Origin: Candidatus Lokiarchaeum ossiferum
Lineage (GTDB): Archaea; Asgardarchaeota; Lokiarchaeia; Sigyniarchaeales; Promethearchaeaceae
Length of the DNA stretch: 32,000 nt
Direction: 5' to 3'
NCBI GenBank assembly: GCA_025839675.1
Contig: CP104013.1
Coordinates: 5,880,001 to 5,912,000, forward strand
Shown: positions 1-32,000 of the stretch, piece after piece
Position numbering within the stretch: position 1 is the stretch's first letter
Layout: each line of letters begins with the position of its first letter
Translations under genes and position numbers: made by a program
The notes under the pieces: model-generated
Seen by the model: only the letters and a program-made list of their open reading frames with translations
What the model was told of the DNA's origin: nothing
The model's database searches: none

Positions 1-871
1 TTGTAGATTGTAGTGCTTCTGTTAAGAAGCCTACTGCAAATACTGATCCTGTTTCACCAAAATGAGAAAATTGTAATTTTTCTAACACAGTTCCGATACT
101 TTTTTCTTGGGTGGGATATGGGGCGGGGCTAAAGTCGATTCCTTCAAAAGTTATTTTATTTTCTTCACAAAATGGGGCTGCGATATTTGCAATCTGATCA
201 TAAATTGCCTCAAATCGATTATGGATCTGTTCTTTAATTTTCGATAGTGAATATTGAGTTGGAGGATAATTTTCTAATATTTTAACCATTTCATCTGCAG
301 CTTCCAAAGCAATTGACAGTTTAGGGGCCATTCCTTGATGATATGCTGATGGAAAAAAAGGCGTGTTTGGTTTTACATTGAAAGTTACTGCAAATTGAAC
401 ATTCTGAAATGGATCTGGGGTTGAAAGGTGTTGAATTATTTGAGCTCCTGCTTTTACTGCTTCAAAATTGATACCTTGTTGGGTTGAAGCCACTTGTAAG
501 CTAGAAAACATATTTGAATGGGATTTCATCAATATTGGAAGTTCATCTATTATCATTTTCTGAGAAATTGTTAAAGGTGTTGATTGATCACAAAGCCCGG
601 GGCAAAATGAATAGATTCCTAAAAGTTCTTCTTCCACTAAAGAATCCATTTCTGTCAAAATTTCATGTCGATTTGCCAAAATTTCATCTTTGTTTACATC
701 AGATTGTTTTGAGAATGGTTCTCCAGCAAATCTTATGTATTGAACTTCAATATTAGTTTTTTCAAAACTTTGTTTTAACGATTGGATCTTGATGAGATTC
801 TCCTTAATTTTTTTGAGATCCTTAGATCTATCTCGAATATTTTGTCCTAACGTGATTGCCCGAATTTTCAT
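1..871 (-). CDS. DUF711/UPF0210-family protein, N-terminal ~290 codons (3' end runs off the window start)
   Basis: Absent from the ORF track because the window edge truncates it. I checked the minus-strand frame codon by codon. ATG at 871-869 is the first start after the in-frame stop at 919-917, and the frame stays open to position 1. The translation starts MKIRAITLGQNIRDRSKDL and ends GIDFSPAPYPTQEKSIGTVLEKLQFSHFGETGSVFAVGFLTEALQST. The IRxITLG start and the GIDxSxAPxP...FG..G block match my memory of DUF711 proteins. Confidence 0.55.
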   Translation of the reverse strand, partial: MKIRAITLGQNIRDRSKDLKKIKENLIKIQSLKQSFEKTNIEVQYIRFAGEPFSKQSDVNKDEILANRHEILTEMDSLVEEELLGIYSFCPGLCDQSTPLTISQKMIIDELPILMKSHSNMFSSLQVASTQQGINFEAVKAGAQIIQHLSTPDPFQNVQFAVTFNVKPNTPFFPSAYHQGMAPKLSIALEAADEMVKILENYPPTQYSLSKIKEQIHNRFEAIYDQIANIAAPFCEENKITFEGIDFSPAPYPTQEKSIGTVLEKLQFSHFGETGSVFAVGFLTEALQST

Positions 872-916
872 GCTAAGTACTAAAGAATGGGATAAAAAAA
901 TAAGGTTTCGAAAATC

Positions 917-1918
917 CTAAAGACCATGGAAGAACTTTTCAGCGGTTTTCCAATAAATATTTTCTAAGACATCCATGGGAAGATCTAGTCCGTTAATTAC
1001 GGTTTTGTTGTCATTCTCCGGATCGGGAAATGGTAATGCAAGATTTTTCACTTTTGTTTCCAATAGTGCTTGATAAGTTAAATATCGAGTGAAATAGTAT
1101 TCAGGAATTTCAATATGGCGTTGGCTACCAAAGGAAAGGTCCGTTCCCCATAAAATTCGATCACTGTATTTTTTAAAGAATGTAATTGATTCTTCTCGTT
1201 TTTGAGAAAATTCCCTCGCCATCCATCTCGCAGAACTTGCGTCTACATAATAATTTGGGTAGGTATCAAACCATCTTGCTAAATTATCAAGATGTTCAGG
1301 TTGAGCTCCAAAATGTGCACCTAATATCTTCATTTTAGGATATTTTTTCAGAACTTCTTCAAATGAATCGAGATGTTCTTTTTTTGTTCCATATTTACTT
1401 TCAGGTTGGTAAACTCTTTCGTAATAAGTGTCTGGATCACTGTTATGCACCAAGAATATTAATCCAAGTTCTTCAATTTTAGAATATATGGGATCAAAAA
1501 TCGGGTTGGAGAGTCTCAGTTTTCCTGCTTTCTTTTTAAATTCTTCGTCTACATAATCTATCCAGCGAGGTCCAAACCAAAATTTGATTATTGGATATCC
1601 TTGGTTGTAGTATTCCTGAACCATATTTGCGCTATCTTTAGCGTTACCCTTCAAAAGTGTTTTACTTCGCAAAAACCTCGCAAATATAAATCGTTCTTTG
1701 AGTTCTGGGGAAAGATTTTGAGCGATATCTTCATCTAGAATCGCCAAGGATTTTTTTATATTAAAATCTTCGACATATGTGAGATGTTCTTCTGCTAATT
1801 TTAAATCCCAAACATGAGTGTGTGCATCAAATTTTGGACCAGTATATTTTATTGCGAGATCTTTGAAATCATTTTCCATGTGCTCTTTTCCAAAGCGTTG
1901 TATCCTTTCGGTTGTCAA
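917..1918 (-). CDS. Amidohydrolase-2 type TIM-barrel metal-dependent hydrolase family protein
   Basis: 333-aa ORF with the N-terminal HxH metal motif FDAHTHVWD, then LVHNSD, GAHFG and WGTDLSFG, as in Amidohydro_2 enzymes. Lies 76 nt downstream of the BshC-like gene on the same strand. Confidence 0.7.
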   Translation of the reverse strand: MTTERIQRFGKEHMENDFKDLAIKYTGPKFDAHTHVWDLKLAEEHLTYVEDFNIKKSLAILDEDIAQNLSPELKERFIFARFLRSKTLLKGNAKDSANMVQEYYNQGYPIIKFWFGPRWIDYVDEEFKKKAGKLRLSNPIFDPIYSKIEELGLIFLVHNSDPDTYYERVYQPESKYGTKKEHLDSFEEVLKKYPKMKILGAHFGAQPEHLDNLARWFDTYPNYYVDASSARWMAREFSQKREESITFFKKYSDRILWGTDLSFGSQRHIEIPEYYFTRYLTYQALLETKVKNLALPFPDPENDNKTVINGLDLPMDVLENIYWKTAEKFFHGL

Positions 1919-1994
1919 TTTTTATTCAATTCCATTAATTTTGATAAGGTGTGAACGAAAAAATATTTTATGGTTAGGATGACTGTGATAAAAA

Positions 1995-3707
1995 TTAAAA
2001 AGTGATGTTCATTCCCGGAGGCATCCATGCTTTGTAATACTTCTTATAATCATCATAAATGTGTGAAATTCCATTTTTTAAGGCTAAATCTATCCAGTGG
2101 AATACCGCTTCTTGTCCATGTTTTTCTTTGGTTATTTTTCCAAACATATTACTTAGATAACAAGCAACTATTTTTGATTCTGGTGATTCAGGATGTGATT
2201 TGACATAATTTGTGCAAATCTGTTCAAGCTGTCCCATTGCAGTATGCATTGATGTCAAAATATCTATCGCTTTTATTCTACGTTTATCAAATTCATCAAT
2301 ATTATCTTTCTTTTTACATAATTTATTGAATTTTCCCACATTTTTCATAACATCTTTCAGACCATCGAAAAAGCCAGGAATTTGTAAATCAATCATTTGC
2401 TGTTCTAAATTCCTTGTAATCATCGTATTCATGGTTGTTTTATTATAAAAATAGATAACAGGGAGCATAACCGATGCGTCGAATTTTTTCATCAACGGAA
2501 TTCCCATGGTATAATATCGCGCTTCTCCTGTTCCAGCAATATGTACTCCAATTGGTACCGTGCTTGAAACTAAATATTGTCTGGATTCTACACGTGGAGT
2601 CAAATTTTGGCCGATACCAGTTAAATCCGGATTTGATGTACTTACTTCGAATTCCACTTCATTTTTACACAATGTGCATGTTCCTTTGACAACGGTTTTG
2701 GACCCATTAGACTCAGCGTGCAGTTGTATTCGGTTGTGGTAGCAATTTGGATTTTGACATTCATAAAAGAACGGAATAAAATTTGATGCAATTTCTCGAA
2801 GGGGGGGGACCATCCCTTGGTTAGTAAAATCTTGTCTAAGCGAATCGTATATTTGAAAGTAATTTGTCCGATTTTTCATTAAAATTTCATAGTGGGGAAT
2901 TAATAATCTGCGATAATCTGGATCGCTAGCCGATAGGAAAAGATATCCTTGATCGCTTGCGATATTTGAAAAGAATCCTGCAATATTGAGGAAAATGTCT
3001 GGATATTCAGTTGATTTTGTCCAGCTATTTTTAATATGAAGTAAAGCGGAATCTAATCGCTCTTCATACATTTTTCTTTCCCAGTTGTCTGAAACACTGG
3101 ATGATATTGAAAATTTATATTGTTTTTCTATTTTTCTCAAATATTCATTCATTTCTTGAGTCGATGGTAGCGGTAAATCTTTGATCCGTGTTCCATTATA
3201 TTCGTTTTCCTGGATTGGAGGAATAGATAAATTAAAACCTGATTGGGAATTGCATAATGAAAAATGAGTTTTAATTAATTCTGGATGAACTTTGTCATAA
3301 TCGGCCATATAGAAAAAAGGAAACATATCACCCGCATGGTCGGCAAAAGCGGAACCACAGGCTAACTTATTATAGACAAATCGCTCTCCACCAAGAAATT
3401 TTGGTTGATGGGCAACTTCTATCCCCAGTCTATTTTGATAAAACATTTCTAAATGGGATTGAGCTTTATCAGTAAACAAATGATATTTTTGGGTAATTCT
3501 TTGAAATATTTTCCCAAGTTGTTCTCTATATTCATCTGTAAAGAAATTGCCTGAATTCGTTGATTGATTGAGTCGAGCTAATTTAATTGCATCTTGCATG
3601 GAACTGGGGATGTAATATCTCATTTTTTCTGAAACCCAATTATTTTTACCCTCAATTGCCCACTTTTTATAGGATTGAATGGGATCCGAAGTAAGTTGTA
3701 TTGTCAT
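1995..3707 (-). CDS. BshC-family protein (homologue of the putative cysteine-adding enzyme of bacillithiol synthesis) with an inserted Cys4 zinc ribbon
   Basis: 570-aa ORF. Three blocks match Bacillus BshC as I remember it. HQPKFLGGERFVYNK resembles GGQQxGLxxGPLYTIxK. PFFYMADYDKVHPE resembles PIFWxAGEDHDxDE. TPRVESRQYLVSSTVPIGVHIAGTGEARYY resembles TRPLxQExxIPTxAFIAGPGExxYW. The helical C-terminal third also fits. The extra CQNPNC...CTLCKNE (residues 317-347) is not in Bacillus BshC. Confidence 0.6.
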   Translation of the reverse strand: MTIQLTSDPIQSYKKWAIEGKNNWVSEKMRYYIPSSMQDAIKLARLNQSTNSGNFFTDEYREQLGKIFQRITQKYHLFTDKAQSHLEMFYQNRLGIEVAHQPKFLGGERFVYNKLACGSAFADHAGDMFPFFYMADYDKVHPELIKTHFSLCNSQSGFNLSIPPIQENEYNGTRIKDLPLPSTQEMNEYLRKIEKQYKFSISSSVSDNWERKMYEERLDSALLHIKNSWTKSTEYPDIFLNIAGFFSNIASDQGYLFLSASDPDYRRLLIPHYEILMKNRTNYFQIYDSLRQDFTNQGMVPPLREIASNFIPFFYECQNPNCYHNRIQLHAESNGSKTVVKGTCTLCKNEVEFEVSTSNPDLTGIGQNLTPRVESRQYLVSSTVPIGVHIAGTGEARYYTMGIPLMKKFDASVMLPVIYFYNKTTMNTMITRNLEQQMIDLQIPGFFDGLKDVMKNVGKFNKLCKKKDNIDEFDKRRIKAIDILTSMHTAMGQLEQICTNYVKSHPESPESKIVACYLSNMFGKITKEKHGQEAVFHWIDLALKNGISHIYDDYKKYYKAWMPPGMNITF

Positions 3708-3730
3708 TGGATGTAATCCTTATTGAGTTT

Positions 3731-4420
3731 TTATATCTTTGTGATATCATGAATTTGAAAATAAGTCGGGCATATTAATGCTTCTGCATATTCCACTCCA
3801 ATTTCAAAGCCTAAATTTGCAGCTCGGTTTCGTATCCAGTCAAAAATTTTCATGTTTTTCTTATTTTCATAAAACTGCGATTTATAAGCTTGTAAAGCAG
3901 CGATTTTTTCTTCGAAAGAATCCGATATATCCACTAAAAAATCTATTTTGCGTTGCATTCGAATATGGGAATGATCAAAGTATAAAATCCGAGGAGGATA
4001 ATATTCTGGATAAGAAGAATCTGTTTTTGTTAGCTTTGCTTGAAATTTTGCAGCATTAACTAAATGATGGGCTGCGATATGGTCTGCATGCCAATCTTCA
4101 CTGGGGTGAGTAATGATGGTATTAGGTCGATATTTACGAAAAATATCAGCTACTTTTACTCGATTTTCCAAAGTGTTTTCTAAAGATCGATTTGGTATAT
4201 CTAATGTCACTCGAATGTCAACTTTGAGAATGTCGGCTGCTGCTTTTGCTTCTGCCATTCGCTTTTCTATAGTTCCAAAAGGTGTAGGTTCTCCATTGGT
4301 TAAATCCAATATCCCTACTTTTTTCCCCAATTTTTTGTAATGTGCTATTATTCCCCCGCATGCTATTTCAGCATCATCGGGATGCGCACCCACAACAAGT
4401 ACATCCAGCTCTGTGTCCAT
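3731..4420 (-). CDS. PIG-L/LmbE-family N-acetylglucosaminyl deacetylase, BshB1-like
   Basis: VLVVGAHPDDAEIACGG, ILDLTNGEPTPFGTIEKRMAEAKAAADIL, SEDWHADH and ALQAYKSQF align by eye along the whole length with Bacillus BshB1 (YpjG). The track starts at a TTG (4450). I prefer the ATG at 4420 because GGAGGAG lies 8-9 nt upstream of it (ttggaggagaacataATG). Confidence 0.8.
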   Translation of the reverse strand: MDTELDVLVVGAHPDDAEIACGGIIAHYKKLGKKVGILDLTNGEPTPFGTIEKRMAEAKAAADILKVDIRVTLDIPNRSLENTLENRVKVADIFRKYRPNTIITHPSEDWHADHIAAHHLVNAAKFQAKLTKTDSSYPEYYPPRILYFDHSHIRMQRKIDFLVDISDSFEEKIAALQAYKSQFYENKKNMKIFDWIRNRAANLGFEIGVEYAEALICPTYFQIHDITKI

Positions 4421-5369
4421 TATGTTCTCCTCCAAGTTGCGCCGTATCAATAAGGCAAGGTTTTGTTTCTAGTTTTAGTGAATCGATTTCTCCAAAAATG
4501 TGTCTTCGAACTGTTTCAAAATTACTTTGAGTTATTTCTTCAATGGAATTGAAGTAAGATCTAAAAATATCTTGCAAGTAAACAATTTCTTCAGAAAGAT
4601 TATAACCCGCAAATTGAGCGATAATGTTCACATATTTTTCAATGCGTTTTTCCCCTTCTTTAAACAGGAAACTTTCGGAAGTGCGTTTTTTCATGATCAT
4701 ATCTCGATCTTTGTAGATTACAGGGACGCTTTTTTCAACGATGTGAAAATTGTTTTTCTGGGCTTCCATCCATAATTGAATTGGCATTTCATATCCATCC
4801 AAAGTAAGGTTTAACTTAGACAACCTATCTACGCGATAAGCTTTAAATCCACAAAAAGCATCAGTGAATGAAAAACCAAATGTGTTTAATACACCTGTGA
4901 TAACCGTATTGACTAAAAACCTATCCTTCCAAGGTTGCTGCCAGAAGAGTTTTGCATCTAAATATCGTGATCCTGAAACAATATCGTAATTATTAGTATT
5001 ATTTTGAATAAGGAAATCAACAAATTGGGATATAAATTGAGATTCATGTTGACCATCAATATCAAAAGAGATAACATAGTCATAGCTTTTTTGCTGTGCT
5101 ATTTGAAATCCGCGTTTGATTACATATCCGTAGCCCTTATTTTGAGGTAAATTTAGTACTTGAAACTCAAATAGAGATTGGTGATTTTTAAGAGTGTCTG
5201 CTGTTATATCTGTAGAGCCATCATTTATTACAAGTACATCAAAATTTATTGCATGTCGTTCTTCCACCTTTTCTTTTTCCTGTTTAATTTCTTTTAGGAC
5301 AGAGACACAATTTTCTGCCTCATTATAACATGGTAAGAACAATAGGATTTTATTGATTGGTTTTTTCAT
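4374..5369 (-). CDS. Family 2 (GT-A, inverting) glycosyltransferase, DPM1/GtrB-like catalytic domain with a ~100-aa unique soluble C-terminal region
   Basis: LPCYNEAEN, VLVINDGSTD, FDIDGQHESQF and DIVSGSRY are typical Glycos_transf_2 motifs. No TM helices are visible. The 3' end overlaps the deacetylase gene by 47 nt (77 nt if the TTG start is used). Confidence 0.8.
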   Translation of the reverse strand: MKKPINKILLFLPCYNEAENCVSVLKEIKQEKEKVEERHAINFDVLVINDGSTDITADTLKNHQSLFEFQVLNLPQNKGYGYVIKRGFQIAQQKSYDYVISFDIDGQHESQFISQFVDFLIQNNTNNYDIVSGSRYLDAKLFWQQPWKDRFLVNTVITGVLNTFGFSFTDAFCGFKAYRVDRLSKLNLTLDGYEMPIQLWMEAQKNNFHIVEKSVPVIYKDRDMIMKKRTSESFLFKEGEKRIEKYVNIIAQFAGYNLSEEIVYLQDIFRSYFNSIEEITQSNFETVRRHIFGEIDSLKLETKPCLIDTAQLGGEHNGHRAGCTCCGCASR

Positions 5370-5740
5370 TTGAGACTCCCTCTATTTATAAGCACAATCC
5401 AAGATTTTTAATCAGTCTGCACTTAAAGTATTATTTCTTATATGTTAAAAAAAAAAACCATGTATGGTTAATAATATATATTTTGTTGGTAATTATTACG
5501 TGGAATGTTCATATTGAATGAAATCTGATTAATTTGACCCAAAATATTTAGCCGCATTTTTTATAAGGGTCCATTCATACCCAAATCTGATATTTGAAAA
5601 TTCAGATCTGCCATTTGCATATTTACGTTCGGAACTAATTTAGTTTAGCGAATGTATTTATTTAAATGTTTCTGTTATGGTGTGAAAAATTATTTATAAA
5701 ACTTTTGAAATAATAGATAAATTAGAAAAAAAGCACAAAA

Positions 5741-6877
5741 TTATCGTTTGACATAGATTGATACAACATCCCCATCCAATAAAACATGATCTCGGTTAAT
5801 AAACTTCTGTCCTGGATGTTTTGCGGAAGGACCCCAAATCAGGGTGTATCGATAATTGGCGAGAATATTTTTATGTAATTTTAGACAAAGTCGTTCAATA
5901 TCATCGCCCTTTTTCATGATAATTGGGTCATCCATATCAGCTTCTTGCTGTGGAGGTTTTAAATATATTCTAATTAAATCTAATTCTTGAAAGATTCGAT
6001 GTCGGAGATCATCAATATTTTCTTTATTGAGGGCGGAAATTTTGACCCAGCCATCATGACCTATGGCTTGAGTAATATCTTCATTTGTGAGTTTTTTTCG
6101 AGCTAAGTCTTGTTTATTGATCACTACAAATTCTTTGGTATAAATTCGATTTCCCATCACAAAATCAATCAATTGATCAGGAGTTATCATAGGTTCTGAA
6201 AAATACACACTGGCATTGCTATATCCAAGTTCATTCATTAAACCCTTGACTTCATCTTGATCCATTATTTGATCTCCATTGTAAGAAAAACCAATCCCGC
6301 CGCGAGTTCGCTTTTTAATGACAATTCTGGCTTTTTTCTGGTTTAAACGTATTCCAGCATTATGTAATTCGTTTCGAATGAAATTTAAATCTTCAAAGTT
6401 TATCATTCCCTCATAATTGAAACATATTAAGATCAAAACCAAATCTGCAGATCGCACACATCCTAAAATTTCACGTCCACGACCTTTCCCCGAAGCGGCA
6501 CCCAAAATAATTCCCGGCAAATCTACAAGTTGAATATTTGCACTTTCAATATCCATCATCCCCGGAATTGCTGAAACTGTGGTAAATTCATAGGAAGCCA
6601 CTTTGGATTCTGTATTTCCTCGAGTTAATAGATTGAGTAGTGAGGATTTACCGACACTTGGAAATCCAATAAAGGCAACTTGAGCATCCCCATGTTTTTT
6701 AACATTATAACCACTCCCACCACCAGTTTTTTTGGAGGCAATGGTTATCAATTGATTTCGTAGCTTGGCAATTTGGGCTCTTGTATAATTAATGGACTTC
6801 TGTGTGGCTTTATTCTTTTGGGTTCTTGCCAATCGTTCTTCATATTCACGGATTTTTTCTTCAATTTTTTCGCTCAA
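5741..6877 (-). CDS. drg: DRG-type (developmentally regulated GTP-binding protein) OBG-family GTPase with C-terminal TGS domain
   Basis: N-terminal helical ARTQKNKAT...QIAKLR, G1 GFPSVGKSSLLN, G3 DLPG, G4 NKQD, and a C-terminal TGS-like IRIYLKPP...DDPIIMKKGDDIERLCLKLHKNI...YTLIWGPSAKHPGQKFINRDHVLLDGDVVSI. Confidence 0.85.
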   Translation of the reverse strand: MSEKIEEKIREYEERLARTQKNKATQKSINYTRAQIAKLRNQLITIASKKTGGGSGYNVKKHGDAQVAFIGFPSVGKSSLLNLLTRGNTESKVASYEFTTVSAIPGMMDIESANIQLVDLPGIILGAASGKGRGREILGCVRSADLVLILICFNYEGMINFEDLNFIRNELHNAGIRLNQKKARIVIKKRTRGGIGFSYNGDQIMDQDEVKGLMNELGYSNASVYFSEPMITPDQLIDFVMGNRIYTKEFVVINKQDLARKKLTNEDITQAIGHDGWVKISALNKENIDDLRHRIFQELDLIRIYLKPPQQEADMDDPIIMKKGDDIERLCLKLHKNILANYRYTLIWGPSAKHPGQKFINRDHVLLDGDVVSIYVKR

Positions 6878-7093
6878 ATTCCAATTTCTCTCCGTTGGTA
6901 TCTAAGACGAAAAATGAGGCAAATTCAAAAAAATTTACGATTTATCGTATCCTTTTTTTGTTAATTAGACACTTTCTAATTTTTTTATTGAATCAATATG
7001 CTTATCTTTTCATTGAATTTTCCATTAATCCAGATATTATTCAGTTTAAATCCTGATTTTAATATAATTGCTTACATGATAACTTTTTAACTC

Positions 7094-7100
7094 TATAAAT
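7094..7100 (+). promoter_or_regulatory. TATA-box-like element upstream of the first MscS gene
   Basis: tataaat is centred about 27 nt upstream of the ATG at 7124. That spacing fits an archaeal TATA box driving a leaderless or near-leaderless mRNA. Sequence pattern only. Confidence 0.35.
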
Positions 7101-7123
7101 GAAGTATACAATAGTGAAAAAGC

Positions 7124-8023
7124 ATGGAAGACATTTGGACAAGGTTCGTAGGCATGGAAGATACATGGATTAAGATCATATTTATCTTCGCAATTCTCGT
7201 GATTTATGGGATAATTATATTCCTAATTAACCGTTTCAATCAAAAAACGGCAGGTTCTACATCCACAATTAATGGATTGAAGGTAATTATTCGATTCATT
7301 GCAATTTTGATAATTGTGTTAATAATTTTCTCAATTTTTGCTAATTCAGATCAATTAATTCTTTCAGTTTCTTCAGTATCTGGAATTATTATTGGTTTTG
7401 CAGCAACGGAAGTGGTCGGGCAAATGGTTGCGGGATTATTGCTTATTACCGCAAAACCATTCGATATAGAAGATCTGGTTCAAATAGGAAGTTACCAAGG
7501 AGTGGTTGAAGAAATAAATCTAAATTATACTATCTTGAAATTATTTGATGGTACGCATGTTAAAATCCCCAATAAAAAACTTCTCGATACAAAATTCTTG
7601 AATTTTACTTTGGAAACTGATAAAGCGCTCCAAAAACATCAAGGAATAGAAGAAAAACAACGCAAAATTCCAAAAATGGCCCCTCAAAAATTGAAATGGT
7701 TTGATCGAAAGACTTTTTTGAAATTATTTGGAGATATTACAGAAAACATAATTGAAACAAAAATCACTCGGTATTCTTTCAAAGTTGAGTTGGACTTCAG
7801 TATCGATCCTGAGGTTGTAATAGAAAAGCTAAAAAAAATCTGTGAAAAATACCAACCGATTTATAATTTTAAACCAAGATTTGCAATTGTGGATTTAGGA
7901 TGGCGACCAAAAGTTAAGATTTGGATTTTTTGTTCCAATCCATATCTAATCATGTCAAATCAAAACAATTTCATCACAGAAATTGCAAAGGATTTCTACA
8001 GCAAAGAAAAGGAGGGTGTATAA
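7124..8023 (+). CDS. MscS-family mechanosensitive ion channel
   Basis: Three N-terminal TM helices, then GIIIGFAATEVVGQMVAGLLLITAKPFDIEDLVQIGSYQGVVEEINLNYTILKLFDGTHVKIPNKKLL, which is the MS_channel pore-helix plus beta-domain signature. Confidence 0.75.
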   Translation: MEDIWTRFVGMEDTWIKIIFIFAILVIYGIIIFLINRFNQKTAGSTSTINGLKVIIRFIAILIIVLIIFSIFANSDQLILSVSSVSGIIIGFAATEVVGQMVAGLLLITAKPFDIEDLVQIGSYQGVVEEINLNYTILKLFDGTHVKIPNKKLLDTKFLNFTLETDKALQKHQGIEEKQRKIPKMAPQKLKWFDRKTFLKLFGDITENIIETKITRYSFKVELDFSIDPEVVIEKLKKICEKYQPIYNFKPRFAIVDLGWRPKVKIWIFCSNPYLIMSNQNNFITEIAKDFYSKEKEGV

Positions 8024-9073
8024 ATGACAATTTTAGAAGAAAGTACTGATCCTTGGTTCGATCCCTCTGCATTTTTAGCTTCAGGAGGAACTTGGGAGTT
8101 CCTTAACTTTTCAATTCAGAAATACGCGGTTTTCGCAATATTGCTTGGGATTGTATTAATTTTGCTATTTAATTTTGTATTAAAGTTTCAATTTAAAAAG
8201 TTAGTTGATCGGCGTAAACTTCCCCCGAATATATATAATGGTCTTAAATTTTTCATGAGAATTTTCTTTGGAACTTTAACGATTTGGTTAATACTTGGAA
8301 TTCTTCAAGTCAAAGTTGGTTTTGTGTGGATTATTATTGGGATCTTAACTTCAGCAATCACTTTTGCTTCAATGAAAACAATTAATAATTTTATTGCAGG
8401 AATATGGATTGCATTAAATCGCCCATATATTGTAGGGGATTACGTGAAAATTGGTAGTACGATTGGAATTGTTAAGAATATTTCTACTAATTACACTCAA
8501 TTAATCCACAACGATGCGACAGTTTCATATTTGCCAAATCTTGAATGCTTAACATCAACAATTTTGAATTATACTTGGTCCCTCTCGCTGATTCAGAGAC
8601 AAATAATTGATTTAGAGAAAAATTTGGAAAAAATTATACTAATTCCGGAGTCGAATGAGAAAGATATTGAAAAAAATACTAAAATTCAACTTGTTGGCCA
8701 AATTAAGGCAGATATTAAAGAGCAAAAGCTTATTGTAAAAGAAATAGAGATTTTTGAGGAAGAACTCGATAAAGCTCACAAAGATGGTGTGAAGGATAAA
8801 CACGACTTCTCAAATTATGCTCAGAAAGGAAAAATTGTAAATTACGTATTTACTCTAGAACTCCCAAAGGATTATAATGGAAATGCAGATAAATTGACTT
8901 CGGTGTGTTCCAAATGGGCCAAAGAATTTAATTTTCGACCTCAATGGGATCTAGTGGATATTAACTCCCATTTTGTATATCAATTCACCATCCTTACTCC
9001 CGATCCTTTAGATATTGTCTATTTTCTTGATGATTTTGTTACGGATGTCTATATGACAATTTATCATGTCTAA
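8024..9073 (+). CDS. MscS-family mechanosensitive ion channel (paralogue; K/E-rich insertion in the C-terminal domain)
   Basis: NNFIAGIWIALNRPYIVGDYVKIGSTIGIVKNISTNYTQLIHNDATVSYLPN matches the MS_channel core. The ATG follows the upstream TAA directly (8021-8023 / 8024). Carries a charged coiled-coil-like insert, LEKNLEKI...KEIEIFEEELDKAHKDG. Confidence 0.7.
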   Translation: MTILEESTDPWFDPSAFLASGGTWEFLNFSIQKYAVFAILLGIVLILLFNFVLKFQFKKLVDRRKLPPNIYNGLKFFMRIFFGTLTIWLILGILQVKVGFVWIIIGILTSAITFASMKTINNFIAGIWIALNRPYIVGDYVKIGSTIGIVKNISTNYTQLIHNDATVSYLPNLECLTSTILNYTWSLSLIQRQIIDLEKNLEKIILIPESNEKDIEKNTKIQLVGQIKADIKEQKLIVKEIEIFEEELDKAHKDGVKDKHDFSNYAQKGKIVNYVFTLELPKDYNGNADKLTSVCSKWAKEFNFRPQWDLVDINSHFVYQFTILTPDPLDIVYFLDDFVTDVYMTIYHV

Positions 9074-9160
9074 ACTAATTGGGATTCTAAATAGTAGGAT
9101 TCATTTTTTTGATTAATTTTTTGACAAATTTTGGTCTCTCTAGATTAATTAAATAATTAT

Positions 9161-9622
9161 TTGGTTTTTGAATTAGTGGTAAATCTGTCAGAAATACTAT
9201 TTTGGGGCAATATTTTATCGGACCTCCTGAATTATATTATAGGTTTTCTGGTTTCATTGATCTTTGGCATACTATCTGTTGGAATTGGTATTAGTATTGT
9301 AAGTATTGCAAAAAATGCAGATGTTGCCAATGGAATCTCTCTCTTGTACGGGATGCCTGTTATATTTGCTTCTGGTGCTTTGGTTCCATTTGAAAGTTCA
9401 ATTGTCTACTTCATGTCTCCATATTGGGCAAAGCAAATATATCTTCAATTTACTGTCATGGGTCATGGATTGAGTGATTATTTATATTCGAGCTCCTTAA
9501 TCGGATATACTGCCGCTGAGACCAACATCCCAATATTGGCTGGGATTTTAATTTTATTCGCAATGACGGCATTTTTCATAGCACTAGGGATCAAGTTATT
9601 CCAGAAAAAGACCCAATTATAA
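9161..9622 (+). CDS. Small 4-TM membrane protein resembling the C-terminal half of an ABC-2 type permease (possible gene remnant)
   Basis: TTG start. NADVANGISLLYGMPVIFASGALVPFESSIVYFMSPYW resembles the conserved loop/TM region of ABC2_membrane permeases. There is no N-terminal half and no cognate ATPase immediately upstream. Confidence 0.35.
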   Translation: MVFELVVNLSEILFWGNILSDLLNYIIGFLVSLIFGILSVGIGISIVSIAKNADVANGISLLYGMPVIFASGALVPFESSIVYFMSPYWAKQIYLQFTVMGHGLSDYLYSSSLIGYTAAETNIPILAGILILFAMTAFFIALGIKLFQKKTQL

Positions 9623-9653
9623 TTTTTATTCTATATTTTTCATTTTTTTTTTT
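9623..9653 (+). terminator. Oligo-T tract cluster (archaeal-type termination signal candidate)
   Basis: T5 (9623-9627), T5 (9636-9640) and T11 (9643-9653) lie directly after the stop at 9620-9622. Archaeal RNA polymerase terminates at oligo-T runs. Confidence 0.4.
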
Positions 9654-9809
9654 AACCATTTTTAAAAAATATATTTGATCAAATTAAAATCTCAATTAAA
9701 ATTAATAGCGATATCATATTTGTCAATATGGCATTTTATTTTTGTATAATCTACAAATAATTCATCAATTCGATGGTAAAATTATATACTCTATGGAAAT
9801 CGATATTGC

Positions 9810-9823
9810 GTTTTTGCAAAAAC
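9810..9823. promoter_or_regulatory. Perfect 14-bp palindrome gtttttgcaaaaac in the spacer upstream of the NosD-like operon
   Basis: Read directly; the sequence is its own reverse complement. It sits next to TATA-like tttatata (9825-9832). It could be an operator for the ArsR-type regulator at the operon end, but that is untested. Confidence 0.2.
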
Positions 9824-10011
9824 ATTTATATACATGTCTTAACTTAATATAATTAACATATAATTTCCTAAAATTAATTAAAGCAAAAATAACAATTCTT
9901 TCACAATTCTTCAATATCTCTTATATATCCTCACCTATAGTGGAATTTAGGTCTGAATGTTATTCAAACTTCAAATTAAAGGAAGGAAAATATAACATTT
10001 TGGGAACACTA

Positions 10012-11190
10012 ATGAAACAAAAACACAATTACATTGCCATTTTTAGTATCTTACTGACAATATTTTTCTCATTTAGTCTTTTAGATATTAAAAATACTGA
10101 AGTAACTAGCCTTAGATCTGGAGAACTTAATGAAGCGACAATATTCTCTTCTTCAACGCAATTATCGACTCCTTTAATAATTGATGGATCTGCGACAGGA
10201 TTGAATGCGAATAATTGGACGAAAGCAATTCAAGATGGTTGGGTGACCGGACAAGGGACATCAACTGATCCGTACTTAATTGATGCTATTGAGGTGGACA
10301 CAGCTAATCTTGGAAATGCCCTCACAATTCAAAACTCAAAAAATGTTTATTTTGTGATTAATAATTCTGAGTTTAATGCAGGGGATGATTATTCTGCTTT
10401 AGAATTAGTAAACACTGCAAATGGAACAATTACAGGTTCAAGCTTTGCGGGAAGTAAACATGGGATCTTCTTAAATGGAGGTACCATGCAAAATACCATT
10501 TCACAAAATAAAATCAGAGAGAATGATTATGGTATTAAATTTGGTTTTATGTCAATGGCCAATATGATCATGAGTAATGGAATTTCCGATAATGATATAT
10601 TTGGGGCATTTTCAGAGCCTTCGGCTTCAAATAATATGATTTCGATGAATTATTTCTTACGAAATCCGATTCATGCAAAAGATAATAGTTCAATAGGAAA
10701 TATGTGGAATTTGACCATGATGGGTAATTTCTGGGACGATTATAATGGGGAAGACAAAGATACAAATTCCATTGGAGATGATCCTTATGCAATTACAGGA
10801 GAAATCAAAGATTTTCTTCCCATATTTAATCATGATCCGATGATAATGCCAATTATGAACCACTCATATATTTTTGAATCAACCGAAAATATCGTGAATT
10901 GGACTGTATTTGATATGATTTCATTCGACGCTTTTTATGAAGTATATCAAAATGGAGAGTTAATCCTTTCTGGAGATGATTGGACACCTGAAGAAATTGT
11001 AATAAATATTGATGGGTTAGAAGTAGGTTCCTACAATTTTACATTGATTGTTTTTGACGGTTTAGGCGGCATTAATTCGAATCAAATAGATGTCTCTGTA
11101 GTCAATAATAATAATATGCTATACGTTTTTATCGGAATTTTAGTGGTATTTGTAGGCATTCTTCTTTTTATCAAAATTAGGAAAGGTTAA
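10012..11190 (+). CDS. NosD-like right-handed beta-helix (CASH/PbH1 repeat) surface protein with Ig-like domain and C-terminal TM anchor
   Basis: Signal-like MKQKHNYIAIFSILLTIFFSFSLL. Beta-helix repeats run through NALTIQNSKNVYFVINNSEF...GSKHGIFLNGGTMQNTISQNKIRENDYGIKF...NMISMNYF. The NosD-type motif GNFWDDYNGEDKDTNSIGDDPYAI is present. C-terminal anchor is MLYVFIGILVVFVGILLFIKIRKG. The track start (GTG 9940) adds 24 non-signal residues, so the ATG at 10012 (or TTG at 10000) is more plausible. Confidence 0.7.
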   Translation: MKQKHNYIAIFSILLTIFFSFSLLDIKNTEVTSLRSGELNEATIFSSSTQLSTPLIIDGSATGLNANNWTKAIQDGWVTGQGTSTDPYLIDAIEVDTANLGNALTIQNSKNVYFVINNSEFNAGDDYSALELVNTANGTITGSSFAGSKHGIFLNGGTMQNTISQNKIRENDYGIKFGFMSMANMIMSNGISDNDIFGAFSEPSASNNMISMNYFLRNPIHAKDNSSIGNMWNLTMMGNFWDDYNGEDKDTNSIGDDPYAITGEIKDFLPIFNHDPMIMPIMNHSYIFESTENIVNWTVFDMISFDAFYEVYQNGELILSGDDWTPEEIVINIDGLEVGSYNFTLIVFDGLGGINSNQIDVSVVNNNNMLYVFIGILVVFVGILLFIKIRKG

Positions 11191-11253
11191 TTAAAAAATG
11201 ACCAAAAAAATAACATTCAATTATAAAAAAAAAAAAAGCAACTTAGAAAACTG

Positions 11254-12339
11254 GTGAGAAAAATAGAACGAGAATACTTAGAAACGGATGTTGTAGCACG
11301 ATTTAAAAATGTATCTAAACGATTTGGGGATTTTACTGCAGTTTCAGATGTCAATTTTGAAATTTATCGCGGTGAAGTGCTCGGATTTCTTGGACCAAAT
11401 GGGGCAGGAAAATCGACTACAATGAAAATGATGGCTTTTCTACTGAAACCTACTGAAGGTGAGATTTTTATCAGAGGGAATGGGGAATTACAAAAGATGA
11501 CTAGAGATAATAAAGATCTCTTGTTGGATAATATCGGTTTTCTAATAGAAAATCCTGCATTTTATGGAAACATGACTCCACGGCAAGTATTAAAATATTT
11601 CGCTGAATTGAAGGGTTATCCACAGAATTTAATTAAACAAAGAGTGGAAGAAGTTGTAGCCATGGTAAAACTAACAAAATGGATTGATAAGAAAATTAAG
11701 ACTTTTTCCAAAGGAATGCGTCAAAAGATAGGAATTGTATCTGCTATTGTCCATGATCCAGAAATCATTGTATTAGATGAACCTCATACTGGGTTAGATC
11801 CAAAAGCAAGAAGCGAAGTTCGTGAGTTTATTGTGAACTTAAAAAAGAAAGGAAAGACCGTATTCTTAAGCAGCCATTTACTATATGAAGTGTCTGAAGT
11901 GGCTGATCGAGTAGCTATGATAAACAAAGGAAAGCTAATTGCTTGTGATACCCTTGAGAATTTGGAATCAAAAGCAAAACGGAGTATTATTCAAGTGGAA
12001 TTATTCCAACAAGATAAACAAGAACCATCGCAAGTCATTGAGACTATTTCCCAAATAATTTCCCCCCTAATTACAGAAAAACAATCTGAAAAGTGCATTA
12101 CTTATAATGCAGATACAGAATTTTATGAAATTTTATTTGATGGGTCTCAATTCACCCAAAAGGAAATTCTTAAAAAACTTATCATTAATGATGTTGAAAT
12201 AACTGATTTTTCCGTTCCAAATGCAGGTCTTTTAGAAGATTTATACCTGAGTCTGGTTTCAGATCTTGATAAATCTCAACCCGAACCACAAAATCAAAGA
12301 ATGAAAAATTCTAAGAATATTACCGAAGTAGGAGCATAG
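11254..12339 (+). CDS. ABC transporter ATP-binding protein (NosF / ABC-2 subfamily-like) with ~120-aa C-terminal extension
   Basis: Walker A GPNGAGKST, Q-loop, signature FSKGMRQKIG, Walker B IIVLDEP and the H-loop SSHLL. GTG start. Confidence 0.85.
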   Translation: MRKIEREYLETDVVARFKNVSKRFGDFTAVSDVNFEIYRGEVLGFLGPNGAGKSTTMKMMAFLLKPTEGEIFIRGNGELQKMTRDNKDLLLDNIGFLIENPAFYGNMTPRQVLKYFAELKGYPQNLIKQRVEEVVAMVKLTKWIDKKIKTFSKGMRQKIGIVSAIVHDPEIIVLDEPHTGLDPKARSEVREFIVNLKKKGKTVFLSSHLLYEVSEVADRVAMINKGKLIACDTLENLESKAKRSIIQVELFQQDKQEPSQVIETISQIISPLITEKQSEKCITYNADTEFYEILFDGSQFTQKEILKKLIINDVEITDFSVPNAGLLEDLYLSLVSDLDKSQPEPQNQRMKNSKNITEVGA

Positions 12340-13251
12340 GTGAGATTAATGACAAGTGAAATGGCTGAAATTGCAAAAAACAATAAAAACATGGCTTTTA
12401 CTATCGAAAAAACTAAATCAGGTGCTAAGCGCAGTGTAATTCAGATTCAGAAAACGATCGAATTTGAATTCCAGAAAAATTTGTCAAAATTTATTTCAAT
12501 GCTATTAACAACAATTGGAATATTCTTACTTTTCTTAGTTATCGAACTGATTCAAAGTGCTCAAGGTTCCGAAGTTCCCGCAGATCCTACTGATTATTTC
12601 TCTGGGTATTTAATGATGATAGATTTCTTGATTCTAATCATAGCTGTCGCATTTGGAGGAGGGATTATTGCGGAGGATTTTGAAAAAGATACTGGAAATT
12701 TACTCTTTCCTAAAATTCAGAAGGATCGTTTATTAATTGGCCGTATTATCGCACGATACATCTATGCAGCAATGTGTGTTATCTTCTATTATGTTCTAAT
12801 TGGTATAGCAACTTTGATCATTTACGAAAGTTTACCTTTAATAGTATGGGAATCAATGGGTTGGGCACTTTTATATACATTTGCTGTTTTTAGTTTCATG
12901 ATTCTTTTTAGTAGCTTTATGAAAAGAGCTGCATCAGCAATGATTGTAGGGATGTTGATAATCTTAATGGTATTTCAATTACTAACCATAATTCTCATGT
13001 ATACTGGAGTGACAATTGAACCATTGTTTATGCTAACTTATTATGCGAACATTATTACCAGCTGGTTTAATATGCCATCAGAAAGATTCACAGAAGTTGG
13101 TTTGGGGATGGGTCCTGGAGGTGTGAGAGATGGACCAACATTTATGTCTTGGGCCACTCCCAGCGCAACTGGTGCCATACTTGGAATGACCATATATTCC
13201 ATTGCATGTATTGCTCTTGCTTACTTTATTTACAAGCGGAGACAGAATTAA
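12340..13251 (+). CDS. ABC-2 family permease, NosY-like
   Basis: Six predicted TM helices with GGGIIAEDFEKDTGNLLFPKIQKDRLLIGRIIARYIY after the large first loop. This is the IAxExExGT...P..R...(I/L)GK pattern of ABC2_membrane_2/NosY permeases. The start abuts the ATPase stop. Confidence 0.7.
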   Translation: MRLMTSEMAEIAKNNKNMAFTIEKTKSGAKRSVIQIQKTIEFEFQKNLSKFISMLLTTIGIFLLFLVIELIQSAQGSEVPADPTDYFSGYLMMIDFLILIIAVAFGGGIIAEDFEKDTGNLLFPKIQKDRLLIGRIIARYIYAAMCVIFYYVLIGIATLIIYESLPLIVWESMGWALLYTFAVFSFMILFSSFMKRAASAMIVGMLIILMVFQLLTIILMYTGVTIEPLFMLTYYANIITSWFNMPSERFTEVGLGMGPGGVRDGPTFMSWATPSATGAILGMTIYSIACIALAYFIYKRRQN

Positions 13252-13344
13252 TTGAAGCATTTCTATATTTATTAATTATTTTTTTTTTGATAATCATTAT
13301 CTCAAAGATAATCTTAAGAAAGGATATATGATTATAACAAAAGT

Positions 13345-14196
13345 ATGGGTGAAAGTAAAACAACCATGACATTTTCTGAAACTAAAAAGGATTTTCGCAA
13401 TTCATGGGCTTTATTGAAAGAAAATTATAAAGCATTTTTGAGCACGGAAATTTTTGCAGGGATTGCATTTTTCATAACTATTATTCTTACCTCCTTTATC
13501 GTAGGATTTATTATTGTTTCTTTCACTTCGACTACTTTACGTGAGGTTATTACTGGGGTTTCAAGTAGTTTTATTATTTCTCATATTGTACGCAGTGGAA
13601 TTATGCTAGTTTGCATGTGGATCTTTTTTGGATTCTTAAATTGTCAATTTGGATTAGCTCATGAGATTATGTCATCCGGGGAGATGTATGCTGAATTCAA
13701 AAGTTCCTTTGGCTATTTTAAGAAGAATTGGTGGCAATATCCTATTCTTAATTTCACAATAATGGCGATTGGGGGGATGCTTCCTATGAGTTTTCGGTTA
13801 GAGATTTATCAAAATATTGAGAGTAGTTTCTTCACTTTTCTATACTTATTCGTCCAATGTATGGTCTTTTTCTTGTGGTTCATTACATTTATTTCTACTT
13901 TACCAAGTATTACATTTCAATGTAATTTCAGACATGCGTTTATCGAGAGTTTCCGGATTATTAAAAATAATTTTAGACGATTGGTGAGCACATGGGGTGT
14001 TTTCTTTACAATTTTCATCTTACCTGGTCTTTTGGTCACAATTTTGACTAGTGTTTATTTCACTTGGTGGATTTTAACACTCAATATCATCTATATCCTT
14101 TGGTTATCATTAATTGGATTTCCATTAATGTCACTGCTTGCTACTGGATTATATAAAAATGTCAAGCTTGAACGGTTTAAACCTTTGATTGAATGA
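13345..14196 (+). CDS. Polytopic membrane protein of unknown function
   Basis: 283-aa ORF with about 6-7 hydrophobic segments and no motif I recognise. Its stop overlaps the next gene's start (ATGA at 14193-14196), suggesting translational coupling. Confidence 0.55.
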   Translation: MGESKTTMTFSETKKDFRNSWALLKENYKAFLSTEIFAGIAFFITIILTSFIVGFIIVSFTSTTLREVITGVSSSFIISHIVRSGIMLVCMWIFFGFLNCQFGLAHEIMSSGEMYAEFKSSFGYFKKNWWQYPILNFTIMAIGGMLPMSFRLEIYQNIESSFFTFLYLFVQCMVFFLWFITFISTLPSITFQCNFRHAFIESFRIIKNNFRRLVSTWGVFFTIFILPGLLVTILTSVYFTWWILTLNIIYILWLSLIGFPLMSLLATGLYKNVKLERFKPLIE

Positions 14197-14534
14197 AAGG
14201 CAGTGTATCTATGTCAAAAAATACAACATCATCTGAAACAAATATGGAAATCCATGAAGAGCGGATCATTACTGATCCTACTTTAGTGTTAACTTTACTT
14301 CATGAAAAAAAAAGGATGATTGTAAATTTATTACTAAAAAATGCAATGACCATACAAGAACTAAAAAATGCAACCAAAATGAATCCCGGAACGATAAAGC
14401 GGCATCTTGATGATTTGATGAAAAATGATCTAATTTTCATTGCTGAGGAGCGGTTAAATGATTATAATATTAAGATGAAATTTTATCAAGCCACAGCTCG
14501 GCGATTTATAATCAATTTTACGCTCCCAGAATAA
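14193..14534 (+). CDS. ArsR-type winged helix-turn-helix transcriptional regulator
   Basis: LLHEKKRMIVNLLLKNAMTIQELKNATKMNPGTIKRHLDDLMKNDLI is the ArsR/SmtB-like HTH (recognition helix GTIKRHL). It is the last gene of the + strand array. Confidence 0.6.
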   Translation: MKGSVSMSKNTTSSETNMEIHEERIITDPTLVLTLLHEKKRMIVNLLLKNAMTIQELKNATKMNPGTIKRHLDDLMKNDLIFIAEERLNDYNIKMKFYQATARRFIINFTLPE

Positions 14535-14545
14535 AAAAAGGTGGA

Positions 14546-15400
14546 TTAAACTATTTTTTTTGCTTTTTTGATTGCTTGACGGTATTCATTATCAGAAAGT
14601 GTGCGAAAAATTTTTGGGATGAGTCTGTATAAGAAATTATACAGCTTTGCTTCTCCTGGAAGAATTTGAAATTTGTTTTTCACTATTCCAACAATTAAGT
14701 TTTCTGCTACTTTAGCTGCTGAAAGTAATTTTGCGTTTTCTGACAAAATTAAGCATTCTTTTGGCTTAATTTCATTCTCTTTTTCAAATCCAGGTGTTTC
14801 AGTATCTGGGGGGTAAAGAATAGACACATTGATATTATAGGGTTTGAGTTCATGTCTAAGAACTTCACTTAATCCGACAATAGCAAACTTCGTGGGGCTA
14901 TATGTGGCATAACCCATGATTCCGAAATAACCCATCATTGAAGAAGTGCTAATTATATGTCCTTTTTTTAATTTCATAAAATAAGGCAACAAAATTAATA
15001 TAGGGACCAATACGCCTTCATAATTAATGTGCATATTTTGTTGAAAATCTAAAAGAGTGAGGTCTTGGATATATTTGGGGTAAGCGTATCCAACGGTATT
15101 GATAAGGTAGTCTGGAACCCCATGTTCGCTAATAAATTGGTTTATAAGTGGTTCTAATTTGTCTTTATCCGTTGTGTCACATGCTATTGATGTAATGAAT
15201 TGATCTTTGGTCTTTTTTAGAGAGTGACATTCTTGGATCGTTTTGCTTAATTCTTCTTGATTTCGTGCGATTAAACATGTACTTGCTCCCATTTGGACAA
15301 GAAATTTTGCTGTTTCTTTACCAATTCCTTTTGATCCTCCACAAATTATTGCTAATTTCCCTTGAAATTGTTGACGTTCTATTAACTTTGTAAGTTTCAT
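14546..15400 (-). CDS. Short-chain dehydrogenase/reductase, 3-ketodihydrosphingosine reductase (KDSR/FVT1)-like
   Basis: Classical SDR motifs: GGSKGIGKETA (TGxxxGIG), NxxG and YSPTKFAIVGL (YxxxK). The segment YSPTKFAIVGLSEVLRHELKPYNINVSILYPPDTETPGFEKENEIKPKE parallels human KDSR [49 protein letters not shown], which I quote from memory. Confidence 0.8.
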   Translation of the reverse strand: MKLTKLIERQQFQGKLAIICGGSKGIGKETAKFLVQMGASTCLIARNQEELSKTIQECHSLKKTKDQFITSIACDTTDKDKLEPLINQFISEHGVPDYLINTVGYAYPKYIQDLTLLDFQQNMHINYEGVLVPILILLPYFMKLKKGHIISTSSMMGYFGIMGYATYSPTKFAIVGLSEVLRHELKPYNINVSILYPPDTETPGFEKENEIKPKECLILSENAKLLSAAKVAENLIVGIVKNKFQILPGEAKLYNFLYRLIPKIFRTLSDNEYRQAIKKAKKIV

Positions 15401-15621
15401 CTAAATCATATCTCCAATTTTTGAACTATATGAAGGATTTAAATAAAGAATTTCTTTACAATCTTAGAATAATACTGATCATTTTGTATTCACTTAAGGA
15501 ATAATTGATGGAAAAAAAACCATTAAAAAAACGAATGGTGTTCAGTCAATTTAGCGGATTGTTGAGGGGTGACTAGTACTTTCAATAATCAGTCAGAAAA
15601 TTATGAAAAATTTTCTCCGGG

Positions 15622-15631
15622 TTTATAAAAA
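15622..15631 (+). promoter_or_regulatory. TATA-box-like element upstream of the 7-TM protein gene
   Basis: tttataaaaa lies about 25-40 nt upstream of the candidate starts (GTG 15649, ATG 15667), with gaagga 10 nt before the ATG. Pattern only. Confidence 0.3.
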
Positions 15632-15666
15632 TCCTTCTTATTAATATTGTGAAGGATGTGCTGTAT

Positions 15667-16398
15667 ATGGAAAAAAACTTGATTTTATTATTTGGATGCA
15701 CTGTTTTAAAAATTGTTGCATTATCTCTGCTTGGATATTTTCTTATTAATAAATGGAAGCGTCAATCAAAGAAATATTATACTGATTTTCCCTTTTTAAT
15801 GTCGATAACCTTTTTTGGCTATGCTCTGGCAAAAATTTATGATCTGTGTCTATATTATATATTTAGGGATACCCCTGATTTAGAATTATTAACTGAATTT
15901 GATCCTACATTGTTGATCATTGTAAAAATTCGATTTGTTTTATGTCCGGTGCTTGTAATTGCACCATATCTGGTTTTAATGATGATGATTTGGTTTCAAG
16001 ACCGAGTTCGAACTCAAAAAATAATTGGGGTCAGTTGGATTATTTTGAGTTTATTGAGCATCATAGTTGTTCAAAATTACTCCCAAATTTTAATAGTAAA
16101 CGCCCTAGTCGCTTTCCCAATTATTTTATTGTCGATTATTAGTTTCTTCGTACTCAATCATCAAAAAAAGTTACACGAAATTAATAGTTTAGTGCTAGCA
16201 ATTGCATGGAGTCTTTATGTGTGCACCCAATTGCTAAGGCCGCTTTGGATAACTCTTGGTTCGGGAACTTGGGGCTTAACATGGGTTGGTGAATTAGTTG
16301 AGTTGTTGACTCTGGTTATGATTGGAATTGGGTTCATCATTCCTGCAAATTATAGGAAGATTCAAGGAACAAATTTAATGAAGACTGCTGTTTATTGA
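15667..16398 (+). CDS. Seven-TM integral membrane protein of unknown function
   Basis: Seven hydrophobic helices by eye, from LILLFGCTVLKIVALSLLGYFLI to WVGELVELLTLVMIGIGFIIP. I recognise no family motif. The ATG at 15667 is preferred over the GTG at 15649. Confidence 0.55.
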   Translation: MEKNLILLFGCTVLKIVALSLLGYFLINKWKRQSKKYYTDFPFLMSITFFGYALAKIYDLCLYYIFRDTPDLELLTEFDPTLLIIVKIRFVLCPVLVIAPYLVLMMMIWFQDRVRTQKIIGVSWIILSLLSIIVVQNYSQILIVNALVAFPIILLSIISFFVLNHQKKLHEINSLVLAIAWSLYVCTQLLRPLWITLGSGTWGLTWVGELVELLTLVMIGIGFIIPANYRKIQGTNLMKTAVY

Positions 16399-16411
16399 AA
16401 GGAAAAAATGG

Positions 16412-17443
16412 TTATAATTTTTTTTGAAATACTTTAAAATGAGCCACTTTTACTGACCCTTTGGAGAATGATTTTAGAGCTGGTATGTTTTTACTCCATA
16501 CAGTTGCTCCTATATGATTTTTAACCCCCATTTGTTGCAATTTTTGGAATAATCTTAGATAAATCCATGGAAAAGTATTTGAATTTCGATATTTTTTATT
16601 TATTATTGCAGTATCAATATCTGCACTGAAAATTTGTTTTTTATTCTGCCAAAGATCAAAAATATTTGGAATTTCAAGAATTGCGGCGATAATTTCATGT
16701 GTATCCTTATCAAAAGCGAGGATGTAGTAATTTTCTCCTTGTTCCACACTTTGTAATAAGGAAAACATTCGCATCATTTTGTTATCTCCAGTAGTATCGG
16801 GTAATCTTTTTGAAAAATTATTTTGCACAAATTCAGCTAGTTGATTAAGTAAGGCTCTATCATTCAATAAATTTGGAATTGAAAATCTCTTCAACTCCAT
16901 ATTAGGATATGGACATTCTCCCGGATCCCATTCTGTCGCCAATACTGAAACATATTCCGTTTCAGATATCCACCCTGCTTCTTCGATCCATTTTTCCAAT
17001 CTTGGGTCATTTTCTGCTGAGTTGACTAAAGCCTCATTTTCAAATCCAATAGTTCGTATTCCCCATCCTCCATATAACGAAGGTGTATTGATTGGTCCTC
17101 TGACCTTCTCAAAACCCATTTGAGATACAAAATTTGAAACATGTTCCAAAAGATCTGCACAAATATCTCGTGTATCCGCTTGTAACCATCCGAAAATGGG
17201 AATTTTTTTACCATAAGAAAAATGATATGGTTCTAGTTCACAGTATATACATCCTAAAATGACATTTGATTTAATATTCTTAGCTAAAAATAATGTTCCA
17301 TGCGTGCGTTGTCTGTGCGCATCAAAAATGGGCTGAAAATTCTCCTTGAACCAAGAAGGGCGATCAAGATATTTTAAAAAGTCATTGCTGGGGGAAGAAT
17401 GGGATATTTCGATAATTTGATAATTTGAAAGTAGTAGAGTCAT
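16412..17443 (-). CDS. Conserved hypothetical protein, possible GNAT-fold acyltransferase-like protein
   Basis: 343-aa ORF. GFEKVRGPINTPSLYGGWGIRTIGFENEALV...NDPRLEKWIEEAGW resembles a bacterial/archaeal family annotated as GNAT-like (RGPIN....G.L.eGF). This assignment is weak. Confidence 0.45.
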   Translation of the reverse strand: MTLLLSNYQIIEISHSSPSNDFLKYLDRPSWFKENFQPIFDAHRQRTHGTLFLAKNIKSNVILGCIYCELEPYHFSYGKKIPIFGWLQADTRDICADLLEHVSNFVSQMGFEKVRGPINTPSLYGGWGIRTIGFENEALVNSAENDPRLEKWIEEAGWISETEYVSVLATEWDPGECPYPNMELKRFSIPNLLNDRALLNQLAEFVQNNFSKRLPDTTGDNKMMRMFSLLQSVEQGENYYILAFDKDTHEIIAAILEIPNIFDLWQNKKQIFSADIDTAIINKKYRNSNTFPWIYLRLFQKLQQMGVKNHIGATVWSKNIPALKSFSKGSVKVAHFKVFQKKL

Positions 17444-17501
17444 GAATTTTATGATCTTTATTAGTATTTAAAATCGAAAGAAAAAATAATTAAAAAAAGG
17501 C

Positions 17502-18800
17502 TTAGGATGTCATCGGATGAATTAAAGTTGGGTAAATTGATGCTTGGGATGCGACTTCTATGTTGTTTAAATTTCTTGAATTTGCTTGTCTAAGTACTGT
17601 ACGTAAAATTTCCGTGTCTTGAATCAGTTTTGGTTCCGGAATATTTCTTTTTAGACTGTGCCATGAAAATACTACAATATCTCGAAATTTATTAGTTCGT
17701 TTATTTTTAACCCAAGCAGGAATATACCCGCAAATCTGATATTTTTTGTTCAAAAGGATTTCAATCTGATTGATTTCGGAAGCATCAACATTAAGTTCAA
17801 CATACTCGATTTTTTCAGATAAAACATATTGTTCCAAAAGAACCAAGAATGCGGAAAAAACAACCATATTTGAGCAGTGATATTGTATTTTTTCGATGTT
17901 TTTCACCGACAAGGTATGCAATCCTTCCATAAAATCACCTGTTGATTCTAAAGAAAAATGAAAGTGTTTATACCCATAGTTATCTTGAGAAATTTTTAAG
18001 GATATTTCATCTAAGATTTTACTTATTTTTTTTGAATGGTAATTGAGATTAAATTTTGAAGTTATCGTTGGAATCTCTTCAAAATTATACTGCATTGCAA
18101 TTCTTGAGTAGAGAGGTTTCACACGATGGTGAATTTTCTCAGGAGGTTGGCGTGTATTATAAAGTGCATTTTTTCTATAGGCCACCATTAGAACATCAGT
18201 TTCTTTCTTGTTTAAAAAAGTGTCTTTTCCCTCGTATATCGCATAAGGAAGTGCTCCAATTTGGCGAGATAAATATTGTACTATATTATGGGCTGTTCTG
18301 GATTCGTTATACCATTTATCAATTGTCCCTTCATTTTGTTCACAGAAACGATGTATCATCGCATAACTTAATTCGCGAACGTTAATTTTTCCTTGATATT
18401 CAGGGAGAATATTTAATCCACGCATGTAAGCGGACTTATTGTAAGTATCTAATGTAATTGTAAAACATCCAACAATAGGCTTTTCTGTATCCTTTTGAGC
18501 ATCAAAACGGAAAATTCCCCAATGAAAAGTTGGATCTTGAAACGTTTTAAATATAAATTTGGGATCAAGCATTTCTTTGTAGGGATAAGTTCCTTCATAA
18601 ATTTCGTTGTAAATATAGACAATGGATTTTGCTTCTTCTAATGTTGTGGGTTCTTCGATCATGACAGAGAGCTTCTCATCCTTATTCTCTCCATACAAAT
18701 ACTTTCCATCTTCACCATATTTAATCAAAAATTCATCGATTGAGTCACATGCTGAAGATTTGTAGGAAATATGATTTTGAATCGGTTTTGCAATCTCCAT
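17502..18800 (-). CDS. Conserved hypothetical protein with two GNAT-like halves (tentative)
   Basis: 432-aa ORF. IVGCFTITLDTYNKSAYMRGLNILPEYQGKINVRELSYAMI resembles the GNAT beta4-alpha3 region with a degenerate acetyl-CoA motif. The C-terminal half (VELNVDASEINQIEILLNKKYQICGYIPAW) looks like a second, degenerate GNAT fold. Confidence 0.45.
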   Translation of the reverse strand: MEIAKPIQNHISYKSSACDSIDEFLIKYGEDGKYLYGENKDEKLSVMIEEPTTLEEAKSIVYIYNEIYEGTYPYKEMLDPKFIFKTFQDPTFHWGIFRFDAQKDTEKPIVGCFTITLDTYNKSAYMRGLNILPEYQGKINVRELSYAMIHRFCEQNEGTIDKWYNESRTAHNIVQYLSRQIGALPYAIYEGKDTFLNKKETDVLMVAYRKNALYNTRQPPEKIHHRVKPLYSRIAMQYNFEEIPTITSKFNLNYHSKKISKILDEISLKISQDNYGYKHFHFSLESTGDFMEGLHTLSVKNIEKIQYHCSNMVVFSAFLVLLEQYVLSEKIEYVELNVDASEINQIEILLNKKYQICGYIPAWVKNKRTNKFRDIVVFSWHSLKRNIPEPKLIQDTEILRTVLRQANSRNLNNIEVASQASIYPTLIHPMTS

Positions 18801-18820
18801 AAGAGTGATTATTTTATTCC

Positions 18821-18828
18821 TATATAAA
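18821..18828 (-). promoter_or_regulatory. TATA-box-like element (tttatata on the minus strand) upstream of the 432-aa gene
   Basis: Centred about 25 nt upstream of the ATG at 18800, which fits a leaderless archaeal mRNA. The near-palindromic TATA might also serve the divergent gene at 18884. Confidence 0.35.
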
Positions 18829-18883
18829 GTCGGAATTGAGATAACAAAAAAATTATTACAAATACAAGCAAATTGAAATCATC

Positions 18884-19987
18884 ATGAAGATAATTAAACC
18901 GACAGTGTTGGTTGATAAAAAGAAAGTCCTTCATAATATTGCTAAAATGCAAAATAAGGCAGATCGAAATGGCATAGAATTAAGACCCCATTTTAAAACT
19001 CATCAATCCTCAATAATTGGCAATTGGTTTCGTGAAAAAGGCACCACAAAAATCACCGTTTCTTCGATATCAATGGCTCGATATTTTGCCGATGCGGGTT
19101 GGAAAGATATTACAGTTGCTATTCCAGTGAATATTCTCGAGATCGATGGGATTAATGAATTATCAGAATCTATTGATCTCAATTTAGTTGTTGATTCGAT
19201 TTTTTCAACAGAATATTTGAATGCAAATCTTAAATTCTCTGTAAATTTATGGATAGAAATTGATACTGGATCTCATAGAACTGGAATTGATCCAAACCAA
19301 ATTTCCCAGATGACTAAAATTGCAGAAATTTGTTCTGCTTCAAACAAACTCAATTTGAAAGGGATATTATCCCATGCTGGTCAAACATATTCTGCTAAAT
19401 CTGAAACTGAAATAAAACAGATTTACCAAAAATCTGTAAATATTATGGTAGAGTTAAAAACAGAATTAGAACGATTAAATCTTGGTCAAATTCAAATTTC
19501 TTTGGGGAATACACCGACATTTAGCATCATTGAATCCATTGATGAAAATATCGATGAAATTCGTCCGGGAAATTATGTCTTTTATGATCTCATGCAACAT
19601 CAATTGGGTGTTTGTACTGAGGCAGAAATTGCATTAGTCCTGGTTTGTCCGGTTATTTCAATTCTTCCAGAATTAAATCAAGTGACAATATATGGAGGGG
19701 GTATTCATTTATCTAAAGAAAATCTTACCTTCAATTCAGGGCAAAAATATTATGGTAAAATTGTTAAGTTGAATTTAGATAATACTTGGGGGAGATCCAT
19801 TGATGGTGTTGTTATAACTGCATTATCTCAAGAGCATGGTGTGATTCTTGGTTCCGAGGAGTTTATTAAAAATATCAAAATTGGTGACCTTGTCTTTGTT
19901 TTACCTATTCATTCTTGTATGACTGCTAATTTACACAAAACCTTATTCACCACCGATTTAGAAGAAATAGATAGCTTTCAATTCTAA
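18884..19987 (+). CDS. Fold-type III PLP enzyme of the D-serine dehydratase-like / D-threonine aldolase (DSD1) family
   Basis: PTVLVDKKKVLHNIAKMQ...ELRPHFKTHQS carries the PLP lysine in the HxKTH context. The C-terminal ALSQEHGVIL...GDLVFVLPIHSCMTANL matches the D-ser_dehydrat domain, including an HxC that I recall as the zinc site of eukaryote-type D-serine dehydratase. Confidence 0.8.
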   Translation: MKIIKPTVLVDKKKVLHNIAKMQNKADRNGIELRPHFKTHQSSIIGNWFREKGTTKITVSSISMARYFADAGWKDITVAIPVNILEIDGINELSESIDLNLVVDSIFSTEYLNANLKFSVNLWIEIDTGSHRTGIDPNQISQMTKIAEICSASNKLNLKGILSHAGQTYSAKSETEIKQIYQKSVNIMVELKTELERLNLGQIQISLGNTPTFSIIESIDENIDEIRPGNYVFYDLMQHQLGVCTEAEIALVLVCPVISILPELNQVTIYGGGIHLSKENLTFNSGQKYYGKIVKLNLDNTWGRSIDGVVITALSQEHGVILGSEEFIKNIKIGDLVFVLPIHSCMTANLHKTLFTTDLEEIDSFQF

Positions 19988-20036
19988 GAATTTTACAAAT
20001 AAATATCAGAAATAAGTTAAAAAAGAAAAGATTCAA

Positions 20037-21188
20037 TTACATTTTTTTTGTTTCATCGCCTTGAATTCGTTGAGTTGCGCTGGCATCATTTTTTATCGTT
20101 TGTTCAGTTATTTCTTCTGCTGTGCCGTACATCTGAGCATATTGTTTATTGATTTGAGGATTAATTCGGTGTTGTGATGAATCTTCACTAAATTTGATTG
20201 AAATGTCTTTTTCTACTTCTAAACCCTTTTTCCCAAAATTGAATAGAATTTTACATACTGTATTCATCCCTTCTTTAACTATTTTCTTCGGATCAAGTGT
20301 CAAATTCAATTTCAAGATTATTTGATATGTATCGCCTGATTCAAATGAACGTAGCCATGTTTTATACCAGTGTTCTTTGACTGCTCCGCGAATTTTTTCA
20401 AAAGGCATACGAATGACAGTGGGCTTATATTGCATTGCATCGTTAATTTCACATTGTCCATTCACAGGTTTAACAGTGATACTTGGTTGAGAATAAACAA
20501 TTCGAGTGGTTTGTTCACTTGCAATCAGCATTTTCGTTTTTAATTCGTTTGCATTTTCAGCAAAAATATATTTACCTGTACTTTGTTTGGCGATTTCATA
20601 AAGAAGGTAGACATTATGATCTCCCAATGCTCCTACTGTATCAATTGACGCTTTGTATTCTAAAGCCTCTCGTGCTAGCATAAAATATTTCATATAATTT
20701 GGATCTTTTTCATTTCCAAGTTCAACTCTCACATCACCAGGTTCTCCATCGGTGATTAAAATGATTTTCTTGGTTAAATTACCCTTATAGGTTCTCATCA
20801 TTTTAATTCCTTGCTTCAAAGCGGAAAACAATGCTGTACCTCCAAGGGCTTTAATTTTTTGAATATGTTCAATGATTTTTGGACGAGATTTGGTGGTAAT
20901 GGTCTCTCCTTTAATAATCACTTTAACGGATGATTCGAAAATAACCAGATTGAAGGTTGTTTCTATCGGAAGTTGTTGAACCTGCTCAATTAAGGATTCT
21001 TTTGCCTTTTCAATTCTTGCTCCGGTCATGGAACCTGACACATCTAATAGCCAAACTCCCCAAAAAGGCTTGGTGGGGGAATTGTTTTCAGGTAGGATTT
21101 TGATGTCGATACTTAGAGGAAGTTTTTCGGTGGGGGGTACGCACATTGCTGATTGATTTATTCCGATGTAAGGTATTGTATTTTCCAT
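20037..21188 (-). CDS. Cytosolic von Willebrand factor A (vWA) domain protein with complete MIDAS and an uncharacterised C-terminal domain
   Basis: MIDAS residues are LLDVSGSMTG (DxSxS), GGTALFSAL (T) and LITDGEPGD (D). No signal peptide or TM segment. The ~170-aa C-terminal region has no motif I recognise. Confidence 0.8.
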   Translation of the reverse strand: MENTIPYIGINQSAMCVPPTEKLPLSIDIKILPENNSPTKPFWGVWLLDVSGSMTGARIEKAKESLIEQVQQLPIETTFNLVIFESSVKVIIKGETITTKSRPKIIEHIQKIKALGGTALFSALKQGIKMMRTYKGNLTKKIILITDGEPGDVRVELGNEKDPNYMKYFMLAREALEYKASIDTVGALGDHNVYLLYEIAKQSTGKYIFAENANELKTKMLIASEQTTRIVYSQPSITVKPVNGQCEINDAMQYKPTVIRMPFEKIRGAVKEHWYKTWLRSFESGDTYQIILKLNLTLDPKKIVKEGMNTVCKILFNFGKKGLEVEKDISIKFSEDSSQHRINPQINKQYAQMYGTAEEITEQTIKNDASATQRIQGDETKKM

Positions 21189-21314
21189 TGATGGTCCTTC
21201 TTTTTTTTCTTAATTCTTAATATGTGTTAAATTATAGTGGAATAAACCTTTATATGTTTACTTTGAATGCGACCAAAAAATATCCCGATCTACTTATTGA
21301 TCAACTAGCTCAGC

Positions 21315-23918
21315 TCATTTCATAAAGACTAATTGATAAATTGAATATAAAGACGGAAGATGGAAATTAAAAATGAATTTATTTTTCAGGAGCAAAAAAT
21401 TTAGGAGAATAATTAAAAAGAATGATATCAAGCAAATCCAATCTTTGTTAGACCAACCAACATGATATATATTTGTACGGCTTGAATTTAATCCAAAACC
21501 TCGTGCTTCGATTGTAGATGCCGTTGTTTTTGCTTTTCGAATTATCGAAATTAATAATGTAGTAATTCTCTGTAATATATGTCGATAAATCTTTTTAATG
21601 GAATTTCCCTTTTTTATTCCAGATCCTCGTAAGGTTTGCGCAATTTCAATTGTATTGGATTCTTGTTCTATTAAAGGAATGTAACGTAGTCCAATCATAA
21701 AAGAAAATGCATATCTATAAGGAATTCCGATTTCAATTAAAGAGTAAACTAAATCCTTTGGGGCAGTTGTTCGGGTGAATATCACTGCTGTTGAAACAAA
21801 GATAATTATAAGAAATCCCGTTCTAAGAGAATAATACAGAGCCAAACGTCGAACGGGCAATCTTTCGGTGAAAATATAAAATAATACTTGATCCGAACCA
21901 AGATTATTGGCATCAAAAAGAGTGTTTAGTGGAATGTAGATGAAAGTGAGCATTATTACCCACCGAATTTGCCGTAAAAGGCGTTTAGATGGGATGCCAC
22001 CGAGTTTGGCAATAATCAAAATCACTCCATAGCATATTGCTAAAAAAAAAATACTCCTTTGATAAAAAAGGAAAAATGTTAGAACTATTAAAATCAGCAG
22101 TTTTACTACTGGATTTAATTGATATATCCAACTGGTTTCATCAAATGTGCTTGATTTATGAAGAAAAATGTTTATACGCGAAATTTTACGATGTTTTTTT
22201 TGTTGTTTCTTTGTTTCCTTAGTTTTTTTTTTGGTTTGATCATTATTTATTAATTTCTTTTGATTTGAAATGGCATCAATATGGTTAGTTTTTTCTTTGA
22301 GTTCAATTATGCGGGAACAATTGGCCTTTAATAATTCTCGATCATGAGACACAATGACTATTGTTTTCCCAAGCTTGTGAAATTCATGCAGGATTTCAAA
22401 AATTCTTTGCATTGATTGGGCATCCTGCCCAATAAACGGCTCATCAACAAGTAATAAATCGGGATTATAACTAAAAATTGATGCAAGGTTCAAACGCCGC
22501 TTTTGTCCCCAACTAAGACAGAAAGGATTCTTGTCTTCAAGGATTTGAAGATCACTTCGCTTTTCACCTATCAAAGGGGTATAAAGATGGGAGATTTTCT
22601 CTTCTTCTTCTGCAGATAATTTATTCTTTTGATGATCTGCTTGTTTACTTTTAGTTTTCTTAAAATTTTGAACAAAATTTCGCGGTGCAAATAAAATTTC
22701 ATCCTTTATCGTACTTTCAAATATTTGATTTTCTGGATTTTGAAAAATAAATCCAATTTTTGGGATAAAGGAGTCTAAATCAAACTTTCCATATTCTTGG
22801 CCATTAAAATATAGTTTTCCTGAGCTTGGCTCAAGCATATGGGCTATCAAGTAGAGTAGTGTGGTTTTTCCAGACCCATTATCTCCAACTAATCCAATAA
22901 ATTCTCCAGAATTAATTTTTAATGAAAAATTGGAAAAGATACCAGGAAAAGTATTAGTATAAGAAAAAGTCACATCGTCAATACGAATTACTTCTTCTCT
23001 ATTCGATGCTGGTGCCTTAGTTTGAGTGCCCAGATCCGTTAAATTGGATGAAGATTCATATTTTTTTATTGAAGAATCATCTCTAAGATGGATTTTTGGA
23101 GATTTTAATTTATATTGGAGATATTTTTGCGGATTTCCTTGAAAATCAATACTACCTTCATGATTTAGTACGAGAATTTGATCTACTATAGTCATAAAGG
23201 GTTGAAGGCGGTGTTCTACAATGATGATCGTTAAATCGGGGTTGATTCTTCGTAATTTATTCAATATTTTTAGAAATCTTATTTCCCCATGAGAATCTAA
23301 AAATGCAAGAGGTTCATCTAAAATAAGAATTTTGGGATTCATCACCAGATTTGCAGCTAAAATAACTTTTTGTTTTTCGCCCCCACTTAATGAAAAAATC
23401 GACCTTTTCAATAATTTGGTTATACCCAGATCTTCTGCAATCTGATTTACTCGCAATTGAGTTTCTTTCTTTGATATATTTAAGTTTTCGGCAGCAAACG
23501 CAATTTCATCAAAGACGGTGAACGTTACTAACTGTTCATCTGCATTTTGAAATACATAACTTATATCACGTGCGATATTTTCCTGATCGTGCGCCCATAT
23601 ATCCCTATTCTGCAGTAAAAATTCTCCACTGTATTGACCTGTTATGTTGAATGGAATCCTACCTGCAATAGTATTACACAAAGTACTCTTTCCTGATCCG
23701 CTCACCCCACCAATTAATAGTGTTTTTCCTGAAGATATATTTAGATTTATGTTTTTTAGAGCAAAAGGACCGGAATTCCCATAACGAAAAGAATAGTTCT
23801 TCAATTGGACAATATCTAATTGATAATTTTGTTGAGAAATCAGTGATTGGAGGCTAGCATTTGAAGCTTTAGTTGTAAATGTATCTTCTATTTTTGCTGA
23901 TTCATCCTTATTAATCAT
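21315..23918 (-). CDS. ECF transporter module fused into one polypeptide: EcfA - EcfA' - Lys-rich linker - EcfT (YkoD+YkoC-like)
   Basis: ATPase 1 (about residues 36-265): GVSGSGKST, LSGGEKQKV, ILILDEP. ATPase 2 (about 310-545): GDNGSGKTT, LSWGQKRRL, LLLVDEP. Linker: DQTKKKTKETKKQQKKHRK. T domain (about 595-867): LNPVVKLL, FTRTTAPKDLVYSLIEIGIPYRYAFSFMIGLRYIPLIEQE...AQTLRGSG and EARGFG, the CbiQ/EcfT signature. Confidence 0.8.
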   Translation of the reverse strand: MINKDESAKIEDTFTTKASNASLQSLISQQNYQLDIVQLKNYSFRYGNSGPFALKNINLNISSGKTLLIGGVSGSGKSTLCNTIAGRIPFNITGQYSGEFLLQNRDIWAHDQENIARDISYVFQNADEQLVTFTVFDEIAFAAENLNISKKETQLRVNQIAEDLGITKLLKRSIFSLSGGEKQKVILAANLVMNPKILILDEPLAFLDSHGEIRFLKILNKLRRINPDLTIIIVEHRLQPFMTIVDQILVLNHEGSIDFQGNPQKYLQYKLKSPKIHLRDDSSIKKYESSSNLTDLGTQTKAPASNREEVIRIDDVTFSYTNTFPGIFSNFSLKINSGEFIGLVGDNGSGKTTLLYLIAHMLEPSSGKLYFNGQEYGKFDLDSFIPKIGFIFQNPENQIFESTIKDEILFAPRNFVQNFKKTKSKQADHQKNKLSAEEEEKISHLYTPLIGEKRSDLQILEDKNPFCLSWGQKRRLNLASIFSYNPDLLLVDEPFIGQDAQSMQRIFEILHEFHKLGKTIVIVSHDRELLKANCSRIIELKEKTNHIDAISNQKKLINNDQTKKKTKETKKQQKKHRKISRINIFLHKSSTFDETSWIYQLNPVVKLLILIVLTFFLFYQRSIFFLAICYGVILIIAKLGGIPSKRLLRQIRWVIMLTFIYIPLNTLFDANNLGSDQVLFYIFTERLPVRRLALYYSLRTGFLIIIFVSTAVIFTRTTAPKDLVYSLIEIGIPYRYAFSFMIGLRYIPLIEQESNTIEIAQTLRGSGIKKGNSIKKIYRHILQRITTLLISIIRKAKTTASTIEARGFGLNSSRTNIYHVGWSNKDWICLISFFLIILLNFLLLKNKFIFNFHLPSLYSIYQLVFMK

Positions 23919-24024
23919 ATTTCTTCCTCAATTAGATAGATTTCGTAAATAGTCGATATTTCCCAAGATACATAAGGAATAATATTATTTGATTTTATTG
24001 CTTAATATAACTAGGGCTTGAAAC

Positions 24025-24837
24025 TTGAGAACTCGAATTAAGAAACTCTCGCTTGAAGATCTTCATCTCGCTGTCAACCATCTTTTTGCAGAATCGGGGT
24101 TTGATTTGCACTTAGATTCGAAGGACTCGTTCGAATTAAAGAGTAAAAAGCATTATGTTTTCAAATCCACTCTTCTTCCACAAAATAGAGATGTGTGTGT
24201 GAAATTTTTCAATGATGAAATACCTCTATACCATCAACGGTGGAAAAATGAAGTTCAAAATATGACTATCCTCCCACAATTATCCTATCTTATAAACACT
24301 CCAGAACTGATCGCAAGTGCGCAAAATGTAATTGTTTATGAATTCTTAATTGGCGATAATCTTTTTGATTTATTATTGGAGAAAAGAATTTCTTTAGATA
24401 CTTTACGGTCTCTTGCTGAAATTTTCTCAACTCTGCATGACCGAGGGTTCATCTATGGTGATGCGCGATTACGAAATATGATCTTGACAAAAAAATCAAA
24501 AATATACTTGATAGATCCTGAAGAAATGCAAAAGGGCGATTCTTTGGAAGATGTTGCAGAATTTTTGTGTTCATTTATTGATTTTACCCCTGGAATCTTT
24601 CAAAATAATATGGATCTATATTATCTTGATACAATGATCCAGTTTCTGCAATATTATCTTAAATTTGCACCAATAGGGTTGCCTGAGAAAGCCTACTTGG
24701 ATCGTGAATTTTGGGTGGAAATAATCCTGAATTCTTTAAAACAAATAACAATGAGGAGATCAATCTCCTTATCTCCTTCAAAATGGAGTGAAATTAATCA
24801 AATGTTATTGTATTATCTAAAAAAAATGCAAATTTAA
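24025..24837 (+). CDS. Small protein-kinase-like fold protein (Bud32/RIO/Kdo-kinase-sized, atypical catalytic loop)
   Basis: Candidate kinase elements in order: VCVKFF (beta3 Lys), WKNEVQNM (alphaC Glu), hinge VIVYEFLIGDNL, catalytic loop FIYGDARLRNMIL (D....N, with Tyr in place of His), and YLIDPEEM (DFG-equivalent Asp). TTG start; there is no in-frame ATG until about residue 79. Confidence 0.5.
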   Translation: MRTRIKKLSLEDLHLAVNHLFAESGFDLHLDSKDSFELKSKKHYVFKSTLLPQNRDVCVKFFNDEIPLYHQRWKNEVQNMTILPQLSYLINTPELIASAQNVIVYEFLIGDNLFDLLLEKRISLDTLRSLAEIFSTLHDRGFIYGDARLRNMILTKKSKIYLIDPEEMQKGDSLEDVAEFLCSFIDFTPGIFQNNMDLYYLDTMIQFLQYYLKFAPIGLPEKAYLDREFWVEIILNSLKQITMRRSISLSPSKWSEINQMLLYYLKKMQI

Positions 24838-24838
24838 A

Positions 24839-25501
24839 CTATATTACGCCTGTTTTTTTAATTCTTTCCACAATCAGATATCCTAAAACACCTGCTATCA
24901 GAATACCCGAAAGAAAACCGAACATCATAGCCATAACAAACAAACTCCAATGGAGAATATATATTTTTCCTGTAATTATCCAAAAAAGCGGGACTTGGCT
25001 TAGATTTCCAATTCCGGCGGCAATTGCCCATCCAAGCTTTGTATCTGATTCTCCAAAGAGTTGCATTAAATACATTCCGATAAAAAGGAATGCTCCTTCA
25101 TAAAGTGTAATTCCCACTTCCATTATCCCCCAGCTAGAGCCGAAAAGAAAATTCATAAATCCTTGAATCGTGGCTGTGACAAAAATGGTTCGTTTTTTTC
25201 CAGTTAATCCATAAGCAATGACCATCCATAACAGGTGATGCCCTGATACTAATTGAGTTCCCCCGACAAATGGGTACCAGGTTTTTATTAGTAAACTGAA
25301 AGGAATTAATCCAGATATAAATCCTCCCATTATACCCAAGATTGAAGCAATGAGTAAATCTTGAGTGGTGAAGAAATAATTTGACTTTTTTCCTCTTTTT
25401 TTCATTGCTAGGTTTCCAGTATCCATTAATTTCTCTGAATTCTGGTTTTCAAGATTATTTTCTGGATCTTTTCCTTCATTCACCTCATTTGTACCCTCCA
25501 T
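24839..25501 (-). CDS. ECF transporter substrate-specific (S) component, YkoE-like
   Basis: Six-TM protein. FFTTQDLLIASILGIMGGFISG and AYGLTGKKRTIFVTATIQGFMNFLFGSSWGIMEVGITLYEGAFLF resemble Bacillus YkoE as I remember it (AAYMIRKPGAALVSEIIAALVECLLGNPSG...). Has an unusual ~40-aa acidic/polar N-terminal extension; the true start may be internal (Met26 or Met33). Confidence 0.5.
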   Translation of the reverse strand: MEGTNEVNEGKDPENNLENQNSEKLMDTGNLAMKKRGKKSNYFFTTQDLLIASILGIMGGFISGLIPFSLLIKTWYPFVGGTQLVSGHHLLWMVIAYGLTGKKRTIFVTATIQGFMNFLFGSSWGIMEVGITLYEGAFLFIGMYLMQLFGESDTKLGWAIAAGIGNLSQVPLFWIITGKIYILHWSLFVMAMMFGFLSGILIAGVLGYLIVERIKKTGVI

Positions 25502-25526
25502 ATTTTTCTCCTTCTTTCTACCTAAG

Positions 25527-26144
25527 TTATTCTAAATATAATGCATTGAAATATTTCACCGAGAATTTTGAATTGTGAACATGATTAAATCCGGGAGATA
25601 AATTTTCTTGGAATAATGAGATCACTTCTGGATCATTTTCAATTCCTTCCATCAAAACCGCAGACATCAGAGGACCATCACCCCCATTAGTGCGATTTGG
25701 GATGATCTTTCCATCAATATGAGTGACTATTATGAAATCATCTGGGTGTTCTTCAAGCAATCTAAATGGTAACAAATATGTAAGATAACCATCTGTCGCT
25801 TCAAAACGAAAATATTGTGGGTTTTGTAATAGTTGCTTCATAGATTGTAGTACATCCCATACTCTGACCCCCGATATATTAAATGTTCTTGTCGTATTGT
25901 ACATATTTTTCCAGAAATAGGATACATTTTCAATTCTTGGAATTGAATCATCAATGAAATTTGAATAACCGATAAATGATTCTTGAGTTACTTCCCCATA
26001 AACGCGAACACACCATGTTTCTTCACACGATTCATATTTTTCCAGAATCTTCTGATATTCGACCCAATTATAAACAAAAAGACTTACCAAAATCCCGCTG
26101 AAAATTACTGTAAATAGAGCAATTCGAAGTGTCCGTTTTTTCAT
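25527..26144 (-). CDS. N-terminally anchored extracellular protein with one sulfite-oxidase/YedY-like (SUOX-fold-like) domain
   Basis: Signal anchor MKKRTLRIALFTVIFSGILVSLFV. The domain is FNISGVRVWDVLQSMKQLL..YFRFEATDGYLTYLLPFRLLEEHPDDFIIVTHIDGKIIP...GDGPLMSAV...HNSKFSVKYFNALYL. It is a clear paralogue of the next gene. The fold call is tentative. Confidence 0.45.
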   Translation of the reverse strand: MKKRTLRIALFTVIFSGILVSLFVYNWVEYQKILEKYESCEETWCVRVYGEVTQESFIGYSNFIDDSIPRIENVSYFWKNMYNTTRTFNISGVRVWDVLQSMKQLLQNPQYFRFEATDGYLTYLLPFRLLEEHPDDFIIVTHIDGKIIPNRTNGGDGPLMSAVLMEGIENDPEVISLFQENLSPGFNHVHNSKFSVKYFNALYLE

Positions 26145-26185
26145 TGTGAATCATGTGATGTAATTATAATAAAAAAAAGGAGATA

Positions 26186-27049
26186 TTAAATAAACTTGTT
26201 TCTTTTAGGAAAAATCGCTTGAATTGATAAAACGACACAAAATATTAATGAAAACACATGAAATCCCGGAATAGTTGGAAATTCATCCTTATTTCCAGTT
26301 GAATTTCCGCTTGTGGAATTGGTAGTTGAATTGCTTGTGGTGTTAGTTTCGGTGATAGTATTGTTTGTTGTTCCTTCTTCTGGTTGTTCAAATCCTGTTG
26401 GCTCATCTGAGATATAAATTGCAGCAACTCGTTGTGCAGATAATTTACTATTATGAACGAAATTTTCCCCTTCTTCAAACAAGTCTTTAAACATAGCTAT
26501 CATTTCTAAATCGTTTTCTATGGCCTTCATTTCCACTTCCATCCTTAGAGGGCCTTCGCTGGTCCCTATTAAAACTCCATTTTGATGAGTTGTAATGTAG
26601 ATGTCATTATTATGTTCCTTGAGAATTCGGATAGGAAGTTTCGCAAAAAGTGATCCAAATCCATATCCATCTTCTCCAATAAACTGTGCATAGGTGGCAT
26701 TTTCATTCAATAAATTAGAAGTATTTACTACATCCCAGAGTAAAGATCCTGAAATTTGATAAGTATATGAATTATTGAGTTTATTCACTCTCGTAAAACT
26801 TAGATCTTCGATCCTATCATAAGTTCCATTTCGCAATTCTTCTAATGATACAGTAAATTCTGTCTTTAATCCGGGACCATAAAAAAGAACTAAATTATTA
26901 TCATAATAACTTCTATAATCTACTGTATTAAGTCTCGTTGATGCAAAATTAAATGGAATGCCATAGAAAGGAATAATAAGAAAAAAGATAAAATAAATAA
27001 AACCTAAATTTCTCTTTCTATTCTTCAAAAAATTCTTCGATAAAGTCAT
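26186..27049 (-). CDS. Surface protein: one SUOX-fold-like domain, Thr/Asn/Ser-rich linker, PGF-CTERM anchor
   Basis: YQISGSLLWDVVNTSNLL..YAQFIGEDGYGFGSLFAKLPIRILKEHNNDIYITTHQNGVLIGTSEGPLRMEV...HNSKLSAQRVAAIYISDE is paralogous to the 205-aa protein. This is followed by TNNTITETNTTSNSTTNSTSGNSTGN and PTIPGFHVFSLIFCVVLSIQAIFPKRNKFI. Confidence 0.5.
   Translation of the reverse strand: MTLSKNFLKNRKRNLGFIYFIFFLIIPFYGIPFNFASTRLNTVDYRSYYDNNLVLFYGPGLKTEFTVSLEELRNGTYDRIEDLSFTRVNKLNNSYTYQISGSLLWDVVNTSNLLNENATYAQFIGEDGYGFGSLFAKLPIRILKEHNNDIYITTHQNGVLIGTSEGPLRMEVEMKAIENDLEMIAMFKDLFEEGENFVHNSKLSAQRVAAIYISDEPTGFEQPEEGTTNNTITETNTTSNSTTNSTSGNSTGNKDEFPTIPGFHVFSLIFCVVLSIQAIFPKRNKFI
26189..26278 (-). other. 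PGF-CTERM-type archaeal sorting signal (C-terminal 30 codons of the 287-aa protein)
   Basis: IPGF, then a hydrophobic helix, then a basic tail (KRNK), directly after a T/N/S-rich linker. This is the architecture of archaeosortase A substrates. Confidence 0.55.
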
Positions 27050-27050
27050 T

Positions 27051-28073
27051 TTATATTAACTCCTTGGAAGAAACTCCTCCTTTTTTGATAAATATAACCG
27101 AAATTATACTCATTCCCATTAAAAACATTAAAGGAATCGATGAAATTGTTTTATCTTCATTTTCATCAGTATTGGAATTGTCAGTCTCAGTCCCAGTACT
27201 TGAGGAATTCGTAGATGTATTGGTTGGGTTCAAAGACTCTAAGTAGGCATAATCAACAGAATTTGAAAAATCTAATTCGTGAGTCCAAGATATTGCATGG
27301 GCTTCTCCTCCGGTGATGTCCGCAGTTGCTAATGCAAATCGATATCTTCCCTCAGTCGAGTTACTAAAGTTAGAGAATTGTACATCAACATCAGGAGATA
27401 ATGTCGTAAGAGGTCTTCGGATTTCAAGTTGATATTGATATGTGAAATAATCCCAGTTCCCATATATCATGGCGGCTTCTGGATCCCGATAAATCCCTGT
27501 TTCTGCTTCTAACCAAGATTGATCGTCATGGCATTGATCGATAAGATCATAGACTCCAGAATTGTTTGCCTTTGTATTACGTGCCCATAACCAATTATCA
27601 ACTCGGGCACCGGGCTCGGTTGTCAGCATACTGTTAGATTCTAAATACATTCCCACTGAATAATTTGTACAATTAATATTCCAGCAAAGCATAAATAAAT
27701 CTCGTTGATTTACTGGTAAATCGAAAGAATTATCATTCCAGCCAGCCAGGATATACAGATCCGTATCATCAAATACCCATTGAACATGAATATATGTTTT
27801 AAAGTAATATTCGCTCTGATTATTGCTTCCCGCCGCAACAATATATCGATAGACATCTTCACGATTCCATACAGATTCATTGCCAATTCCATCCAAGGTT
27901 ATTTCTGGATTTGCAATGTATCGGGCATAATGACGGGTAATTCCATGATGATCCATGCAATCTTCATCACTATCTCCCCAATCTGCAGCAATAAAAGAAA
28001 TAGGTGAAACCAGAATAAATCCTAAAAATACAACAATAGGAAACAGTAATTTCTTATTCGTTTGTTTTTTCAT
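27051..28073 (-). CDS. Surface protein with DOMON-superfamily (EB_dh / CBD9-like) domain, S/T/N-rich linker and C-terminal TM anchor
   Basis: Sec-type signal MKKQTNKKLLFPIVVFLGFILVSPISFIAA. EITLDGIGNESVWNRED (the IDG...W opening of CBD9/EB_dh domains), WVFDDTDLYILAGWNDNSFD and VDNWLWARNTKANNSGVYDLID (the DxWxW...g..D motif I associate with EB_dh). Then NPTNTSTNSSSTGTETDNSNTDENED and SSIPLMFLMGMSIISVIFIKKGG. Confidence 0.45.
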   Translation of the reverse strand: MKKQTNKKLLFPIVVFLGFILVSPISFIAADWGDSDEDCMDHHGITRHYARYIANPEITLDGIGNESVWNREDVYRYIVAAGSNNQSEYYFKTYIHVQWVFDDTDLYILAGWNDNSFDLPVNQRDLFMLCWNINCTNYSVGMYLESNSMLTTEPGARVDNWLWARNTKANNSGVYDLIDQCHDDQSWLEAETGIYRDPEAAMIYGNWDYFTYQYQLEIRRPLTTLSPDVDVQFSNFSNSTEGRYRFALATADITGGEAHAISWTHELDFSNSVDYAYLESLNPTNTSTNSSSTGTETDNSNTDENEDKTISSIPLMFLMGMSIISVIFIKKGGVSSKELI

Positions 28074-28148
28074 GATAGAAAATCCATTCCTTGACAGTAA
28101 ATTAAAAAAGAAAAAAATTATCTTGTTTAAGTTTTCTAGTCCAATTTA

Positions 28149-30314
28149 CTATTTTCTGCGACGTAAAGTAATAAACAGAATTGTGCTAACACTTGCGATC
28201 ACTAAAAACCCTGGTAAAAATCCTGGAATTGATGATTTTGTTTCTGTTGTTGTGGTTGTAGTGGTTGAATTGGTCGTTGTTGTATTGGTTGTTGTTGGAA
28301 GTTGTGTCGTAGGTAATAAGGTGACACGTACTTCAACAATTAATCCGATATAGCTACCCTTTGATAAACCGGGTGCAATAAATTGGTAGGGTCCGCGATG
28401 ATAGCCAACGATATCTCCTTCTGTTTCATTCATGAGAATTGCGATTTTATTTTCATTATCTATATCCTCATTGATAAATCCATGCTCAATATCCCCTTTG
28501 GAGAAGACTTTATTCCCACCGTATCCATCTAAGGCTATAACACTTACACTATAGTTTTGATCTCCATCGTTCACGAATGTTGCGATGATGCTTGCTAAGG
28601 TAAATCCGCTGCATTCGACTTGATCTCCATCAGAATTTGGCCAACCATATCCTTCATCGGAATATCCCCAATCGTAACTCTCATAATCTCCTACTGAAGC
28701 GGTTGTATTTTGACTGCTAAAATATCCTGCTAAGGTTCCATTTAGCGTCACATTTACTTTCCAATAATCCCCAAGAATAATCTGGTTGACATCTTTTACT
28801 TTCTGATTATCTTCAAGTTCATCTCCATAAACTCGAAAATCGCCGTTTGATTCTTGGTAATCCGCTAACCATTCCATGGTACCACTATTGTTAACCATGA
28901 AAGCAACAATGGTTGCGTTGTTATCACTGTACTTATTAAAATTAGGATCACGTAATAACAAGTCTTTCATTTCAAACTCGGATGAATGGCCGTCTGCTGC
29001 ACTTATATTTATTGTCCATGCATCACCCCATCCTTCTACTTCTAATAAATGGACTGGATTAAATCCAAAAACTTCTACTGTATCACTAATATTCATTGAA
29101 GAAATTTCAATTTGGTGGTAATTAATATCATTATACATCAAAATATCATCAAGACTGTAGGTTGAATTCACTCCATTCTTTGTCATATTGATTGTGGTTG
29201 ATGGAACTGCTGTTGAAGGTAAATTTGGTGTATACCAGTTCATATCATCAACAGTTACTCGAATTTCTACAATTCCTCCAATATAATTTCCTTTACTCGC
29301 TCCTGGAGCAATAAATTGGAAAGGTCCTCGATAGTATCCTAACTGTTCACCATCAGAAACATTCATTAAAATGGGTTGCTTGCCTTCATTATTGAAACTA
29401 TCCATACCTAATACCATATCTTTTTGATCAAATACCTTATTGGCTCCGTATCCATCAAATGCGATAAAAGATACTTCATAAAAATCATTATCATCAACAA
29501 ATGGATCTAGTATACTTTCTACTGTAAATCCCGTACATGAAACAGGTGTTCCTTCACTATCTGGCCAACCATATCCTTCATCAGAATAGCCCCAATCATA
29601 AGTTGTGTAATTTCCAAGGCTTGTAGAATTCGCTGTATTAATAAATCCCACTATTTCTTCATCAACAACTATATCGACTTTCCATTCCTTATTGTATTCA
29701 ATTGTAGTCACATTTTTAATTTTTAAATTTTCGGCAATATTTTCACCAAAAACACGAAAATATTCATTTGTTTCTTCAGCATCAAAATCATCAAGCCAAT
29801 GCATTACATCATTAATTTCAATTGCTAATCCAATCATGATGGAATAACTTGCATCTGTATATTTATAAAATTCGCCATCAGAAAGGATGATATCAGAAAC
29901 ATTGAAGGTATTTTCGTTACCATCAAAAGAAGTTATATTAATACTCCCTGCATCTGCCCATCCTAAGACTTCAAGTAAATATAGTGGGTTTATACCATAA
30001 ACTGTTGCTGTTTCATTATAGTCAAAGCTATAAAGTGGGAATGTATGATTCTCATATTTTGTATAATTTAAGATTTGTTCTAAAGTAAAGATGGTAATAA
30101 GACTATCTCTTTTAAATTCTAATGAAACATCTGGAGTCTCACCTGAGGGATAAGTAAAATTTAACCATCCATCATCTGCTGAAGATGGTTTAATGTCTTC
30201 TTTGTATATAACATCCATATCGGTTGTATTTGCAAAAGTGGGAACTGCAAAATTAGCAAATAACATTGATATACAGATGATTGAAAGAATTATCGGTGTT
30301 TTTTTCATATTCAT
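28149..30314 (-). CDS. Large surface protein: 2 x (~310-aa unit of two SUOX-fold-like domains), poly-Thr linker, PGF-CTERM anchor
   Basis: Sec-type signal MNMKKTPIILSIICISMLFANFAVPTFA; I prefer the ATG at 30314 (or 30308) over the GTG at 30353. Contains an internal duplication (see repeat feature). The YedY-like strings are VSCTGFTVESIL...FIAFDGYGANKVF...GYYRGPFQFIAPGASKGNYIGGIVEIRV and the second copy VECSGFTLASII...VIALDGYGGNKVF...GYHRGPYQFIAPGLSKGSYIGLIVEVRV. More than 20 N-x-S/T sequons. Confidence 0.55.
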   Translation of the reverse strand: MNMKKTPIILSIICISMLFANFAVPTFANTTDMDVIYKEDIKPSSADDGWLNFTYPSGETPDVSLEFKRDSLITIFTLEQILNYTKYENHTFPLYSFDYNETATVYGINPLYLLEVLGWADAGSINITSFDGNENTFNVSDIILSDGEFYKYTDASYSIMIGLAIEINDVMHWLDDFDAEETNEYFRVFGENIAENLKIKNVTTIEYNKEWKVDIVVDEEIVGFINTANSTSLGNYTTYDWGYSDEGYGWPDSEGTPVSCTGFTVESILDPFVDDNDFYEVSFIAFDGYGANKVFDQKDMVLGMDSFNNEGKQPILMNVSDGEQLGYYRGPFQFIAPGASKGNYIGGIVEIRVTVDDMNWYTPNLPSTAVPSTTINMTKNGVNSTYSLDDILMYNDINYHQIEISSMNISDTVEVFGFNPVHLLEVEGWGDAWTINISAADGHSSEFEMKDLLLRDPNFNKYSDNNATIVAFMVNNSGTMEWLADYQESNGDFRVYGDELEDNQKVKDVNQIILGDYWKVNVTLNGTLAGYFSSQNTTASVGDYESYDWGYSDEGYGWPNSDGDQVECSGFTLASIIATFVNDGDQNYSVSVIALDGYGGNKVFSKGDIEHGFINEDIDNENKIAILMNETEGDIVGYHRGPYQFIAPGLSKGSYIGLIVEVRVTLLPTTQLPTTTNTTTTNSTTTTTTTETKSSIPGFLPGFLVIASVSTILFITLRRRK
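28152..28235 (-). other. PGF-CTERM archaeal sorting signal with duplicated PGFL
   Basis: SSIPGFLPGFLVIASVSTILFITLRRRK is preceded by LPTTQLPTTTNTTTTNSTTTTTTTETK (28236-28316). Confidence 0.65.
28320..30176 (-). repeat. Intragenic tandem duplication, two ~310-codon units (about 29250-30176 and 28320-29240)
   Basis: Matching strings sit at a constant 308-311 residue offset: VYGINPLYLLEVLGW / VFGFNPVHLLEVEGW, YDWGYSDEGYGWPDSEG / YDWGYSDEGYGWPNSDG, and GYYRGPFQFIAPG / GYHRGPYQFIAPG. DNA-level similarity is still visible, e.g. ccaaccatatccttcatc at 28641 and 29567. Confidence 0.85.
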
Positions 30315-30555
30315 CACATTAAATACGTATAATATTTGTCTAATATCTCTCACAGTATTAATTGGTCGATATTAACAATGAAACATAACGATGTTTTTCT
30401 AATTAAGTTTTTCTTTTTATAATACCCGATCTCAAGATAAAAACTTCAAGAAAGTGTTTTTGGACAAAATGATTCACTTTAGTAAATAATTTTTCAAAGT
30501 ATAGGGGCATTAATATTAATATTTGATCTTGAACTAAACTAATCAGAAAATAACT

Positions 30556-31596
30556 ATGGATATTAAACAAGAAACATGGGGGAAATACAAGTTAATTATT
30601 GTTGCCGATCCAGAGACGAATTTTTTAGTCAAACTCTCAACTTTTGGAGCCACTTTAGTTGATATTCAACTTCCAGATCGCAATGGGGATTTATCTTCAG
30701 TAACTTATTCACATTCGTCTCCGGAAGACTATAAAAATAAAGTGGGGTATTTTGGGGCTTCAGTAGGTAGAGTGGCTAACCGTATTGGAAATGCTAAATT
30801 TGAATTGGATGGAGAAGTTTATTCTCTAAATAAAAATAATGGAAAACATTGTTTGCATGGAGGAAAGAAGGGTTTTTCTTATAAAGAGTGGGTCTTAGAA
30901 GGGATTCGGCATGATTCAATGAAAAATAATGTGCGAATAACCTTCCAATATATTAGTCCTGATGGTGAAGAAGGATTTCCAGGACAAATGACTACTCAAA
31001 TCACTTATATTGTATCTCCGATGAGTATTGGGTGGGAATTCACTGCATCAACCACCAAACCTTCGATTGTTAACCTTACTAATCATGCTTATTGGAATTT
31101 GAATGGACTTCATAGTTCAATTGAATCTCATGATTTAACATTATATGCAGATTCATTTAGCATTAATGATGATTCTTGTCTTCCCACAGGTGAATTAGGT
31201 AATGTGGCAGAATATAACGTGGATTTTCGTGAAAAAAGGAATATCAAGCTAGCTCTTGAGCAATTTGGAGATATTGATAATAATTTCTTTCTCACCGGAT
31301 ATCAGTTCAAAAAGGATAAAACCGATTTATTCCTTGCTGCAAAATTATGGTCTCCCCTTTCTGGGAGAAAAATGGTTGTTGAAACTACTGAACCTTGTAT
31401 TCAAATCTACACTGGAAATTTCATGGGCAATATCGTGGCAAATGGAATTAAGTGTAAAAAACACAGTGCCATATGCTTGGAAACTCAAAAAATACCAAAT
31501 GCAATTAATTTACCTGAGTTCGCAGATTCTGTTATCCTTCGTCCAGACGAAAAATACTATCATAAAACTGTTCATACCTTCAGCATTCAAAAATAA
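30556..31596 (+). CDS. galM: Aldose 1-epimerase (galactose mutarotase family)
   Basis: GATLVDIQLPDRNG, YFGASVGRVANRIGNAKFELDGEVYSLNKNNGKHCLHGGKKGF, NLTNHAYWNL and CLETQKIPNAIN are the canonical Aldose_epim motifs, including the catalytic His/Glu contexts. Confidence 0.85.
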   Translation: MDIKQETWGKYKLIIVADPETNFLVKLSTFGATLVDIQLPDRNGDLSSVTYSHSSPEDYKNKVGYFGASVGRVANRIGNAKFELDGEVYSLNKNNGKHCLHGGKKGFSYKEWVLEGIRHDSMKNNVRITFQYISPDGEEGFPGQMTTQITYIVSPMSIGWEFTASTTKPSIVNLTNHAYWNLNGLHSSIESHDLTLYADSFSINDDSCLPTGELGNVAEYNVDFREKRNIKLALEQFGDIDNNFFLTGYQFKKDKTDLFLAAKLWSPLSGRKMVVETTEPCIQIYTGNFMGNIVANGIKCKKHSAICLETQKIPNAINLPEFADSVILRPDEKYYHKTVHTFSIQK

Positions 31597-31689
31597 TTTT
31601 TTCAATATTTTTTAATACCTTCTTAATTTTTAATTCATACTAACCCCTTTATCAAGGATATCAAAAACTGGTCGGGTCATTAAAACAAA

Positions 31690-32000
31690 ATGCATATTAA
31701 AAAAATACTTGTTACAGGGGTTTTTGGTTCATTTGGTGCCATTTTTCGGTTTTTAATATATGAAATTATGTCCGTGTTTGTAGATGTTCCATCTTTTTAT
31801 TCAACTATGGTTGTAAATGTAATTGGCAGTTTCCTTTTGAGTTACTGTGTTCAAAGACAACTAACAACTTTAAACCACAATGAATTTCTTTCAGGGCTTG
31901 CACATTATAAAACAGAAATTTTAGGTGGGTTAATTGGTGCCTTTACCACATTTTCAACCGTAATTTATGAAATTTCACTCTTCAATCACTCTGGGGACTA
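31690..32000 (+). CDS. crcB: CrcB/FluC fluoride channel, N-terminal ~103 codons (runs off the window end)
   Basis: Absent from the ORF track because it is truncated. The frame from the ATG at 31690 is open to the window end. Translation: MHIKKILVTGVFGSFGAIFRFLIYE...STMVVNVIGSFLLSY...ILGGLIGAFTTFSTV. The (T)xxVNxxGSFLLG and GGxxGxFTTFST motifs are CrcB hallmarks. Confidence 0.75.
   Translation, partial: MHIKKILVTGVFGSFGAIFRFLIYEIMSVFVDVPSFYSTMVVNVIGSFLLSYCVQRQLTTLNHNEFLSGLAHYKTEILGGLIGAFTTFSTVIYEISLFNHSGD

Follow-up and report, generated by a model that had tools for sequence, protein, structure and literature searches.

A four-gene cassette of Asgard archaea that may make a bacillithiol-like thiol by a variant route

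A tight array of genes in Candidatus Lokiarchaeum ossiferum raises the question of whether this archaeon makes a thiol related to bacillithiol, an antioxidant of bacteria, and by which route. The array lies in a 32-kb window (contig CP104013.1, positions 5,880,001 to 5,912,000). It consists of five genes, all on the minus strand: a GT2 glycosyltransferase (4374..5369; 331 aa; PF00535, E 1.6e-17), a BshB1-type GlcNAc-glycoside deacetylase of the PIG-L/LmbE family (3731..4420; 229 aa; PIG-L, E 1.2e-26), a divergent BshC-fold protein (1995..3707; 570 aa), an Amidohydro_2 metal-dependent hydrolase/decarboxylase-type enzyme (917..1918; 333 aa; TTG start) and a DUF711 (UPF0210) gene that is cut by the window start (1..871; PF05167, E 2.7e-43). 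The deacetylase gene overlaps the GT2 stop region by 47 nt from its ATG, which is preceded by a Shine-Dalgarno-like site (GGAGGAG), or by 77 nt from the alternative TTG start at 4450. The gaps that follow are 23, 76 and 45 nt, and these spacings match exactly those given in a preliminary description of this DNA. The AT-rich intergenic region 5' of GT2 (5370..5740, minus strand) probably holds the promoter of the cassette; TTATAAAT is found 17-24 nt 5' of the GT2 ATG, with AGAGGGAG next. No Rfam family was matched within 1-7200.

Some 30 or more other genomes share the order of the first four genes, and this recurrence (>30 other genomes) places the arrangement far beyond chance. The cassette is kept in 28 species genomes, including that of the cultured Promethearchaeum syntrophicum, and in further metagenome contigs, its hosts being Loki-, Thor-, Hod- and Hermod-type Asgard archaea. 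All Asgard loci of sufficient length showed the order GT2, BshB, BshC-like, Amidohydro_2, and the genes stay together, often overlapping, while their flanks vary. The co-conservation of GT2, BshB and BshC-like genes in relatives, which the preliminary description had put forward as a check, was found throughout, with BshB missing from a single locus (L006, Harpocratesius). The Asgard genes are all in one cassette, a difference from the bacterial BshA/BshB/BshC system.

When we examined the neighbourhood of the cassette, genes for DinB_2 proteins were present at 14 of 34 loci and genes for MtaA/MtbA-like URO-D proteins at 15 of 34. DinB_2 is the superfamily of the bacillithiol and mycothiol S-transferases, and these two kinds of neighbour support a thiol product. 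One locus (L004) also has thioredoxin reductase and thioredoxin-like genes nearby. Cytosolic enzymes, and DinB-superfamily genes near many of the relatives, are features shared with the bacterial system.

The deacetylase scored 197.5 bits against the NCBI BshB1 model TIGR04001 and passes its cut-off (182.5), so that a BshB1-type deacetylase at equivalog level is common to the Asgard and bacterial pathways. Its PDB matches were 2IXD (BC1534), 6P2T (B. subtilis BshB1) and 1UAN (TT1542), all at E about 1e-30, whereas chitobiose deacetylases gave 1e-7 and MshB 1e-5. The enzyme is therefore BshB-like and not chitobiose-deacetylase-like, as had been proposed. The zinc and catalytic residues are retained (H13/D15/D16, the Arg53 equivalent and the H-x-D-H motif). 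In contrast to Bacillus BshB, the position of Arg109 is occupied by Trp in L. ossiferum, and by Trp or Phe across the Asgard cassettes.

The GT2 protein has a GT-A fold (AlphaFold pLDDT 87.4). It contains D103-I-D105-G-Q-H as its DXD motif, and residues 232-296 form a C-terminal extension of three helices; we found about 86 Asgard orthologues. Its disordered Cys-rich tail (residues 313-331) is not conserved, being present in Loki-type orthologues only and lacking in those of the Thor and Hod types. The nearest characterised relatives of the protein all act on lipid phosphates and not on soluble acceptors. The best NCBIfam and PDB relatives were PpgS, AglJ, ArnC, DPMS and GtrB (profile matches: PpgS E 1.4e-20, DPMS E 2.9e-22), ArnC and GtrB were the top Foldseek matches, and every curated cut-off for polyprenyl-phosphate transferases was missed widely (PpgS, 73.7 bits vs 370). 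Arg117 and Arg131 of PfDPMS, which bind the acceptor phosphate (PMC5526996), align with the invariant R135 and R150. Since these arginines are kept, the acceptor is probably anionic.

These similarities suggest a lipid-linked amino-sugar pathway as one alternative. The GT2 would make dolichyl-phosphate-GlcNAc at the membrane face, the deacetylase would convert it to Dol-P-GlcN, and the BshC-like protein would aminoacylate the amine, the modified sugar then being handed on to a glycan or lipid of the cell surface, or remaining in the membrane as an anchored thiol. Such a route would resemble ArnC/ArnD (Und-P-Ara4FN to Und-P-Ara4N) and PpgS (polyprenyl-P-GalNAc), the systems to which the GT2 is most similar. 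All its characterised close relatives (PpgS, DPMS, ArnC, GtrB) are polyprenyl-phosphate glycosyltransferases, the L. ossiferum protein has an ArnC-like name at NCBI, an N-acyl group is removed after the GT2 step in ArnC/ArnD as well, and besides the sharing of the phosphate-binding arginines, hydrophobicity along the protein peaks in the segment aligned with the interface helix IFH1 (PMC5526996). However, all four cassette proteins are predicted to be soluble, with no transmembrane segment in any of them (the highest 19-residue Kyte-Doolittle score of the GT2 is 1.29), and beside the cassette we found no conserved gene for a flippase, a GT-C transferase or a small membrane partner. The lack of transmembrane helices is matched by PpgS and human DPM1, which have none either. 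The GT2 superposes best on the soluble GpgS and MpgS (TM 0.53-0.64, rmsd 4-5 Å), and its family has Glu at the position of PfDPMS Lys178, a residue in contact with the phosphoester oxygen. The deacylase is of the LmbE/BshB1 type and not of the NodB type, it scores as BshB1, whose substrate is soluble, and it is followed by a BshC-fold ligase; the DinB_2 neighbours indicate a diffusible thiol. We regard the lipid-linked pathway as rather unlikely, and favour a soluble, bacillithiol-like thiol as the product.

The thiol itself would depend on the 570-aa protein, which the preliminary description had assigned to the BshC family from three sequence blocks. Profile models did not bear out the assignment: the protein gave 22 bits (E 6e-5) with the BshC model TIGR03998, missing the cut-off of 265.8, and a Pfam search gave no match, PF10079 included. 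The structure did bear it out, since the confident AlphaFold model (pLDDT 93.5) had 4WBD, B. subtilis BshC, as its sole strong Foldseek match (E 2.4e-16, TM 0.66-0.69). In a profile search of PDB sequences 4WBD was again the sole match (E 0.004), and the three blocks were colinear with it: HQPKFLGGERF aligned to QQAGLLTGPLY, PFFYIADYD to PIFWVAGED and IAGTGETRYY to IAGPGEINYW. In the family they appear as the motifs HQPKFLGGERF, PFFYxADYD and GTGExRYY. On the evidence of the model, this is a very divergent BshC-fold protein and the presumed cysteine-adding enzyme. It shares the fold and the three blocks with bacterial BshC, but is 13% identical to the B. subtilis protein and carries an invariant four-Cys element. 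This zinc-ribbon-like element (2667..2759, minus strand) contains C317, C322, C344 and C347, all invariant in an alignment of 31 sequences; residues 310-356 were modelled as a small beta-sheet, and more distant relatives also carry a CxxC...CxxC pattern.

With such low identity and with both curated BshC models failed, the substrate could differ. The BshC-fold enzyme might attach another amino acid or an acyl group, giving a non-thiol glucosamine metabolite (a compatible solute, cofactor or cell-envelope precursor) and not a redox buffer. No one has yet reconstituted the BshC reaction, so that no substrate-defining residues are established (PMC5790435), and the extended family has members in Anaerolineae and Altiarchaeota that lie away from any BSH genes. 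Against this, the homology is continuous through Heimdall proteins encoded in a canonical BshA/PIG-L cluster; one such intermediate (P0214) scored 253 bits with the Asgard BshC-like profile and 84 bits with TIGR03998, which ties the family to canonical BshC. The recurrent DinB_2 and MtaA-like neighbours, and the thioredoxin-related genes at L004, also argue for a thiol, and we consider a non-thiol product unlikely.

The Heimdall cluster (L039) is informative for the first step as well. Here the BshC-like gene adjoins a true GT4 BshA (TIGR03999, 380.6 bits; cut-off 273.7) and a PIG-L gene, and neither the GT2 nor the amidohydrolase is present, which suggests that the two glycosyltransferases are alternatives. 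The two Asgard systems share the archaeal BshC-like family and an adjacent PIG-L gene, but the Heimdall BshC-like protein is nearer to bacterial BshC, and the Heimdall deacetylase (92.6 bits) is under the BshB1 cut-off that the Loki-type enzyme passes. No BshA-like sequence was found in the window, in 41 related loci or up to 10 kb from any cassette of the GT2 type, and among the best 120 of 5539 homologues of the Heimdall BshA, many of them without a name, the named ones were Heimdall or bacterial only. We infer from these sequence comparisons that the GT2 replaces the unrelated GT4 BshA in Loki-type cassettes; the earlier proposal of such a substitution is strengthened. Ordinary bacillithiol made with a BshA encoded elsewhere, the GT2 and amidohydrolase being accessory (e.g. 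decorating or recycling the thiol), would fit the separate loci of bsh genes in Bacillus (PMC5790435), the equal archaeal InterPro counts for BshA and BshC (39 each, mostly Asgard; review by Rawat and Maupin-Furlow 2020, PMC7278568) and a BshA search that covered the window and related loci, but is improbable, since all named archaeal BshA among those best 120 are from Heimdallarchaeota, with a cluster that lacks the GT2, and since the GT2 gene lies directly 5' of the BshB gene wherever this could be judged, often overlapping it, even between lineages with protein identities of only about 40%.

The preliminary description had further counted two extra enzymes in the locus. The amidohydrolase stands as the conserved fourth member, an addition relative to the bacterial system: it adjoins the BshC-like gene, co-directional or convergent, in every locus extending far enough. 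It matched PF04909 (60.2 bits, E 3.5e-16; cut-off 26.4), with an invariant H-x-H (DAHTH), more invariant His/Asp residues and the motif LPFPDPEN; an NCBIfam search gave no match, and the single PDB sequence match, LigW, was weak (E 0.13). DUF711 was absent from all 41 related loci by tblastn, and since it is never adjacent there, it is a neighbour and not a cassette member. A T7 run also separates it from the amidohydrolase, in the 45-nt gap between the two genes.

Taken as a pathway, the four genes would form a cytosolic cassette whose product is a cysteinyl-glucosamine thiol similar to bacillithiol, reached by a variant route, a reading that we hold with moderate confidence. The DPM1/PpgS-like GT2, in place of BshA, would take GlcNAc from UDP-GlcNAc and add it to an anionic acceptor, presumably phosphate- or carboxylate-bearing. 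The BshB1-type zinc deacetylase, whose family is clear, would free the 2-amino group of this product, and the BshC-fold enzyme, by homology, would join cysteine to the freed amine. The amidohydrolase-superfamily enzyme, gained with the GT2, might make or mature the aglycone, or help the BshC step; this role is speculative. Its linkage, its aglycone or both would set the product apart from bacillithiol, and the thiol of cassette-bearing Asgard archaea is probably a relative of bacillithiol that has not been described before. The earlier wording, undescribed for archaea, was too broad for the genes, since archaeal BshA and BshC homologues had already been counted (PMC7278568) and NCBI names several family members BshC; no detection of bacillithiol itself in an archaeon is on record (PMC7278568).

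The logic is also that of mycothiol synthesis by MshA/MshB/MshC/MshD, where a GlcNAc glycoside is deacetylated by an LmbE-family enzyme and cysteine is added by a class-I aaRS-like Rossmann enzyme. In contrast to that system, the cassette has neither MshA (a GT4) nor the acetyltransferase MshD; MshC, a CysRS paralogue, was a weak structural match to the BshC-like model (E 0.078), and the deacetylase is far nearer to BshB1 than to MshB.

We observed that the five genes reported as one tight array do lie together on the minus strand. The GT2 gene (4374-5369) overlaps the PIG-L deacetylase gene (3731-4420) by 47 nt, and gaps of 23, 76 and 45 nt lead on to the genes for a BshC-like protein of 570 aa (1995-3707), an Amidohydro_2 protein (917-1918) and DUF711 (1-871), the last of these incomplete, as the window start cuts it. 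The deacetylase ATG is preceded by GGAGGAG, and an alternative TTG lies at 4450. The G+C content is about 33% throughout. No transmembrane segments were predicted in any of the five proteins, and no Rfam family matched within 1-7200. Oligo-T runs come after both the BshC-like and the amidohydrolase genes, so the amidohydrolase and DUF711 may be separate transcripts.

The preliminary description had also proposed to test whether the five-gene order is conserved in relatives. Conservation held for four of the genes. With tblastn, the order of GT2, the BshB-type deacetylase, the BshC-like gene and Amidohydro_2 was unchanged wherever a locus reached far enough, but DUF711 was found in none of the 41 related loci and was dropped as a member. 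Six contigs spanning the range of the family carried these four genes (hereafter the cassette) with unrelated flanks, except that PIG-L was missing from L006 (a Candidatus Harpocratesius sp. contig). At 6897-10809 of this contig, the BshC-like gene comes directly after GT2, with the amidohydrolase next, and it is the sole cassette without a deacetylase gene; the gene for that enzyme may lie at another site, or the donor may carry an amino sugar from the start. When one genome per species was scanned, 28 loci were returned. All of them were Asgard, and they included that of the cultured Promethearchaeum syntrophicum MK-D1 (NZ_CP042905.2), whose cassette spans 8343-12725 of locus L012; L. ossiferum itself was not among the genomes returned.

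The assignment of the deacetylase as BshB-type was borne out. It scored 197.5 bits against the BshB1 model TIGR04001 (residues 5-221 of 229), which is above the equivalog cut-off of 182.5, with far lower scores for the BshB2, MshB and Mca models. The closest solved structures were B. cereus BC1534 (a BshB), B. subtilis BshB1 and T. thermophilus TT1542 (E about 1e-30), as against about 1e-7 for the archaeal diacetylchitobiose deacetylases and about 1e-5 for MshB in the PDB. In BC1534 the zinc ligands are His12, Asp15 and His113, and the catalytic residues are Asp14, His110 and Arg53 (PMC4101496). The window protein keeps the zinc and catalytic residues, its AHPDD, IEKR and H-A-D-H motifs aligning with both BC1534 and B. 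subtilis BshB1. Arg109 of BshB is a substrate contact, and the R109K mutant is inactive (PMC4101496). This residue is not kept: the window protein and the Thor- and Hod-type orthologues have Trp at the position, and MK-D1 has Phe. We considered the change to Trp as a sign of an aglycone other than malate, and rejected it, as the position is Gly in a Heimdall PIG-L protein that is paired with a true BshA.

By sequence criteria, the 570-aa protein is not a member of the BshC family, since it has no Pfam match (PF10079 included) and scored 22.1 bits against TIGR03998, for which the cut-off is 265.8. Many of its orthologues have weak precomputed matches to PF10079. The claim that it is BshC-like was upheld at the level of fold and motifs. 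An AlphaFold model built from a 31-sequence alignment (mean pLDDT 93.5) gave a single strong Foldseek match in the PDB, the B. subtilis BshC structure 4WBD (E 2.4e-16, TM 0.66/0.69, identity 13%), and the next matches were GluRS and MshC with E values of at least 0.016. By this match the model has the BshC fold, which comprises a Rossmann core with connecting-peptide modules and a helical C-terminal domain. The three motif blocks are colinear with 4WBD, which was also the sole match when PDB sequences were searched with a profile of the family. C317, C322, C344 and C347 are invariant in the 31-sequence alignment, and are placed by the model in a small beta module. As for genomic partners in the related loci, BshB is adjacent except in L006, BshA is not present, and GT2 is found in its place; the relatives in Heimdallarchaeota are paired with BshA.

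The BshC-like family is small. At high similarity it consists only of Asgard proteins, in 74 clusters whose hosts are Harpocratesius and the Loki-, Thor-, Hermod-, Hod- and Sigynarchaeota. When 1.84 billion representative proteins were searched with a profile, only 245 relatives emerged. They fall in tiers, and in the second tier are Heimdallarchaeota proteins already called BshC by NCBI.

When we examined the GT2 protein, its closest curated and solved relatives were all polyprenyl-phosphate glycosyltransferases (PpgS, AglJ, ArnC, PfDPMS and GtrB), although it fell well below every curated cut-off (PpgS 73.7 vs 370 bits, AglJ 44 vs 325, ArnC 42 vs 529). In the structural model (pLDDT 87.4), three C-terminal helices follow a GT-A catalytic domain, and the tail is disordered. 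ArnC, GtrB and DPMS led the Foldseek ranking by E-value, and GpgS and MpgS, both soluble enzymes, gave the best superpositions. The DXD motif is present, as D103-x-D105-x-Q-H aligns with DADLQH of the dolichyl-phosphate-mannose synthase PfDPMS. In that enzyme, Arg117 and Arg131 bind the phosphate of Dol-P (PMC5526996), and they correspond to the invariant R135 and R150 of GT2; Ser135 of PfDPMS corresponds to the invariant N154, and Lys178 to a Glu. As the two arginines are conserved, we read the acceptor as probably anionic, and it may carry either a phosphate or a carboxylate. GT2 has no membrane anchor (highest Kyte-Doolittle score 1.29), and no conserved small membrane gene lay beside the cassette in the loci compared.

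GT2 residues 313-331 (window 4374-4430) form a Cys-rich C-terminal tail containing GCTCCGCASR. Similar tails occur in the Loki-type orthologues, and longer ones in L006 and in the related locus L007. Metal binding or lipidation are possibilities for such a tail. We set it aside as a functional feature, as the Thor- and Hod-type orthologues do not have it and it is disordered in the model.

The amidohydrolase scored 60.2 bits against PF04909 (Amidohydro_2; gathering threshold 26.4), and the residues H33, H35, H158, H202 and D260, which form the H-x-H, His and Asp metal ligands, are invariant. There was no informative relative in NCBIfam, and sequence and profile searches of PDB chains found only LigW (E 0.13). 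In Loki-type genomes the gene runs in the same direction as the rest of the cassette, and in those of Thor and Hod type it is convergent. It co-occurs with GT2, and is retained even where BshB is missing.

Clustering of the flanking ORFs identified two further neighbours in Thor- and Hod-type genomes. Of 34 loci, 14 have DinB_2 proteins near the cassette, and 15 have a protein of the URO-D family encoded immediately upstream of the amidohydrolase. The best matches of the URO-D protein, all below cut-off, were methylcobalamin:coenzyme M methyltransferases (MtaA/MtbA). The DinB_2 and URO-D superfamilies are known mainly for thiol-dependent chemistry, and a thiol made by the cassette might act as a methyl acceptor or a transferase cofactor. 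The extended neighbourhood, about 1-5 kb past the BshC-like gene, has the URO-D gene just upstream of the convergent amidohydrolase and then one or two DinB_2 genes, and was seen in the Thor- and Hod-type loci L003, L004, L015, L017, L018, L022-L030 and L032.

The most likely product of the cassette is a cysteinyl-glucosamine compound resembling bacillithiol. The family assignments and the linkage of the genes are direct observations, and the substrates in the following steps are putative. GT2 would form a GlcNAc conjugate on an anionic acceptor, the BshB1-type enzyme would deacetylate it, and the BshC-fold enzyme would add cysteine; the amidohydrolase could supply or mature the aglycone, or assist the BshC step. 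In a more detailed version, which we hold tentatively and rate as rather less likely than not, a cysteinyl-glucosamine thiol that has not been described before would be made by most Asgard lineages, both cultured species among them. Here the DPM1/PpgS-like, inverting GT2 would attach the sugar to a phosphate- or carboxylate-bearing acceptor, possibly via a phosphodiester or even to a lipid, and the amidohydrolase could be a required partner.

The main alternative is a lipid-linked route, in which Dol-P-GlcNAc would be converted to Dol-P-GlcN and then to an aminoacylated sugar. It is suggested by the polyprenyl-phosphate relatives of GT2. However, the conserved neighbourhood contains no membrane component or transferase, the deacetylase scores at the level of BshB1, and the DinB_2 neighbours also argue against it, so that we consider this route unlikely. 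That the cassette makes a GlcN conjugate which is not a thiol is also quite unlikely in our estimate.

The bacillithiol-like reading, with GT2 in place of the GT4 enzyme BshA, was supported by a comparison with Heimdallarchaeota. The Heimdall BshC-like protein P0214 bridges the Loki-type family and the bacterial BshC: its score was 253 bits against the Loki-type profile and 84 bits against TIGR03998. On its metagenome contig (L039, 8001-11692), P0214 is followed, convergently, by a GT4 and a PIG-L deacetylase. The GT4 is a true BshA by TIGR03999 (380.6 bits, cut-off 273.7), and the PIG-L protein scored 92.6 bits against the BshB1 model, which is below the cut-off. Neither GT2 nor the amidohydrolase is present in L039. 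The same BshB/BshC-like core is accordingly accompanied by two alternative glycosyltransferases, GT4 in Heimdall and GT2 elsewhere, and this is the strongest support for GT2 replacing BshA.

We found no GT4 domain among window ORFs of at least 100 aa, and tblastn with the Heimdall BshA found no BshA-like sequence in the window or the 41 related loci. Among the best 120 of 5539 Heimdall BshA homologues (E of 1e-85 or lower), many were unnamed; the named ones were Heimdall or bacterial, with no Loki-, Thor- or Hod-type archaea among them. On the window, the 41 loci and these best 120 homologues, ordinary bacillithiol made with a BshA encoded at a distant site is improbable. The replacement of BshA by GT2 is supported as regards the genes of these loci, and the product is a predicted one. 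The earlier view of the pathway as a variant of the bacillithiol-type route is partly supported, in that its core idea holds.

To our knowledge, no low-molecular-weight thiol has been identified in Asgard archaea. In 2020, Rawat and Maupin-Furlow counted 39 InterPro hits in archaea for BshA and another 39 for BshC, most of them Asgard, and proposed that archaea may make bacillithiol, which had not been detected in them (PMC7278568). A cluster of the L039 type probably explains the archaeal BshA matches of that review. A 2025 survey using BLAST found no archaeon with a complete bacillithiol pathway (PMC12719100); this is expected, since the BshC-like proteins are so divergent. In the literature searched, neither the GT2-type cassette nor its amidohydrolase partner was described, nor was the division into a Heimdall (GT4) type and a Loki, Thor and Hod (GT2) type. 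The preliminary claim of a product undescribed for archaea is narrowed by the archaeal hits of the 2020 review.

If the proposed pathway is correct, it would provide the first sugar thiol known in archaea, and a second, independent system for solving the BshC reaction. This reaction has not been reconstituted even for the Bacillus enzyme (PMC5790435). As reconstitution has resisted efforts for more than 10 years, a second system would be useful for comparison, and a cassette that retains the BshB/BshC core while its committed glycosyltransferase has undergone non-orthologous displacement gives a comparative handle on BshC. Among known archaea, the Asgard group is the one most closely related to eukaryotes, and how its members cope with redox stress and oxygen is under active debate. 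With the cassette present throughout the Loki-, Thor- and Hod-type lineages and in both cultured strains, direct experiments are feasible.

We also noted relatives outside Asgard. The closest non-Asgard relatives of GT2 are PpgS-like proteins of Pirellulales/Planctomycetes (about 250-270 aa, 40% identical; contigs L037, 6001-8414, and L038, 6001-8447), each directly followed by a 533-541-aa protein without a Pfam or NCBIfam match. The motifs GHQPxLFHAGVWxKNF and HGIGGAKYD in the latter resemble those of the BshC-like family, but homology was not established (hhalign E 0.18; 15-17 bits with the tier-3 HMM). The pairing of GT2 with a BshC-like enzyme may extend as a module beyond Asgard. Separately, the homologues P0250-P0340 form a distant unannotated BshC-like branch (500-610 aa), most without an NCBIfam match, with the motif HQPN(L/F)xxYxGx(F/W)KK and a CxxC...CxxC element. 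It includes P0268 from Anaerolineae (locus L040) and P0280 from Altiarchaeota, so that the unannotated BshC-like family reaches bacteria and other archaea too. In the one context examined for this branch, there was no glycosyltransferase or deacetylase nearby.

Elsewhere in the window, 5741-9073 and 21315-23918 hold genes of ordinary kinds, for a GTPase of the DRG/Obg type that carries a TGS domain, for two MscS-like channels in tandem, and for an 867-aa protein in which two ABC ATPase domains are fused to a CbiQ-type ECF transporter component. Pfam-negative ORFs of 249, 343, 432, 205, 287, 340 and 734 aa lie within 15649-18800 and 25527-30353. A cluster at 9940-14534 encodes a NosD/beta-helix protein, an ABC ATPase, an ABC-2 permease, an uncharacterised protein of 283 aa and an ArsR-type regulator. 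A similar set adjoins the cassette in locus L001, a related one, with genes for an ABC ATPase, an ABC-2 permease, an uncharacterised protein and an HTH_5 protein, which indicates partial synteny beyond the cassette.

Follow-up and report, generated by a model that had tools for sequence, protein, structure and literature searches.

Related systems

In the group-I ECF transporters, such as YkoEDC and CbiMNQO/NikMNQO, the S component is co-encoded with duplicated EcfA ATPases and a CbiQ-type T component. The Cbi and Nik systems have extra small subunits (CbiN, NikK/L), and additional extracytoplasmic or membrane subunits are reportedly known only for the metal transporters of group I. To our knowledge, no known ECF transporter has large extracytoplasmic ligand-binding proteins.

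Proteins of the PF00174 fold are located outside the cytoplasm in the MsrP/YedY-MsrQ, SorAB and SoxCD systems, and in SUOX enzymes an active-site Arg segment lies ahead of the first beta-strand. The SUOX fold is also adopted by PruR (7kos, 7kou, 7kom, 7kp2, 7rkb), a small, secreted, non-enzymatic proteobacterial protein that is Cys-less, has a short hairpin and consists of a single domain (PMC11194511). PruR contacts the pterin ring via an Asn-x-Tyr pair, N102 and Y104 (PMC11194511), and signals to a DcpA-type diguanylate cyclase/phosphodiesterase.

We analyzed a 32,000-nt stretch of DNA from Candidatus Lokiarchaeum ossiferum (the window), which contains a group-I-like transporter that is conserved in Asgard archaea and encoded together with surface proteins. 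Five noted genes and an 867-aa gene probably form a dedicated ECF importer, in which the surface proteins capture a heteroaromatic micronutrient. No published description of an ECF system with SUOX-like surface proteins was found in the literature.

Gene layout of the locus

The first-pass annotation described five minus-strand genes of 734, 340, 287, 205 and 220 aa, separated by gaps of 75, 1, 41 and 25 nt, and the ORF coordinates agree on both counts. The fifth gene and an 867-aa gene 920 nt downstream of it are an ECF S component and EcfA-A'-T, which had been overlooked, and the functional unit reaches beyond the five genes, down to position 21315. The features are as follows, in window positions.

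28149..30353 (-), 734-aa A-B-A-B surface protein (ORF)
29685..30167 (-), A1 domain, residues 63-223, highly divergent SUOX-like (A1/A2 identity, A profile)
29244..29684 (-), B1 domain, residues 224-370, SUOX-like (B1/B2 identity, B profile)
28764..29237 (-), A2 domain, residues 373-530 (A1/A2 identity, A profile)
28311..28763 (-), B2 domain, residues 531-681, holds Cys581 (B1/B2 identity, B profile)
27051..28073 (-), 340-aa DOMON-like surface protein (ORF)
26186..27049 (-), 287-aa C protein (ORF)
25527..26144 (-), 205-aa D protein (ORF)
24839..25501 (-), 220-aa ECF S component (ORF, PF09819)
24025-24837 (+), kinase-like gene, inserted between the S and EcfA-A'-T genes
21315..23918 (-), 867-aa fused EcfA-EcfA'-EcfT energising module (ABC_tran, CbiQ, TIGR04521)

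For the 734-aa ORF, an ATG start at 30314 or 30308 is more likely than the GTG at 30353. The canonical order of the operon is A-B, CBM9/EB_dh-like, D, S, EcfA-A' and EcfT. In L. ossiferum, by comparison, the A-B unit is doubled to four domains, an additional anchored paralogue (C) is present, A-A'-T are fused into one gene, and an unrelated gene lies between S and A-A'-T.

Surface location of the first four proteins

Near their N-termini, the 734-, 340-, 287- and 205-aa proteins each have a hydrophobic segment (residues 19-37, 10-28, 15-33 and 6-24, respectively), in agreement with the Sec-type signals or anchors proposed earlier. Inspection of the sequences revealed no twin-arginine signal at any N-terminus of the locus proteins. 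In the 734-aa protein, a signal peptide is followed by the A-B-A-B SUOX-like domains, and a T/N-rich stalk leads to the PGF-CTERM-like anchor, 'IPGFLPGF...RRRK'. The 287-aa C protein has a single SUOX-like domain between its signal peptide and an N/T/S stalk, which also ends in a PGF-CTERM-like anchor. In the 340-aa protein, the signal peptide precedes a beta-sandwich similar to CBM9/EB_dh (DOMON superfamily), and an S/T/N stalk leads to the C-terminal anchor. Thus, the linkers and hydrophobic C-terminal anchors described for three proteins were recovered. The 205-aa D protein has an N-terminal membrane anchor, with the conserved residues 'RN..I' and 'YN[WL]', followed by one Cys-less SUOX-like domain.

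The four proteins are enriched two to three times in N-X-S/T sequons, with 24, 9, 9 and 5 found as compared to 9.3, 4.3, 4.6 and 1.6 expected, in the order given above. No enrichment was seen in the 220-aa protein by the same count. The signal and anchor segments and the sequon enrichment are consistent with the surface location assigned in the first-pass annotation.

The repeated domain and its missing cofactor ligand

BLAST among the six SUOX-like copies linked just three pairs, A1/A2 (33% identity), B1/B2 (54%) and the 287- and 205-aa proteins (35% over the trimmed domains), and the sixfold recurrence is therefore visible with profiles only. When deep alignments were compared with hhalign, the A and B domains each matched the C/D-type family end to end, with probabilities of 95.2% (P 3e-8) and 95.4% (P 2e-8), respectively. 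An earlier profile comparison gave scores of 37.6 and 31.2, as compared to a mean of 12.6 (s.d. 2.5, maximum 23.8) for 100 column shuffles, and HMM cross-hits also place both domains in the SUOX-like family. The two AlphaFold models were both poor (pLDDT 42 and 48), and the fold assignment of A and B is thus based on profile-profile statistics; the B profile had no match in the PDB with HMMER.

The C/D-type family branches within Pfam Oxidored_molyb, with PF00174 matched by 43 of 68 members at E<=0.01. C orthologues matched PF00174 weakly, and the D orthologue L001_204 scored 23.3 bits, just under the gathering score of 24. Family profiles matched the structures of SorA, plant sulfite oxidase, nitrate reductase and PruR (7kom, 7kos). 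For the D family profile, PruR was matched as strongly as the true sulfite oxidases (1ogp plant sulfite oxidase, E 0.003; 7kom, 0.004; SorA, 0.009; 7kos, 0.013). These results uphold the proposal of one SUOX/Oxidored_molyb-like domain type in six copies. C is a paralogue of D (BLASTP 33%, E 1e-28); it was found in L001, L003 and L006, is limited to the Lokiarchaeum-near clade and is rare among the surveyed metagenomic loci. Two giant proteins carry at least five such domains (P0077, 2251 aa; P0079, 1578 aa).

The SUOX-like domains lack the hairpin that bears the Mo-ligating Cys. They retain D-G-Y, [D/E]-G-P and the motif in the C-terminal beta-strand, and B1 has DGYG and RGPFQFIAPG. Among 66 orthologues of the D protein, D118 and G157 are invariant and position 120 (Y120) is always aromatic. 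The Mo-ligating Cys is absent from the C/D-type domains, no Cys is conserved among the 66 D orthologues, and the stretch between the first strand and 'W-x-G' is shorter in the C/D-type family than in SorA. The first-pass annotation had placed Cys273 (B1) and Cys581 (B2) in the context of the Mo ligand. Both residues are present, but they align to the 'W-x-G' position downstream of the Cys hairpin, and the position is variable, being mostly Tyr or Trp in relatives and Ser in Harpocratesius and L008.

The family 'DGY' aligned to the 'NDY' of PruR 7kom, which we infer to be the pterin-contacting Asn-x-Tyr pair. Neither the 'PW' motif of PruR nor its second stacking Trp could be located in the family. 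In lacking the Cys hairpin and keeping the motifs of the fold, the domains resemble the Cys-less, pterin-binding PruR more closely than the enzymes. In addition, 16 of 39 family members weakly matched the NCBIfam 'GEGP motif-containing diheme proteins', hinting that the same domain may be paired with haem elsewhere, and some weakly matched SoxC, SorA or MsrP models.

The 340-aa DOMON-like protein

The 340-aa protein itself had no match in Pfam at E<=10. Two of four homologues matched EB_dh (best E 6e-5) and one of the four matched CBM9_1 (0.011). The top Foldseek matches of its low-confidence model (pLDDT 48) were 7nwn CBM9, which was the best, 7b04_C NxrC and 2ivf_C EbdC, and the UniRef family name begins 'Carbohydrate-bindi...'. 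The EB_dh/CBM9 type proposed earlier is thus favored by sub-threshold Pfam matches and by Foldseek on a model of pLDDT 48. Conserved residues in the family are C39, H43, C130, M149 and H259, and an acidic/His-rich motif, 'DWGDSDEDC..HHG', is also conserved. No Lys is invariant in the family, as EbdC-type Met/Lys haem ligation would require. H43, M149 and H259 are also compatible with a haem site, and hence with a redox role.

The ECF transporter

The polytopic 220-aa protein scored 27.7 bits on PF09819 (gathering score 25.2), and orthologues were also above the gathering score. It is named 'ECF transporter S component' in RefSeq and UniRef, and the COG name of a relative at JGI is 'ABC-type thiamin/hydroxymethylpyrimidine transport system permease subunit'. 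The Pfam title of PF09819 is 'ABC-type cobalt transport system, permease component'. S matched PF09819 only, with no match to PF01891, the CbiM/NikM type, and the S profile had none to solved S-component structures at E<=10. S is 50-68% identical in relatives. The 867-aa protein matched ABC_tran twice (6.6e-56), CbiQ (4e-25) and TIGR04521 ECF_ATPase_2 (325.8 bits).

Conservation across Asgard archaea

The survey covered 77 metagenomic loci with the S component as anchor, which clustering reduced to 41 groups at 90% identity and to 10 at 70%; the denominators vary by gene. In 64 of 64 loci, S is immediately preceded by a D-type single SUOX-like gene, and the two genes lie close together or overlap. 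EcfAA' directly follows S in 57 of 58 loci and EcfT is present in all 30. Of 32 loci, 31 encode a two-domain protein with one A-B unit upstream of S. For the DOMON-like gene the count is 34 of 47, and in the other 13 loci this gene was not found within 2.6 kb upstream. The near-invariant partnership of S and EcfA-A'-T with the surface genes indicates that the system is a transporter with accessory surface proteins.

The arrangement of the loci varies. The window, L001 and L003 keep the gene set, with different genes inserted ahead of the ATPase gene. In Harpocratesius, A-B, C, D, S and AAT are contiguous on one strand with no gene between S and AAT, and the DOMON-like gene is absent. In L009 (DOMON-like, D, S, AAT) AAT also adjoins S, L011 has the order 3xSUOX, A-B, DOMON-like, D and S, and in L008 A-B and the DOMON-like gene are divergent from D-S. 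No S gene was found within the sequenced flank of the more distant SUOX-like relatives L007 and L010, and tandem SUOX-like forms occur at loci without a visible S gene in the flank. The order is kept across lineages to approximately 45% S identity despite these rearrangements, which indicates a shared function. Both the named genomes and the survey thus confirm that the genes are co-conserved in relatives.

Proposed function and alternatives

We infer that the surface domains bind the transported ligand and that transport is directed inward. The glycosylated SUOX-like domains would be held at differing heights over the membrane by their stalks and anchors, where they may capture a small heteroaromatic compound in short supply, either a nutrient or a precursor of a cofactor. 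D would sit at the membrane beside the S component and pass the ligand to S, which would topple and release it inside in a step driven by ATP hydrolysis by EcfA-A'-T. The DOMON-like protein may be an accessory ligand-binding, possibly haem-binding subunit that is dispensable in some lineages. A pterin-type ligand has a low probability, and a thiamin/HMP-type ligand a slightly lower one. By definition, ECF transporters operate without binding proteins outside the cytoplasm, and the capture role therefore has no direct precedent.

The first-pass annotation favored an extracellular Mo/haem redox apparatus. In such a module, the SUOX- and DOMON-like ectodomains would hold a pterin/Moco-like cofactor and haem b, and the ECF transporter would bring the cofactor out to them, much as the RibU/FmnA/EetB ECF components of Listeria supply flavin to extracytosolic flavoproteins. 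The tight ECF linkage is also compatible with such delivery, and the co-occurrence of SUOX and EB_dh-like folds, the conserved His43, Met149 and His259, and the weak matches to diheme, SoxC, SorA and MsrP models agree with it. However, the Mo ligand is missing and the B-domain Cys is variable and at another position, the proteins are Sec-type and sequon-rich with no Tat signal, no Lys is invariant, the DOMON-like gene is not found near S in more than a quarter of the loci scored, and the operon has no MsrQ- or cytochrome-type membrane electron carrier. We therefore consider the redox module unlikely, and nutrient capture the more likely role of the surface proteins.

An importer of a metal cation or a molybdate/tungstate-type oxyanion, with the surface proteins in the role of CbiN or NikK/NikL, would account for the cobalt title of PF09819, the CbiQ match of the T unit, the acidic/His-rich motif and the reported restriction of extra subunits to group-I metal systems. 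An S component that is not CbiM/NikM-like, the thiamin/HMP name of relatives, and accessory domains descended from a pterin-binding fold, with a D-x-aromatic motif that matches the PruR pterin contact, make it quite improbable. Slightly less probable still is the view that the proteins are generic surface glycoproteins, adhesins or glycan-binding modules, that merely lie beside an ordinary ECF vitamin transporter, or are regulated together with it, and have no part in transport. Stalked, anchored multi-domain forms are typical of the archaeal surface, and the CBM9 match, the giant proteins and the tandem forms at loci lacking S in the flank would all suit such proteins, but the invariable adjacency of D to S, the retention of A-B in rearranged loci and the conserved residues in the D membrane anchor argue against this view.

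Comparison with known systems

The locus proteins share fold and extracytoplasmic location with the SUOX molybdoenzymes, but they lack the Mo-ligating Cys, the Tat signal and the dimerisation domain, and no MsrQ- or SorB-type haem partner accompanies them. Their SUOX-like domains comprise approximately 150-170 aa and start at the first beta-strand. The 340-aa protein resembles CBM9 of xylanases, EbdC and NxrC by the Foldseek and Pfam matches, but unlike these it is stalked, anchored and stand-alone within a transporter operon, and the Met/Lys haem ligands of EbdC are not conserved.

PruR proteins are the closest structural analogues of the SUOX-like domains. Like D, PruR has a partner membrane protein encoded immediately downstream, which in the Asgard locus is the ECF S component. 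Unlike PruR, the Asgard domains are archaeal, membrane-anchored and glycosylation-rich; they fall into three divergent types, A, B and C/D, and one protein may carry as many as four. The S, EcfA and T components are encoded together as in group-I ECF systems, and the Asgard transporter differs from known ECF transporters in having two to four SUOX-/DOMON-like surface proteins as conserved members of the operon.

Gene set and surface location

The operon and its neighbouring genes are arranged as follows.

30556-31596, plus strand: aldose 1-epimerase (GalM-like) gene, divergent, upstream of the operon
28149-30353, minus strand: 734-aa surface protein (A-B protein) with SUOX-like domains A1-B1-A2-B2
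27051-28073, minus strand: 340-aa DOMON-like protein
26186-27049, minus strand: 287-aa protein (C), one SUOX-like domain
25527-26144, minus strand: 205-aa protein (D), one SUOX-like domain
24839-25501, minus strand: 220-aa S component
24025-24837, plus strand: 270-aa protein with a Bud32/RIO/APH-like kinase fold
21315-23918, minus strand: 867-aa protein (AAT) fusing two ECF-type ATPase domains (EcfA and EcfA', ABC_tran twice) to a CbiQ-type T unit (EcfT, CbiQ 89 bits)

The ORFs exactly reproduce the five-gene layout described in the first-pass annotation, with lengths of 734, 340, 287, 205 and 220 aa and gaps of 75, 1, 41 and 25 nt, and the products match loci NEF87_005002 to NEF87_005006 exactly. 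The signals and anchors claimed there were also found in the sequences: the first four proteins carry a hydrophobic segment at the N-terminus (MNMKKTPIIL..., MKKQTNKKLLFP..., MTLSKNFLKNRKRNLGF... and MKKRTLRIALF..., respectively), and the 734-, 340- and 287-aa proteins end in an S/T/N-rich stretch, a hydrophobic helix and a basic tail. In these four proteins, N-X-S/T sequons are two to three times more frequent than expected from composition, an enrichment not found in the 220- or 867-aa proteins. Thus, the protein ends and the sequon enrichment fit glycosylated surface proteins. The Tat motif S/T-R-R-x-F-L-K is present in none of the four N-termini, and the high sequon density indicates Sec export with N-glycosylation. 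The PGF-CTERM of archaeosortase A substrates consists of a PGF motif, a hydrophobic helix and a basic tail behind a Thr/Ser-rich linker. Similar ends are seen in the 734-aa ('IPGF...RRRK') and 287-aa ('IPGF...KRNK') proteins, the 340-aa protein having only 'IP'; no window protein matched the NCBIfam PGF-CTERM models at E<=1.

The 734-aa ORF opens with GTG (30353, minus strand), followed by ATG codons at 30314 and 30308 (M14 and M16), from which the protein starts with a typical signal peptide, MNMKKTPIILS.... About 20 nt upstream of these ATGs is an A/T-rich, TATA-like stretch, aaatattatacgtattt. The NCBI model of the gene (705 aa) starts later still, within the hydrophobic core; translation probably begins at M14 or M16. 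Two plus-strand ORFs, 27955-28353 (132 aa) and 28876-29121 (81 aa), lie antisense within the surface-protein genes, have V-rich low-complexity translations and are very likely spurious. The GalM-like gene has the same position in a related lokiarchaeal MAG (L001) and is found upstream on the opposite strand in a Logan contig (L003); we take it as local synteny of close relatives, outside the system.

ECF transporter genes

The 220-aa protein scored 27.7 bits on PF09819 (gathering score 25.2) and its orthologues 25.4 and 22.9 bits; precomputed matches to this family also exist. RefSeq and UniRef name the protein 'ECF transporter S component', and JGI names a relative with the thiamin/HMP permease COG. 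Searches of PDB sequences with the single sequence and with a profile gave nothing relevant. The 867-aa protein reached 325.8 bits on TIGR04521, compared with a cut-off of 330. By these matches, a predicted S component, two EcfA-type ATPase domains and an EcfT/CbiQ unit are encoded together, placing the locus among the ECF transporters. The first-pass annotation missed both the S component and the AAT gene.

The kinase-fold gene, which separates the S and AAT genes, is convergent to the S gene, its end separated from the S stop codon by 1 nt. The same site holds a patatin gene in L001 and YdjM and MGMT genes in L003, and is empty in Candidatus Harpocratesius repetitus (L006) and most metagenomic loci; it seems to tolerate insertions. 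The EcfA-A'-T fusion seen in the window, L001 and Harpocratesius is a minority form, AA' and T being separate in 28 of 30 metagenomic loci. On a 206-kb metagenomic contig (L038, 7086-8672), two tandem S-component genes lie between D and a fused EcfAA'T.

The repeated domain belongs to a SUOX-like family

An internal duplication gives the 734-aa protein the form (A-B)x2. By BLAST, only A1 and A2 (33% identity), B1 and B2 (54%) and the 287- and 205-aa proteins (35%) were related, with nothing significant between types A, B and C/D, and hhalign of narrow A, B and C/D alignments likewise showed no significant relation (probability 2-3%). No window protein matched PF00174 (Oxidored_molyb) at E<=1, the 205- and 287-aa proteins had no Pfam match at all, and a profile of the narrow C/D alignment found nothing relevant among PDB sequences. 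PF00174 was repeatedly the top or near-top sub-threshold match of orthologues of the 205- and 287-aa proteins, the best of them reaching 23.3 bits over profile positions 9-134 of 169, where the gathering score is 24. The C/D domain was used in an exhaustive HMM search, which yielded 76 representatives; of the 68 scanned against Pfam, 43 matched PF00174 at E<=0.01 (best 3e-14). Profiles of the enlarged family matched solved SUOX enzymes, namely SorA (2blf), plant sulfite oxidase (1ogp) and nitrate reductase (2bii), and, with equal strength, the small 'Oxidored_molyb domain' structures 7kom and 7kos. On these sequence grounds, the repeated domain is assigned to the PF00174/SUOX fold at the superfamily level.

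No Pfam or PDB matches were obtained for the A and B domains themselves, and a deep B-domain profile returned nothing relevant from PDB sequences. Their link to the family became visible only after its enlargement by representative search: both then aligned with it end to end in hhalign, with probabilities (A/B) rising from 81%/52% to 92.7%/91.4% and, with deep alignments, to 95.2%/95.4% (P 3e-8 for A and 2e-8 for B). The first-run scores of 37.6 and 31.2 compare with 12.6 +/- 2.5 (maximum 23.8) in 100 column shuffles, and direct HMM cross-matches were obtained among the domain types. Thus, the profile-profile comparisons, the shuffles and the cross-matches support the earlier claim of six copies of one SUOX-type domain, including the assignment of A and B to the SUOX-like family, the relation between A and B being transitive via C/D and weak in direct comparison (hhalign 15%). 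Modelling of residues 373-734 of the 734-aa protein with AlphaFold2 from a five-row alignment reached only pLDDT 42, and Foldseek with this model returned noise (best E 0.3).

SUOX-like domains are also found in other tandem arrangements. The family includes two giant proteins with five detected copies each (P0077, 2251 aa; P0079, 1578 aa), and tandem two- or three-domain proteins are encoded at three related loci (L044, 3411-4850; L011, 1939-3342; L007, 10001-11071), some of these genes directly upstream of the A-B gene.

Cofactor residues and similarity to PruR

Alignments to SorA and plant sulfite oxidase begin at the first beta-strand and resume at a 'W-x-G-V' motif. The intervening stretch, which forms the Mo-ligating Cys hairpin in the enzymes, is here shorter and lacks Cys; the 205- and 287-aa proteins have no Cys there, and across 66 D-type proteins adjoining an S component no Cys is conserved. 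The D proteins instead share invariant G50, G92, D118 and G157, a P158 conserved in 98%, and aromatic residues in all 66 at positions 120 (Y 88%, F 11%, W 1%) and 194. The Cys residues C273 and C581 of the B domains, claimed to lie in the Mo-ligating context, align elsewhere, one residue ahead of S/T-G in the 'W-x-G' motif. Most of 42 B domains have Tyr or Trp at this site ('YWG', 'YNG'), while Harpocratesius and locus L008 have Ser; C273 and C581 were rejected as Mo ligands. The Mo-ligating Cys is missing from the C/D-type domains and the B-domain Cys is at another position.

PruR (7kom, 7kos) is a secreted, Cys-less SUOX fold with a truncated hairpin, which binds pterin through an Asn-x-Tyr pair and a stacking Trp (PMC11194511). 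The 'D-G-Y' of the family aligns with 'N-D-Y' of 7kom, which we take as the Asn-x-Tyr pair, suggesting by sequence that the D-x-aromatic motif is homologous to the PruR pterin contact. The aromatic residue 194 of D could not be mapped onto W160 of PruR, and the 'PW' motif that PruR has in place of Cys was not seen in the SUOX-like domains.

Weak matches to NCBIfam NF041762, 'GEGP motif-containing diheme protein', were obtained for the A1 domain (E 9e-6, residues 116-170) and for 16 of 39 members of the SUOX-like family. 'GEGP' is probably the [D/E]-G-P motif of the SUOX-like fold and, if so, there would be a bacterial family that fuses the same Cys-less domain to two haems. Our search found no literature on this diheme family.

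The DOMON-like protein

The 340-aa protein itself had no Pfam match at E<=10. EB_dh was matched by two of its four homologues (best 6e-5) and CBM9_1 by one of the four, and UniRef names it a carbohydrate-binding-domain protein. An AlphaFold2 model from four rows (pLDDT 48, pTM 0.48) is an all-beta sandwich, for which Foldseek returned CBM9 (7nwn, 7e-5), NxrC (7b04_C, 3e-4) and EbdC (2ivf_C, 0.04); given the poor model, these matches serve as corroboration only. The alignment profile found nothing relevant among PDB sequences. The protein may be a DOMON protein of EB_dh/CBM9 type, as described earlier: homologues and a low-confidence model point to this, but there is no Pfam match of the protein's own sequence.

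Residues C39, H43, C130, M149 and H259 are conserved across seven relatives. DOMON domains of the CDH type bind haem b through axial Met and His. The absence of an invariant Lys excludes the Met/Lys ligation of EbdC, one of the proposed ligand pairs, and the conserved M149, H43 and H259 may form a Met/His or His/His haem site. The family also displays a strongly conserved acidic motif, 'DWGDSDEDC..HHGI..YARYI' (residues 31-53), and a 'CWNINCTN' motif (residues 130-137). Conservation of C39 and C130 extends to more distant relatives and points to a disulfide or a metal site.

Conservation of the operon

Locus L001 contains A-B, DOMON-like, C, D, S and AAT, with the patatin gene between S and AAT. 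The set recurs in L003, where TPR and GAF genes separate A-B from the DOMON-like gene. In Harpocratesius, the only locus retrieved by a scan of genome contigs, A-B, C, D, S and AAT are contiguous on one strand and the DOMON-like gene is lacking. Other arrangements include A-B and DOMON-like divergent from D-S (L008), DOMON-like, D, S and AAT (L009), and three SUOX-like domains followed by A-B, DOMON-like, D and S (L011).

A metagenome scan anchored on the S component yielded 77 loci (44-76% identity), forming 41 clusters at 90% identity and 10 at 70%; they were selected by S-component motifs, and all are fairly close relatives. Six-frame ORFs were searched with our own HMMs, counting only loci with enough flanking DNA. 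The D gene was directly upstream of S in 64/64 loci, and EcfAA' directly downstream in 57/58. EcfT was within 3 kb downstream of S in 30/30 loci, fused to AA' in only 2. An A-B gene was present within 4.5 kb upstream of S in 31/32 loci and a DOMON-like gene within 2.6 kb upstream in 34/47, showing that the gene set does co-occur in relatives. A-B, DOMON-like, D was the commonest upstream order (24 loci), and A-B, D came second (6 loci). All organism-named sources are Asgard archaea (Lokiarchaeota/Promethearchaeota, Hodarchaeota or Harpocratesius).

Interpretation and alternatives

We consider it probable that these genes encode a dedicated ECF transporter together with conserved accessory proteins outside the cytoplasm. 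We infer that the surface proteins take part in transport, as we do the ligand and the stoichiometry of the transporter; import is assumed by analogy with known ECF transporters. D would be the best candidate for the subunit touching the S component, since it always adjoins S and has an N-terminal anchor with conserved residues, and A-B, plus C in the Lokiarchaeum clade, would be held on stalks farther out. The lack of a catalytic Cys, the D-x-aromatic motif and the Sec-type export with glycosylation suggest that the SUOX-like domains bind a small heteroaromatic ligand rather than perform redox catalysis. The fold suggests pterins, and the S-component family suggests thiamin/HMP-type pyrimidines. 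A more specific proposal, which we regard as rather unlikely, is an Asgard ECF importer that scavenges a pterin-type cofactor or precursor by means of a relay of surface-anchored, Cys-less PruR-like domains and a DOMON-like protein that may bind haem; candidate ligands are molybdopterin/tungstopterin, methanopterin or folate-related pterins. Such an importer might also keep its ligand reduced.

An extracellular redox apparatus, as claimed in the first-pass annotation, with the ECF part delivering a cofactor outward, would agree with the conserved His and Met of the DOMON-like protein and with the weak diheme-protein matches, but it is improbable, since there is no Mo ligand, no Tat signal and no membrane partner that carries electrons. 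We give a still lower probability to an ECF importer for a metal or oxyanion substrate, and consider it very improbable that the surface proteins are adhesins unrelated to transport, a reading that is hard to reconcile with the invariable adjacency of D and S.

Comparison with known systems

Existing annotations name the S component and the ATPase as such and list the four surface proteins as 'hypothetical'. Literature searches on ECF operons with SUOX-like or DOMON-like accessory proteins, on ECF and pterin, and on ECF and Asgard archaea found no description of such a system. The analysis gives a testable role to four 'hypothetical proteins', NEF87_005003 to NEF87_005006. It would extend the non-enzymatic, ligand-binding SUOX branch represented by PruR, which was recognised recently, from proteobacterial signalling to archaeal transport, and offers a test case for ligand hand-over to a toppling S component. 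Asgard archaea, of all known prokaryotes the closest relatives of eukaryotes, are syntrophic and difficult to grow; a micronutrient scavenged from partners, once named, could inform their cultivation and models of their metabolic dependencies. A pterin relay, if true, would be the first dedicated pterin uptake system and an exception to the rule that ECF transporters dispense with binding proteins.

ECF transporters are textbook ABC importers without extracytoplasmic binding proteins. Known members work without such proteins, whereas this operon encodes two to four surface proteins, a conserved combination that would constitute a new architectural class. The SUOX-family molybdoenzymes have a conserved Mo-ligating Cys before 'W-x-G', which is absent here, and those that are exported use the Tat pathway as folded, cofactor-loaded enzymes, in contrast to the proteins of this operon, which lack a twin-arginine motif. 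MsrPQ/YedYZ, the proposed parallel, has an MsrQ-type haem-b membrane partner; no MsrQ-type gene is present in the window operon or the related loci, where the S component and EcfT are the membrane partners. With PruR the domains share the secreted, Cys-less and truncated SUOX fold (PMC11194511 for definition). However, the operon partner of PruR is a DcpA-type signalling protein with a periplasmic domain, whereas here it is an ECF S component in every one of the 64 loci.
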